Shown here one piece after another: positions 1 through 64,000 of a stretch of DNA of 64,000 nucleotides. The notes beneath the pieces are model-generated. The model was not told the origin of the DNA, did not search any database, and saw only the letters and a program-made list of their open reading frames with translations. Every line of letters starts with the position of its first letter. The stretch's first letter is position 1. The stretch is taken from contig CAWDSK010000002.1 of the NCBI GenBank assembly GCA_963804995.1, positions 96,001 through 160,000 on the forward strand. Direction: 5' to 3'. The position numbers were made by a program, and so were the translations under genes. This stretch comes from an uncultured Acidobacteriota bacterium (lineage in GTDB: Bacteria; Acidobacteriota; Terriglobia; UBA7540).

Positions 1-702
1 AGCAGGGGCTTTACCCGAAAGGGGGACATATGCAACGGTCCCCGTATCTCCAGCGTCCGCCCTTTTCAAGGTCTGGTTCAGATTCAGAGGCTGTCCCTGG
101 GCGTCGTGCAGCCGAATATTCTGCCAATGCATGCGCAGCAGAACATAGGCTCCGGCTTCGCTCACCGCATGAATACCTTGGGCGCGCGCCAATCCCCGGT
201 CCCCGCAGACAATGTCCCCCGGCTGCGGGCGGTCGCGATCCAAGCGCTCGCCGCCCTGGTGGTCGGTAATCTCCACCCGTCGGAGACGACACTGGGCGGG
301 ATCATAGACGGCATGCAAACGCCAATCCGTTCCTTGGCTGCCGGGGATGCTCAGCACGGTGGCGTTGAGGATCCGAAAGGCTGGCCCCGGGGCAGGCTCG
401 GCCCGCAGTCGCTGCGTCAGCAGATGCGCCAAGACTCGCTCCAGCAGAGGAGGAGCCTTGCGCAAACGATGCAGGATAGAGGTGTCCTTGAGCTCCAGAG
501 CCGCCTGGGCGGACCAAGCCGCCGTGCTCCGCAAAGAGAGGTCTTCGATGGCATATGCTAGAATAACTCTCAATAACTCCTCACCGCTCTTAAGGTTGCG
601 CCATCGCGCCACGGCTCCACTGCGCTTAGCCAACTCACTCATATTGGCTGGCAAATACTGGCATAGATACTTCCAGTCGGTATCCATTAGATTCTTGTTC
701 AT
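1..702 (-). mobile_element. IS4-family (DDE_Tnp_1-type) transposase, 5' part; runs off the left edge of the window
   Basis: Manual translation of the minus strand from ATG 702: MNKNLMDTDWKYLCQYLP...LSLRSTAAW...FRILNATVLSIPGSQGTDWRLHAVYD...GDIVCGDRG. Open to position 1, so absent from the ORF track. Probable IS end near 800-817 (...GGGACACCACACTAG). Confidence 0.75.
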
Positions 703-1030
703 GCCAGAAGCATACATCAGCAGCAGAATAAGTCAATTTCTTATTCTAGCGCATATGGGGCTGGGGGGTGAGGGGGTCGGACAGCCTTGTCAAATATTAA
801 CCGGGACACCACACTAGGATCAGATATAAGGCGCTGAACACCCTACTGAGGGCTTGTTCAGAGATCCGCGACGTTCAAACGGCTCCCCAGCATGACCCCC
901 GGCAGCGCTCCGACCAGCCGCCGGAAGAAGAGTCCCGAATCGACATTGATTTCGGGCGCGGGCGCGGGGGAATAAGGAACCTTACAGCTAAGGCGTGGAG
1001 CAGGTCTATGACCGCCGTCAGAGGAAGGCG

Positions 1031-1180
1031 TTATACCTTTTCGAGTGCCAGTTCCAGGTCACGGATGATGTCGTGCCAATCTTCCAGGCCGATGGAGAGC
1101 CGGATGCCTTCCGGGTGCATCCCGAAGGCGCGCTTCTGGTTGTCAGGCAGGGCGGAGTGCGTCATCGAGAACGGGTGCTC
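1031..1180 (-). pseudogene. 3'-terminal remnant of a Cys/Met-metabolism PLP enzyme (cystathionine gamma-synthase / methionine gamma-lyase family)
   Basis: Minus strand reads EHPFSMTHSALPDNQKRAFGMHPEGIRLSIGLEDWHDIIRDLELALEKV*, the typical HPxSMTH...IRLSxGLE C-terminus. No homologous continuation upstream. Confidence 0.75.
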
Positions 1181-1603
1181 ACAGAACAAAAACAAGCAGT
1201 TACTTCTATGGCGGTTAATTTCTTAATGTGCTTTGACATTCGAAGCAATTGGAACCTCATTTGCGCTTATTTACGAGGGATTTGCCCGCGAAATAGGCGC
1301 TTTTCCCTTCTGCATGTGTAAGTGAGAACCGGAAACCACAAGCCTTTGGGGTATTTGCCAAGTGCCCACTGCACTTTGGATAGTAAAATTTTATGTTTCA
1401 GGACTCGCTTCTAGCGGTAGAATAAGAGAAGATAGCCTGAAAAACACGAAGGGTAAGAAAAGAGCCGGCAGCGCATGGCTGGCCGGATCGCGGTTTTTTT
1501 GAAATCAGGTTGGGGCAGGGTTTCGTTCGTTTCCAGGTGGCTCAGGGACAGACATAAAATTCAAGTGAATCGCGGCAGGAGCCGCCCATAGGGAGTGTAG
1601 ACT

Positions 1604-4513
1604 ATGTGCAGGAAACTTTTTGGTCTGCTGGCTGTGCTTTCGTTAGCAATGGCCGCGCTGGGACTGGCTGTAACGCCCGCCAGCGCGCAGGGGAACTCAG
1701 GCAAGGCTATCGTCATAAAAGAGGTGAAGCACGACAAGCATGCTTCGAGTCCGGACGACCAACTTCCGTATCCTGGGGGTCAATCGGCCTCCAACCATGA
1801 AAAGGTCCTGCGCCAGACGCATGCCCCAGGAATAATGCGCAAATTGCGGGACCCGGCGTTGCAGACCTCGACTGGTCCCACCGTGGCGACGACCTCGGGA
1901 GTGGGTTTCGCGGGGGTGGGGGCCAATGGCTGGGCGCCGCCAGACACCAATGGCGCGGCAGGATTGACGCAATACGTGCAGTGGGTAAACGTCGAATTCG
2001 CCGCTTTCAATAAATCTAACGGGAGTATCGTGTACGGCCCGGCCGAGGGCAACAGCATCTGGAGCGGCTTCGGCGGCCAATGCCAAAGCAATAACAGCGG
2101 CGACATCATCGCGCAGTTTGACAAGCAAGCGGGCGTTTGGGTGATGATGCAGGCCGCTTTCACTTCTCCCTATACTATTTGCATTGCAGTCTCCACCACT
2201 GCCACCTGGACCAGCAGTGGCATGACCTGGAACCGTTACGCATTTCCCGTTCCGAACGACACGACCAATTTCCCGGACTACCCCAAGCTTTCCGTTTGGC
2301 CCGACGGGTACTACCTTTCCTACAACAGCTTTACCAATGGTAATAGCTGGGCCGGCCCCCAGGCGTGCGTCATGAACCGCGCCGCCATGTTGGCGGGCAC
2401 GACGGCTACGATGCAATGTATGCCGAGTCCCGGGACATCAATTGAAAGCATGCTGCCTTCGGATCTGGATGGCGCCGTCCCGGGAGTCTCCGGGACCACG
2501 CAAGCTCCACCCGCCGGTTCACCCGCCTACTATGTGGGCATCTACGGTGGCAGTAATGCCGAGTTGGCCTTGTTCAAATTCCACGTCGACTGGACGACTC
2601 CTTCCAACTCCACCTTCACCGGCCCGACCTACGTCAGCGTTAGCACATTCAACGAAGCCTGCGGCGGAGGGACTTGCATCCCGCAGCCGAACACGACTCA
2701 GGAACTCGATTCCCTCGCCGATCGGTTGATGTACCGGCTGGCTTACCGCAATTTCGGCAGCCATGAGTCGCTGGTGGTTTCGCACTCCGTCGACCCGGGG
2801 ACGGGGCAGTCCGGCATCCGCTGGTACGAAATCCGCAGCCCCGGCTCTTCGCCGACCGTGTTTCAACAGGGCACTTTTGCACCGTCCGATACCAGCTATC
2901 GCTGGATGCCCAGTATCGCCATGGACAAGGCCGGGGACATCGCGGTGGGATATAGCGAGTCAAGTTCCACCGTGGCACCCTCAATCTTTTACACGGGCCG
3001 GCAGGCGAGCGATCCCGCCGGCACCATGGAGTCCGAGGCGCCCATCCTGAATGGAGCCTTCTCGCAGACCAGCGGCCTTTCCCGGTGGGGCGATTACAGC
3101 GCCATGTCCGTTGACCCCGCGGACGATTGCACCTTCTGGTACACCAACGAATATTTGCCCTCGAATGGCACTTTCAACTGGGCCACACAGATTGCCTCGT
3201 TCGTCTTCCCGGGATGCTCCAGCCCGCCAGGACCCAGCTTCACGCTTTCCCCCAGTCCTTCTTCACGAACAGTGACCGCTGGGAATCCGACGAGCTATAC
3301 CATCAATGTGAATCCCTCCGGTGGATTCACAGGGGACGTCACTTTGGGTGTGACTAACGTGTCGCCTTCGCCTTCGAGCGGCAGCATAGGCACAAGCTTC
3401 GTCGGCAACCCGGTCACTATAAACAGTCCAAACTCCGGCTCGGCGACGCTAAACGTGACGACGACAGCCGATGTAACGCCGGGTACGTACACCATCACCG
3501 TCCAAGGAACCAATGGCAGCTTGAATCCCACCACCAGCGTGACGCTGGTGGTCAACAGCTCTGGACCACCGCCCGACTTTGGTGTCGGCGCTGCTTCCGG
3601 AACCATCACGGTACCGGTCAACTCGAAGGCCACGGATAACATCACCGTGACGCCTTCCGGCGGATTCACGGGCAACGTCAGTCTCAGCCTCACTGGTTTG
3701 CCTTCGCAAACAAGCTCCAGCTTCAGCGTCAATCCGGTTTCGATTACTGGGGCTGGATCGGGAAGCTCCGTCCTGACCATATCGACGAACCGGCATGCCA
3801 CGCAAGGCACTTACTCCCTGTTGCTTACCGCGACCAGCGGCAGCCTGACACACATGCTTCCCCTGACGCTGGTCATTGGGACGCCACCGAACTTTTCGCT
3901 TTCGGCATCGCCATCCAGCCAGACGGTGGTCCAGGGATCACCCACCAGCTATACGGTGACAGTTACTCCATCCGGCGGATTCACGGGAACCGTGGGCTTT
4001 GGCGTCACCGGCTTGCCGAGCGGTGCCGGCTACACCCTTCCTTCGGTTAGCGGCGGCTCCGGCAATTCCACGCTGAACGTCACAACCAGCGGCTCAACGC
4101 CGACAGGCAGCTATCCGTTGACGATTACCGGCACCAGCGGCAGCCTCACTCATACGGCGTCGGTCACGCTGGTGGTCAATGCCCCCCCCACGGGGAGCAT
4201 CTCGCTCAGCCCCAACCCCGGCAGCGTGTCCATCTCACGGGGTAAATCCGGCAGCAGCACTATCACCGTGCAGGGCGCGAGTGGATTCTCGGGATCCGTG
4301 ACGTTGACCATTAGCGGGCTGCCGTCCAAGGTTACCGGCAGCTTCAGCCCCAACCCCGTCACGCTCACCACGAACGGCTCAGCGGGCTCCTCGCTTACGA
4401 TCACAGTCAACAAAAAGGCCGGTACGGTAACCAACCAGACGTTGACGATTACAGGGAGGGACTCCACTGGCACGATCACCAATACGACGACGATACTCCT
4501 GACCATTACTTAG
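1604..4513 (+). CDS. Secreted protein: signal peptide, ~500-aa conserved domain of unknown function, four C-terminal Ser/Thr-rich Ig-like repeats
   Basis: 969-aa ORF with signal peptide (..TPASA/Q), motifs PPDTNGAAG, FPDYPK and RWGDYS, then four ~105-aa repeats (FxLSxSPSSxTV...PSGGFTG...GTYxxTxxG...TLVV). Confidence 0.85.
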   Translation: MCRKLFGLLAVLSLAMAALGLAVTPASAQGNSGKAIVIKEVKHDKHASSPDDQLPYPGGQSASNHEKVLRQTHAPGIMRKLRDPALQTSTGPTVATTSGVGFAGVGANGWAPPDTNGAAGLTQYVQWVNVEFAAFNKSNGSIVYGPAEGNSIWSGFGGQCQSNNSGDIIAQFDKQAGVWVMMQAAFTSPYTICIAVSTTATWTSSGMTWNRYAFPVPNDTTNFPDYPKLSVWPDGYYLSYNSFTNGNSWAGPQACVMNRAAMLAGTTATMQCMPSPGTSIESMLPSDLDGAVPGVSGTTQAPPAGSPAYYVGIYGGSNAELALFKFHVDWTTPSNSTFTGPTYVSVSTFNEACGGGTCIPQPNTTQELDSLADRLMYRLAYRNFGSHESLVVSHSVDPGTGQSGIRWYEIRSPGSSPTVFQQGTFAPSDTSYRWMPSIAMDKAGDIAVGYSESSSTVAPSIFYTGRQASDPAGTMESEAPILNGAFSQTSGLSRWGDYSAMSVDPADDCTFWYTNEYLPSNGTFNWATQIASFVFPGCSSPPGPSFTLSPSPSSRTVTAGNPTSYTINVNPSGGFTGDVTLGVTNVSPSPSSGSIGTSFVGNPVTINSPNSGSATLNVTTTADVTPGTYTITVQGTNGSLNPTTSVTLVVNSSGPPPDFGVGAASGTITVPVNSKATDNITVTPSGGFTGNVSLSLTGLPSQTSSSFSVNPVSITGAGSGSSVLTISTNRHATQGTYSLLLTATSGSLTHMLPLTLVIGTPPNFSLSASPSSQTVVQGSPTSYTVTVTPSGGFTGTVGFGVTGLPSGAGYTLPSVSGGSGNSTLNVTTSGSTPTGSYPLTITGTSGSLTHTASVTLVVNAPPTGSISLSPNPGSVSISRGKSGSSTITVQGASGFSGSVTLTISGLPSKVTGSFSPNPVTLTTNGSAGSSLTITVNKKAGTVTNQTLTITGRDSTGTITNTTTILLTIT

Positions 4514-4556
4514 TTCGCGCTATGCCAACTCGCAAACGTGAGAAGTAGACACTTTC

Positions 4557-4586
4557 AGGGCCCCCGTTAGGGGGCCCTTTCTTTTT
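4557..4586 (+). terminator. Rho-independent terminator
   Basis: AGGGCCCCC-GTTA-GGGGGCCCT hairpin followed by TTCTTTTT, ~45 nt after the stop of the 969-aa gene. Confidence 0.8.
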
Positions 4587-4744
4587 CCGCGCTGGATGCA
4601 GACTATTCCCTGCCCGGCGCTCAACCCCGCTCGCCAAAAATTTGCATGCGCCATCGAGGGAGAGAAGAAAAAAGGTGTATCCTGTGCGATCCATAGGGAG
4701 GCCGGAAAGCAAGCCAGCACGCTGAGAGAACGGGAGGCCGTCGA

Positions 4745-5635
4745 GTGAGAATCGTCAGCATCGGTGAAGTCCTATGGGATGTTATCGGGGATAAGGAATA
4801 CCTGGGCGGAGCGACCTTCAACTTTTCCGCGCATGCGGCACGGCTCGGGCACAGCGTATTTTTTGTGAGCGCCGTGGGGCAGGACGCACGCGGGCAGCGC
4901 GTCCTGGAGCGCATGGCGGAAATGGGCCTCTCGACGCGCTTCGTTCCGGCGCTGGCCACGCACCCCACGGGTGTGGTCACCGTTGAGCTCGATGCGGCGG
5001 GCCAACCGCGCTTCACACTTCACCACCCCGCGGCTTATGATTCGCCGCAACTCACCGAAGCCGAGATGGCTGAGCTCTTATCTCCCCAGCCTGACTGGAT
5101 CTATTACGGCACTCTGTTTGAGATGAGTCCTCAGGCGAAAGATCTGACCTACAAGTTGCTGGACTCCCGCGGCAGTGCACGGCTTTTCTATGACGTCAAC
5201 CTGCGCAAGGATCACTATCAGGCCCCGCTGGTGGGTGAGCTGATATCGCGCGCTCAGGTGGTGAAGATGAATGCGGACGAAGCGAGCGAAGTTGATCAAA
5301 TGTTCGGCCGAATCCCGCAGTCGCTTGAAGACTTTTGCCGCAACCACGCCCGCGAGTTTGGCTGGGATGCTGTTTGCATCACCCGGGGAGAGAATGGCTG
5401 CGCCCTGCTGGTCGGCCACGAGTATGTGGAAGCGAGCGGTTACCCCGTGCGCACCCAGGATACGGTAGGAGCAGGGGACGCGTTCGCCGCCGCCCTCATG
5501 CACGGCCTGAGCGCCCACTGGAGGCCGCGCGAGATTGCGGACTTCGCGAATCGTCTTGCGGCCCTCGTCGCTAGCCGCCCCGGAGCCATCCCGCCCTGGA
5601 CCCTCGAAGAAGTGCGGGCGCTCTCGAAGCCGTGA
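4745..5635 (+). CDS. PfkB-family carbohydrate kinase (fructokinase-like)
   Basis: GEVLWD, GGATFN, YDVNLR and DTVGAGDAF PfkB signatures. Confidence 0.92.
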   Translation: MRIVSIGEVLWDVIGDKEYLGGATFNFSAHAARLGHSVFFVSAVGQDARGQRVLERMAEMGLSTRFVPALATHPTGVVTVELDAAGQPRFTLHHPAAYDSPQLTEAEMAELLSPQPDWIYYGTLFEMSPQAKDLTYKLLDSRGSARLFYDVNLRKDHYQAPLVGELISRAQVVKMNADEASEVDQMFGRIPQSLEDFCRNHAREFGWDAVCITRGENGCALLVGHEYVEASGYPVRTQDTVGAGDAFAAALMHGLSAHWRPREIADFANRLAALVASRPGAIPPWTLEEVRALSKP

Positions 5636-5754
5636 AGGATTACTATCTTTACCGCAGAGGCGCTGAGACGCAGAGATATGGCCTTTGGACTTCTATTAAG
5701 GCTTGGCCGCGCTGCTACGGCTTGAGAAGGGACCCTCCCACAGGGACTAAGAGC

Positions 5755-6174
5755 TTATCCGTAAATAATAATTGTCTGTCGCCAGCAGATCATGGCCGCG
5801 GCTAAGGTTAGTAGGGCGACGTAGCTTTCCTCGGTCTTTTCAAAGCTCACCAACACCTTGCGGTATCGGTTGAGCCAGGAATGGGTCCGCTCGACCACCC
5901 ATCGGCGAGCCTTGTAACCGGGGACGATACGTTTTGCTTCCATCTCTTCTCGCTGTTGCTTGATATGCGGCCGGTAGTGGCGGTTCGTGGCCGCTTGCCG
6001 AGCGCGGGATCCCTTGTAACCGGCATCGGCACAAAGGTGCTGGGGCTTTCTCGGTCGCGGTGCCGGTCGCGCTCTCACCACCTGGTCGAGGGTGGTGGCC
6101 AGCAGCTTCACATCATGCAGGTTGGCTCCGCTGACGGCGAGCGATAGTGGGACGCCACGCCCGTCGACTAACAA
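5755..6174 (-). CDS. IS5 transposase OrfB (DDE part, probably made by -1 frameshift)
   Basis: LVDGRGVPL, ADAGY and RWVVERTHSWL motifs. Stop codon lies inside the terminal repeat. Confidence 0.9.
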   Translation of the reverse strand: MLVDGRGVPLSLAVSGANLHDVKLLATTLDQVVRARPAPRPRKPQHLCADAGYKGSRARQAATNRHYRPHIKQQREEMEAKRIVPGYKARRWVVERTHSWLNRYRKVLVSFEKTEESYVALLTLAAAMICWRQTIIIYG

Positions 6175-6598
6175 ACTTCGCTTGCGCCCATTTTTTTCCC
6201 CGATCGGTGGGATTGGGTCCCACGCAAGTCAAGGCCAGCGGGGCTTTCACCATCGCTCCGTCGATGCTTTGCCAGTCCCAGGCAATGCCCTCCAGCTCAT
6301 CGTACTCGGCCAGCCCCGACCGCCAGAGCGCCAGAAAGAAACCCGCCCGGTGCCACTGTTGAAAATGCTTGTGGACCGCGCTGGCGCTGCCGAATTCCTT
6401 GGGCAAGGCCTTCCACTGACATCCCGTGCGCAGCACATACACAATGGCCGAGAAGATCCGGCGCGCCGGCATTGGCTTCCTCCCACCCCCCGGCTTCCGC
6501 CTATACTTTCGGCCTTTCGACCGCTGTCGAACCGGAATCAGCGGTTCGACTTTCACCCAAAACTCGTCGGATACTTCCCAAGATTTTATCTGCGGCAT
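6113..6598 (-). CDS. IS5 transposase OrfA (N-terminal part)
   Basis: YVLRTGCQWKALP, IDG and GPNPTDRGK motifs. Slippery GGGGAAAAAAAATG on the minus strand at ~6189-6202 joins it to OrfB. Confidence 0.9.
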   Translation of the reverse strand: MPQIKSWEVSDEFWVKVEPLIPVRQRSKGRKYRRKPGGGRKPMPARRIFSAIVYVLRTGCQWKALPKEFGSASAVHKHFQQWHRAGFFLALWRSGLAEYDELEGIAWDWQSIDGAMVKAPLALTCVGPNPTDRGKKWAQAKFVSRRAWRPTIARRQRSQPA

Positions 6599-6617
6599 CT
6601 TGGGTCATAATCATGCA

Positions 6618-7223
6618 TCAAATTGCAGCAGACTTCAATAAGTATTTACGGATAAGCTCTAAGGTTCTCTTGAAGGTGGCGTTCGTCACCTCAGCAAAAG
6701 CCAGATACAAGGCGTCGGCTCCGGTAACTAATCCCACCCAACCTCCTGCCGTGTGCCACCCCGCTCCCATTCCCAGGTCTCCACCTGCCAGCAGGAAGAA
6801 GGTAATCCAAAGGAGAAGGAAGATAGTCCAAAGGGTGAAGTTGGCGCGGAAGGTGGCAACCCACATCAGGAACGTGAAGATCCCCCACATCAGAAGGGTG
6901 ACTCCCACGGCGTTGGCGGCGGGTGGCTTGATCCATCCCGCCCCCACGGTCCAGAGGAGGAAGGCGTACCACCACCAGAACAGACCATAGGAAGTGAAGG
7001 CCACGGTCCCAAAGGTGTTGCCGTTTTTGAACTCCAGTATGCCGGCAATGATTTGCGCCACGCCTCCATATGCGAATGCCAGCGGAACAACCACCGCCAA
7101 AAGCGTTGGAGTGTCTCCCTTCAATAACCCCGCATTAATTGAACTCAGAACCACTGTGGTCAGCCCGAACCCTGCCAGTCCAAGAGGGGCGGGGTTGGCC
7201 GGATGTGCCATCTCCTCAGGCAT
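6618..7223 (-). CDS. satP: Acetate uptake transporter (GPR1/FUN34/YaaH family); C-terminus replaced by IS5 sequence
   Basis: ANPAPLGLAGFG and GNTFG..AFTSYG motifs, six TM segments. The native tail is stranded at 5715-5747. Confidence 0.9.
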   Translation of the reverse strand: MPEEMAHPANPAPLGLAGFGLTTVVLSSINAGLLKGDTPTLLAVVVPLAFAYGGVAQIIAGILEFKNGNTFGTVAFTSYGLFWWWYAFLLWTVGAGWIKPPAANAVGVTLLMWGIFTFLMWVATFRANFTLWTIFLLLWITFFLLAGGDLGMGAGWHTAGGWVGLVTGADALYLAFAEVTNATFKRTLELIRKYLLKSAAI

Positions 7224-7626
7224 GGAATCCTCCTCGCTGCTGGATTTGACAAGCTAAGCCGCTGGGAATGTAGATTGGTGCACCAGGACTAGATTCAGGC
7301 TTCCCGGCGTGGAGGGATTATATACCTAACGCTTGTGGTTAGGAGAGGCATCCGCGTAATCTGTGGACGCGTACCTATACAGTCGATGCGACTGAACCGA
7401 AAATGAAAAGTCCGAGGGAAAAATGCAGGAAGGTGGGGAAGTTGGTGGGACAAGGGCCGCGTAGGGCCGCGGAGAGCTACAAGTGGGACAGTCCCACATT
7501 GACAAAAAGTCGTGGGCCTACAGAAAGTAGAGTCGGAAAGCACGCGATGACGAGCCCGACCTCCTTCCCCGCAACTATCCTGACCTGGTCGGGAGGGCGT
7601 CCGCATTTGTTCTCCTTCGACCGCCT

Positions 7627-8685
7627 TCAGGGCCGAGCTTCCAGCACCAGGTTGAAGGGCGTCTCGGCGGCGCGGCGGAAGCTCTTGAATCCCCCCTGCA
7701 TCACCACGTCGCGCAGGCGCGCCTCACCCGCTTGGGCTCCGAGCGCCAAGCCCACCTCCTGCGCCCGTGAGGCTGGCGTGCAAATCATTGTGGAAGCGGA
7801 AAAGTAAACCCGCCCAATGGGATTGAGGTTCTGCTCCACGCGGTCGTGCGCAAAGGGTTCGACGATCATCCATGTCCCATTCGGCGCGAGCGTCCCACGC
7901 ACGTGCGCCGCGGCTCCGGCGGGGTCGCCCATATCGTGCAAGCAATCGAAGAACGCCACCAGGTCGTAGCCCTTTCCCGGGAATTCCTTCGCCCAGGCCA
8001 CCTGGAAGCCCACACGGTCGGCAAGCCCTGCCTTCTCCGCGGCCTTCCAGGCATGTTCAATCGAGGGCGCGTGATAATCGAAGCCCACGAACTGCGACTT
8101 CGGGTAGGCCTTGGCCATCAAGATCGTCGACGCTCCGTGCCCGCAGCCCACATCGGCGACCTTGGCGCCCGCCTTCAACTTTGCCTCCACACCGTCGAGC
8201 GCCGGGATCCACGAGCTGATCAGGTTCGCCGCATAGCTGGGCCGGAAAAAGCGCTCGGTGCCTTGAAACAGGTCGGCGCAGTGTTCGTGCCAGCCCACTC
8301 CGGCCCCGGTGCGAAAGGCCTCAGTGATGCGGGGTTCATCTTTCAGGACCGAGGCGACAACTTGAAAAGCCCCGGGCAGGTAGGCGGGACTATCCTCAAC
8401 TGCCAGCGCAAAGGCCTGCTCATCCGGCAGCGTGTAGCGCGCCGTAGCGGCGTCGTAGGTAACGAATCCGCCCGCCGCCTGGGCATTCAGCCACTCGCGC
8501 ACGTAGCGTTCCGTAGTGCTCGTCTTCGCGGCCAACTCCGCGGGAGTCAGGGGTCCGGCCCCTGCCATCGCCTTGTACAATCCCAGCTTGTCGCCGATGA
8601 TCACCAGCGCAGCGTTCATCCCTGCGCCAAGTTCTCCTAGTGCTTGACCCATGAACTTATCGAGTTTGGCTGGATCGATTTGCAT
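7627..8685 (-). CDS. Class I SAM-dependent methyltransferase with N-terminal winged helix (Rv2258c-like)
   Basis: ERYVREWL, DVGCGHG, FDCLHDMGDP and LGAQAGE motifs. Confidence 0.9.
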   Translation of the reverse strand: MQIDPAKLDKFMGQALGELGAGMNAALVIIGDKLGLYKAMAGAGPLTPAELAAKTSTTERYVREWLNAQAAGGFVTYDAATARYTLPDEQAFALAVEDSPAYLPGAFQVVASVLKDEPRITEAFRTGAGVGWHEHCADLFQGTERFFRPSYAANLISSWIPALDGVEAKLKAGAKVADVGCGHGASTILMAKAYPKSQFVGFDYHAPSIEHAWKAAEKAGLADRVGFQVAWAKEFPGKGYDLVAFFDCLHDMGDPAGAAAHVRGTLAPNGTWMIVEPFAHDRVEQNLNPIGRVYFSASTMICTPASRAQEVGLALGAQAGEARLRDVVMQGGFKSFRRAAETPFNLVLEARP

Positions 8686-8853
8686 GGCTCCTCCATTTTG
8701 TTCAAGTGTATTCGGGAAGAAATACGCACCGAGGGCTCTGCTTCATGAACCAGGCGCACAGGAATTTGAGTTGTCAGGTTTGAGCCCTTACTGCAATAAG
8801 AAGTTTAGCCTGAAAGCCACCGTGAAACAAGAGGAGGTCAACTGCGGTCATAC

Positions 8854-8883
8854 TTGACTCCGCCTTGCCGCCCTGTTCATAAT
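8854..8883 (+). promoter_or_regulatory. Putative sigma70 promoter of the aldehyde dehydrogenase gene
   Basis: TTGACT-N18-CATAAT. Confidence 0.4.
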
Positions 8884-8987
8884 CTCTTGCGCCTCTAAGA
8901 GGGAAGTCTGTCAGGGTGAAAGGGCAAACTGATTGCGACCGGGCCCTATGGGGGGCGATGCGCCGGCGAGCTTGTCGAGGGGGGAAT

Positions 8988-10445
8988 ATGCCAGACGTTT
9001 ATCGGAATTATGTGGCGGGTGAGTGGGTGGAGTGCAGATCGAAAAAAACCTTCCCGAATATCAATCCCGCCAACACTGGTGAAATCATTGGGCACTTCCA
9101 GGCTTCCGGCCCGGACGATGTTCAGGCGGCGTGTGAAGCCGCGGCAAAAGCACAGCCTGCGTGGGCCGCAGCGCCCGCACCCCGGCGGGGGGAATATCTC
9201 TTCAAGGCGGCGGAATTGCTGGAGAGCCGCCTCCAGAAGATCAGCGAAGAGATGACCCGCGAGGAAGGCAAAACCCTGCCCGAAGCCAAAGGCGAGGTAA
9301 AGCGCGCCATCAATATTCTGCGCTACTTCGGCGGCGAGGGCGCGCGCCAGTTCAGCTACCAGATTCCCTCTGAGCGCGAGAAAGTCTTTTGCTACACCCT
9401 GCGCAAGCCTCTGGGTGTGGTGGCCCTGATCACTCCCTGGAATTTTCCGAGCGCCATTCCCGCCTGGAAGATGGCGCCGGCGCTGGTGGCCGGGAACACG
9501 GTGGTCATCAAGCCCGCGTCGCTGGCGCCGCTAAGCGCCTATCGCATCGTCGAGGCGCTGGTCGAGGCGGGAATCCCGGCGGGTGTCCTGAATTACGTGA
9601 CCGGCGCAGGGGGCGCCGTCGGCAACACCCTGATTGAGCACCCCGCCATTCGCGCCGTTTCCTTCACGGGTTCGTGCGACGTGGGCAATGGGCTGTATGA
9701 AAAGGTCACGCGCCGCCGGGTGCGCGTGCAGCTTGAAATGGGCGGCAAGAACCCCACCATTGTCCTGAAGGATGCGGACTTGGATTACGCCGCGGATGTG
9801 CTGGTGAACGGCGCCTTCTTCTCCACCGGGCAAAAGTGCACCGCGTGCAGCCGCGCCATCATTGAAAAATCCATTTACGAGCCCTTGCTCGAAAAACTCA
9901 TCGCCAAGACGCGCAAGCTGAAGGTGGGCAACGGGCTCGAACCCGGCGTGGAGATTGGCCCCGCCGTGGATGCCGCCCAGCTCGAGACCGACCTGAAGTA
10001 CATCGAAATCGCGAAGAACGAGGGCGCCAAGCTGGTGGCGGGCGGCAAGCGGCTGACCGGCGGAATCTACGATCAGGGTTACTTCGTTGAGCCCACGCTC
10101 TTCACGGGTGTGACGCCCGGAATGCGCATCGCGCAGGAGGAAGTCTTTGGCCCCGTACTGGGCTTGATGGTGGCCGAGGATTTCGAGGATGCTATGCGCA
10201 TCGCCAACGGGGTGCGCTTCGGCCTTTCGGCCGCCATCGTCTCACGCGACCTCACACGCGTTCACGAGTTCATCAACCGGATCGAAGCCGGGCTCATCAC
10301 CGTCAACCTGCCGACCGCGGGCGTCGAGTACCAGCTTCCCTTCGGCGGCACCAAGGAGTCGAGTTTCGGCATGCGTGAACAGGGACCGGCGGCGCTCGAT
10401 TTCTATACCGAGACGCGCACGGTGTATATGAGGTATGCGCAGTAA
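8988..10445 (+). CDS. NAD(P)-dependent aldehyde dehydrogenase (2-ketoglutarate semialdehyde dehydrogenase-like)
   Basis: [25 protein letters not shown] and EEVFGP motifs. ATG 8988 follows a GAGGGGG ribosome-binding site. Confidence 0.92.
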
Positions 10446-10558
10446 GGAATGGTCCGTTGTCAGTGGTCAGTGGTCCGTTGCAACCACGGGACGAAGCTGA
10501 GATCTAACAACGGACAACAGACTACGGACAACTGACGTTCTTCAATCAGGAGCCACTT

Positions 10559-11492
10559 ATGAAAAAGACTCAGCAATTCCTTGCCAAACTCAAACTGCCC
10601 GCGGAAGACAATCATGCTTTGAAGCCCAGTTCCAAACGCTTCAAGGATGGCGGGCAGTATCGCCTGGAAATCCCCAGCGTCGAAGGGCCGCGCGTATTCC
10701 ACGAAGTTCTGGAATCAGCCAAGGCTCACAAGGTGCCGATTCATCGCGTCAGCCAGGGCAGCGGGGTGATGCTGCTGACGCGCAACGAGATTCGCGAAAT
10801 GGCGCGAATGGGGCACGAGGAAGGCATTGAGGTGTGTCTCTTTGTGGGCCCGCGCGCCACGTTTGAGACGGGTGCGCAAACAGCCTCCTCCGCCGGCAAA
10901 GTCATCGGCCTCCAGCATCGCGGCGCGGACCAACTGGTCTACGCCATCGAGGACGTGCGGCACGCCTGCGATCTGGGCATCCGCAGCATTCTCCCTGCCG
11001 ACCTGGGACTCATCTGGGTGCTCGAACCAGATGAAGCAGAAAGGCGAATTGCCGAAGAACCTTGTCATCAAGAGCTCTGTCACGCTGCCCGCCGCCAATC
11101 CCGCCACCGCCAAGATCTTCGAGCAGTGCGGCGTCATGACTATGAATATTCCCACCGATCTAAGCCCGGCGCAGATGGGCGCCATCCGCCAGGCGGTGGA
11201 TATCTGTATCGATATCTACATCGAGGTGCCCGACAACTTCGGCGGGTTCATTCGCTACTACGAGATGCCCAAGATCATCCAGGTGGCCGCGCCGGTCTAC
11301 TTCAAATTCGGGCTGCGCAACGCCCCGGACATCTATCCCTGCGGACGCCACATCGAGGACCTGGCCGTCAACATGGCCCGCGAGCGCCTGCACCGGGCAC
11401 GCATCGCGCTGGACCTGCTCGAGGAATACGCCCCGGATTTGAAGATGTCGCCGCTGGGTTCAAAAGATTTGGGCATCCCCGAATTGGTTTGA
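10559..11492 (+). CDS. U32-peptidase-like TIM-barrel protein, split by one frameshift at ~11023
   Basis: First frame gives EIPSVEGP...HRVSQGSG...ADLGLIWVL. Second frame gives NQMKQKGELP...GGFIRYYE...PVYFKFGLRNAPDIYP. One extra base in CTCGAAC. Confidence 0.65.
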
Positions 11493-11616
11493 GTTTGATG
11501 TAGAGGCGGCGGAATTCATCCCGATCTGATCGGGACGGCGCCCGGGTGTAGAGGCGGCTTTACGCCGCCATATGGCGAGGTAAACTCGCCGCTACATCAT
11601 CAAAGTGAGGCACTAC
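11486..11616. repeat. REP-containing MITE-like palindromic element, copy 1
   Basis: GTAGAGGCGGCGGAATTCATCCCGATCT.ATCGGGACG...TGGCGAGGTAAACTCGCCGCTAC, near-identical to 38817-38885. Confidence 0.8.
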
Positions 11617-11658
11617 GGATTCCCAGCGTCGCACCTAAAAAGGTGCTAGGATAACCCC

Positions 11659-11955
11659 ATGGCTATGCTCAACATCACGCGGGATATCCAATCGCTCACG
11701 ACTTTTCGCCGCCGTTCCGGCGACTTTCTAAAGCAGCTCAAGAAGAGCAAGCGCCCGGTGGTACTCACGGTCAAAGGCCGGGCGGCGGCCGTCGTGCAGG
11801 ACGCCGAAGCCTATCAGCGTCTGCTTGACCTTGCCGCGCGCGCCGATGCCAAGGAAGGGATCCGGCAGGGCCTCGAGGACGCGAAGAAGGGAAGAATGCG
11901 GCCCGTGGGAGAGTTTTTTGACGAGTTTGAAGCCGCCCATGGCCTACGTCGTTAA
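11659..11955 (+). CDS. Phd/YefM-family antitoxin
   Basis: DIQSLTTFRR...PVVLTVKGRAAAVVQDAEAYQ. Overlaps the downstream toxin gene. Confidence 0.88.
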   Translation: MAMLNITRDIQSLTTFRRRSGDFLKQLKKSKRPVVLTVKGRAAAVVQDAEAYQRLLDLAARADAKEGIRQGLEDAKKGRMRPVGEFFDEFEAAHGLRR

Positions 11956-12241
11956 CATCACTGCCCGTGCAGAACGCGACCTAATCCAACTCTATGCGGA
12001 CCTCAATGCCGGGAATTCCGAAGCTGCCCTCGCTTGGTACCGCGGTCTCAAGGAAGCCATCCTAAGCCTTAAGGAACAACCCCACCGCTGTCCGGTAACA
12101 CCAGAGAATGTCAAGTTCAGGCACTTGCTGTACGGCCACAAACCTCACATCTATCGCGTGATCTATCAGGTTTTGAAGAGGCAGCAGAGGGTTGAAATTC
12201 TTCACATCCGCCATGGCGCAAGGCAGAGTTTGAATTCATAA
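11939..12241 (+). CDS. RelE/ParE-family toxin
   Basis: MAYVVNITARAERDL...YRVIY...VEILHIRHGAR, 100 aa from ATG 11939. Confidence 0.88.
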   Translation: MAYVVNITARAERDLIQLYADLNAGNSEAALAWYRGLKEAILSLKEQPHRCPVTPENVKFRHLLYGHKPHIYRVIYQVLKRQQRVEILHIRHGARQSLNS

Positions 12242-12278
12242 TTTGCAAATTGTTCCGACGCCCCGCGCCTGTAAGTAA

Positions 12279-12438
12279 CCCCTCATCCGGCCTCCTACGT
12301 CAGCCACCTTCTTCCGCCACGGCGGATCTGCGACCCCTGGGAGAAGGCTGGGATTCATGCTGCCTAGCCCTCTCCGAGGGGAGAGGGTGGACCGCAGCCG
12401 GCGTTCTCATCAGCCGGGGCGGGACGGGTGAGGGGTCA
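12279..12438. repeat. Palindromic extragenic repeat (CCCTCATCC...CCCTCTCC-GGGAGAGGG...GGGTGAGGGG type)
   Basis: Nested purine/pyrimidine hairpins between convergent genes. Confidence 0.6.
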
Positions 12439-12546
12439 CGTAGGCGTTTGAAAATTCCAGGAATTCAAAAACTATCAGGTCGGCGCTACGACATCGACCC
12501 TGACAAGTAAATGTGCCCCGATTTGCGACGTACTACACTAGTTTCC

Positions 12547-14259
12547 CTACCAGAAAATCCACTGCAGCAGGGCGAAAATGGCGAAGGAAATTGCCGCCCA
12601 AAAGATGGGGCGTTTGAGCAGCGGCAGGTGGCCTTCACTGGGGATTGCGGTGCAACCGTAAACCAGACCGGTCAACTCTTCCGCAGATTTCGGGCGCGTC
12701 ACGAGGCTCAAGGCCACGGTAACGATCAAAGCGACGAGGCCTGACCAGAGTTCCCGGTACATGTTTTCGGCCATGGGCTTGGCGTGAACCGAAAGGGCAA
12801 TCCAGGCGAGCTTGGAGGGATCCAGCTTGACCAGCAACCACATGCCCAGCGAGGAAAGCGTTCCCACCAGCAACCCCCAAAAGCCCCCGGCAGGCGTGGC
12901 GCGTTTCCACATCATCCCCAGAAAGACGGTAGAGAAAAACGGCGTGATAAAAAAGCTGAAGACGGCCTGCGCGTAATCCATGATGCTGGCGAACTGCATC
13001 ACCAGATACGCGGTACCGATGCTGATGATCACTCCCAGGATGGTGCACCAGCGCCCCATCAGCACGTAGTGGGCGTCGGACGCGGTCTTGCGGAGGAAAG
13101 GCCGGTAGAGATCGTACGTCCAAACCGTCGCGAAGGCGCTCACGTTGCCCGCCATGCCTGACATGAACCCGGCGATGAGCGCGGTAATCCCGAGCCCCAG
13201 CAAGCCCGGTCCACAATAGCGCGCCAGCATCAACGGCAGCACTTCGTTGTAAGTGTGTTGCCCGGGCCCGGCGGCGCTTTCCGGCAGGAGTTTGAAGGGC
13301 AAAAGGCCGAGCCCCAGCAGCCCGGGCAGGACCACGATGAGCGGCACGGCCATCTTGAAATAGGAAGCAATGACCGGCGCGAGCTTCGCGGCGCGGAGGT
13401 TTTTGGCGGCCAGCGCCCGCTGCACCACCAGGAAATCGGTGGTCCAATAGCCCAGCGACCCCATCAATAATCCAAAGGCGATGCCCGTCCAGTGGATGCC
13501 CATGGGGTTATCCGTAAAATGGGCCATGGGCCGCCACAAGTGGGTGTAGTCGCCTTCGGGAAAGTTGCGATGAATGCGCGCGACCAGGCCCGACCAGCCC
13601 CCCGCCTCCACCATGCCGAGAATCGGAATCATCAGCGCGCCCAGCCAAATCAGGAAGAACTGCAAAACCTCATTGAAGATTGCTGAAGTCAGCCCTCCCA
13701 AGGCGACGTAGATGGCTACCGTCAGCGACGAAATCCAAATGCTCAGGTGAATGTCCCAACCCAGCATTACTTTCATGACGACGGCCATGGCGTACATATT
13801 GATACCGGACATCAGGATGGTCAGGGCGACAAAAGACAACGCTCCAACCAGGCGGGTCGGTTCGCCGAAGCGGAGTTGCAGGTAGCCGGGCACCGAATGG
13901 GTCTTGCAGATGTAATAGAAGGGCATCATCACGACGCCCAGAAAAAGCATGGCGGGAATCGCCCCAAACCAATAATAATGCGCCGCCAGAATTCCGTACT
14001 GGTACGCCGACGCCGCCCATCCCATTAACTCGAGCGCCCCCAGATTGGCGCAAATGAAGCTGAGCCCCGCCACCCAGGCGGTCATATCGCGCCCCGCCAT
14101 GAAGAAATCTTCACCGCTCCTGGTGTAGCGCTTCAAGTAGAAGCCGATGGCGAGCACCACCACGAAATAAATGGCAATGATGAGGAAATCCACGGGGTGC
14201 GTGGAGAGGATCGCCGGCGAGCCGGCCAGAAGCAGGGCAATGGGGAAGCAAGTGGTCAT
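12547..14259 (-). CDS. Sodium:solute symporter family sugar transporter (paralogue 2)
   Basis: DFFMAGR, YWTTDFLVVQR and GFMSGMAGN motifs; many TM helices. Confidence 0.92.
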   Translation of the reverse strand: MTTCFPIALLLAGSPAILSTHPVDFLIIAIYFVVVLAIGFYLKRYTRSGEDFFMAGRDMTAWVAGLSFICANLGALELMGWAASAYQYGILAAHYYWFGAIPAMLFLGVVMMPFYYICKTHSVPGYLQLRFGEPTRLVGALSFVALTILMSGINMYAMAVVMKVMLGWDIHLSIWISSLTVAIYVALGGLTSAIFNEVLQFFLIWLGALMIPILGMVEAGGWSGLVARIHRNFPEGDYTHLWRPMAHFTDNPMGIHWTGIAFGLLMGSLGYWTTDFLVVQRALAAKNLRAAKLAPVIASYFKMAVPLIVVLPGLLGLGLLPFKLLPESAAGPGQHTYNEVLPLMLARYCGPGLLGLGITALIAGFMSGMAGNVSAFATVWTYDLYRPFLRKTASDAHYVLMGRWCTILGVIISIGTAYLVMQFASIMDYAQAVFSFFITPFFSTVFLGMMWKRATPAGGFWGLLVGTLSSLGMWLLVKLDPSKLAWIALSVHAKPMAENMYRELWSGLVALIVTVALSLVTRPKSAEELTGLVYGCTAIPSEGHLPLLKRPIFWAAISFAIFALLQWIFW

Positions 14260-14352
14260 GCGGCGTTTTCCGCGGCAGATCGAAAGGTGAAGCTAAATGT
14301 TTCGAACCAGCCGTTGTTACCCTGTGCAACCACCCCCACCCTCGGCCAGCCC

Positions 14353-14565
14353 TTAAGACTTCTTCGGCAGGTAAAGGTAAACATAAATGCCGCCGATGAC
14401 GGTAAGCAGCGCTCCCCACCACACGGCCGGATGCGTGCTGGCGAGCACCGTGGGAGGGGGGCTGGAGAACTCGTAGATGCCGGTACCGAAAATGATTAAC
14501 CCGTAAATCAGCAGAATGACGCCCACGAAAAACCAGACGGGAATCATGTGGTGATCTTCAGCCAT
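14353..14565 (-). CDS. Small two-TM membrane protein, probably a symporter accessory subunit
   Basis: 70 aa with two hydrophobic helices, GAGG ribosome-binding site, lies between the two symporter genes. Confidence 0.7.
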   Translation of the reverse strand: MAEDHHMIPVWFFVGVILLIYGLIIFGTGIYEFSSPPPTVLASTHPAVWWGALLTVIGGIYVYLYLPKKS

Positions 14566-14620
14566 AAACTTAGACCTCGCGGTTCAAGCAACCAGCTCAA
14601 AGTGGCCAATAATCGTAGCG

Positions 14621-16533
14621 GTTGCGGTAGGGATACCGGTTACCCGGTACCCCCCGCACGGATCCGTACGTGCGCTGGTTAGCGCATACGGCTCTTATCT
14701 CGGATGTGTGGCGGCGAACCGTTGGGATGGCCAAGGATGCACAACGTGCGGAGCAGGCAACCAGCAGGCCGCAAGCTTCCCCAGTCGGTCCCAGTTGAGG
14801 CGGTGGCGTTGACTGCGTTGACGCAGTTGTGTTCGCCACAGTCGGGTCAACCGTTCCCGAAAGATTCGCAGGCGGTTGAGGTTTCCCGGTACCGCGTGAT
14901 AGTTGAAGTAGCCTTGCACGACCGACCGGAGCCATTTACCCGTATCCGCGATGGGATCGTGCCGACGCTGCCGGAGTTGTTGCTTGAGTTCCTGCAACTT
15001 CCCCCGCAGGCGCTTGCTGATCGTCTTCCGCTTCACGGTAAATTGCCCCCTCCGGTTCTTCCCGCTGATATGCGTGAAGCCCAGAAAGTCGAACGTCTCC
15101 GGCTTACCTTCTCCTCTCCGTTTCCGGTAAAGTTCGGCAAACGGCCCGAACTCGATCCGGCGCGTTTTGTCAGGATGCAGTTCCAATCCAAACTTCCCCA
15201 CCCGCTCCCGGAAATCCTCCAGAAAGCGGTCGGCTTCCGTCTGCGATTGGAATCCAAGGACCGTATCGTCGGCATACCGCACCACGACCACGTCTCCCCG
15301 GGCGTGCTTCTTGCGCCACGCCTGCACCCACAGGTCAAAGACGTAGTGCAGATAGATATTCGCCAGCAGGGGCGAGACCACCGCCCCTTGTGGCGTACCC
15401 ATCTCCGTCTCCGACCATTCGCCTTCCTCCCTCACCCCGGCTTTCAGCCATTTCTGGATGAGCCGGAGAATCCGGGGGTCGGCGACGCGATGCTGCACGA
15501 ACTTGAGCATCCATTCGTGGGATATCGAATCGAAAAATCCACGAATGTCCGCGTCAAGAACGTAGTTCACGTGCTTCACCGTGAGCGCGTACGAGAGCGC
15601 GTCCAGCGCTTGATGCTGGCTGCATCCCGGTCGAAAGCCATACGAGAAGCCCAGAAAGTCTTCCTCGTAAATCGCATTGAGGATGGTGACCACGGCCTGT
15701 TGGACGATCTTGTCCTCCAGTGCCGCAACCCCCAACGGACGTTGCCGCCCGTCGCCTTTCGGGATATACGCCCTTCGCGAGGGCTTCGCTCGGAATGCTC
15801 CGCGGTGGACCCGGCTGTGCAGATCGACGAGTCGACCTTCCAGCCCGCTTTCATACTCCTGCCACGTCATGCCGTCTACTCCCGGTGCAGCTTTTCGCTT
15901 CAAGGCGTAAAAGCTTTCCCGCAGCAGATCGACCGTTAAGTGGTGGAGCAAGGCCGTGAACTTCATCTCCCTGTGTTCCTTCGCGGCTTTCCGCACACCC
16001 GCGAGTCCCTGGGACACGCGTGCCCCGCTCTGTGTCGGGTGCGTGTTAGGCCAACGGGTGTTCTCCTTGATCAGCGGCCTTCCCTCCTCATTCTCCGCCA
16101 ACGGCTTCCCGTCTTTGTTCAAATGATTCATCGGTACTGTTCCGCTGTCCGACTCCTCGAAAGCGTGCAGGCGGGCTGTACGGCCATCGCCTTTTCCCGC
16201 CGTCCGGCCACGATCTACGGCGGCCGGCGCCTCCGAGGTCTCCCGGTTCTCGTGCAGAAAGTGTCTAGGCGTGTCTGGGGTCTACGACTACGCAGGACTG
16301 TGCCGGAACTCGCGTTGGCGTCCCGGCCTCATGTTGCCTTCCGTTTAGTCTGAAAACGTCGGCGTCCTGATTGGACATTTTCGAAGCTCAATACCCAGCC
16401 CACCTATTCCCCTGTTTACGCTTCACCGTGCGCCTCACGACGCCCAGCGCAAAACTCGGGGCCGAGTGGATCGCTGCTCCTTCCTCGTGAGAAATTTTCA
16501 TTCTCTGCTTTCTGCCGGTTTATCCCGGCGCAC
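14621..16533 (-). mobile_element. Group II intron (1913 nt), complete
   Basis: 5' end GTGCG at 16533. Domain V GAGCCGTATGCGC...GCGCACGTACGGATC with AGC triad. Domain VI ends CCTACCGCAAC at 14621. Internal RT ORF. Confidence 0.93.
14695..16131 (-). CDS. ltrA: Group II intron reverse transcriptase/maturase, no endonuclease domain
   Basis: APGVDG, RPLG, SYGFRP, GTPQG, RYADD and FDFLGF motifs plus X domain. Stop directly precedes domain V. Confidence 0.95.
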   Translation of the reverse strand: MNHLNKDGKPLAENEEGRPLIKENTRWPNTHPTQSGARVSQGLAGVRKAAKEHREMKFTALLHHLTVDLLRESFYALKRKAAPGVDGMTWQEYESGLEGRLVDLHSRVHRGAFRAKPSRRAYIPKGDGRQRPLGVAALEDKIVQQAVVTILNAIYEEDFLGFSYGFRPGCSQHQALDALSYALTVKHVNYVLDADIRGFFDSISHEWMLKFVQHRVADPRILRLIQKWLKAGVREEGEWSETEMGTPQGAVVSPLLANIYLHYVFDLWVQAWRKKHARGDVVVVRYADDTVLGFQSQTEADRFLEDFRERVGKFGLELHPDKTRRIEFGPFAELYRKRRGEGKPETFDFLGFTHISGKNRRGQFTVKRKTISKRLRGKLQELKQQLRQRRHDPIADTGKWLRSVVQGYFNYHAVPGNLNRLRIFRERLTRLWRTQLRQRSQRHRLNWDRLGKLAACWLPAPHVVHPWPSQRFAATHPR

Positions 16534-16666
16534 CAGACCTCCGCTTTTGAGGTCTGCGGTTCTTCCTTAGTTTCACACTACCAAATCCACCGGCAGCCCC
16601 CCGTCGTTGAGAGCTGGGTCTTTCGTACGAAGAGCCGCGGACCTCAAAAGCGGAGGTCCGCGCTAC
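16534..16666. repeat. Inverted pair of GTAG-type REPs (REPIN/BIME-like); the left REP is split by the intron (its GTAGCG end is at 14615-14620)
   Basis: GTAGCG|CAGACCTCCGCTTTTGAGGTCTGCG ... CGCGGACCTCAAAAGCGGAGGTCCGCGCTAC. Confidence 0.85.
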
Positions 16667-16671
16667 GCTCG

Positions 16672-18402
16672 CTACCAAAAGATCCACTGCAAGATCACGA
16701 ACAGCCCGGCGGAAATCGCGGCCCAGAAGATCGGCCGTTTCCACAGGGGCAAATGTCCCTCGCCAGGCAGTTCCGTGCAACCGTAGACCAAGTTCGTCAA
16801 CTCTTCCACGGGCTTGGGCTTCGTAAGGTAGCTGACCACCACCGTGACGATGACGCAAATCAGCCACGACCACAAGGCGCGATACATATTCTCCGCCATG
16901 TCCTTGGCATCTGGCGAAAGGGCTATGACGGCAAGCATGCGGTGATTGAATTTCACCATCAGGAACATGGCAATGGAGGAAACGCTGCCGGCAAGCAGTC
17001 CCCAGAATCCACCCGCGCTGGTGGTGCGCTTCCACAACATGCCGAGCAGCACGGTGCCAAACAGCGGCGCAATGAAAAAGCTGAAGAGCGCCTGGACGTA
17101 ATCCATGATGCTGCCGAACTGCATGACGAGGTAGGCGGTGCCGATGGAGACGACGACGCCCAAAATCGTGCACCAGCGCCCCATGCTGACGTAATGGCCG
17201 TCCGAAGCCTGCTTGCGGATGAAGGGACGGTAAAGGTCGTAAGTCCAGACCGTGGCAAAGGCGCTGACATTGCCCGCCATGCCCGACATGAATCCGGCGA
17301 TGAGCGCAGTGATGCCCAACCCCAGCAGGCCAGGGCCGCAATAACGCGCCAGCATCAGCGGCAGGACCTCGTTGTAGCTATGCTGCCCGGCGGTGACCGC
17401 GCTCTCCGGAAAGAGCTTGAAGGGCAACAGGCCAAGACCAAGCAAGCCCGGCAGGATAACGATGAAGGGCACAGCCATCTTGAAGTACGAACCAATGATG
17501 GGCGCCATCTTGGCGGCGCGAATATCCTTGGCGGCAAAGATGCGTTGCACGACGAGAAAATCGGTATTCCAGTAGCCGAAGGAAATCACCCAGCCGAGGC
17601 CTAACACGATGCCGGTCCAGTGGATGCCCATGGGATTGTCGGCAAAGTGGCCCATGTTCCGCCACAGGTGAGTGTAATCTCCTTGCGGAAGATTCTGGTG
17701 GATGCGCGCGACGAGGCCGGACCAGCCGCCCGTCTCGACCAAGCCCAGAATGGGAATCAGCAGCGCGCCCAGCCAGATGAGGAAGAACTGCAGGACCTCA
17801 TTGAAGATCGCGGAGAAGAGGCCGCCCAGGGCGACGTAAATCCCCACCGTGAGAGAAGATACCCAGATGCTGAAATGAATGTTCCAGCCCAGCACAACCT
17901 TCATCACCAAGGCCATTGCATACATATTAATGCCGGACATCAAAACAGTCATGAAGGCGAAGGAAATGGCGCTGAGCGCGCGCGTGGATTCACCATAGCG
18001 GAGCTGGAGATAACCCGGAACGGAATGGGTTTTGGAGATGTAGTAGAACGGCATCATGACCAGGCCCAGGAACAGAATGGCTGGGATCGCGCCCACCCAA
18101 TACCAATGGGTCGCCAGAATGCCGTACTGGTAGGAGGCGGCCGCCCAGCCCATCAGCTCCAGGGCGCCGAGGTTCGCGGAGATGAAACTCAGGCCCGCCA
18201 CCCAGGCGGTCATTTCGCGGCCCGCCAGGAAAAAGTCCTCACCACTTTTGGTGTAGCGCTTCAGGTAGAAGCCAATCCCCAACACCATCAGGAAGTAGAT
18301 GGCGACGATGGCCATGTCCACCGGATTCAGGAGAATAAGTCGCGGGCCGGCCGGGGCGGCGAACCAGAACAGGGCCAAGGGAATCGAAATAGGCAAGTTC
18401 AT
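16672..18402 (-). CDS. Sodium:solute symporter family sugar transporter (paralogue 1)
   Basis: Same motifs as 12547-14259 and high visible similarity to it. Confidence 0.92.
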   Translation of the reverse strand: MNLPISIPLALFWFAAPAGPRLILLNPVDMAIVAIYFLMVLGIGFYLKRYTKSGEDFFLAGREMTAWVAGLSFISANLGALELMGWAAASYQYGILATHWYWVGAIPAILFLGLVMMPFYYISKTHSVPGYLQLRYGESTRALSAISFAFMTVLMSGINMYAMALVMKVVLGWNIHFSIWVSSLTVGIYVALGGLFSAIFNEVLQFFLIWLGALLIPILGLVETGGWSGLVARIHQNLPQGDYTHLWRNMGHFADNPMGIHWTGIVLGLGWVISFGYWNTDFLVVQRIFAAKDIRAAKMAPIIGSYFKMAVPFIVILPGLLGLGLLPFKLFPESAVTAGQHSYNEVLPLMLARYCGPGLLGLGITALIAGFMSGMAGNVSAFATVWTYDLYRPFIRKQASDGHYVSMGRWCTILGVVVSIGTAYLVMQFGSIMDYVQALFSFFIAPLFGTVLLGMLWKRTTSAGGFWGLLAGSVSSIAMFLMVKFNHRMLAVIALSPDAKDMAENMYRALWSWLICVIVTVVVSYLTKPKPVEELTNLVYGCTELPGEGHLPLWKRPIFWAAISAGLFVILQWIFW

Positions 18403-18532
18403 GATGGGGCCTTAAGAGCGCAGGGCTGCCTTCCTGTGACCTGTCCGGCAACCAGACTCCAGCGCCGCGGCTGGTGCAATCGCTAAACGCTTCGCGTGCG
18501 GGGCGGCGAATTTCTTACCCGCAACCTCCGCA

Positions 18533-19195
18533 CTAACGCTTCTTCCCTGGCTGGCCGTAAGTCGTGTGGTAGCGATTCCACCACTTCTCCACTTCCTGGG
18601 GCGGCAAGGCCGTGGGTTTGCCGAGCAGCAGGGCCAGGTGAACGGTCTTGGCTATGTCTTCGAGCATCACGGCGGCCTTGAGCGCGGCGCGGGGCGTCGG
18701 TCCCCAGGTGAAAGCGCCGTGCTGGCCCAGGAGAATCGCGGGCGCGCGTTTCCTGTACTGCACGATCGCCTGGCCGATATGGTCGGCTTGGTTATCGACG
18801 TACGGCGCGCAAGGAATCTCCTCGCCAAACTCGTCGGCGATTGCTGTCAGATACGCAGGGATCGACTTGCCCAGCAGCGCCAGGCTGGTGGCGTAATTCG
18901 AATGTGTGTGGATGACTCCGCCCACCTCCGGGCAGTGCTGGTAGATGTAAAGGTGATCGGGCAGGTCCACGGAGGGATTCCACTTGCCGCGGATTTTGCG
19001 GCCCGCGAGGTCCGTCACCACCATGTCGGCCGGGCGCATGCGGTCGTAATCCATGCCACTTGGTTTGATCAGCACGAGGCCGCGTTTCCGGTCGATGCCG
19101 CTGGCGTTGCCGCTATGCATGGTGACCAGGCCCCCGCGCCAAATGCCGAGGTTGGCGTGCCAGACTTCGCGCCGGAGTTGTACGAGGGTCAGCAT
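18533..19195 (-). CDS. araD: L-ribulose-5-phosphate 4-epimerase (class II aldolase family)
   Basis: SGNAS, IKPSG, HTHS and HG motifs; follows the ribulokinase gene. Confidence 0.85.
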   Translation of the reverse strand: MLTLVQLRREVWHANLGIWRGGLVTMHSGNASGIDRKRGLVLIKPSGMDYDRMRPADMVVTDLAGRKIRGKWNPSVDLPDHLYIYQHCPEVGGVIHTHSNYATSLALLGKSIPAYLTAIADEFGEEIPCAPYVDNQADHIGQAIVQYRKRAPAILLGQHGAFTWGPTPRAALKAAVMLEDIAKTVHLALLLGKPTALPPQEVEKWWNRYHTTYGQPGKKR

Positions 19196-19219
19196 GGAAG
19201 AAAGCTCTCAGCGATCAGC

Positions 19220-20899
19220 TTATTTTGCCGCTGTCTCCCGCTTCAGCGATTTCAGCCGCTTCATCGCGTCGTTTCCACCGCGCCCGAAGTAATCGTGAAG
19301 CGCCTGGTATTCCGTAAAAAGCTTATTGTAAGTCGCGTGGTGCTCTGCGCGCGGCCGGAAGGTGTGCTTCTGCACCCTGGCCATGTGCTGGGCGGCTTCA
19401 AAAATCGAGTCGTAGCCGCCGGCAGCGCGTCCCGCGGCAACGGCGCCGTGCATCGCTGCTCCCAGCGCCGAGCAAGTCTGGAGCGGGTCAGCCAGCTTGA
19501 TTTCGCGCCCCGTGACATCGGCGTAAATCTGCATCAAGAGCCGGCTCTTCTCCGGCAAGCCGCCGCACGCCACAAGTTCCTTTACGGCGATACCCTTCGA
19601 CTCGAACGCCTCGATGATGGTGCGTGTACCAAAGGCGGTGGCCTCAATCAGGGCACGGTAAATCTCTTCCGCGCGCGTCGAGAGCGTCATGCCCAGGAGT
19701 ACGCCGGAGACGTCAACATCCACCAGGATGGAACGATTGCCATTCCACCAGTCGAGCGCCACCAGGCCCGACGCGCCGGGCTTAAGCGCCGCGGCACGCT
19801 TTTCCAGCGCCACTTGGAATGGCACTTTCAGCCGGCGCGCGTCACGATGTATGTAATCCGGCACCCCGTGCTCAAAGAACCAGGCGAAGATGTCACCGAC
19901 AGCGGATTGCCCCGCCTCATAACCCCAAAGGCCGGGGACAATGCCGTCCTCGACGACGCCACACATGCCCTCCACCATCTGCCGCTCCTTCGCGAGCAGC
20001 ATGTGGCAGATTGACGTGCCCATGATCATCACGAGCGAACCGGGCTCGGTCACCGTGCAGGCCGGCACCCCCACGTGAGCATCAACATTACCGATGGAGA
20101 CCGGCGTCCCTTCCTGGAGACCGGTTTGCTTCGCCCAAAATGCGGTCAGGCCGCCAGCCCTCGCGCCCAGCGGATAGTACGTTTCACCAACCTTCTCCGC
20201 GATGACGTTCTCAAGCCGGGGGTCAAGCGCGCGGAAGAAATCTGACGAAGGAAATCCCTGACCCTTCACCCACATGGCTTTGTATCCAGCCGTGCAAGTG
20301 TTGCGCTTCTGTTCACCGGTCAATTGCCACACGATCCAATCCGCCGCCTCAATAAAGCGATCGGTGGCGGCGTAGACATCCGGGGCTTCGTTCAGCACCT
20401 GCAAAAGTTTTGAGAAGAACCACTCGGAGGAGTACTTCCCCCCATAGATGCGAATGAATTCCTCGTTGCGCTCGCGGCCGACCTCGTTGATGCGATTGGC
20501 TTCGGCTTGAGCGGCGTGGTGTTTCCAAAGTTTGACATACGCGTGCGGATGCTTGCGGAATCTGGTAACCCCACAGAGCGGCACTCCGCCCGGCGTTGTA
20601 GGCATGGGGCTGGAGGCGGTGAAGTCCGTGCCAATGCCGACCACATCCTCCGCCTTTACTCGCGCTTCCTTCAGCGCTTTCGGTACCCCCTTCTCCAGGA
20701 CGCGCAAATAGTCGAAGGGATTCTGGAGCGCCCAGTCAGGTTCCAGCGCAGGACCACCGGGGAGACGCTCGTCAATCACGCCGTTGGGGTAAGCGACCAC
20801 TGAGGACGCCACCAGCTTGCCGTCGCGCGCGCGAACCACAACCACGCGCCCTGATTCCGTCCCGAAATCAATTCCCAGCACGAACTTGTCTTTGGACAT
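19220..20899 (-). CDS. araB: Ribulokinase (FGGY family)
   Basis: GIDFGTESGR, KLWKHHAAQ, YGGKYSSEW, DWWNGNRS and LHDYFGRG motifs. Confidence 0.92.
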   Translation of the reverse strand: MSKDKFVLGIDFGTESGRVVVVRARDGKLVASSVVAYPNGVIDERLPGGPALEPDWALQNPFDYLRVLEKGVPKALKEARVKAEDVVGIGTDFTASSPMPTTPGGVPLCGVTRFRKHPHAYVKLWKHHAAQAEANRINEVGRERNEEFIRIYGGKYSSEWFFSKLLQVLNEAPDVYAATDRFIEAADWIVWQLTGEQKRNTCTAGYKAMWVKGQGFPSSDFFRALDPRLENVIAEKVGETYYPLGARAGGLTAFWAKQTGLQEGTPVSIGNVDAHVGVPACTVTEPGSLVMIMGTSICHMLLAKERQMVEGMCGVVEDGIVPGLWGYEAGQSAVGDIFAWFFEHGVPDYIHRDARRLKVPFQVALEKRAAALKPGASGLVALDWWNGNRSILVDVDVSGVLLGMTLSTRAEEIYRALIEATAFGTRTIIEAFESKGIAVKELVACGGLPEKSRLLMQIYADVTGREIKLADPLQTCSALGAAMHGAVAAGRAAGGYDSIFEAAQHMARVQKHTFRPRAEHHATYNKLFTEYQALHDYFGRGGNDAMKRLKSLKRETAAK

Positions 20900-21173
20900 G
20901 GGGGCCTCGGCCTGAGAGCACTAACACCGCAGAGCAGCGGATCGCAGGGCCAACTCGCCTGGGCGAAGGTCCACCAAGACCCATTCGAGTGGCCGGCCGA
21001 ACATCATCGCCCACCGTGGGGAGGAGCGCAAGAAGGAAAAGCTGCTCTGGGTGTAAACACTTACCACAGGTTGTTTGCTGTGTCCTGTTAGCCCCAAATC
21101 GCCATTTCTTACCATTGACGCCGGGCCGCCACTTGGTGTACGAATCCCACTTACCCTCAAATCGGAGGTGCTT

Positions 21174-22121
21174 GTGGAACTCTATCCCCACGTCTATCAG
21201 ATCCAATCCTTGTACGGTGGCCGAAACCTCTTTCAGTACCTGTTTGTTGGCGACAACACGGTGCTGGTCGATACAGGCATCGCGGAAACGCCCGAAAAGG
21301 TGATCTTCCCTTACCTGGATTCACTCCAGCTCAAACCTCAGCGCCTGACGCTGGCGGTGACGACCCACTCTGACCTCGACCACCAGGGTGGGAATGACTC
21401 GATCAAGCGCGCCTCGCCCGGCACGTGGCTCAGTTGCGGCGCCGCCGACCGGGAACTGGTGGAGGACCCACGCGCGCTCTTCGACGTCCGCTACAACTTT
21501 TTGCGCGCCGAGCATGACGTGGGTATGAGCCCTGAACCGCGGCCCGAGGCCGGCCGGCGGCGCCCGATGGACGTTTGCTTTACGGGAGGTGAAATCATTC
21601 GCTTGCGTGAGGACTGGCACCTGGAGGTCCTTCACGTGCCCGGCCACTCGCACGGCCATCTGGCGCTCTATGATCCTCAACACCACGCGGCGTTCGTGGG
21701 CGACGCCATTCACGGCCGCGGTTGCCCAAAAGCCACGGGCGGTATGGGCATCCCCGTAACTTACTACTACGTGGATATCTACCTTTCGACCCTCCGTTAC
21801 TTCGAGCATCTACCGCTTGATGTCCTTTACTCCGGGCATTGGCCCATCATGCGCGGCGAGGAGATCCGCGACTTCATCGCCCTGTCGCGGCAGACCGTCG
21901 AGTTGTTGGATCGCGTGATCCTGGAGAGCCTCCGAAAGACCCCCACTGGGCTCAGCATGAAAGAGCTTATCGATGCGGTCGCGAACGCCGTGGGTGATTG
22001 GCCGCCCGATTCCTGGACGCTTGCCATGTTTCCCGTCAAGGGCCACATGGATCGCTTGGAAGAGCAAGGCAAGGTACACGCGCTGCGGGGGACGCGGCCG
22101 GTAAAGTGGGAGCTGGCTTGA
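21174..22121 (+). CDS. MBL-fold metallo-hydrolase
   Basis: LVDTG, THSDLDHQGG, PGHSHGH, GD and GH motifs. GTG start after GGAGG. Confidence 0.88.
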   Translation: MELYPHVYQIQSLYGGRNLFQYLFVGDNTVLVDTGIAETPEKVIFPYLDSLQLKPQRLTLAVTTHSDLDHQGGNDSIKRASPGTWLSCGAADRELVEDPRALFDVRYNFLRAEHDVGMSPEPRPEAGRRRPMDVCFTGGEIIRLREDWHLEVLHVPGHSHGHLALYDPQHHAAFVGDAIHGRGCPKATGGMGIPVTYYYVDIYLSTLRYFEHLPLDVLYSGHWPIMRGEEIRDFIALSRQTVELLDRVILESLRKTPTGLSMKELIDAVANAVGDWPPDSWTLAMFPVKGHMDRLEEQGKVHALRGTRPVKWELA

Positions 22122-22296
22122 AGGCTTGGGATTTGGGGTTCGCGATTCGGGAAGGAATGTGGGCAGTAAGCAGAAGGCAGTAGGCAGTCGCAAATTCTGA
22201 ATTATGAATTCAGAATTAAGATTTCCAGACGATCGTTTATGCAGCTTTTTCAGAATTCAGCATTCAGAATTTAGAACATCGCTAAGGAGAAAGCCG

Positions 22297-23268
22297 TCAG
22301 CGATTGTATTTCGGCGTGATGCCGCGCAGGCGCTTCCACACTGCGTCGCAGCGAGAGAGAACAGACTCATCCAGCGGCACACCTTCTGCGGCCTTCAGAT
22401 TTTCCGCAAGTTGCTCGACCCGCGAAGCTCCCAAGATGATGGAATCGACCGCAGGCCGCGAAAGCAGCCACTGGAGCGCGAGTTCGACCAGGGTTTTGCC
22501 TGACTCCGCCGCGATCGAGCGCAACTCTTCCACGGCGGCGAAGTTGTCGTCAAGCCAGTAGCGATCCTGGTACATCTTGTTGCCATCGAAGCGCGTGCCG
22601 GCGATGGGACCGCTGGCGCGGGAGTGTTTTCCGGTCAGCAATCCGCCCGCCAGGGGATTGTAAGGCACGACCGCGACGCCCAAGCGCTGGCAGAACGGCA
22701 GGTATTCCTCCTCGATGCCACGCGCTAGCAGGTTGTACATGGGTTGTGAGATGTAGTAGGGCTGGTAACCGCGTTTTTCACAATTCCACAGAATTTCGCA
22801 CACTTGCCACGCGGCGTAATTCGAAACAGCCGGAAAGCGTACCTTACCCGCCCGCACCAAGCTCTCAATCGCCTCCAGCGTTTCCTCGATGGGCACGCCG
22901 TAGTCGGGTTGATGCAAGTAGTAAAGATCCAGGTAATCGGTCCCCAGTCGCGCCAAGCTGGCGTCTATGGCTTTGGTGATGGCCGCGCGCGACAGGCCCT
23001 CGTCGTCGAGTGCGTCTCCCATCTTGCCGCGGACCTTGGAGGTCAGAACGATTTTGTCGCGCCGGCCCTTGAGCGCCTTGCCCAGGATCGTCTCCGACGC
23101 TCCCCTATTGTAAATATTTGCGGTATCAAAAAAATTGATGCCCGCATCAAAGCAGATGTCCACCATGCGGGTAGCGTTGGCTGGGTCAGTCTGCGCGCCA
23201 AAAGTCATGGTGCCGAAAGAGAGGCGAGATACTTTGAGTCCGGTCTTGGGAAGAGTGCGATACTCCAT
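22297..23268 (-). CDS. Aldo/keto reductase
   Basis: FGTMTFG, FDTANIY, DYLDLYYLH and YNPLAGGLLTGK motifs. ATG 23268 after GAGG. Confidence 0.92.
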   Translation of the reverse strand: MEYRTLPKTGLKVSRLSFGTMTFGAQTDPANATRMVDICFDAGINFFDTANIYNRGASETILGKALKGRRDKIVLTSKVRGKMGDALDDEGLSRAAITKAIDASLARLGTDYLDLYYLHQPDYGVPIEETLEAIESLVRAGKVRFPAVSNYAAWQVCEILWNCEKRGYQPYYISQPMYNLLARGIEEEYLPFCQRLGVAVVPYNPLAGGLLTGKHSRASGPIAGTRFDGNKMYQDRYWLDDNFAAVEELRSIAAESGKTLVELALQWLLSRPAVDSIILGASRVEQLAENLKAAEGVPLDESVLSRCDAVWKRLRGITPKYNR

Positions 23269-23452
23269 GTTCACCTCATTGGGATTGAGTGCGGCGCCGG
23301 ATGCTGCGCGGTCAGACGCCACTTTCGATGACGTTCTACCGAGGGGGGGCCAGCGCGCCATGACGGCCGGAAAACATCGGGTGGAACGTCCGGCTCCGCC
23401 CAACCTCCTTTTCAATCTCTCACATTCCCGTGGTGTATTACAATACCTGTGC

Positions 23453-23842
23453 ATGCCGGAGCCGCCGCTGTTACAGCTCGCCCAGGAACTCGAGTGGTTG
23501 GGATGCGAGCTCGAGCATTACGGCCAACTGCACGCCGAGCAGGGGTTTCCTCAATCCGGGCCTGCCTGGGAAGCGTTCTGCGAAAAGCAGCGCGGCGTGT
23601 TGGTGACGACAGACAAGATCGAGCGCGAAGTGAAGAGCGGCGTCCGGTATAATCCGGCGCGACTGGTAGGGGTTGAGTATCCGCTGGAGGACACCTTCAA
23701 CTCGATTGCGAACCTGATTGGTGCGGTCGAAGAGATCAAGCAGTGCACAGTCTTCGCCGTCGACGCGCTCCCCGCCCAGGTTCGTGCCTTCACCAAGCTG
23801 GTCGAGGGATATCTCCAGGCAATGGGGAGCGTGGCACGTTAG
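23453..23842 (+). CDS. Hypothetical alpha-helical protein (129 aa)
   Basis: Coding-like ORF from ATG 23453, divergent from the reductase gene. No recognised motif. Confidence 0.55.
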   Translation: MPEPPLLQLAQELEWLGCELEHYGQLHAEQGFPQSGPAWEAFCEKQRGVLVTTDKIEREVKSGVRYNPARLVGVEYPLEDTFNSIANLIGAVEEIKQCTVFAVDALPAQVRAFTKLVEGYLQAMGSVAR

Positions 23843-24073
23843 CGTAAGGGCGGGGCCACCCACGCGCTATGTTTCAACGCAAAGGAGAGGCGGTCACCTC
23901 TCCAGCCCGCAGCGTCGCCCAAGTGGGGGTTGCAACCCCCCGGTCAAATGTTGAGGGATTGGTATAGAGTTTAAGAATTCAGTATTTCTAGAAGAGAAGC
24001 ACAACGCGCTTTCAGGCGGGTGGCGAGCCTTTCACACCGAGCTTCCCGGGAAAGCTCAAGGAGATTCTGCAAT

Positions 24074-24340
24074 ATGGACGAACAACAGTTGACGAAGCAG
24101 TTGCTGGATGAGGGATTCGACGATGTTTACGTTTGGGAGGACGGTCCCAACGTATTCTACCCGGAGCATCGGCATCCCGGCGTCTCAGCTCACATCATCC
24201 TGGAAGGCGAGATGACTGTCACCCTCGATGGGCAGGAGCATACTTACAAGCCTGGTGAGCGCTTCGATGTACCGGGCAAGACGGGTCACACCGCCCGCGT
24301 GGGGCCGGAAGGTTGTAAGTACCTGGTTGGAGAAATGTAG
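24074..24340 (+). CDS. Cupin-domain protein
   Basis: YPEHRH...EGEM...PGERFDVP..H, 88 aa. Confidence 0.85.
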   Translation: MDEQQLTKQLLDEGFDDVYVWEDGPNVFYPEHRHPGVSAHIILEGEMTVTLDGQEHTYKPGERFDVPGKTGHTARVGPEGCKYLVGEM

Positions 24341-24503
24341 AATCCGCCGGATGCGCGACCGCTTCGAGGATCAGACCTAAGACGCGTTTGCTCCGACAAT
24401 TATCACTCCTCTTAACGTAAGAAACGGTCGGATTTACCCCGGCGTTTGGGGTTATTGATTCTGTCGGCTGAGTGCCTCCTGCTTGGCGCTTAGCCTTTCC
24501 CGC

Positions 24504-25580
24504 CTATCCCTGTCGCCAATCTTCCCAGTCCTTTCGCACAGCGTCGGCCATTTTCTTGGCTGCCTCGTGCAGCCATCCTGACTTACGCCGGGCAAAGTCG
24601 CGGCGCACCGCCTTGATGGCGCGCTTGCTGCCCAGATGAATGTTGGCCGTCTCATAACCCATAGCGTGCAGCAAACGCTCTTCGTCGGGCTGCTTGGGAA
24701 GCGCCGTGAGCTCAATCCGTGAGCAGTGCGGCGCGAGGCGACGGACGATCCAACGCCCCCGCAAGTGAACGTAGGGATCCAGGGCGCGGGCCGCCCCGGT
24801 GATGATTTCCTCGTAGAGAATCTTTTTCGAACCCTTGTCATCTTTTGCCCACACGCACGCGGAGGGCAGCAAGGCCTTGGCCTCGCGCGCCACGCGGCCT
24901 CCACTCCAATCCGCCAGCGCAACGTAACGCTCGCGGCCCAGACTCCCGAGGCCAGCCACGCGATGCGCAACGCGATAAATCAGTCCCGGTGCGGGCAGGA
25001 GATCCTCCAGCGCCTTGCGCGCACTCTTGGGAACTTCGCCACGCACGGAAGGAAGTTCGTTCATCTTCCCCCAGAAATGCACCGGGTCGCGCAGTTCGCC
25101 GGTCGCTGCCTCACGCAACCATCGGTTGTTTTCTTCCAGCACGAAGGGCTTACCGCCGGACTCCAACCCCTCGCGATACCCCGCCAGGATGGCACTGCAG
25201 GCTTCCTCGTGTGAAAGGACCAGGTGGTTGGCGCTGATCGCCAAGTGCGCGCTGACGGCGAGCCGAACCAAGTCGTTCGTGTAGGCCATGGGATAGGCTT
25301 CATCGAAATCGTTCACACCCCAGATCAGTCGCGATTCCTGATCGCGCCAGGTGCCGAAATTCTCCACATGCAGGTCACCCACTGCCAGCACACGCGGCGC
25401 TCGCACCAGCTCCGCACAGACCTCGGGCCATACCTGCACCCATCGGTAGAAGGTGGCGCGCAGAAACGAGAAGGCGCCTTCAGCCATCCGAGTGTGCTTC
25501 AGGGCCAGATCATTCTGAACGATCGTAATGTGTTTAGCCAGCCACGCTTCATACTTCTTGGTCGCTTTTTTGATGCGCAT
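24504..25580 (-). CDS. DUF2252-family (kinase-like) protein
   Basis: FLRAT, GDLHVENFG, NDFDEA and AGLGSLG motifs. Confidence 0.85.
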   Translation of the reverse strand: MRIKKATKKYEAWLAKHITIVQNDLALKHTRMAEGAFSFLRATFYRWVQVWPEVCAELVRAPRVLAVGDLHVENFGTWRDQESRLIWGVNDFDEAYPMAYTNDLVRLAVSAHLAISANHLVLSHEEACSAILAGYREGLESGGKPFVLEENNRWLREAATGELRDPVHFWGKMNELPSVRGEVPKSARKALEDLLPAPGLIYRVAHRVAGLGSLGRERYVALADWSGGRVAREAKALLPSACVWAKDDKGSKKILYEEIITGAARALDPYVHLRGRWIVRRLAPHCSRIELTALPKQPDEERLLHAMGYETANIHLGSKRAIKAVRRDFARRKSGWLHEAAKKMADAVRKDWEDWRQG

Positions 25581-25586
25581 AACGCG

Positions 25587-26333
25587 TCACCTTCCTGGCT
25601 CTTGTTGCTGCCGACGGAAATACGACTCGACCTTTTCGAGGTCCTCTTCCGTATCCACTCCGATGGTATCGAGAGGGGTCTCCACAACCGCGATGCTAAT
25701 GCCGTTTTCAAGAAAGCGTAGTTGCTCGAGCTTTTCGAGTAGTTCGAGCGCGGAAGGCGGCAGGTGGTGGAATCTCTCCAGTGCCGCCGCCCGAAAAGCA
25801 TAGATCCCCAAGTGCTTAAAATAAGGCGCGTCTCCACTTCCATCACGGTCGTGAGGGATAAGAGCGCGGGAAAAGTAGAGTGCCAGGCCACGAGCATCGG
25901 TCACGACTTTCACATTGTTCGGATCACGGGCGCGCTCCACGTCGATGGCAACTTTGAGGGTTGAAACCTGGGCCCCAGGGTCGTCGTGGAAGGGGCCGAG
26001 GAGGCGCTCCAGGTGGTCCGGAGTGATCATCGGTTCGTCACCCTGGATATTGACGTAGACCTCAGCCGGTTCGCGGCTCATAACTTCCACCACCCGATCC
26101 GTGCCGGAGCGATGGGCGCTTGAGGTCATCATTACCGGTATCGCCTGGGCGCGGCAATAGGATTCGACCTCCGCGGAATCGGTGGCCACCACGAGATGAT
26201 CGAGACTGGCCGCTTGGCGGGCACGCTCATACACCCAGGCAATCATGGGGCGGCCGCAAATCGCTCGCAGCGGTTTGCGAGGCAGCCTCGTAGACTCCAG
26301 TCGCGCCGGGATTACTCCCAAGACTCTGTGCAT
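25587..26333 (-). CDS. kdsB: 3-deoxy-manno-octulosonate cytidylyltransferase
   Basis: IPARLESTRLPRKPL, SGTDR, NIQGDEP, HLGIY and EKLEQLR motifs. Confidence 0.95.
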   Translation of the reverse strand: MHRVLGVIPARLESTRLPRKPLRAICGRPMIAWVYERARQAASLDHLVVATDSAEVESYCRAQAIPVMMTSSAHRSGTDRVVEVMSREPAEVYVNIQGDEPMITPDHLERLLGPFHDDPGAQVSTLKVAIDVERARDPNNVKVVTDARGLALYFSRALIPHDRDGSGDAPYFKHLGIYAFRAAALERFHHLPPSALELLEKLEQLRFLENGISIAVVETPLDTIGVDTEEDLEKVESYFRRQQQEPGR

Positions 26334-26455
26334 GGTGAGAAGCCAAAGGGAGATTATGCTTAGTTATGGCCGGTTTGCAAGACCCTGATCGACTGAGGAC
26401 AAGTTCCCTCAGAAAAGTGGCCAGATCCACACCAGGGAGCTATACTCGCCTGACG

Positions 26456-27478
26456 ATGCCTGCACCCTCTCATTTTCCGGTCGGCAAATTGCCGGCGGCT
26501 GTCCTCCGGAGTCTTCTCCGGGCGTGCCGGCCGCCCGCATCGTCCCGCGTGGTGATTGGCCCGCGCTACGGGGAAGATGCCGCCGTAATTGATTTCGGGG
26601 AAAAATACCTGATCGCCAAGACCGACCCCATCACCTTCACCGAGGAGCGCATCGGCTGGTACGCCGTCAACATCAACGCCAATGACATCGCGACCATGGG
26701 CGCGCGGCCGCGCTGGTTCCTGGCCACGCTGCTCCTCCCGGAGAACCGCTCCACACCTGCCCTGGCACGCCGAATTTTTAGGGACACGCTCCGCGCCTGC
26801 CGTTCGCTGGGCGTCACGCTATGCGGGGGCCATACGGAAATCACCACGGGCCTGCAGCGGCCTATCGTTGTGGGCCAGATGCTGGGTGAGGTTGAGAAAT
26901 CGAAACTCATCCGGAAGGATAGTCAGCGCCCCGGCGACCTGGTGATTCTGACACGCGGCGTGGCGCTTGAAGGCACAGCCATTCTGGCGCGGGCCAAACG
27001 GGCAGAGCTCGAACGGAAGCTCGGCCCCAGCGTGGTTCAGAGAGCCAAGCGATTGCTCTTCGATCCTGGAATCAGTGTGGTTCGCGACGCAACACTCGCG
27101 GTTCGATGGGGGGAAATCCACGCCATGCACGACCCGACCGAAGGCGGGCTGCTGGCTGGCTTGGACGAGATCGCCCGAGCCGGACGAGTGGGTCTCCGGG
27201 TGTGGAGAGAAGAGATCCCCGTTTTGGCGGAGACGCGCGCCTTCAGCCAGGTGCTGCGTTTCGATCCCCTGGGGCTTATCGCCTCAGGCGCACTTCTGAT
27301 CGTTGCAACTGCAGAATCCGCTCCGCGCCTCCTGCGGGCCTATGGGCGGCGAGGAACTCCCGCCACCGTAATTGGAGAAGTCCGCCGTGAGAGCGAAGGC
27401 ATCATGCTTTTCCAAGACGGTCAAGCGAAGCCTTTGCGGGTTCCCAAGCGGGATGAAATTGCGCGGCTTCTGGGTTGA
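26456..27478 (+). CDS. AIR-synthase family protein (HypE/ThiL-like)
   Basis: GEDAA, DPIT, NANDIA, GGHTE and MHDPTEGG motifs. Confidence 0.85.
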   Translation: MPAPSHFPVGKLPAAVLRSLLRACRPPASSRVVIGPRYGEDAAVIDFGEKYLIAKTDPITFTEERIGWYAVNINANDIATMGARPRWFLATLLLPENRSTPALARRIFRDTLRACRSLGVTLCGGHTEITTGLQRPIVVGQMLGEVEKSKLIRKDSQRPGDLVILTRGVALEGTAILARAKRAELERKLGPSVVQRAKRLLFDPGISVVRDATLAVRWGEIHAMHDPTEGGLLAGLDEIARAGRVGLRVWREEIPVLAETRAFSQVLRFDPLGLIASGALLIVATAESAPRLLRAYGRRGTPATVIGEVRRESEGIMLFQDGQAKPLRVPKRDEIARLLG

Positions 27479-27915
27479 AAGGTTGCCAGAGGAGTTCATT
27501 CAGTCGTTGTGCCGGCACGCTTTTCAGCGCAAAGTCGAGGGAAAAAGCTGGCAATTCTAGGGTTTAAAAAGTGCTGTGAATGGGTTAAATTTTTCGTCGT
27601 CGGGAAAAGCGGGCATTGGCGCGCCCCGAAAGGCCTCGGAACCTCTCAGAGGCGCTATTTTCAAGGCTCCGGAGGGGTATGCACGCGCCTGGATTCGTGC
27701 TATATTAGAAGAGTGAAACGAGTCAATTCCGGCAAGTTATTGCGCCTTCTTAGGACCGTCTCAACACACAAAAATGGGAAAACCCGTGGACAGGTAGCGA
27801 TGTTTGAGGCGCCTTAGTGACGCCAGTTCTTTCACGCTCGCAAAAGGGGCTAGTCTCGGACCAGCAGAGCTCCTACCCGGTAGGGGCGGGCGGTTGTTTT
27901 CCCTCTGAAAGCACC

Positions 27916-29238
27916 ATGAACGCTTGGCAAGAAATCCTGGGTTACCTGAAGACCAAGGTGAACACGCAGAGTTACCAGACGTGGTTGCGGCCGACCCGCT
28001 TCAGCCACGTTGACCAGGGAGCACTCGTGGTGCGAGTTCCTAACCGCGAGTTTCAGGATTGGATTCAGGAGCACTACGGCGGGATGATTCATGATGCGGT
28101 CACTGAGCTCCAGTTAGACTTGCAGAAAGTCCGCTACGTGGTGGAAGAAAGCACCGACAAGAAGCCCATGGAGAGCGGGGAGGGAAAAACCTTTCAGGCT
28201 AAGCTGGATTTTGAATCTGTCGACCACCAACTGAACCCCCGCTACACTTTTGACACTTTTGTGGTCGGGAATTGCAACCAGTTTGCCCACGCCGCTGCGC
28301 AAGCCGTGGCGGAAACGCCGGCCAAGGCCTACAACCCGTTGTTCCTCTATGGCGGAGTAGGGCTGGGAAAGACGCACCTCATGCAAGCCGTCGGCCACAT
28401 GATCAAGGGTAAGTGGAGAGAAATGCGGTTGGCCTATGTTTCCTCCGAAAGTTTTACGAACGAGGTGATAAACTCTCTCCGCTACGACCGCATGGTTTCT
28501 TTCCGTGATAAATACCGTAATGTGGACGTCCTGCTGATGGATGATATTGAGTTCATCGGTGGCAAGGAGCGAACCCAGGAAGAGTTTTTCCACACCTTCA
28601 ACACTTTGTACGAGGCGCAAAAGCAGGTCGTGATCTCCAGTGACTGCCCGCCCAAAGAGATCACGGGACTGGAAGAGCGTCTCCGTTCGCGCTTCGCCTG
28701 GGGTCTAACCGCGGATTTGCAAGCACCGGACCTGGAGACGAAGCGGGCGATCCTGGCCAAGAAGACAGAATCGCAGAGCGTGGTTCTGCCTGACGATGTC
28801 AGTGAGTTTATCGCCCGCAAGATCAAATCGAGTGTTCGCGACTTGGAAGGGGCACTGACGCGTCTGATTGCCTACTCCTCATTGACGGGCGCCTCCATCT
28901 CCCTCGTCATGGCGCAGCAGGTACTCAAGAACCTGATTGACCTGGAGGATCGGCGAGTTTCCATTGAGAATGTTCAGCGGGCGGTTTGCAGGGAGTTTGG
29001 ACTTACCTTGCCGCAGTTAAAGGCCAAGGATAACAGCCGAGCGGTTGCCTATCCGCGGCAGATCGCGATGTTCCTTACCAAGGAACTGACTCCGGCGTCG
29101 TTGCCTCAGATCGGCAGGGAGTTTGGCGGAAAACATCACACCACGGTTCTGCACTCGATCAATAAAATCGCGGAGATGCGGGAAAGTGACAGGGATTTGA
29201 ACAGACTTCTTAACAAGCTACGTGATGGCCTGAATTGA
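27916..29238 (+). CDS. dnaA: Chromosomal replication initiator DnaA
   Basis: YTFDTFV, YNPLFLYGGVGLGKTHL, QEEFFHTFN, RQIAM and HTTVLH motifs. Confidence 0.98.
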   Translation: MNAWQEILGYLKTKVNTQSYQTWLRPTRFSHVDQGALVVRVPNREFQDWIQEHYGGMIHDAVTELQLDLQKVRYVVEESTDKKPMESGEGKTFQAKLDFESVDHQLNPRYTFDTFVVGNCNQFAHAAAQAVAETPAKAYNPLFLYGGVGLGKTHLMQAVGHMIKGKWREMRLAYVSSESFTNEVINSLRYDRMVSFRDKYRNVDVLLMDDIEFIGGKERTQEEFFHTFNTLYEAQKQVVISSDCPPKEITGLEERLRSRFAWGLTADLQAPDLETKRAILAKKTESQSVVLPDDVSEFIARKIKSSVRDLEGALTRLIAYSSLTGASISLVMAQQVLKNLIDLEDRRVSIENVQRAVCREFGLTLPQLKAKDNSRAVAYPRQIAMFLTKELTPASLPQIGREFGGKHHTTVLHSINKIAEMRESDRDLNRLLNKLRDGLN

Positions 29239-29440
29239 ACTTAAGGGGTTATCCAATTTTTTGGTAAGTGGGAAATTTGTGAATTCCGAGGATCGGGTCG
29301 AAGTGTTATGGTAATCCTCAAAACCCTGAAAGCAATCCACACAGGGAGGACAGGTAAGTTACGGTGACCATAGAGCTTCGCGGATTTTCCACAAATCCAC
29401 AGCACTACGACTAAATACTATCTCTTGAGGGAAAATCTTT
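29239..29440. promoter_or_regulatory. oriC: oriC unwinding region (DnaA boxes plus DnaA-trio-like repeats)
   Basis: TTTTCCACA (29385-29393), AATCCACAG (29394-29402), CACTACGACTAAATACTA (29403-29420). Further degenerate boxes near 29249 and 29334. Confidence 0.85.
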
Positions 29441-30556
29441 ATGGAATTTTCTACTAGCAAATCTGATCTCCTCAAAGAGTTGACACTGACTCAGGGAGTC
29501 GTGGAAAAAAAGACGACCATTCCCATCCTCTCCAACCTATTGTTTGAGGTTGAGGAATCCACCCTGCGCATCAGCGCTACGGATCTTGACTTGGGCATTC
29601 GCTGTGGATGTCCCGCCAAGGTGAAAGAGGGTGGTTCGGGGACGATCCCGGCGAAACGGTTGTTTGAAATTGTCCGCTCCTTGCCCGACGCGGAAGTTCG
29701 CTTCAAGGTTCTGGAAAACCACTGGGTACAGGTGACGTGCGAGCGCTCATCCTTCAAATTGGTGGGAATGGCCCGGGATAACTTCCCGGTCCTCCCGGTC
29801 GTCCCCAAACCCCTTGCCACCCTTCCGGCGAGCGTGTGTGGCGGGATGATCCAGAAGACCATCTTCGCAATCTCCAACGAAGAATCCCGATACACCTTGA
29901 ATGGCGCGTTGCTGATCTTGAAGCCGGAAAGCGCCAGCATGGTGGCGACGGATGGGCATCGGCTGGCGCTGGTCGAGCGTGATGTTCAGGTGCAGGGACT
30001 GAAGAATGAGTTGCGTGTTCTGGTGCCCAAGAAAGCGATGGCTGAACTTCTCCGTCTGCTATCGGAAGTCGAAGAGGATACGCCCGTGGATCTTTCGAAA
30101 GATGACAGCCATCTCTTTTTCGAAATTGGCAGCCGCGTCTTGATTTCGCGCATGCTGACCGGGCAGTTCCCCAACTATGAGGCGGTCCTCCCCCGCGACA
30201 ATACCCGGATTGTGGAATTAGACAAGGAGCAGATTGCTGCGGCCATCCGCCGTGTCGCTCTGCTTGCGGATGAACGTTCACATGCCGTGCGCATGCAGGT
30301 GGAAAAGGATCGCGTGGAAATATTCTCCTCCAGTGGCGAGTACGGTGAAGCGCACGAAGTGGTGGACGCCACCTACGACCAGGAATCCATGCAGATTGGT
30401 TTTAACTACCAGTACCTGCTGGATTTCATGGCCGTCGTCGGCGATGGGGGGAAAATCCGGTTGGAGTTGAAAGACGAGCAAAGCGCGGGGCAACTACGCC
30501 CGGCTGAGCAGGGCGCTTATCGGTACCGCTACGTTGTCATGCCCATGCGGATCTAG
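29441..30556 (+). CDS. dnaN: DNA polymerase III beta sliding clamp
   Basis: PILSN, ATD, VATDGHRLA, GQFPNYE and VVMPMR motifs. Confidence 0.98.
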   Translation: MEFSTSKSDLLKELTLTQGVVEKKTTIPILSNLLFEVEESTLRISATDLDLGIRCGCPAKVKEGGSGTIPAKRLFEIVRSLPDAEVRFKVLENHWVQVTCERSSFKLVGMARDNFPVLPVVPKPLATLPASVCGGMIQKTIFAISNEESRYTLNGALLILKPESASMVATDGHRLALVERDVQVQGLKNELRVLVPKKAMAELLRLLSEVEEDTPVDLSKDDSHLFFEIGSRVLISRMLTGQFPNYEAVLPRDNTRIVELDKEQIAAAIRRVALLADERSHAVRMQVEKDRVEIFSSSGEYGEAHEVVDATYDQESMQIGFNYQYLLDFMAVVGDGGKIRLELKDEQSAGQLRPAEQGAYRYRYVVMPMRI

Positions 30557-30563
30557 CCGAAGT

Positions 30564-30614
30564 TGTAGCGTCCCGACCTGTCGGGATACCTGCCGACCTG
30601 AAGGTCGGCGCTAC
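30564..30614. repeat. GTAG-type REP palindrome
   Basis: GTAGCGTCCCGACCTGTCGGGA...GCCGACCTGAAGGTCGGCGCTACA just after dnaN. Confidence 0.7.
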
Positions 30615-30682
30615 AAGTGCGGGAAGGCGGCAGCGGGGGAAGCAGGATGCGCAGAGGACCGAAGTGAGAAGGGTCCGCCTGA

Positions 30683-33202
<2,520 letters not shown>

Positions 33203-33208
33203 ACCGCT

Positions 33209-33415
33209 ATGGAAAACACCGAAGGCCATCCTGATTGGGAAGACTTTGAGGCCGCAGCCAAAAGACCGATAGAGCAACATATACGTAATTCGTTTATCCA
33301 CACCTACAAGCCCGTTCTGGATGATACGGAGTACCGCTCGTTCGACACCATGGAGGAGTATCGTCAGTGGTGTCAAAGCAATTTGCCGCGCTGGCTTGGC
33401 TATCATCGAGACTGA
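33209..33415 (+). CDS. Small hypothetical protein (possible partner of the adjacent nucleotidyltransferase)
   Basis: 68-aa ORF starting 6 nt after the gyrB stop. Confidence 0.55.
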   Translation: MENTEGHPDWEDFEAAAKRPIEQHIRNSFIHTYKPVLDDTEYRSFDTMEEYRQWCQSNLPRWLGYHRD

Positions 33416-33424
33416 TTCCTTTAA

Positions 33425-33640
33425 TTACGCAACGGCCCCTATGATGTGGACCTGATCTTTGCACCCGACGGCATCGAAAGATTTGAGGATGCCTGGAAGC
33501 GGCGCCTCGAACGCCACGGTTTCCCGGTTGCCAGTATCGATGACATTGTGCGAAGCAAACAGGCGGCGAACCGTCAGAAGGATCGGGAATCACTGCCACG
33601 ATTGTTGTCCTTCAGGGACTGGTTGAAGCAGCACAGGTGA
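33425..33640 (+). pseudogene. C-terminal fragment of a nucleotidyltransferase-like protein
   Basis: LRNGPYDVDLIFAPDG...[19 protein letters not shown] (K..A.R.KD motif). Preceded in frame by a stop; no N-terminal domain. Confidence 0.55.
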
Positions 33641-33655
33641 ATTTCTGGAATCGCC

Positions 33656-33726
33656 TGGGCGACATCCTCGAACCCCGCCGCCAGTTCATCGAAGACAACG
33701 CACTGGATGTGAAGAACTTGGATATC
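33656..33726 (+). repeat. Duplicated 3' end of gyrB
   Basis: 62/71 nt identical to 33129-33199; translates [23 protein letters not shown]. Confidence 0.92.
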
Positions 33727-33745
33727 AAACCCTGCGTGGGTTAGA

Positions 33746-33790
33746 TTGACCCGAGTTCAAACCAAGTGTATACTTCGTAGTGTACACTTT
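33746..33790 (+). promoter_or_regulatory. Promoter/operator of the antitoxin-PIN toxin operon
   Basis: TTGACC-N17-TATACT overlapped and followed by AAGTGTATACTT and the palindrome AGTGTACACT. Confidence 0.6.
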
Positions 33791-33807
33791 GGCTAGGATG
33801 GCGATTT

Positions 33808-34050
33808 ATGGTTGTCACTGCGAAACAATTGCGCTTAAACACCTCAGGGATCCTGAAGAGGGTTCAACGCTTGGGTTCCGTTACGGTCACGTTGCGAGGC
33901 AAGCCCATCGCGAGGCTATCCGCTCTGAAGACAAAAGAGCCAATGCGCGTTGAAGACCATCCTGCCTTTGGGATGTGGGCCGACCGGGAAGACATGAAGG
34001 ATGTTCGTGCTTGGCTGAAAAAGATCCGCACTCCCAGGTACCTGCGTTGA
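33808..34050 (+). CDS. Phd/YefM-type antitoxin
   Basis: TAKQLR...VTVTLRGKPIARL...AFGMWADR. TTGA overlap with the toxin gene. Confidence 0.82.
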   Translation: MVVTAKQLRLNTSGILKRVQRLGSVTVTLRGKPIARLSALKTKEPMRVEDHPAFGMWADREDMKDVRAWLKKIRTPRYLR

Positions 34051-34430
34051 TATTCGACACAGACATTCTCATCTGGGTACACCGCGGCCTGCCCGCGGCT
34101 GCCCGGTTCGTCAATAGCGTTCCACTGCCGGACCGAAATTTGTCAGCTATCTCCTACATGGAGCTTCTGTACGGAAGCCGCGATGCCGGTGACCTGAGAA
34201 ATATCGAGAAGATGGTGGAGGAATTGTTCACCGAAGTCGTTCCCATAACCGACAGCATCAGCGTGTCAGCGGTGCGCATCATGAAATCGTTTGTTCTGGC
34301 GCATCGCCTCGATGTGAGTGACGCGCTGATTGGTGCTACCGCGCTTATTCGCCAAGAATCGCTGGCAACCGCCAACTATAAACACTTTAAGTTCATTCCC
34401 GGACTTAGCGTGCGGAGGTTTCACCCCTGA
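34047..34430 (+). CDS. vapC: VapC PIN-domain toxin
   Basis: IFDTDILI, SYMEL, DALIGATA and TANYKHF PIN motifs. TTG start. Confidence 0.88.
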   Translation: MIFDTDILIWVHRGLPAAARFVNSVPLPDRNLSAISYMELLYGSRDAGDLRNIEKMVEELFTEVVPITDSISVSAVRIMKSFVLAHRLDVSDALIGATALIRQESLATANYKHFKFIPGLSVRRFHP

Positions 34431-34793
34431 GCAAGACCTTGGGGTGCGGCCTTCGGATCACCGGAGCGGGAGGCAAAAGAACTGCGCCTCACAACTTGGC
34501 ATACCTATCTTGTCTTAGACCCCAATTTTCTGACAAACAGCAACGTTATTCTCTTGACATTCGTTACTACTATGATACCATAGATAGGTAGTCTAAGATT
34601 CTTGGTGGGAAACCTGCCCACGGACCCGCTCAGCAATGCGCCACACTCCATGAACCCTCGTTTCCGACGAATCCCGAAACCATATTCCAGGCACGGCCAC
34701 ACCGGCTGCCCCAATCCTTAACTGCTTAGCATTGGCTACCATGCGCTAACCACTAACCACTTACCACTAACCACTGCTCTTCGGAGGTCTTCC

Positions 34794-35909
34794 ATGTCGC
34801 TCGTCAAAAAAACCACCCTGACCAAAAGGAAAGCTGCCGCCAATCGGCGTAACGCGAGTCAATCCACAGGTCCGGCGACGCCGGAGGGGAAGGAGCGCAC
34901 AGGCGCCGCCCACCTGCGTCATGGCTTTTATGCCAAGGCGCAGGAGGACGCTTTGCGCGATTTGGGCGAGGACCCTGCCCACTTTGAGGAACTGCTCGCC
35001 GGACTGCGCCAGGAATTCACACCCCAGGGCGCCTTGCAGGACGAATTGGTTATCCGTCTGGCGCGAGTGCTGTGGCTGATGGGCCGCGCCGATCGCTCGC
35101 AGGAGGGCGCCGCGCTGCGCCGCGCCAGGAGCGCCGACCAAGGGCGCGACAACCGGCTGCACGCGCAGATGATGCGCCTCAAGATGACGGCGGAGCGATT
35201 GCGCTTGCTCGTCAAATCCGTAGCGCGCGAGCATTACGTCACCACTCCCGAGGACCTCGAAAAAATGAAGAACTTGCACCAGGAGGAAGTGTTAAAGGAT
35301 ATGGGCGATATCACTCTGGCCCTCTTCTACCAACTCCAGGCCCCGGGCACGGATGAGAACGGCATTGACGAGATGGAGAAAGCGCGCAGAATGGTCGCCC
35401 AGGCCAAGGAGATCTTTGGCATTGGTGCGACCGCCTCGTTCCCGCCCCAAGCGAACGTGGCGCCGGGTTCCAGCCAGCAGGAAACGCCATCCAGCGAAGC
35501 TTCGGGCGTTAATCCGGCGCCTGCCGACCCCGGGGTGGGCGCTACAGAAGAGGAAAAGGATGAGCGATATCCCAACATCATTGCGGCGGATTGGGAGGCG
35601 CGGGAGCGTCCACGCCAGCTTCTGGAGAATATCCTCACCCGGCAGGTGGAGAGTTGCGAGGCTCAGCGTAAGGCCCTCCTGAGGGAGTCGGTGGCCGGTC
35701 CTTCACCTTACGAACTCGCCGCGGAAATCGCTCCCAGCCACGCCGATGCCTTGCTAATGCGCCGAATGCAAGATGCCAACATGCGGGAAGTCCGCCGACT
35801 CACCAACCTGCTGCTGAAAATCAAACGCCAAGAGGGCAAAAGGGAAGCCGTGGAAGCGAGCGAAGAGGATATTCAAAGCCACGATATAATAGAAAACAAA
35901 GGCAGTTAG
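34794..35909 (+). CDS. Hypothetical protein of the NAxxSTGPxTxEGK-motif family
   Basis: GGAGG ribosome-binding site; AANRRNASQSTGPATPEGK...RHG...EDP N-terminus; helical body; 371 aa. Confidence 0.75.
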   Translation: MSLVKKTTLTKRKAAANRRNASQSTGPATPEGKERTGAAHLRHGFYAKAQEDALRDLGEDPAHFEELLAGLRQEFTPQGALQDELVIRLARVLWLMGRADRSQEGAALRRARSADQGRDNRLHAQMMRLKMTAERLRLLVKSVAREHYVTTPEDLEKMKNLHQEEVLKDMGDITLALFYQLQAPGTDENGIDEMEKARRMVAQAKEIFGIGATASFPPQANVAPGSSQQETPSSEASGVNPAPADPGVGATEEEKDERYPNIIAADWEARERPRQLLENILTRQVESCEAQRKALLRESVAGPSPYELAAEIAPSHADALLMRRMQDANMREVRRLTNLLLKIKRQEGKREAVEASEEDIQSHDIIENKGS

Positions 35910-36104
35910 CGGTAAAATGGCGGAAATGTCCAAACACCTATGTTCCTGAAATTAAATAACATAGCGCGTGACAATGATGGGAGGTCCAGCGAAAAGGGGG
36001 AATTAAAAATGAAGGTTAAAGCCACAATGTTGTTGAAAACACATGTAGAAAAAATGTCAGTTTTCCGCAAAGCCACGATGTTTATGATAATACAAGTAGT
36101 TAGC
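35873..36104 (+). repeat. Array of about 4 degenerate AT-rich ~33-bp repeats
   Basis: Copies at ~35873, 35931, 36017 and 36068; consensus AAAGCCACGATGTTnnTGAAAAyAAAnnAGTTAG. Confidence 0.7.
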
Positions 36105-36219
36105 AACAAAACCCAGCAAATACTTTTAACGTCGGTTTGGGCCAAACACAACTCCCATTCGGCGCTGAAATCCGGTAAAATGGAATGTACGAGATTACGA
36201 ACACTAAGGACCGCAATTC

Positions 36220-38736
36220 ATGGGTGATCAGGAACTAATAAAGCCGTCGCGGGACATTCCCGTCAACATTGAAGACGAGATGCGCAAGTCGTATCTCGAT
36301 TACGCGATGAGTGTGATTATTGGCCGCGCCCTGCCCGATGTGCGCGACGGGTTGAAGCCCGTCCATCGCCGCATTCTCTACGCGATGTACAAAGAGGGCA
36401 ACACCTCCGACAAGCGTTACATCAAGTGCGCGGGCGTGGTGGGCGAGGTCATCAAGAAATATCACCCGCACGGTGATGCGGCGGTTTACGACACGCTGGT
36501 ACGCATGGCGCAGGACTTCAATATGCGCTACCCGCAGATCGACGGCCAGGGCAACTTCGGATCCGTGGATGGCGACCCGGCAGCGGCATACCGGTACACG
36601 GAATGCCGTCTGGCCCGCCTTGCAGAAGAGTTGTTGGCCGACATTGAGAAAGACACCGTGGACTTCATTCCCAACTTTGATGAGTCCACGGAAGAGCCCA
36701 CCGTGCTGCCCACGCGCGTTCCGAATCTGCTGATCAACGGCTCGGATGGCATTGCTGTGGGCATGGCCACCAAAATTCCGCCCCACAATCTGACGGAGAT
36801 TATCGAAGCGACGATTCTGTTGCTGAGCAAACCCACCGCTTCCATCGACGAGGTGCTGGCGCTCGTTCCGGGGCCGGATTTCCCTACCGGCGCCTACCTT
36901 TACGGCAAGAGCGGGATCAAGTCCGCCTATTCGACGGGCCGGGGCCAGTTCACCATGCGCGCCAAGGCGGCCATCGAGCGCCCCGCCAAGGAGAAGGTGC
37001 AGATCGTCATCACCGAGATTCCCTTCCAGGTGAACAAATCCAAAGTCATTGAGCGCATTGCCGAACTGGTACAGGACAAAAAGATTGAGGGAATCTCCGA
37101 CATTCGGGATGAGTCGGACCGCGACGGCATGCGCATCGTCATTGAGATAAAGCGCGGCGAGCAGCCGGAAGTCATCCTGAACAATCTGTACAAGCACACC
37201 CAGCTTCAGGAGACGTTTGGCATGATCATGCTGGCCATCGTGCATGGCCAGCCGCGCACGCTCCCTCTCATCGACGCTTTGCAACTCTTCATCGACCACC
37301 GTGTCAATGTGGTCCGGCGCCGCACCGAGTACGACCTGCGCAAAGCCCAGGAACGCGCCCACATTTTGGAAGGTTTTCTCAAGGCGCTCTCGCAGCTTGA
37401 CGCCATCATCAAGCTGATTCGCGCCTCCAAGACTCCCGCCGAGGCCCGCACGGGATTGATGACGCGGTTCGAATTTACGGAGCGCCAGGCGCAGGCCATC
37501 CTGGAAATGCAGTTGCAGCGCTTGACCGCTATGGAGCGCGACAAAATCCAGGCGGAGTTTGACGAGCTCCAGAAGAAGATCGCCGAGTACCAGGAAATCC
37601 TGGCCAGCGACAAAGTGCTGAAGAAAGTCATCGTCAACGAGCTGAAGGAAATTCAGAAAACTTACGGCGATGTCCGGCGCACGGAGATTATCGAGGAGCA
37701 GGCCGATATCAAACTGGAAGACCTGATTGCCGATCAGGACGTTGTCATCACGGTTTCGCATTCCGGTTACACCAAGCGCACACCGCTCAGCATCTATCGC
37801 CAACAGGGGCGCGGTGGCAAGGGCCGGCTGGGTATGAAGACGCGCGAAGAGGATTTTGTTGAAAACCTCTTCATCGCCTCCACCCACAGCTACATCCTGG
37901 TCTTTACCAACGCCGGAAAACTCTACTGGCTGAAGGTGTATGAAATCCCTGATGTCGGCGCCGCGGGCAAGGGCAAGCATATTTTGAATCTGGTTAACCT
38001 GTCGAAAGAAGAAAAGGTTGCCGCCGTGGTGGCCGTGAAGGAGTTGCCCGAGGAGCCGAAGGACGTAACCGTGGAGGGTGAGACGCTGGCCGCGGAAGGC
38101 TACATTACCATGGTCACGCGCCAGGGCATCATCAAGAAGACCCGCCTGGCTGACTTTTCCAATCCCAACTCGCGCGGCATCATCGCCATGAAGATTGAAG
38201 AAGGTGACGAGCTCATCGCCGCCCGCCTTACTTCCGGCCGCGACAACATTTTCCTGGCCTCCCACGAAGGCATGGCGATTCGCTTTCCCGAGGCTGACGT
38301 GCGCGATATGGGCCGCGCCGCCTACGGCGTTTACGCCATGGATCTGGAAAAAGGCGACTACATCGTCGGCATGGAAATCGTGGGCGAAAAGGAACTGATG
38401 CTCTCGGTCACCGAGAAGGGTTACGGCAAACGCACGGCGATTACGGAGTACCGTTTACAGTCGCGCGCCGGCAAGGGCGTCATTAACGTCAAGACCGTGG
38501 AGCGCAACGGCAAGGTCGAGGGAGTGCTGCGGGTCACCGAGGAATCCGAGGTGATGATCATCAGCCAGCAAGGCAAGATCACCCGCCTCGATTCCAGTGA
38601 GATCCGCGAAAGCGGTCGCTCCGCCCAGGGCGTGCGGCTGATCAACCTCGAAGAGGGAGACCAGGTCGCGGCGGCTTGCCTGATCAGAAGCGATACCAAT
38701 GGCAGTGGGCCCACGCAAGGAGTCCTGATTCAATAG
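36220..38736 (+). CDS. gyrA: DNA gyrase subunit A
   Basis: [22 protein letters not shown] and GyrA-box QGRGGKG. Confidence 0.98.
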
Positions 38737-38797
38737 CCACCGTACAGTTGCAGGATCACCAGGGCACGGGTTGCCGTGCCCCTTATTTGCAACCGGG

Positions 38798-38905
38798 GGT
38801 AGTAGGTCAATTTAATGTAGAGGCGGCGGAATTCATCCCGATCTTATCGGGACGCCGCCATTTGGCGAGGTAAACTCGCCGCTACGACATCAAATTGACC
38901 CACCA
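38798..38905. repeat. REP-containing MITE-like palindromic element, copy 2
   Basis: Imperfect inverted ends GGTAGTAGGTCAATTT / AAATTGACCCACC around the same core as 11486-11616. Confidence 0.8.
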
Positions 38906-38963
38906 ACGAAGCGGGTTGAGAGTTGAGCCCAGTCGCGCTATTCTGAGATGTGGGGTTGTAGTC

Positions 38964-39785
38964 ATGGATGAACTGGAAAGCAAGCTACAGCGGCTGGAGT
39001 CGCAACTGGGTCAGTTGCCTTCGTTGATCGTCGCCTACTCGGGCGGCGTGGATTCCGCATACCTTGCCTATGCGGCCCACCACGCGATGGGTAAGCGCAT
39101 GCTCGCGGTGACGGCTTTGAGTGCCAGTTACTCCGCGCGCGACCGCGCCGAAGCGGAGAAATGCGTAGCGCGCTTCCAGTTCCCCCACGAGTTCATCACG
39201 ACCGATGAGCTCGCGAATCCGAGCTATCGCGCCAATCTCGGGGACCGCTGCTATTTCTGCAAAGATGAGCTTTTCGTAAAGCTCGACGAACTGGCTGGCC
39301 AGCGCGGCATTGCGGCCGTTGCCTACGGAATTAATGCGGACGATCTGGGTGACTGGCGCCCCGGCCAGCAGGCCGCCCGCGAGCACAAAGTTTTGACGCC
39401 GCTGCTCGATGCGGGAATGACCAAGGCGGATATCCGCGAACTCTCGCGTCGCGTCGAACTGCCCGTATGGGATCGTCCCGCGTCCGCGTGCCTTTCCTCG
39501 CGCATTGCTTATGGAATTGAAGTAACGCCGGAGCGCCTGGCCATCGTCGAGAAAGGCGAAGAGGCCCTGCGCGCGCTCGGCTTCCGCCAGTTCCGCGTGC
39601 GCTATCACGAAGAGCTGGCTCGCCTTGAAATTTCTCCGGAGGAAATGCCGCGGGCACTCGACCCGGAAATGGCCCGCAAGTTTGTTGAGATCTTCAAAGC
39701 CCTGGGCTTCAAGTTTGTCACCCTGGACCTGGAAGGCTACCGCACCGGGTCCATGAATTCTCTCCTGGTGAGCATTCAGAAGTAG
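38964..39785 (+). CDS. larE: ATP-dependent sulfur transferase of the LarE family
   Basis: AYSGGVDS PP-loop, RCYFCK, RPG, ACLSSR, RVRYH and DLEGYRTGS motifs. Confidence 0.9.
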   Translation: MDELESKLQRLESQLGQLPSLIVAYSGGVDSAYLAYAAHHAMGKRMLAVTALSASYSARDRAEAEKCVARFQFPHEFITTDELANPSYRANLGDRCYFCKDELFVKLDELAGQRGIAAVAYGINADDLGDWRPGQQAAREHKVLTPLLDAGMTKADIRELSRRVELPVWDRPASACLSSRIAYGIEVTPERLAIVEKGEEALRALGFRQFRVRYHEELARLEISPEEMPRALDPEMARKFVEIFKALGFKFVTLDLEGYRTGSMNSLLVSIQK

Positions 39786-39824
39786 ACTTCAACTGCACCC
39801 CGCTGTAAAAATCGGAGGTCGTGC

Positions 39825-40754
39825 ATGCGCGCTCGCAGTCTGGTTGTAGTAGGTCTCCTCCTTGCGTTTTCTGCACCGTGCGGCGCGCAAAATCAGAACC
39901 TTGCCCAACGGCTTGGATATCCTTCTGATGCAAAATTACTGATCCTCCACGCTGATGACTTGGCGGTCGCGCACTCCGTGGACATGGCCACCTTCGAGGC
40001 CTTGAATCAGGGCGCCGTGTCATCCGCCAGCATCATGATTCCGTGCCCATGGCTCACCGAAGTGGCGGAGTACGCCAAGGCTCACCCCGAGGCCGACCTC
40101 GGCTTGCACCTCACCTTGTCGAGTGAATGGAAGAGCTACCGATGGGGATCCATCTCGCCGCGCGACCAGGTGCCGTCACTCTTCGATCCGCAAGGCTATC
40201 TCTGGCCGACGACGGCCGAGGCGGCGCCCCGTATCAATCCGCAAGAAGCCGAGCGCGAAATACGGGCGCAAGTAGAGACGTCCTTGAGGATGGGAATCCA
40301 CCCCACCCATCTCGACTCCCACATGGGAGTGCTGTACACCAAACCTGCCCTGGTGGCGGCTCTCGCGAATGTTGCGCATGAGTATCACATCCCATTCCTA
40401 TTGCTGAAGGTCCCCGGCGCGCCTCCCAACATGTACGCAGCCATTAAGCCTACAGACGTGCTTGTCGACCACTTGTTCGTGGCCAGTCCGCCCATCAAGG
40501 CGGATGACTGGTTGAGCTACTACACGCACCTTGTCGAGACGCTCCCCACCGGCGTTTCGGAGTTCATCGTTCACCTCGCCTACGACGACGCCGAAATGCA
40601 GGCCATCACGGTAGATCATCCCGACTACGGCAGTGCCTGGAGGCAGCGCGATTTCAACGTTATGACCAGTCCGGAATTCCGCCACATGCTGGAGGAGAAC
40701 CACGTCCGGTTGGTAACGTGGCGAGAACTGGGCAAGCTGCTGCCGATGCAGTAA
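39825..40754 (+). CDS. YdjC/ChbG-family carbohydrate deacetylase with signal peptide
   Basis: LILHADD, GLHLTL and THLDSHM motifs. Confidence 0.88.
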   Translation: MRARSLVVVGLLLAFSAPCGAQNQNLAQRLGYPSDAKLLILHADDLAVAHSVDMATFEALNQGAVSSASIMIPCPWLTEVAEYAKAHPEADLGLHLTLSSEWKSYRWGSISPRDQVPSLFDPQGYLWPTTAEAAPRINPQEAEREIRAQVETSLRMGIHPTHLDSHMGVLYTKPALVAALANVAHEYHIPFLLLKVPGAPPNMYAAIKPTDVLVDHLFVASPPIKADDWLSYYTHLVETLPTGVSEFIVHLAYDDAEMQAITVDHPDYGSAWRQRDFNVMTSPEFRHMLEENHVRLVTWRELGKLLPMQ

Positions 40755-40831
40755 GCCGCCGGTGGCTTCACGCCGCCACGTCCACTGGCCGGATAAGGCT
40801 ATGTCCGGAGCCTGGCGATTCGTAATCGCCG

Positions 40832-41726
40832 CTACTTCGCAAATTCCTTTGCGACTCGAATTGTTCGGGTGTGGATTTCGACGGTGTCCTCTACGCGGCG
40901 GGCATAACCTCCGGCGAGCGTGACTGCCACTGGGATTTTCCTGGCGCGGGCCTTCTCAAACACCAACCGGTCGCGCCGCTCGAGTCCCTCAGAGAGAGCC
41001 TTAGCCCGCCGAGTTGGTCATTTTGATAAGGGTCCGCCCCCGCCACGTAGAACATCAGGTCGGGCTGGAATCCGCTGAGCGCTTGGTCGAGGCCTTTTTC
41101 AAGCTCCTGCAAGTATTCCGCGTCTTCGACCGCGTCGCGCAGGTCGATGTCAAGCGTGCTGGGAGGCTTGGGGTAGGGATAGTTGTTTACCTGGTGGATG
41201 GAAAGAGTGTACACGGTGTGATCGCCGGCGAAGATCGCGGCGGTCCCGTTGCCTTGATGCACATCGCAGTCCACCGTCATGGCGCGCTCGATGACTTTGT
41301 CTTTCTGCAAGCGGCGAATGCCGATGGCGAAATCGTTCAGCACGCAGAAGCCTTCGCCATGATCGGGATAAGCGTGATGAAAGCCCCCCCCACGTTTACG
41401 GCTACGCCGCCTTCGAGCGCCAGGCGTCCCGCTAGAATCGACCCGCCTGCCGAGCGCCACACGGCGCGCACCAGCTCGGGGGAGTAAGGGATTTCCAGGC
41501 GCAGGATTTCAAGGTAGGAAAGTTTGCCGGCCTGCAGCTTGCGGATATAGTCGCGGTGGTGGACCAGCGCCACATCCTCATCCGACGCCGGCGGCGGCTC
41601 GACAAAATCCTCCGGACCGGCAATTTGGTCACGCAATACCTTCTCTTTGATCAAGCGATATTTGATGGAGGGAAAAACGTGGCTCCCCAGATTCAAGTCG
41701 TATTGGTCAGAGTAAACGAGTTTCAA
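40832..41726 (-). CDS. Histone-deacetylase-family amidohydrolase; two single-base frameshifts (~41388 and ~40990), probably assembly errors
   Basis: The pieces join to HVFP...GGGFHHA...GFC...DCDVHQGNGT...GADP...LAGGY. Each break is one missing G in a G run. Confidence 0.85.
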
Positions 41727-41727
41727 G

Positions 41728-43602
41728 CTATTCTACCGTCACTGACTTCGCCAGGTTACGCGGCTGGTCCACGTCGCAGCCCCGCAATACTCCGATGTGG
41801 TAGGCCAGCAATTGCAGCGGCACCACTTCCAGGATCGCCGAGAGCAGTTCATTGGTATGCGGCAGGACGATCAGGTGGTCCGCCATGTCGCACACTTCGC
41901 GATCGCCTTCGGTCACCAGCGCCAGGATGGAAGCGCCGCGCGCCTTCGCTTCCTTGATGTTCGAAATCGTGCGCTCGTAACGGGTGCGCGAATCCTCCGC
42001 GCTAAAGTCACACGTGGCGATCACCACCACCGGCAGGCCATCGGCGATCAACGCGTTCGGCCCGTGCTTCATTTCGCCGGCAGGATAGGCCTCGGCGTGG
42101 ATGTAGGAAAGCTTCTTCATCTTCAACGCGCCTTCGAGCGCCACAGGAAAGTGCACGCCCCGGCCAAGGAAGAGGAAATCCGATGAGCGGTAGAAATGCC
42201 GCGCCAGGTCTTCAAACTCATCGTCCTTCTGGAGCACGCTCTCGAGTTGTCCGGGGAGCGCGGTCAAAGCCGCCAGCAGTGGCTTTGCTTCCGCGCCTGT
42301 CAGATGGTGGCGGGTTTGCGCCAGGTAAACCGCAAACAGATAGAGCGCGGTCAACTGCGCGGTGAACGTCTTGGTTGAGCCCACACCAATTTCCGGACCC
42401 GCGTGGGTATAGATGGTGCCATGCGCCTCGCGCGGCGCCATGCTGCCCAGCACGTTGCAGATCACCAGCGTCTTCGAACCCTTGGCCTGCGCCTCGCGCT
42501 GGGCGGCGATGGTGTCAGCCGTTTCGCCGGATTGCGTGATGAGCAGCGTGAGTATTTGAGGATCGACCAAGGGGTCACGGTAGCGGAATTCCGAGGCGTA
42601 ATCCACTTCCACGGGCACGCGCGCCAGCCGCTCAATCAATACTTTTCCCGCGAGGCCCGCGTGCCGCGAGGTCCCGGCGGCGACAATCTTGATTTCCTTG
42701 AACGACCGGAAATCCTCCTCGCTGATTTCCATCTCATCCAGGAAGACCTGGCCGGACTCAGGCGAGACTCTGCCCAGAGCTGTGTCGCGCACTGCGCGGG
42801 GCTGCTCGTAGATTTCTTTAAGCGTGAAGTGCTTGAACCCACCCTTTTCGGCCAGAATGGGGTCCCAGGTGATGTGCTGGACGCGGCGCGTCACAGGATG
42901 GCCATCGAAATCGGTCAGCGTCACGCCGTTGGGAGTGAGCACGGCCACGTCGCCGTCGGCCAGGAAGAACAAGTCGCGGGTGTGGTAGAGGATGGCCGGG
43001 ACGTCGCTCGCCACAAAATATTCGTCCTTGCCCAGGCCGATTACCGCAGGCGGTCCCTGCCGCACCGCCACGATCTTGTTCAAATCGCGCGTGGAAATGA
43101 TCGCGAGCGCGAACACCCCCGTGAGCTGCCGCACGGCCGCGCGCACGGCGTCTTCAAGACTGGTCGCAGGGTGTGCGGGATCTAAGCTCCCCAGGTGCTT
43201 CTCCACCAGGTGAGCGATCACTTCCGTATCGACTTCAGTCGAAAACCGGTGGCCTTCGGCTTCGAGCTGCTTCTTCAGCTCCAGGTAGTTTTCAATAATC
43301 CCGTTGTGAACCACCATGACGGTGTGGTGACAATCGGAATGCGGATGCGCGTTCTCCTCCGTGGGCGCGCCATGCGTGGCCCAGCGCGTGTGTCCGATGC
43401 CATAGGCTCCGTCCACGGGATCGAGGCGGATTTTCTCCTCAAGGTTGCGCAACTTGCCCGGCGAGCGGCGGATGTCGAGCTTGCCCTCGCGCATCACCGC
43501 CAGGCCGGCGGAATCGTAGCCGCGGTATTGCAGCCGCTGCAATCCTTCCAGCAGTACGGGTACCACGCGCTTGTTTCCGATGTAGCCGATAATTCCCGAC
43601 AT
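41728..43602 (-). CDS. glmS: GlmS-like protein (glutamine-fructose-6-phosphate aminotransferase fold) with substituted catalytic residues
   Basis: [37 protein letters not shown] and [11 protein letters not shown] all present. N-terminus is MSGII (not MCGI) and the isomerase motif is LKMKKLSY (not LKLKEISY). Confidence 0.9.
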
Positions 43603-43676
43603 GATATTTCTCTTTAAGGAAGGTGGTGCAGCCCGAAACTCTCACGCCAACGCGGCGGCGAGTTGATGAATTGCTG

Positions 43677-43685
43677 ATTATAGCA
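43677..43685 (-). promoter_or_regulatory. Extended -10 promoter upstream of the glmS-like gene
   Basis: TGCTATAAT on the minus strand, ~75 nt before the ATG. Confidence 0.5.
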
Positions 43686-43800
43686 GCAGCACGCTCAGGC
43701 ACACTGGAATATGACAGGGCCACTCGGGGTGCAGGTTTGTAGCGGCAGCTCGTTTTTCGTCAGCGCCTTCGAGGAATAAATCCCGCCTTAGTGCGGTCAC

Positions 43801-45123
43801 TCACACCACCGGCTGCGCGAAGTAGGCGGGGTAGTGGCGCGGGAAGGACTTCTTCTCGCGATAGGAGCGGGCGAGTTCCATATAAATCCCCAGGTCGCGG
43901 TCGAGGTCCGACTGCGTGCCGTCGAAGTAGAAATTGCGGATGGGGATTCCGCCGTAGGCTTTACTGAGCTTCGGGTAGATGGCCTCGCTCACGATGCCGT
44001 TCATGCAGGTGAAGGGGCTGATATCGATGATGCCGTCGGCGCCATGCTTGGCAAGGTACGCGGCCTTGCCCACGCTCAGCACCATCTCACCCAGCGCACC
44101 GCCGGTGGGCAGATAAGGCCAGGCAAGCTCCAGGATTTCTTCGATGGGAGGCTCTTCATAGCCCACGAAATCATCCTCGAAGGGCGCCAGCAATGCCTTC
44201 TCGTCGGAGTGTTGGATGTGTGAGGTCAGGTGGGCTTTGACCATTGCCAACGAGAGTTTCCGGCCGGTCAGCAGGAGTTTACGTTTCTGCTCGTTGTTGG
44301 TGTACTCAACCCATTCGCCAATGTGGCTCAGCCAAGCCTCCGCCCCGTAGCTTTCCATCTTACGGACGAGGTCTTCGTTGGAGAAGGTGTTGAGGCGGCA
44401 GAAAATTTCGCCCACCACGCCGATCAGCGGGATCTCGCGATCGTAAAGCGCCGGGACACGCTGGAAGCGGGCACGGGCGCGGGTCATGGCCGCGGCGATA
44501 GACTGGAGCTGGCAGGCGGCCTCGGCGCAACTTGATTCGATCGTCTTGCACACGTCTTCCAGAGATTCCTGGAAGGCGCGGTCGGCAGCACCCGGAGCGG
44601 TTTCGTAGGGGCGCGTCTTGAGCAGCGCGCGGTGCAGCGTATCAGCCGCGAGCAGCGCCCGCCACGCCGTCCGCAGGAAAAGGTTGGCGATGTCAGCACC
44701 CAGGTCCGCGTACCCGTTCTCGCTGGTGGGGGAGAGAACTTGCACGTCGCCGTATCCCGCGTCGCGCAGAATCTTGCGCAGGAAGGGCGCGTATTGGCCG
44801 AAGCGGCATGGTCCGTCGGCCGTGGGCATGAAGAAAGCCGTATGTTCCGCGTTGAAGCCGGGCTGCTCGATCACGCGCAGGAAATCGCCCACCGTCACCT
44901 TGGCGGGATAGCATTCGTCGCCGGTGGTGTATTTAGCGCCCAGCTCACGCGTGCGCTCGTCGGACGGCGGTGTGGGTTTCGCGTCCACCCCCAGGAAGCG
45001 GAACGCCGCCGCAAAGGCTTCCGGACTGCCCTCGCCCATTGTGGGGATATAGAGGGTCTTCCCGCTCAGCGGGTGGCCGGGGTCTATTTTGCGGCTGACA
45101 TGACGGTGTCCGAAGAAGGGCAT
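43801..45123 (-). CDS. CoA-activase-associated protein (2-hydroxyacyl-CoA dehydratase-like)
   Basis: ECYP, GPCRFGQY, VVGEIFCR and SPFTCMNG motifs. ATG 45123 overlaps the upstream gene. Confidence 0.8.
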   Translation of the reverse strand: MPFFGHRHVSRKIDPGHPLSGKTLYIPTMGEGSPEAFAAAFRFLGVDAKPTPPSDERTRELGAKYTTGDECYPAKVTVGDFLRVIEQPGFNAEHTAFFMPTADGPCRFGQYAPFLRKILRDAGYGDVQVLSPTSENGYADLGADIANLFLRTAWRALLAADTLHRALLKTRPYETAPGAADRAFQESLEDVCKTIESSCAEAACQLQSIAAAMTRARARFQRVPALYDREIPLIGVVGEIFCRLNTFSNEDLVRKMESYGAEAWLSHIGEWVEYTNNEQKRKLLLTGRKLSLAMVKAHLTSHIQHSDEKALLAPFEDDFVGYEEPPIEEILELAWPYLPTGGALGEMVLSVGKAAYLAKHGADGIIDISPFTCMNGIVSEAIYPKLSKAYGGIPIRNFYFDGTQSDLDRDLGIYMELARSYREKKSFPRHYPAYFAQPVV

Positions 45124-48100
45124 CGCAAGAATCCTTTGCTGTCGAGATACGCTTCGCAGCGGGTGATGAAGCCTGCGTCGTTCGAGTGCCCGTCGAACTG
45201 CAGGATGAGCGAAGGCTTGCCCGCGGCGTCGTCCAGAAACGACTTGATGTAGGAGTCGGGGCCACACTTGAAGTTCGAAATGTAAACCAGGTGCAGATTG
45301 GGGTGGCGCCGCGCAATGCGGGCCGCGGCCAGGATGCGCCGCCCCGAATTCCAATACATGTTGGGATTAACGTCTGAGATATCCTCGAGGTCCAGCGGCA
45401 GGGCATCCATGGGAAGCACGTTCACACCATAGAGCGCGCGAAGCTTGCGCGGGATATCGCAATTCACGCTGCGGTCATAGAGATTGTACGGCCGCCCCAC
45501 CAGCACCAGGGCCGGTTCCGAAGTTTCCCGCAACTGATCGAGAGCCTCTCTACCCGCGTCCAGCAACGCGTCTGTGAAGGCGCCCTGCGCCGCGTAGGCA
45601 GCCATCACAGCCCGAGCGTTCGCGCGCGCCGACACACCCAGGCCTCGGGCGAACTTAGCCAGCGCCTTTTCCACATGCTTTCGTCCGAGGCGGAAATGCA
45701 CGGTGGGCGCCAGGAACTTGGATTGGGCAGCTTCCAATTGCGGCACCGCGCGGATGACGAACGGGAGGGTCTGGTTCCAGGGGCAGAGGTGGGAATCAAC
45801 CTTGCTCGGCGGCCCTTCCACGTTCACCATGTTGGGAATCAGGATGTAATCGATGCCCTTCTCAAGCAGGTTCTGGACGTGCCCATGCGCCACCTTCACC
45901 GGGAAGCACGGCTGGGCGATGGCCAACTCTTCACCCGCCATGGATATCTTGCGGTCGGTCGGGGAAGAGACTATGACGTCATAATTCAGTTCCTGGAAAT
46001 ACGCACACCAGAAGGGGAAACGGTCGTAGTAATACATCGTACGGGGAATCCCCACGGTGGGGCGGTTTCCCTTGGCCGGCAGCAGCGTTTCTTCCAGCAG
46101 TTTTTCGCGCCACTCGATCAAATCTTCGATCACGGGCTTGCGGTCAGTGCGTGCCCTCTTGCGGAACTTGTCAGAGCACTTGTCTCCCCAGTAGGTGCGT
46201 TGTCCCTCAATATTGAATTCCTTCATGTCGCAATAATTGGAGCAGGCCTGGCACACGAACTCGCGAGTGGTGAAGTTCACCCGATTCAGGTCATAGCCCC
46301 GGAAGCGGCTGGCCTCGGTGGTGCCCTTCATGCGGTCGCGGGCGATCAGAGCCATCCCAATGGCGCCGATCACGCCGTTGTGCGGCGGCACGATGACTTG
46401 CTTCCCAAGAATCTGCGAGAAGGCCGCCGCCACCGCGTCGTTGTAAGCCGTACCGCCTTGGAAGAAGATCACGTTGCCGATCTTCCGTCCCCGCACCACG
46501 CGGTTCAGATAGTTGAGCGCCACCGAATACGCCAGGCCCGCGGCCAGGTCTCCCACCTCCGCGCCTTTGTGCATCAACCCCGTGACGTCGCGCTCCATGA
46601 ACACGGTGCAGCGCTCGCCCAGGCGCGCGGGGTTGGCGGACCCCAGCGCCAGCCGCGCAAATTCTTCTTTGATGGAAATCCCCAGCTTCTCCGCCTGCTC
46701 TTCCAGGAACGAGCCGGTGCCCGCGGCGCAAGCCTCGTTCATGGTGAAGTCCACCACCACGCCCTTGTTGATGCGGATGAACTTGGAATCCTGCCCGCCG
46801 ATTTCGAAGATGGTGTCCACGGGTTCCATGCCCATCTGATTGCAGACGTGCATGGAGCCGGTCTTGTGCGCGGTGATTTCGTCGTTCACGGTGTCCGCGC
46901 CTACCAGTTCGCCGATCAACTCGCGGCCGGAGCCCGTGGTGCCCACGCCGCGAATATCGAGCGACGTGGCCAGCTCCGCCTCGATTTCCTTAAGGCCGCG
47001 ATCCACAACCTCAATCGGCCGCCCTTGAGTGCGGAGATAAATCTCCTTCAGCAGGTTTCCCTCCGCATCGATCACCACCAGGTTGGTTGAGACGGAACCG
47101 ATGTCGATGCCAAGATAGGCTTCCACCCGTTCGCCCGGAGCAGGCAGCCTCGCAGGTTCCGCGCGGTCGCGCAGCAAGAGGACATGCTGCATGGAGAGGG
47201 GATCTGAACAGGCAAAGTTCTTGCGGGCGGCCTCGTGCTGGCGCAATTGATGAATCCGCTTGAACGACCGCTTGCGGTATTCCTCCGCTTCCAGCATCGC
47301 CGCGCCCATCGCTCCCAGCCACGCGTAGTGCTCAGGAATAAGCAGGTCGGATTCGCTGAGCTTGAACGCCTCACGCAGGGCGTTTGAGACTCCCTGGTTC
47401 ATGGCCACGCCGCCAATAAACGCCACGGGAGGGACCACGGCGCGGCCCTTCACGATGCTCGATTTGTAATTACGCGCCACGGCGTCGCACAGGCCGCGCA
47501 GAATCTGGTCTGTGGTATAACCCTTCTGCTGGGCGTGAATCATGTCGGTCTTGGCGAAGACCGAACAGCGGCCCGCAATCCGCGCCGCGCAACTGGCCCC
47601 GCAGGCCGCGGGACCGACTTCCTCAATTGTGTAGAGCAGCCGTGTGGCCTGCTGGTCGATGAACGAACCCGTCCCCGCCGCGCATTCGCCGCTGGTCTGG
47701 TAATCAAGAATGCCCAGGTGCTTGCCGGACACGTTCGGGTCCATGCGGAGGTATTTGGAAGCTTCCCCTCCCATTTCGAAAACCGTGCGCACTTGCGGGT
47801 AGAACATCCGCAACCCCTTGGCAATGGCGCGGAATTCATTCTCGAAGTAGATGCCCAGAACTTTAGCAATCAGTTGGCTGCCGGAGCCCGTCACGCGAAT
47901 GCCTTCCACGCTTTCTTCCGGCAGGTGGTCGTAGAGCTCCTTCAGCAGGTCGAAGGTCGACTGGATGGGGCTTCCTTGCAGGCGGCGGTAACGCGACATC
48001 ACCAGCGGGCGGCCGGCAAAGGGACTTGCCTCCGGGAAGGAGGCGGCGTAAAAGGTTTCGGATTTCTCGGTAAGCTGCCGAAAACCGGGTCCATCGTCCG

Positions 48101-48164
48101 GGCCCCCAATGGCCGCCAACTTTAAACTAACGGCGCCGATATCCAGACCGATGTTGATGCTCAT
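45084..48164 (-). CDS. Acyl-CoA dehydratase activase (two BadF/BadG/BcrA/BcrD ATPase domains plus DUF2229-like domain)
   Basis: GLDIG/GIDIG, TGSG, GGE/GGQDSK, CAAGTGSF (twice), CSVF/CTVF, CFPVK and FKCGPDS motifs. Confidence 0.9.
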   Translation of the reverse strand: MSINIGLDIGAVSLKLAAIGGPDDGPGFRQLTEKSETFYAASFPEASPFAGRPLVMSRYRRLQGSPIQSTFDLLKELYDHLPEESVEGIRVTGSGSQLIAKVLGIYFENEFRAIAKGLRMFYPQVRTVFEMGGEASKYLRMDPNVSGKHLGILDYQTSGECAAGTGSFIDQQATRLLYTIEEVGPAACGASCAARIAGRCSVFAKTDMIHAQQKGYTTDQILRGLCDAVARNYKSSIVKGRAVVPPVAFIGGVAMNQGVSNALREAFKLSESDLLIPEHYAWLGAMGAAMLEAEEYRKRSFKRIHQLRQHEAARKNFACSDPLSMQHVLLLRDRAEPARLPAPGERVEAYLGIDIGSVSTNLVVIDAEGNLLKEIYLRTQGRPIEVVDRGLKEIEAELATSLDIRGVGTTGSGRELIGELVGADTVNDEITAHKTGSMHVCNQMGMEPVDTIFEIGGQDSKFIRINKGVVVDFTMNEACAAGTGSFLEEQAEKLGISIKEEFARLALGSANPARLGERCTVFMERDVTGLMHKGAEVGDLAAGLAYSVALNYLNRVVRGRKIGNVIFFQGGTAYNDAVAAAFSQILGKQVIVPPHNGVIGAIGMALIARDRMKGTTEASRFRGYDLNRVNFTTREFVCQACSNYCDMKEFNIEGQRTYWGDKCSDKFRKRARTDRKPVIEDLIEWREKLLEETLLPAKGNRPTVGIPRTMYYYDRFPFWCAYFQELNYDVIVSSPTDRKISMAGEELAIAQPCFPVKVAHGHVQNLLEKGIDYILIPNMVNVEGPPSKVDSHLCPWNQTLPFVIRAVPQLEAAQSKFLAPTVHFRLGRKHVEKALAKFARGLGVSARANARAVMAAYAAQGAFTDALLDAGREALDQLRETSEPALVLVGRPYNLYDRSVNCDIPRKLRALYGVNVLPMDALPLDLEDISDVNPNMYWNSGRRILAAARIARRHPNLHLVYISNFKCGPDSYIKSFLDDAAGKPSLILQFDGHSNDAGFITRCEAYLDSKGFLRCPSSDTVMSAAK

Positions 48165-48602
48165 AGGCTTCCAGGGATTGCTATTGGACGCCAAGGATAA
48201 GGCCACTTGGCCTGCTCATCCACCCCTTCTGTTCCGGCATTCCCGCCGCTCGCCCTGGCACGAGGGATAGTAGGTTCGGGTCAAAACACGCTAAGGCCGA
48301 CTACAAGGAGAAACACCGGCAATTCAGATTCCGAGGGGCGACGGGAGGTCTAAAATCGGCCAATTTGACAGTTAAAATCGGAAGCATAGTCCGATTTATT
48401 GCGACAATCTGTCTCGCCCCTTGATTCATCCGGGCCATCTGACCTGTCGTCGCTTTCCGCGCCAATCATGATATGAGCTCCAAGATGGTTTCTTCCTTAA
48501 CGAAACTCTCCGTGTCCTCCCTAACGCAACATCGCAAATCCTCTTTTTGAGCATAAGTTTTGAATTTTCACGTAGGGCCGACGCTTGGTGCGAATGGCGA
48601 TG

Positions 48603-48998
48603 GCTTGGTCCATTTTTCTTCCCATTTTCTTCACTAACTACCTTTCTTTTCATAAACATCGTTAGAAAGAATACATAACTTACTTGCTTTCATCAACTTG
48701 GAGAAGCTTGCTCCATTTTTCTTCCCACTCTTTTCATCTAACTCCCTTTCTTTTCATAAACATCGTCAGAAAACATTCATAACTTACTTGTTTTCATCAA
48801 CATCGTTAGACTTGCCAAATTGTCGCTTTTGTTTTCCTTTGTTTTCATACACATCGTTAGACTATCCTGATCGAAATTATTTGCGCTATTTTCCTTACCC
48901 GCAGTAAATGTAACTCATTTTATTTCAACTAGATAGGTTTTTGCCAAAAAACCTCTTTCCACGCCTAACCCTCTTTCTTTTCATAAACATCTTCAGAA
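48603..48998 (-). repeat. AT-rich array of about 6-7 degenerate repeats, including a ~103-bp tandem duplication
   Basis: TTTTCATmmACATCgTyAGA at ~48647, 48751, 48791, 48842 and 48978; partial copies at ~48688 and ~48920. 48603-48697 resembles 48706-48801. Confidence 0.85.
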
Positions 48999-49714
48999 GC
49001 AGCGGGCGCTGGAGGCCGAAAGACGGAAGAATTTGGTCTTGGCATGGCGCTGCGCTCTCCCCAAAGCGTCTCCGTGACCTCGGGGAGAAAGCTCTTCGGG
49101 ATGCAGAGGACACAGAGACATGTTTGCAGACACAAGAAGCATTCTCGGCGGGCTGGCGCAGAACGAGCTCAGCTCCGCGATTTATGGCTCTCGCCGCCCG
49201 AACACGCTCGGATTTGGATAGGCCCGTTGATATTTTCATTTCAAGTTCTGAGCAAGACGCAGAGCCAAAAATCCTGGCTCTGCGCCACCCGGCCCGTCAA
49301 CTCTCCGTGACCTCTGTGCCCTCTGTGGTGAGTCTTTTCTGCGCCGCACTCGAAGACGTTGGCGCTTAGTGCTACAGAGACTTGTTTGCAAACAGAAGAA
49401 GCATTCACGGTCGGGCACAGCAGCCCTCCGGTCTCGGGGTCCCCGGTTCTTCGAGGGCTGCCTGGACACCTCATGGGGCTAAACCTTCCTCACCTCTATT
49501 GTGCTCTTAATCGACTGGGTTATGTCAATAAGATAAATGCACCTTCAGGCTACCGGTAGCCCAAAAGTGCAGTGAGGGCGCGTAAATGTCCGGAACTCCC
49601 CAAAAAACCACCGCTTTGCCGGGTTTTCACGCAGATCTCCCTTCCGACGACCCGAAGTGTATGCCGCAGCGAGTTGAGAAATAACGGCCAACAATCGAAA
49701 TCACAATTGCCCCT

Positions 49715-49788
49715 TTATCCACCGCGTTTTCCACAAGCCAAGTCATTGAAAATAGGCTAAGGCATTGAGGTTTTCCACATGTGGAAAA
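49715..49788. promoter_or_regulatory. Cluster of four DnaA-box-like sites with an IHF-like site
   Basis: TTATCCACC 49715, TTTTCCACA 49727, TTTTCCACA 49771, TGTGGAAAA 49780; CAAGTCATTGAAA 49739-49751. Confidence 0.55.
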
Positions 49789-49800
49789 CCCCGCGATCCT

Positions 49801-50001
49801 GAGGCACTCGGCGCGGTCAGCGAGGCAACGCAGGCGCAGTATGTTCAGCAAGTGAGGGCAATCCTGCCGAGCCTGCCTTACGTGGAGAGGGCCCATTGGT
49901 ACCAATTGCAGGATGCCTGCAGCCGAGCCGATGATCCGGAATGCAACTATCGGCTGTACCGCACCGATGGTTCGCCCAAGCCGGGGGTGCTCAATTGGTA
50001 G
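49801..50001 (+). pseudogene. C-terminal remnant of a clan GH-A-like glycoside hydrolase
   Basis: VSEATQAQY...PYVERAHWYQLQD...Y.L..TDGSPKP resembles the last strands of GH5/GH39-type barrels. No N-terminal part. Confidence 0.45.
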
Positions 50002-50044
50002 GGAAGCAAGTCAGTTACAGATGCTCGCACGTACGCCAGCCAGC

Positions 50045-52114
50045 TTACTCATTCCATCCTTCGTGCTCCTGCCAATCCACAATGCGCACGTGCTTCTCTT
50101 CGCGCGGGAGTTCGGAGTAGGTCTTCCGTTCCCCTTCTGCCAGGTTGCCGTCCTGCGATTGATAGATCCAGGTCATTTCCTGCTTTAACGCCGCGGCCTC
50201 TCCGCTCAGGTGGATGGTCACGGGTTCATACTTGTAGGGAGCGGGTTTGAAGCCGCCGGCACCGTAAGCCTGATCGCCCAGCACGATGGTCTGGGGGTTG
50301 AGCAGCTTCTGCTTGAGCATCTCCTGACAAGCTTTGATAACGAACCAGTTCGTGGTGCGATGGTCCACGTGCCGCTCATCGGGATGGGGCAGGGCGATCA
50401 TGGCCGGGTGGAAGGTGGTGATGACTTGTTTGATGGCCTCCAGCACGGCGTCGCGCGCGTACGGCATGTTGGGCTTGTAGACGTGTTCGTAGGGTACGTG
50501 ATCGCAGGCGAGATAAATGGAAAGGAAGGGATCAGAAGATTTCTTGTGCTCGGACCAAATCGCGCCCGATCCGCCGTCCGGCAAGCCCAGGAACTCCAAC
50601 TTATCACGCGAGAGGCCCACGTGTTCGAGCGCCTCGGTGGACTCCGCCATGCGAATCTTGCCGAACTCACGCGCCTCATTGGGGCCGCAGGGCTTGTCGT
50701 AGTAACGCTCACACGCGCCCACATCACCTCCCGTCAGGAAAAGCACCTGAACCGGAATCTTGGCCTCGACCGCCGTGCGGATCAGTCCTGAGTAAGCTTG
50801 TTCATCATCCTCGTGCGCGCAAACGACCAGGAGCGACGCCGGCAATGCGTTCACCGCGATTTCTGTCGTGGTATGAGCGAGCGGCTTGCCCCCTGACTCA
50901 ACAACTTCAAGCTCTACCCGATAAGTTCCGGGCGCGACCGTAGCGGGAATCGCCCACGCGTCCGCAGCCACGGCCTGGGTCTTTCCGGGGGGCAGGTTAA
51001 GGGCGGAAACCAGAGTAGTGGTGTGGAGCTCTTTGCCGGTCATGTCTACGATGCGGGCCCGCAGGTCGGCGCCACTCCACGCTTCCTGCCAGGGATTCTT
51101 CAGAGTGGCCACGATCTTCACGGTGTCTCCGGGACGGTAGAGCGTCTGAGAATGATCCACGGTAATCACCGGAGAACCTTGTCCCGGCGGATAGAAGTCG
51201 CGGTACTTTTTGTAATCAATATCGGAATTGTAGGGATGCGTGAAGTTGCGGCTGTAAGGCTTGGGCACCTCGCGGTCCCAGGTTCGCACGATCGCCGGGG
51301 AAGTGAATTGCATGTCGTAGAGCACCGTGCGGTCGGCGTTCCACACCGCGAGGGTGTACATATCCACTTCCGGTGGGGGGGATTTTTCATTGCGCATGGG
51401 GAGGCCTGAGCCCACCACTTCTTTCAGCTTGCCTTGTAGCAGCGTGGCGGTGCCGGCGGGCATCATGGGGATGGTGACGGCGCCGCCCGCGGGAATGTCC
51501 AAATGATTGCGCAACACTTTTACCGCCAGGTCGGGGTTTTGCTCGCCTTCCTTCGCAAAGAGGGCAATCCAGGGATAGTTGGCGTTTGAGAACTCCACGC
51601 GCAGATCCTTCAGGTCGTGGTCGGACAGGTTCTCGATCGCGACCTCGCAGTTGATGGGCTCACCCACGGTGTAAAAGGTTTTGTCGATGGTGGTACGCGA
51701 AATCCGCACCAGCTTCTTGTAGGCGACAAAGCTGCGAATCTTCTGCCCTGCCATAGGGCGATGCTCGACCCGGTCCTCGACCCGCAAGGTCACCGTATAA
51801 ATTCCGGTGGGGGCCTGGGGAGGAATCGGCCATCCCACTTCATATTCCGCCACGCCCGCTTGCTTGGCGGGAAGCAGGTTCATCTGCACGCTCGTGGTTG
51901 AGGTCGTTCCGTAGTATTGGATTTCGGCGAAGACCACGTAGCGGCTGCCCTCGCCTTTAATTCCGCGCAGCGTGGCGTGAATGTTCGCGAATGATCCGAT
52001 GTTGAATCCTGTGTCCATGGGCGCGCCTTCGAGCGTTATCTCCGCCCCCCAAAGCGGCTGGCCCACTACCAGAAGTCCTCCCACCAGCAAAGTCCACCAC
52101 CACTTGCGCTCCAT
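50045..52114 (-). CDS. Secreted PIG-L/LmbE-family deacetylase with N-terminal Ig-like domains
   Basis: Signal peptide, three beta-rich modules, then AHEDDE, LTGGD, LGLPDG and HVDH motifs. Confidence 0.82.
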   Translation of the reverse strand: MERKWWWTLLVGGLLVVGQPLWGAEITLEGAPMDTGFNIGSFANIHATLRGIKGEGSRYVVFAEIQYYGTTSTTSVQMNLLPAKQAGVAEYEVGWPIPPQAPTGIYTVTLRVEDRVEHRPMAGQKIRSFVAYKKLVRISRTTIDKTFYTVGEPINCEVAIENLSDHDLKDLRVEFSNANYPWIALFAKEGEQNPDLAVKVLRNHLDIPAGGAVTIPMMPAGTATLLQGKLKEVVGSGLPMRNEKSPPPEVDMYTLAVWNADRTVLYDMQFTSPAIVRTWDREVPKPYSRNFTHPYNSDIDYKKYRDFYPPGQGSPVITVDHSQTLYRPGDTVKIVATLKNPWQEAWSGADLRARIVDMTGKELHTTTLVSALNLPPGKTQAVAADAWAIPATVAPGTYRVELEVVESGGKPLAHTTTEIAVNALPASLLVVCAHEDDEQAYSGLIRTAVEAKIPVQVLFLTGGDVGACERYYDKPCGPNEAREFGKIRMAESTEALEHVGLSRDKLEFLGLPDGGSGAIWSEHKKSSDPFLSIYLACDHVPYEHVYKPNMPYARDAVLEAIKQVITTFHPAMIALPHPDERHVDHRTTNWFVIKACQEMLKQKLLNPQTIVLGDQAYGAGGFKPAPYKYEPVTIHLSGEAAALKQEMTWIYQSQDGNLAEGERKTYSELPREEKHVRIVDWQEHEGWNE

Positions 52115-52303
52115 CTTCTCGTCTCCTCACACCCGTTTGGAATGCAACCATTATTGCTGTCACGCCTGATCAGTGCAAAGCAAATTCTGCACAGCCTGCA
52201 AATGGCCTTGCGCCGCCTGCATGTCGCATTTAGAATGGGCCCACGCGATAAGTCCGTGAAACATAGATATCTTCACCCCCGCTGCCAGGCTCCCTTGCAA
52301 GGG

Positions 52304-53143
52304 ATGCGTGTGTTCGGATGGGTTTCGTTACTTGCCCTGTTGCCGGTCTTCGCGAGCTTGATTTTACGGCATGGGCTGGTCCACGCGGCAAGTCCGCGGG
52401 GCTCTGAGAGCAACACGGTTGAGAGCACCTCGCCCACGGCCGCCGCGACTTCGCTTGACCTGTCCTGGCACGACAGCCTGGGCGATGGTTTCCCTGACAG
52501 CGCGCGCTTGGATAACGTCCAGGACCGCATGAACTTTCTCCACTGGCTGACTTTCCTGGCCGAGACACAGTATTACGCCCCTTGGCCGAGTGCGCAGGGG
52601 GAGATTCAGGATTGCGCGGGGCTCATCCGCTTCGCTTACCGCAATTCACTTCTCGCCCACACGCCAGCCTGGCGGAAGGATGCGGGGCTCCCATTCGATC
52701 CTGGATTCGGTGACATCCGAAAGTTCAATTACCCTTACGGACCACTCGGGCGAGCGCTGTTTCGGACCCAGCCCGGCCCTTCAGGCCCGGAAGACCTTAC
52801 CAGAGGTGCTTTTGCGGAGTTTGCCGACAGCTCAACACTGCTGCGGTACAACACGTTTCCAATAGCACGCGACCTTCGGGCCGCGCGGCCCGGCGACCTG
52901 TTGTTCTTTCACCAAACTGTTGAGCGGGAGCCTTTCCATACCATGTTGTTCGTCGGCAGATCGTACTACCAGCCGCAGGCCTCCGATTGGATCGTTTATC
53001 ACACGGGAGACATTAACGGCCACCGGGGCGAGATTCGCGAGGTGCGCGCGGCTACCTTATTCGAACATCCCGACCCGCGCTGGAGGCCGCTCGCGAGCAA
53101 CCCCAATTTTCTGGGAGTCTATCGCCTGGAAATTTTGCGTTAG
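52304..53143 (+). CDS. DUF1175 (YfaT-like) protein
   Basis: DCAGLIRFAY, PGDLLFF, YHTG and WRP...NPNFLGVYR motifs; upstream of the macroglobulin gene. Start uncertain. Confidence 0.85.
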   Translation: MRVFGWVSLLALLPVFASLILRHGLVHAASPRGSESNTVESTSPTAAATSLDLSWHDSLGDGFPDSARLDNVQDRMNFLHWLTFLAETQYYAPWPSAQGEIQDCAGLIRFAYRNSLLAHTPAWRKDAGLPFDPGFGDIRKFNYPYGPLGRALFRTQPGPSGPEDLTRGAFAEFADSSTLLRYNTFPIARDLRAARPGDLLFFHQTVEREPFHTMLFVGRSYYQPQASDWIVYHTGDINGHRGEIREVRAATLFEHPDPRWRPLASNPNFLGVYRLEILR

Positions 53144-53223
53144 CGGTTGTGGGGGTACGGGTTGCCGTACCCGCTTAGTTCGGTCGCGCGATAAAGAAGA
53201 TGAGGAGAGCCAATGTCCCACCC

Positions 53224-53324
53224 TGTCATCCTGAGCGCAGCGAAGGACCCCTGTAGTTCGTAGCGGTTGGTGCACAGAGCAAACTACGGGGGTTCTTCGC
53301 CCAAAATGCGGGCTCAGAATGACA
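53224..53324. repeat. Palindromic extragenic repeat (TGTCATCCTGAGC...GCTCAGAATGACA)
   Basis: Inverted termini TGTCATCCTGAGC / GCTCAGAATGACA with internal arms ACCCCTGTAGTT / AACTACGGGGGT. Confidence 0.7.
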
Positions 53325-53341
53325 ACGCAAGCAATGCTCTC

Positions 53342-56300
53342 ATGAATGGCGACGTGCACTATCACGGCAGTACATCGCGAAAAGCCTCTTCATCACGAGG
53401 GGCCCGTGGAGCTGCCAGTGCAGCCCTGGTGGCCGCACTTCTGCTTGCGGGCCTGTTTGTAGCGCCCCGCGCGGCCCTGGCGCAAGAAGAAACCCCCTCC
53501 ACCGAACCATCCTTTTCGATCTCCTCGCGCCAAACATTCGCGCCTTCCCAGCAGCCGAAGGTCTGGATTAGCTTCCGCCAGGTTGACCATTTGGATTTCC
53601 GGGTCTATCGCGTGAAGGACCCCATTCAGTTCTTCTCCAAACTGAAAGACGCCCATACTTTCGGCAGCGAGAAGGCGGAATTGGCCCGCGAGAAAACCTG
53701 GCTCGAGCGTCTTCATGATTGGAAGCGTGACCTGCGATCGAGGATCCGGGATTTCTTCCGCGCGCAAGTGCGCTTTGAAACGCGCTTGCAAATCCACGCC
53801 TCGCACGTGCAGGGGCGGAAACTTCAGCGCATTCCCCTGGACGTTGCGGCTTACGCGCAGGTGCCGCTCCTGAACCGCGAGCAACTCGTGCTCGGCTGGC
53901 GGGAACTTGTGCCCAAGACGCGGGACTCGGAGTTCCAGGAAATCCCCGTCGATATTCACGAGAGGGGTTTGTACCTGGTGGAGGTGGCGTACCGCGAGCT
54001 GCGCGCCTACACCTTGGTGATGGTCACCGACCTGGCGCTGGTTTCGAAAACGGCGCCGGGGCAGGTGCTGCTGTTTGTGGCACGGCGGGACTCCGGCACA
54101 CCCGTGGCAGGCGCCCAGGCTGCAATCTTTAACAACCATCAGGAGCTGGCACGGGGCACGACGGACGCTTCCGGCATCTTTCAAACCACCTTCCAGCAAA
54201 TCAAGGTCGATAACTCCATCATGGTGGCGGTGGCCGATCAAGATGTGGCGGCGACCAGCATCGAGCCTTTCCTCTTCTTCGACACTTCGGCGACGGACTA
54301 CCTGGGCTATATCTACACCGACCGTCCCGTCTATCGTCCGACGCACACGGTAAATTTCAAGGGTATCGTGCGGGCGCGACGCAGCGGTCAGTTTAGCGTC
54401 GACGTGCCGGGGCCGATCACAGTCGAAATCACCGATCCCAACCAGAAGACCGTCTATCAACAGAAACTCAACGTCTCCCCATTCGGTTCGTTCCACGGTA
54501 CGATCACGCTCGGCCCGCTGGCGGCGCTGGGTGAGTACGGCGTCACGGCGCACATTGGCGAAAAGCGCGTGTACGGGTCATTCGAGGTTCAGGAATACAA
54601 GAAGCCGGAATATGAAGTCGCGGTTTCGACGGAGAAGAGCCGGTACCTTCAAGGCGAGACGATCCAGGCCACCATCAGCGCGCGTTACTATTTTGGCGCG
54701 CCGGTTTCGAACGCCCGCGTGAAATATTCTGTCTTCCGCTCGAGCTATCAATTTCCCTACTGGCGAATCCTCTGGGGTGACGAAGCGTACGAAGGGGACG
54801 AAGGCGAAGGGAATTACAATGAAGATTACTTCGGCGAGGAGATTAGCCAGGGCACGGGTCAATTGGATGCGGACGGTGTGCTGCACGTCTCCCTGCCTAC
54901 AGAAGTTGATAAGCAGAAGCACGACTGTCGCTATCGCATCGAAGCGCATGTGACCGACGCCAGCAATCGCGAAATCTTGGGCGGGCATGGCGTGCTGGTC
55001 ACGTACTCGACAGTCGTGGTCTTGTTGGAGACGGATCGCTACGTTTATGCTCCCGGCCAGCGAGCGGAGATTACCGTCCGCACCCTGGACTACGACTCCA
55101 ACCCCGTCTCGACCAACGTCCAGCTTCAGTTTGAAAGCCACGAGAGTTGGGGCTCCGAGGCGCAACGGCGGGTTTTGTCACAGGTGAGTGTGTCGACCGA
55201 CGCCAACGGCTTGGGGCACACTACCTACACCGTTCCCAAGGTTCCCTGGCTCACCCTTCACGCCAGCACCTTCGATCGCAACCAGCGCGAGGCAAGTTTC
55301 GAAAGTAGCCTGTGGATTGCCGGCGCGGGATTCTTTGCCGGCGAGATCCAATACCGCCGCGTCGATCTCTTCCCCGACAAGCATTCATACAAGCCCGGCG
55401 ATACCGCGCACGTGTTGATTGTGACCCATGAACCGGGTGCGCAGGTGCTGGTGACCTCCGAAGGCCAGCAGGTTTACTCATGGTCCGTGCACACGGCGCC
55501 CGGCGATTCGCTGACAGTCAACGTCCCCATTGAGGAGCGTTTCGAACCGAATTTTTTTGTCAATGTGGCCTTCATAAAGAGCGAGCAACTGTTCGAAAGC
55601 TCGAAGAACCTCTCGGTGCCGGCGGTCGAGAAAGTCCTGAAGGTCACGGTTGAAACCGACAAGCCACAATACCGGCCCGGCGATCAGGTGACGTACACCC
55701 TGACGGCGCAAGATCAGCAGGGGCACCCCGTGAGCGCGGAGTTGAGCTTGGGCGTCGTGGATGAAGCCATCTACGCGATTCGACCGGACATTGTTCAGCC
55801 TCCTGAAAAAGTGTTCTACGCGCGCGAGTGGGACCGCGTCTTTACCCAATTCTCGACTGCTTACTGGTTCACTGGCTATTCGGGGCGGCATAAGATGGAT
55901 CTCGCCCAGCTTCGCGGGCCCACGCGCCTCGCGGATTTCAAGAACCCGGGGATGGTCCAGCCCAAAGTTCGCAAGTTCTTCCCTGACACCATCCAGTGGC
56001 TGCCCACGCTGGTGACGGATTCAAGCGGCAAGGCGCGCGCGACTTTCAACTTTCCGGATTCGCTCACCACCTGGCGGGCCACGGTACGCGCCTTTACTCG
56101 CAACACGCTGGTGGGCCAGGTGGTGGGAAAGGTAATCACGCGCAAAAACCTGATCCTGCGCCTGGAAACTCCCCGCTTTATGGATCAGGGCGATACGGCG
56201 ACGCTGACCGGAATCGTGCACAATTATCTCGCGACAGACAAGACCGCGAAGGTCTCGCTCTCGGCAGAAGGTGTGGAGGTGGCCAGCCCGGCGGAAGCCA

Positions 56301-58075
56301 CCGTGAACATTCCCAAAAACGGCGAGGCCGTGGTCACCTGGAACGTACGCTCGCCCAAGATTGCCCAGGCGAAGTTGCTGGCCAAGGCGCTGACCGATGA
56401 AGAATCGGACGCCGTCGAACTGGAGATGCCGGTGGAGCCCTGGGGGCTTCAGCAGAGCGTGGCGCAATCCGGAGCGCTGCGCATCGACAAGGATGAAATC
56501 ACGCGCGCCCTGGTTCTGCCGCAGGATATTAACGCCGACGCCTCCGCGCTGCGCATCGACGTGTCTCCTTCGATAGCCGGCACGCTGATGTCTGCGCTGG
56601 ATTTCCTGGCCACCTATCCTTACGGGTGCGTCGAGCAGACCATGTCGAGCTTCCTGCCCAACATCCTGGTGATGAAAGCCGTGAAAGATTTGGGGCTCAC
56701 CCCACCCCCGGCTTCCGCCGAACTGGAAAAGAAGATCGCCGCCGGACTCGAGCGTCTCTACATGTTCCAGCACGACGATGGCGGATGGGGCTGGTGGCAA
56801 ACGGACGAGACGCATCCTTTCATGACCGCTTATGTGGTGGCAGGGTTGGCGCAGGCGAAGGCGGCAGGCTACCCGGTCGATGAGCAGCGCCTAAAGCGCG
56901 GCCGGGAATCGCTCCTCAAGCAAATTAAGGAGAATCCCCGCGCGCTCGCGGACATCCGCGTTTACATGATTTACGCGCTGGCCCTCAGCGGCGACATTGA
57001 TCACGCGCTAGTGGAAGACTTGTATTCCGCGCGCGAGAAATTCTCCACGCACGGGCAGGCGTTAATGGCGCTGCTGCTAATGCAACTCAAGGATTCGCGC
57101 GCGCAGGAATTCGTGAAACTACTAGAAAGCAGGGCCCACTCCCAAGGTCCCTTCGTTTGGTGGAAATCTGAACGGGAGGCCATGCTCAACTTCTCCTCAG
57201 ACAATTCTTTTGAAACCACCGCGTACGCGCTCAAGGCGCTGGCGAACCTCGACCCGAAGAGTGACCTGTTGCCTCGCGCCACGCGCTGGCTGATTGAACA
57301 TCGCTCGGATGGCTACTACTGGGATTCCACGGAGCAGACCGCGACCGCCATTTACGGTTTGATCGACTACCTCAAGATTTCCGGCGAACTCAAACCCAAT
57401 TACACGCTGACTGTGTATCTGAACGGGCAGAAGCTCACCGAACGGACCATCACAGAAAAGGATGTAGCAAGCCCATCTCCCCTCACGCTCACGACCGGTG
57501 CGCCGCAGGTGCACGCGGGCTCGAACGAGGTCCGAATCGTAAAGTTGGGCGCGGGCGTGCTCTACTGGTCGGCGGCGGCTTCATACTTCTCGCGCGAGCC
57601 GAAGCCTGCGCCTGCGGGCAGCGCTGCATTGAACGTCCTGCGCGATTACTTCAAGCTGGTGCCGGAGCGGTTGAACAATCGCATCGTCTATTCCGAGCAG
57701 CCGCTTGCGGGCCCCGTAGAGAGTGGCGATGTGATCGTGGTACGCCTGACCGTCAGCACCACGCAGGATGAGCAGTACTTGCAGATTGAGGACCCGATTC
57801 CGGCGGGCCTCGAGTTCATCGAGCAGGAAGGCTTGTACGAGCTCAAGGAAAAACCGCCTTGGTGGGATTTCTATTACACGCAGCGCGAATTTCACGATGA
57901 CCGCGCCGCGCTGTTCTCCACCACGTTCCGGCGGGGGCAGGGGCAGTTCCACTATCTCCTGAAGGCCTTGACACCGGGAACCTTTCAGGCGAATCCGGCT
58001 CGCGTGCTGCCCATGTACGAACCCGCTCGGCAGGCGTCGACACACGCGGCCACCGTGACCGTAACGGGGCACTAG
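53342..58075 (+). CDS. Bacterial alpha-2-macroglobulin family protein
   Basis: TDRPVYRP, EYKKPEY, VDEAI, PDSLTTW, thioester motif PYGCVEQ and DGGWGWW. Start uncertain. Confidence 0.93.
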   Translation: MNGDVHYHGSTSRKASSSRGARGAASAALVAALLLAGLFVAPRAALAQEETPSTEPSFSISSRQTFAPSQQPKVWISFRQVDHLDFRVYRVKDPIQFFSKLKDAHTFGSEKAELAREKTWLERLHDWKRDLRSRIRDFFRAQVRFETRLQIHASHVQGRKLQRIPLDVAAYAQVPLLNREQLVLGWRELVPKTRDSEFQEIPVDIHERGLYLVEVAYRELRAYTLVMVTDLALVSKTAPGQVLLFVARRDSGTPVAGAQAAIFNNHQELARGTTDASGIFQTTFQQIKVDNSIMVAVADQDVAATSIEPFLFFDTSATDYLGYIYTDRPVYRPTHTVNFKGIVRARRSGQFSVDVPGPITVEITDPNQKTVYQQKLNVSPFGSFHGTITLGPLAALGEYGVTAHIGEKRVYGSFEVQEYKKPEYEVAVSTEKSRYLQGETIQATISARYYFGAPVSNARVKYSVFRSSYQFPYWRILWGDEAYEGDEGEGNYNEDYFGEEISQGTGQLDADGVLHVSLPTEVDKQKHDCRYRIEAHVTDASNREILGGHGVLVTYSTVVVLLETDRYVYAPGQRAEITVRTLDYDSNPVSTNVQLQFESHESWGSEAQRRVLSQVSVSTDANGLGHTTYTVPKVPWLTLHASTFDRNQREASFESSLWIAGAGFFAGEIQYRRVDLFPDKHSYKPGDTAHVLIVTHEPGAQVLVTSEGQQVYSWSVHTAPGDSLTVNVPIEERFEPNFFVNVAFIKSEQLFESSKNLSVPAVEKVLKVTVETDKPQYRPGDQVTYTLTAQDQQGHPVSAELSLGVVDEAIYAIRPDIVQPPEKVFYAREWDRVFTQFSTAYWFTGYSGRHKMDLAQLRGPTRLADFKNPGMVQPKVRKFFPDTIQWLPTLVTDSSGKARATFNFPDSLTTWRATVRAFTRNTLVGQVVGKVITRKNLILRLETPRFMDQGDTATLTGIVHNYLATDKTAKVSLSAEGVEVASPAEATVNIPKNGEAVVTWNVRSPKIAQAKLLAKALTDEESDAVELEMPVEPWGLQQSVAQSGALRIDKDEITRALVLPQDINADASALRIDVSPSIAGTLMSALDFLATYPYGCVEQTMSSFLPNILVMKAVKDLGLTPPPASAELEKKIAAGLERLYMFQHDDGGWGWWQTDETHPFMTAYVVAGLAQAKAAGYPVDEQRLKRGRESLLKQIKENPRALADIRVYMIYALALSGDIDHALVEDLYSAREKFSTHGQALMALLLMQLKDSRAQEFVKLLESRAHSQGPFVWWKSEREAMLNFSSDNSFETTAYALKALANLDPKSDLLPRATRWLIEHRSDGYYWDSTEQTATAIYGLIDYLKISGELKPNYTLTVYLNGQKLTERTITEKDVASPSPLTLTTGAPQVHAGSNEVRIVKLGAGVLYWSAAASYFSREPKPAPAGSAALNVLRDYFKLVPERLNNRIVYSEQPLAGPVESGDVIVVRLTVSTTQDEQYLQIEDPIPAGLEFIEQEGLYELKEKPPWWDFYYTQREFHDDRAALFSTTFRRGQGQFHYLLKALTPGTFQANPARVLPMYEPARQASTHAATVTVTGH

Positions 58076-58138
58076 GAAAGAAAAGCGGTCAGCTAAGGAA
58101 TTAGCTGACAGCGGAATACTGATCGCTGGAAGCTAACA

Positions 58139-58936
58139 ATGAAGAAAGCCTTTGCAGCCTGGACGTGGAGCTTGGCGGTGGTGGTGCGCAGTTATTGGAT
58201 CCTGCTCGCGCTGGCCACGCTCATCGCGCTGTGGGCATGGGCAGCTTACGAATGGCTGGGGCTGCCGGAGTCCTCCGGGTTGCTGCTGTTGCTCGCGCTG
58301 GTCTGGGCCATCATTCAGCTTCTGGCGCTGGTGGGTATCATCACGGCGAACGTGTCTGGCACAGCCGAGGTGGCTGTTTCGGAGGGTAGAACATTGCCGT
58401 TCGGGGCTCTCTGCCTTAGTGATCGAAAAAAGCTTCTCAAAGCTCTGATATTTTCCCTCGCGAGTTGCTGCCTCGTGTGGTTAGTCGCAGCCGTTTTTGA
58501 CTGGATCAACAATCACTCCGTTGAGGTTGCATCCTTCCTGACCTTTCATTCCCAGAAACCCGTCAGTCATGTGCTCATCGAAAATATTTACCGGATCATT
58601 GAGGCGCTGCTGTGGATTGTATTGGGAGGTTTCCTCCTCAGCTTCCTGCACGTGCTTCTGCATGACGGTTGGCGCGAGGCGCGGAAGCAGATGTGGAAAC
58701 TCCTGGCAGGATGCACCTTCCACACTCCCTTCTGGACGAGCTTGCTGAGTGTTGTGGTATTTGGTGGCTTGGCCTATGAGCTGGCGAATTGGCATCCCAA
58801 AGCTTCTGTGGGTTTCTGGGATTACACCCAGATGATCACGCGATTCGCTCTCGTGCTTATCCTGCTTGCCGCTGGATGGTTGTTCTGGCTGCTCTCCCTG
58901 GCGCGACTGTATTTCCCGAAACAAGAGAATTCGTGA
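58139..58936 (+). CDS. Multi-pass membrane protein of the macroglobulin locus
   Basis: 265 aa with about 6 hydrophobic segments. Confidence 0.75.
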   Translation: MKKAFAAWTWSLAVVVRSYWILLALATLIALWAWAAYEWLGLPESSGLLLLLALVWAIIQLLALVGIITANVSGTAEVAVSEGRTLPFGALCLSDRKKLLKALIFSLASCCLVWLVAAVFDWINNHSVEVASFLTFHSQKPVSHVLIENIYRIIEALLWIVLGGFLLSFLHVLLHDGWREARKQMWKLLAGCTFHTPFWTSLLSVVVFGGLAYELANWHPKASVGFWDYTQMITRFALVLILLAAGWLFWLLSLARLYFPKQENS

Positions 58937-59179
58937 TTTCATCCGGGCGGATTATTGCCCCGCGTATCCGTGTTGAAGATTGCAAAAAAACTTCTGACCT
59001 TAGTGGTAATCTGTATTGGTGCGGGGTTAGCGCGGGGGCAGCGACTGGCATTTGACGCAACTTTTTCCTTCTAACAGGGTTTAACTAGTCTGAGGGCGGA
59101 CCACCGCAAGAGGCGGCAGACGATTCCACAGACCGCGTGAAAGGGAACGCGCGGGCGTTCCTGTCTGCCCAAGGCGGGC

Positions 59180-60847
59180 ATGAAGAAGGATTCTTTCATG
59201 AAAGAAGATTGGACCACACCGCTGCCTGCAAGCGTAACTGCCTGGCATTTCCTCAGCCGCATCAGTTTCGGTCCGCGGCCCGCGGAATTGGAACGCTTGA
59301 AGCAGGTCGGCATGGAAAGTTACCTGGATGAGCAACTCCACCCTGAGAAGATCAATGACTCCGAGGTGGCGCAGCGAATTTCTTCCCTGCCTACTCTCAC
59401 GATGAGCCCCGCGGAACTCATGGAGGATTTCCCTCCGCGCAAACAACCGAACAATCCTGTGGCCAAGCAACCTGGCAGAGATGAGAACGTGGCCACGCCG
59501 CCCACCGAGGGTGGCGCGTCCATGCAGCCAGAATCCCCAATGCATCCGGCGATGGAAGAAGATAAGCCGCGCCAGATCATCCTGGAACTGGCACGCGAAC
59601 AATTCTGGCGCGCAGCTTATAGCAATCGGCAGCTTCAAGAAATCATGGTTCATTTCTGGATGAACCATTTCAACGTATATGCCGCCAAGGGAGTCGACAA
59701 GTGGCTCCTCACCTCCTTCGAGCAGGATTCCATCCGGCCCAACGCCCTGGGTAGATTCGAGGATTTGCTCGCGGCCACCGCCAAAAGTCCCGCGATGCTT
59801 TTCTATCTGGATAACTGGCTGAGCGTCTCCCCCAACATGGTTTCCGGCGCATTTCACCCGCGGCCCGCAAGGACTCCCTTCGGTTTTGGCCGCGCCAACG
59901 CTTCAGCCATGGCCCGGATGGCAAACCGCCAGCCGGCCGGGGCCGAGCGACGCGGTTTGAACGAAAACTACGGCCGCGAACTCATGGAACTTCACACCTT
60001 GGGGGTGGATGGCGGCTACACGCAGGGTGACGTAAGGGATGTGGCACGATGCTTTACAGGTTGGACGATTGACCGGCCGCGGCAAGGCGGGGGATTCATC
60101 TTCCGGCCGCGATTCCACGATTACGGCGAGAAGGTGGTCTTGGGGCACAAGATCAAGGCGGGGGGCGGGGTGGAGGACGGGATGGAAGTTCTCCAGTTGC
60201 TCGCCGCGCATCCTTCCACCGCGCATTTCATTTCGTTCAAACTTTGCCGCCACTTCGTCGCGGACGAACCCCCGGCCTCCGTCGTGGACCGTGCCACGCG
60301 AACCTTCACTCAAACCCAGGGTGACATGCGCGCCGTCTTGAAGAGGATCCTGACGTCGCCGGAGTTCAACTCGCAAGCCGCATTCCGCGCCAAGGTCAAA
60401 TCGCCATTCGAAGTTGTGGCGAGTTCGCTCGAACGCTCGGCGGGGAAACCGACGGCGGCGCGCCGCTGATGATGTCGATTGTGCGCATGGGGCAGCCGCT
60501 ATTTCTCTATCAGGCCCCTACGGGTTTTCCGGACCGGGCGAGCAGCTGGATTAACTCCGGAACGCTGCTGGCGCGCATGAACTTCGCGCTTGCCTTGGCC
60601 ACCAACCGGATTCGGGGTACGCAAGTCGACCTCCCAAGTGCTACGCCGACGGATGACGCCCAGGCTGTTTGGGTCAGTTGGTGCGGCGAACGCTCGGCGG
60701 GAGCGTCTCCCAGGAAACGCGAGCTGCAGTTCATTAAGAGTCTGGATGATTTGAGCAAAGGGCCGGGAGGCAATCTAGAGCGCATTCCCGGCGAGCACGA
60801 TCGTGGTGGCCTTGCTTCTCGGGTCACCGGATTTCCAGCGCCGGTAG
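59180..60847 (+). CDS. DUF1800-family protein, frameshifted near 60430 and 60670-60810
   Basis: FWMNHFN, PAMLFYLDN, NENYGRELMELHTLG and VKSPFE motifs. Other frames give GQPLF..PTGF and the terminal LLLGSPDFQRR*. Confidence 0.85.
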
Positions 60848-60910
60848 CGCTGGTGGATTTGGTCCGAAGCCCGAGTGCGAGCCGGGTCCATGTTTGTAGG
60901 TGAGGCAACG

Positions 60911-62194
60911 ATGGCTATTTCGCGACGCTATTTTTTGAAGAATTACGGGCCTGAGCCTTTTCGGCGCAGCTTTCGTGCCCAGTTTTCTGAGGCGCGCGGC
61001 GTTTGCGATGGACCAGCCCGCGGTGAGTGCTCGCAAGAAGGTTCTGGTGGCTATCTTTCAGCGGGGCGCGGCGGATGGGCTGAACATTGTGGTTCCCTTT
61101 GGCGAAAGGGAGTATTACGCCCTGCGTCCTTCGATTGCGATCCCGGAGCCCTCGAACGCCTCAGGTGACGGCCCCCGTGCCATTGATCTCGACGGTTTCT
61201 TTGGTCTGCACCCCAGCCTCGGCTCACTGAAGCCGTTATTCGACGCCCGGCAACTCGCCATCGTGCATGCCGCCGGTTCCCCGGATAGCACGCGGTCGCA
61301 CTTCGACGCGCAGGACTATATGGAATCTGCGACCCGGGAGTCAAGTCAACCCCCGACGGTTGGCTGAACCGATTCCTGCAAGCCGCGCCCCTGGCGGACG
61401 CGACGCCCTTCCGCGCCGTGGCCTTTGCCGCCACCACGCCGCGCACGCTCGCGGGCGACGCCCCTTGCCTCTGCACACAGGATCTGGGAGGCTTTCACTT
61501 GGGGGGCAAGTCCAACACGCCGGGTCGAGGCGTGCAGGTGCTCGCCAGCGCTTTCGAGGAAATGTATGCCTCTGCTTCGGACCAACTGTTGTGCAGCACT
61601 GCGCATGAGACCTTTGAAGCCATCTCCACCTTGCAACGGATTCAAATGGGCGCCTATCAACCTGAAAACGGGGCGGAGTATCCGCGCGGTCCGCTCGGGC
61701 GGAACCTTCAGCAGATTGCGCAGCTCATCAAGTCAGACGCTGGCCTGGAGGTGGCTTTTGCGGAGGCAGGCGGCTGGGACCACCACGTGAACGAAGGCGG
61801 CGTAAAGGGACAACTGGCCGCGCGACTCCAGGAATTCGGTGACGCATTGGCCGCTTTTTACAAGGACATGGGTGACCGCATGGCGGATATCACGGTTCTG
61901 ACCATGTCGGAGTTCGGCCGCACCGCGCGTGAAAACGGCAACCGCGGCACGGACCACGGTCACGCCAATGCGATGTTCGTTCTGGGCGGCGCTGTGAAGG
62001 GTGGCAAGGTCTATGGTGATTGGCCTGGCCTCAAAGATCATCAACTGCATGAGGGGCGTGATTTGGCCCTGACCACAGATTTCCGTGATGTCTTCGCGGA
62101 GGTAGCTGTCCGCCATCTTGCTTTGAAGGACCCCGGCGGCATTTTCCCCGGCTATCAAATATCACCCAAGCGCTTCCGCGGCTTCCTGGGCTAA
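60911..62194 (+). CDS. DUF1501-family protein (Tat-like signal), frameshifted near 60945 and 61340
   Basis: MAISRR.FLK, FQRGAADGLN, RSHFDAQ, GGWDHH, SEFGR, GTDHG and TTDFR motifs. Confidence 0.85.
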
Positions 62195-62302
62195 CCCCGC
62201 CTTCTTCTCTTTTCTCGGGTGCACGCCTGGGAAATGAAATTCTGGGAAAGTGGGGTTGAAATAAGTTCTCTCTTACGGCTATAATAGCCGTAAGGAGGAA
62301 CC

Positions 62303-62704
62303 ATGGCTCAGTCTTTTGAAGTTCCTGGTCCGGTCCGTGAGCTTGCCGCTCGGTTGGGTCAGTCCCAGCCCATGCGGCGCGGCTCCCTATCGGAGCGTTA
62401 TGTGAAATGCGGCAAGCCGGGTTGTGGTTGCGCGGAGGATGCCAAGGCGCGGCACGGCCCTTATTACAGTCTGACGCGGGCGGTGGGAGGGCAGACCCGC
62501 TCCCGCTTCTTGAACCCCGAGGAAGCGCAGCGGGCGCGAGAGCAGATCGAGACGGGCCAGCAGTTTCGGCGTCAGGTGGAGGCTTACTGGGCTGCCTGTG
62601 AGCAATGGGCGGATGCCCAGCTGGAAGCCCGGGAGGAAGAAGGGCAAGCCGAGGTTAAAAAAAACCGCACTCGGCGAGGCTCTGGCGCACGACCTCACCG
62701 CTGA
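62303..62704 (+). CDS. ISKra4 accessory ORF (DUF6788-like)
   Basis: RGSL...CGKPGCGC...HGPYY motif. AAGGAGG ribosome-binding site. Ends past the A8C run at 62657-62665. Confidence 0.85.
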   Translation: MAQSFEVPGPVRELAARLGQSQPMRRGSLSERYVKCGKPGCGCAEDAKARHGPYYSLTRAVGGQTRSRFLNPEEAQRAREQIETGQQFRRQVEAYWAACEQWADAQLEAREEEGQAEVKKNRTRRGSGARPHR

Positions 62705-64000
62705 GATTGAGCGCCTGGTGGGTCGGGAAGCCACGGCGGCTCTGGACTTCGAGGCGGTGGAAACGGCCGTACGCCGTCAGGCTTTGCGCTTCGCCGCGCG
62801 GGTGGTGGAGCAGCGGCTGAATGCCGACCACTCCGACTTTACCGGAGCCCGTCGGCCGTGTTCCTGCGGTCAGCCCGCGCGCTATGTAGACCGGCGGGCC
62901 AAGCCTTTCCAGACCGTGCTGGGCGAATTACGGCTGGAGCGCGCCTACTATTATTGTGCTGCCTGCCAGCGCGGGTTCTGTCCTCGTGACCAGCAGTGGG
63001 GAATGGAGGACACTTCTCTGTCCCCGGCGGTGACACGCATGGTGGGCACGGTGGGAGCCTTGGTGAGCTTTCAAGAAGGGCGTGAACTCCTCGGGGAATT
63101 GGCGGGCGTGGAAGTAAGTGCCAAGCAGGTGGAGCGTACGGCGGAGGCGCTGGGAGCGGAAGTCGCCGAGGATGAACGCCAACCGGTGGAGGCGGTGAGG
63201 GAAGGACCCTTGCCGCCCACCCTCTATCTCGGCCTGGATGGTACCGGCATTCCCATGCGCAAGGAGGAACTCACGGGGCGAGCGGGCAAGCAGCCGGATG
63301 GCTCCGCCCAAACCCGCGAGGTCAAGGTCTGCGCCATCTGGAGCGCGGAAGCGCGCGATGCCGAAGGCCGGCCCCGGCGTGATGCTGGCTCGGTCAGCTA
63401 CTCGGCGGCCATCGAGACGGCGGCCTGCCGCGACACCGACTCCCAGATCGCAGCATTTACCCAGCGCGTCGAGCGTGAGGCGAAGCGTCGAGACTTCGGG
63501 CAAGCCTCTCGCCAAGTGGTGATCGGCGACGGGGCTCCCTGGATCTGGAACATCGCCGCGGAGGTGTTCCCGCAAGCCCTGCAAATCGTGGATCGTTACC
63601 ACGTGAAGGAGCATTTGAGCCAAGTGGCCAAGGCCCTCTATGGGCAAGCGGAGGCATCCCATCGCTGGGCGCAACGTCGGCACCAAGAATTGGATGGCGG
63701 GCGTTGGCGGAGTCTGACGACGGCGCTGGCCCGCCATGCGGCCCGCTCACCGGAAGCCCGCAACTGCCTTCAGTACTTGCAGCGCAACCGGCACCGCATG
63801 CGCTACGCGGAATTTCATGCCCAGCACCTGTGTACTTCCTCAGGGGTTCTGGAGGCGGGTTGCAGGGTCGTCGTGGGGTCGCGCCTAAAACGTTCGGGCA
63901 TGCATTGGACCGTGCGCGGCTCCAATGCCATCATCGCTCTGCGGTGTTACAAACTCAGCGGTCGCTTCGAAGACTTCTGGGAACGCCGGGCGCACAGGGT
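62657..64000 (+). CDS. ISKra4 transposase (3'-truncated by the window; probably expressed by frameshift at AAAAAAAAC)
   Basis: Manual translation: DFEAVE...CSCG...RAYYYCAAC...LDGTG...IGDGAPWIW...DRYH...SGVLEAGC...RLKRSGMHW. Open to the window end. Confidence 0.88.

Follow-up and report, generated by a model that had tools for sequence, protein, structure and literature searches.

A GlmS homologue altered at both active sites is fixed and conserved in one family of Terriglobia

GlmS is treated as an essential enzyme and two of its residues, Cys1 and Glu488, as indispensable (residue numbers of this kind are those of E. coli GlmS throughout). A 64,000-nucleotide stretch of DNA from an uncultured Acidobacteriota bacterium, called the window here and the source of all coordinates given without a locus number, encodes a full-length GlmS homologue that has neither residue, and the question arose of what such a protein may do. 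The original prediction had described an intact open reading frame (ORF) of 624 aa with Ser at codon 2 (TCG) and Lys in the isomerase motif (AAG), the motifs AAGTS and VGSTKTF, and otherwise retained scaffold motifs and equivalents of His504 and Lys603. Translation returned the ORF intact and all of these residues and motifs as described, the Ser and the Lys aligning on Cys1 and Glu488. The features of gene and protein are:

41728..43602, minus strand: ORF of the GlmS variant (P0001), 624 aa, with an N-terminal class II glutamine amidotransferase domain and two SIS domains
43597..43599, minus strand: Ser2 (TCG) replacing the N-terminal nucleophile Cys1; Ser in 170/170 variants, Cys in 52/52 canonical proteins
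43528..43530, minus strand: Gln25 replacing Glu24 (RLQYRG); Q in 169 and H in 1 of 170 variants, E in 52/52 canonical proteins
42676..42678, minus strand: Ala309 replacing Cys300 (AAGTS); A in 164/170 variants, C in 51/52 canonical proteins
42664..42666, minus strand: Arg313 replacing the aromatic Tyr304/Trp, a second new positive charge in the sugar domain; R in 166/170 variants
42379..42381, minus strand: Gly408 replacing Ala400 (VGSTKT); G in 154, S in 11 and A in 5 of 170 variants, A in 52/52 canonical proteins
42112..42114, minus strand: Lys497 (AAG, codon 497) replacing the general base Glu488; Lys in 170/170 variants, Glu in 52/52 canonical proteins
42064..42066, minus strand: His513, the catalytic His504, kept in 170/170 variants
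41731..41760, minus strand: C-tail with Lys619, the equivalent of Lys603, kept in the best 120/120 database matches and in 170/170 variants

P0001 scored 777 bits on the GlmS model TIGR01135 (cut-off 418) and contained the Pfam domains GATase_6 and SIS. Its AlphaFold (AF2) model had a mean pLDDT of 87.8, with low values in the C-tail, and Foldseek returned E. coli GlmS 2J6H as top match to this model (TM 0.85; range of E. coli GlmS 0.85-0.90). The alignment to E. coli GlmS (PDB 4AMV chain) ran from end to end and placed Ser2 on Cys1 and Lys497 on Glu488, and a search of the ESM Atlas with residues 250-624 gave generic SIS/GlmS clusters only. Cys1, Glu488, His504 and Lys603 are named as catalytic residues of GlmS in passages of a review (PMC9272926). 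P0001 thus shows the architecture of the family, a score above its cut-off, His504, Lys603 and the C-tail, but lacks Cys1 and Glu488, and with two defining residues failing it is not classed here as a GlmS enzyme.

A non-redundant set of 170 variants, comprising loci and database matches and leaving out the chimera L111 described below, was compared with 52 canonical proteins. Eight of the 169 sites that are invariant in at least 51 of the 52 canonical proteins were changed in the variant, namely C1S, E24Q, C300A, A400G, L486M/T, E488K, D511A/T/S and G541A, and Y/W304R was also nearly fixed (166/170); E24Q, Y/W304R, L486M/T, D511A/T/S and G541A had been missed by the original prediction. Gln at the position of Glu24 was likewise found, by alignment, in a PurF-like match of the same genome. 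Arg313 (position 304) presumably lies near the sugar; for Tyr304 no passage was found in the open full-text literature. Kept in 170/170 variants were R26, G27, Y28, R73, W74, T76, H77, H86, N98, G99, D123, Q348, S349, T352, K485, K503, H504, R539, A602 and K603. We take R73, T76, H77, H86, N98, G99 and D123 to be the glutamine pocket, R26, Y28, W74 and R539 the channel and coupling set, and Q348, S349 and T352 the phosphate loop, several of these roles being assumed from general knowledge of GlmS. In 170/170 variants Ser follows directly after the start Met; serine Ntn hydrolases use a free N-terminal Ser as nucleophile, which in the variant would require removal of the Met.

A search of 61 related genomes and then of all 137 genomes of the order found the variant form across one family (f1), with 74-93% identity. 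The relatives carry the database label Terriglobia, and three carrier records (L171, L172, L185) are labelled gp13 or subdivision 13. All of the best 120 database matches start with Ser-Gly-Ile and have Lys at 488. A DNA pattern for the Lys488 motif matched in 65/72 other genomes of the family; among 328 genomes of other families in the class four matched, none of them in a glmS. Both substitutions, which the original prediction had proposed to trace through a clade, occurred together in 170/170 variants. Among 54 variant loci the Ser1 codons were TCG (23), TCA (15), TCT (8) and TCC (7), both Lys codons were in use at position 488, and the canonical copies in the same genomes use TGT/TGC for Cys1. 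Within the genus, the pairwise dN/dS (Nei-Gojobori) was 0.069 for the variant (253 pairs) versus 0.060 for the canonical gene (136 pairs), and in 24 genomes with both genes it was 0.084 versus 0.080; in these 24 genomes the glutamine domain evolved more slowly in the variant (dN 0.102 versus 0.172 in the canonical protein). The median dN/dS of the variant was 0.054 in genomes without the canonical gene (17 pairs) and 0.066 in genomes with it (171 pairs). A replacement of catalytic residues in a gene under purifying selection is the pattern of a pseudo-enzyme, and a dN/dS of about 0.07, well away from 1, together with substitutions that are not private to one strain, bears out the prediction of a conserved, catalytically altered GlmS paralogue.

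Single-base losses in the gene next to the variant (see below) could be taken to hint that this assembly is faulty, but sequencing error, a decaying pseudogene and a changed genetic code are rejected as explanations by 170 sequences, four TCN codons and both Lys codons alongside canonical TGT/TGC, and a dN/dS of 0.07, and we give them practically no credence. The original prediction had considered a read error unlikely; that judgement is upheld by the same residues in 120/120 best database matches and 170/170 variants, but its argument that Cys to Ser needs two substitutions does not hold, since historically one base suffices (TGC to TCC). Two records stood apart. L111:470-2347 (G099), with Cys1, Glu24 and Lys488, looks like an evolutionary intermediate but was rejected as a recombinant or an assembly chimera: outgroup-like first 40-50 residues with Cys1 are joined to a variant body with Lys488, the first 40 residues are 65% like the sister variant and 82% like outgroup GlmS, and purS lies upstream, as in outgroups. 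L142:2501-4375, a variant gene in a record labelled Actinomycetes, is nearly identical to a member of the family in the tree and is either a mislabelled or mis-binned contig or a transfer. Among the sequencing runs listed none was of RNA, and the best DNA share was 0.11.

In a tree of 78 proteins all variants fell into a single clade (SH-aLRT 100), placed among the canonical glmS that other Terriglobia families carry as their one copy; the canonical copy of the family lay far from the variants and grouped with the sole glmS of the sister family. Variant and canonical copy of the family are 45% identical, and a recent duplication of the canonical gene as source of the variant was rejected (AU p 0.0005). 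The stem branch of the variant was short, with strong conservation thereafter, and the sister family has the canonical type only (4/4 genomes). By its place in the tree, the variant descends from the vertically inherited Terriglobia glmS and is the ancestral glmS of one family. The simplest history would be that a distant second glmS entered the ancestor of the order, after which the sister family lost the old gene and the family studied here altered it.

Most relatives carry a second, canonical glmS: a strong canonical match was present in 60/73 high-quality genomes of the family and one more had a contig-end fragment, leaving 12 without. The genome of the window (92% complete, 9 contigs) holds no other full-length glmS, so the search for a second gene that the original prediction had called for failed here and succeeded in the relatives; the prediction had also named a sole glmS that complements a glmS mutant as evidence against itself, and the first half of this, a sole glmS, was found. 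The variant was missing from only 2/73 high-quality genomes, one of them (G063) unpublished (each genome tally includes up to eight unpublished genomes, counted without sequence analysis), and the difference from 12/73 has a Fisher p of 0.009, with kinship not corrected. Mapped on a tree of the 63 genomes that were scored, the canonical gene showed at least 7 changes of state and at least 6 separate losses. In congeners a BON-domain gene and an MFS gene flank the canonical glmS; in the genome of the window these two genes are direct neighbours on a single contig, separated by about 230 bases without a glmS remnant, and the junction where the canonical glmS would be expected lacks it in G026 (98%, 7 contigs), G008 and G028 too. 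All assemblies are less than 100% complete, so that single absences are unproven, but the joined flanks argue for real loss.

Since glmU was present in 5/5 tested genomes without canonical glmS, bacteria with glmU can apparently lack the canonical gene. The genome of the window has GlmM, GlmU, YvcK, NagA, a NagB-like gene and a NagB-II-like gene, the product of the last keeping the catalytic Glu and His. A NagB-II-like SIS protein was found in 12/12 genomes without canonical glmS and in 63/73 overall, and a NagB-like gene in 11/12 versus 35/61 of the others (Fisher p 0.026), a link that was not significant after kinship correction (6 independent pairs, median p 0.22); both NagB-like and NagB-II-like proteins score below the curated cut-offs. 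No NagA match was found in G026 and G079, two of the most complete genomes (98%, 7 and 10 contigs), which narrows salvage from GlcNAc there. In E. coli, overexpressed NagB can suppress a glmS defect, according to an excerpt of PMC11822699.

Ser1 is not confined to the family. A pattern scan of GTDB contigs for Ser1 glmS, covering 51/64 parts and restricted to TCN codons and ATG starts, found at least 117 loci, and Ser1 proteins were also labelled Nitrospinota, Bacillota, Bryobacterales, Blastocatellia and Omnitrophota. All full-length Ser1 proteins outside the variant clade kept Glu488 (13/13). A single origin of all Ser1 GlmS was rejected (AU p 0.0025, from a quick tree with long branches in play); the independent origins make loss of Cys1 a recurrent path, and addition of Lys488 was seen only in the family of the variant. 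In five Ser1 genomes examined, of unstated completeness, two Nitrospinota also hold a Cys1 copy, and in the other three the Ser1 gene was the only full-length glmS found; one of these lies directly behind glmM, one has intact motifs and one is degenerate, the last on a single 6.2-Mb record. Ser1/Glu488 genes at L148, L154, L196, L205 and L206 (Nitrospinota), L160, L181, L183 and L207 (Bacillota) and L132 and L161 (Bryobacterales) adjoin glmM or a gene for the N-terminal half of glmU, and judged by sequence they are candidates for ammonia-dependent synthases or deaminases. L144 and L191 (labelled Bryobacterales; 2501-4354) are full-length degenerate Ser1 GlmS with altered HTRWATH, HNG and C-tail motifs, and in the genome of L144 the degenerate gene is the only full-length glmS found. 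At L151, from 2501 onward on a Nitrosomonas record, a Ser1 glmS-like start runs into a stop after 41 residues, either a pseudogene or a fragment.

The surroundings of the variant gene were analysed for signs of expression and for a pathway. Two features frame it:

43677..43685, minus strand: extended -10 promoter-like motif TGCTATAAT, 83 nt upstream of the variant start, which has no Shine-Dalgarno motif
40830..41726, minus strand: HDAC-family deacetylase gene, beginning right after the variant stop codon

The motif, which reads from 43685 to 43677, corresponds to the extended -10 promoter of the original prediction; its absence from a simple -35/-10 scan is expected because it is an extended -10 without a -35 match. 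TGnTATAAT occurred within 140 nt upstream in 37/54 variant genes, 0/30 canonical copies of the family and 0/19 outgroup glmS, a match to a consensus rather than proof of expression, and a Shine-Dalgarno-like word was present in 8/54 variant genes versus 27/30 canonical copies of the family. No glmS ribozyme or other Rfam RNA reached the gathering score upstream of the variant. The HDAC-family gene, judged by its position, is likely co-transcribed with the variant; compared with five relatives, the copy here is split by the loss of one base near 41389, next to a homopolymer run, and of another near 40991, which reflects either an assembly error or recent inactivation. An HDAC-family gene lies downstream on the same strand in 54/95 variant loci, many of which end early, and argJ in 31/95; these were the only recurrent neighbours, without a pathway-like neighbourhood, and an HDAC-family gene also lies near canonical glmS in 3/20 outgroup loci. 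Upstream of the variant, an acyl-CoA dehydratase activase-like gene (1040 aa) and a 517-aa partner ORF occupy 43801-48206 (minus strand), neighbours that are not conserved in relatives. Elsewhere in the window are a group II intron domain match (RF02005, 170 bits) at 16278-16498 (minus strand), a PIN-domain ORF (33975-34430) and a 371-aa ORF without Pfam match (34794-35909), which together span 33975-35909 (plus strand) between gyrB-like and gyrA-like genes, and a DUF1175 gene followed by a bacterial alpha-2-macroglobulin (1602 aa) at 52142-58075 (plus strand).

With a nucleophile removed and the charge of a base reversed, both half-reactions should stop, and the variant has likely lost both catalytic steps. 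We therefore favour, with a confidence that stands about midway, a pseudo-enzyme that would bind both glutamine and a sugar phosphate and whose role is predicted not to depend on canonical GlmS; in genomes that have lost the canonical gene, NagB-type deaminases would supply glucosamine-6-P. What speaks for this reading is that, in the alignments, both replaced residues are the named catalytic ones while residues assigned to binding, channel and domain coupling are kept. Moreover, if the variant did the work of the canonical copy, it would be difficult to see why 60/73 genomes keep that copy under equal constraint. The NagB-II-like protein in 12/12 and the NagB-like gene in 11/12 genomes without canonical glmS also fit this reading. 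Parts of the published mutant work agree: growth was not restored by an E. coli glmS with Cys to Ala (PMC11822699, in excerpt), and the related deglycase FraB lost its activity even when the corresponding Glu was changed only to Asp, whereas a Glu to Ala mutant of FrlB still bound ligand (both from sections of PMC10285752). The strongest point against the pseudo-enzyme, again from sequence comparison, is that the new Ser and Lys never vary and that helper residues (His504, Lys603, oxyanion residues and channel gate) have not drifted, as in an enzyme; pure loss of catalysis would be expected to leave several residues at the replaced sites, and the invariance counts against it. At least 12 good genomes without canonical glmS, with glmU intact wherever tested and two of them also without a NagA match, weigh in the same direction, as do the NagB link that did not survive kinship correction and the scores of both deaminase-like proteins below their cut-offs. 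In two other genomes, of unstated completeness, a Ser1 protein with intact Glu488 is the only full-length glmS found, which hints that some housekeeping activity can be carried out with Ser1.

The main rival is an enzyme still active through Ser/Lys chemistry, in either of two forms that together we rate somewhat less likely than the pseudo-enzyme. The variant might still be a rewired glucosamine-6-P synthase, with Ser1 as nucleophile (or with free ammonia entering directly) and Lys488 as base, made neutral by the neighbouring Arg304/Lys485, and the canonical copy would then be a losable accessory. The greater frequency of canonical loss (12/73 versus 2/73, at least 6 separate events), the joined flanks here and the empty junctions in three relatives, the invariant helper residues and the more than one origin of Ser1 beside glmM or glmU genes all fit such a synthase, but the charge reversal at the general base, the retention of the canonical gene in most genomes under equal selection, the deaminase back-ups in 12/12 genomes without it and the Glu488 kept in every independent full-length Ser1 protein do not, and we regard it as unlikely. 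A new enzyme with another reaction, for example a serine amidohydrolase coupled to Schiff-base (Lys488/Lys603) chemistry on another sugar phosphate or sugar acid, would account for the invariance of the new Ser and Lys, for the changes that became fixed together at both active sites, a cluster of 8 sites, for intact inter-domain channel residues and for a short stem branch followed by strong conservation; against it, unchanged glutamine-recognition residues indicate no new amide substrate and the neighbourhood, in which only the HDAC-family gene and argJ recur, resembles no pathway, which makes this form rather improbable as well. Co-occurrence of both genes in most genomes, and a retained His504 that in this fold is supplied across the dimer interface (FrlB, in a section of PMC10285752), would suit a regulatory or dominant-negative subunit in mixed dimers with canonical GlmS, the role of a regulatory subunit having been among those originally proposed. 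This role is disfavoured by the missing canonical copy in the genome of the window, by the repeated losses elsewhere and by only 45% identity without recent duplication; because the variant stays intact and equally constrained where the canonical copy is missing (0.054 versus 0.066), we consider a subunit of this kind very improbable.

For the pseudo-enzyme that we favour, the following course can be proposed. Canonical glmS would have taken over synthesis, and the retained old gene would have been retuned at both sites. Ser1 could hold glutamine in the N-terminal pocket without cleaving it, and Lys488 together with Arg304 would remove the base for isomerisation and, on a geometry that we assume, favour a neutral or anionic sugar phosphate over glucosamine-6-P; candidate ligands of the SIS pocket are fructose-6-P, glucose-6-P, 6-phosphogluconate and fructose-1,6-bisphosphate. 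The C-tail of GlmS closes on sugar binding (from part of PMC10087520), and closure of the retained C-tail may report carbon and nitrogen supply to a putative partner. Cells without the canonical gene would obtain their glucosamine-6-P from NagB-like and NagB-II-like deaminases run backwards with ammonia, or from salvage. A lead for the partner is GlmR/YvcK, which binds and activates GlmS in B. subtilis as described in a portion of PMC7525490: YvcK was found in 116/132 genomes of the family and 0/4 of the sister family, and in the outgroup Terriglobia loci L066, L068 and L069 yvcK/glmR either adjoins glmU-glmS or overlaps the start of glmS. This lead, drawn from gene content, is weakened by two families with a normal resident glmS from which YvcK is also missing (f3, 0/5; f12, 0/3), which makes the co-loss in the sister family weak evidence.

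A whole bacterial family has thus fixed changes at both sites of GlmS and parts with the altered gene less readily than with the normal one. Either GlmS has a non-catalytic role of such weight that it outlives the chemistry, and the variant would then make this role accessible to study by itself, or amidotransferase/isomerase chemistry can run on Ser and Lys. Should the variant, against our expectation, be a synthase, a dozen genomes or more would depend on it alone for the cell-wall amino sugar, an essential and near-universal enzyme would have been rewired in nature at both of its active sites, and cysteine-alkylating GlmS inhibitors would be expected to miss it. Where these proteins have been given a name, it is that of ordinary GlmS or glutamine-fructose-6-phosphate transaminase, so that metabolic models built for such soil-type organisms may be in error. 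In the open full-text literature, as distinct from subscription journals and supplements, no description of a natural GlmS with these changes was found.

In sum, the variant represents, as far as sequence can tell, a new form within the GlmS family. It resembles bacterial GlmS (TIGR01135; E. coli 2J6H, 1JXA, 4AMV) in length, domain order, predicted fold and 44% identity, and shares with it His504, Lys603, the glutamine pocket, the phosphate loop and the C-tail; unlike bacterial GlmS, its clade has fixed C1S, E488K, E24Q, C300A, Y304R, A400G, L486M, D511A/T/S and G541A. The Ser1 GlmS of Nitrospinota, Bacillota and Bryobacterales share C1S with it but differ in their separate origin and in keeping Glu24 and Glu488. 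The glucokinase regulatory protein, a SIS-fold sensor of sugar phosphates, has retained this fold for regulation and ligand sensing, as proposed here for the variant. Removal of the nucleophile is known from the engineered E. coli GlmS C1A (PDB 3OOJ), whose structure title names bound glucose-6-P and glutamate (C1A structure and residue equivalences of GlmS in parts of PMC8041777 and PMC7948480), but this is a laboratory mutant with Glu488 intact, whereas the natural variant has Ser and is also without the base. NagB-II/GlmD deaminases and FrlB/FraB deglycases likewise put GlmS-like sugar domains to other uses, but they are SIS-only, without an amidotransferase domain, and keep the catalytic Glu (same sections of PMC10285752), the opposite of the variant in both respects; P0001 falls far below the cut-offs for SIS enzymes (NF046059, 109 bits versus 430; NF041128, 78 versus 580) and does not belong to them. 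The trypanosome prozyme (PMC6221367), finally, is a pseudo-enzyme paralogue that needs its active paralogue; decay or loss of such a protein would be expected without the active partner, but the variant persists without its own, intact and with a dN/dS of 0.054.
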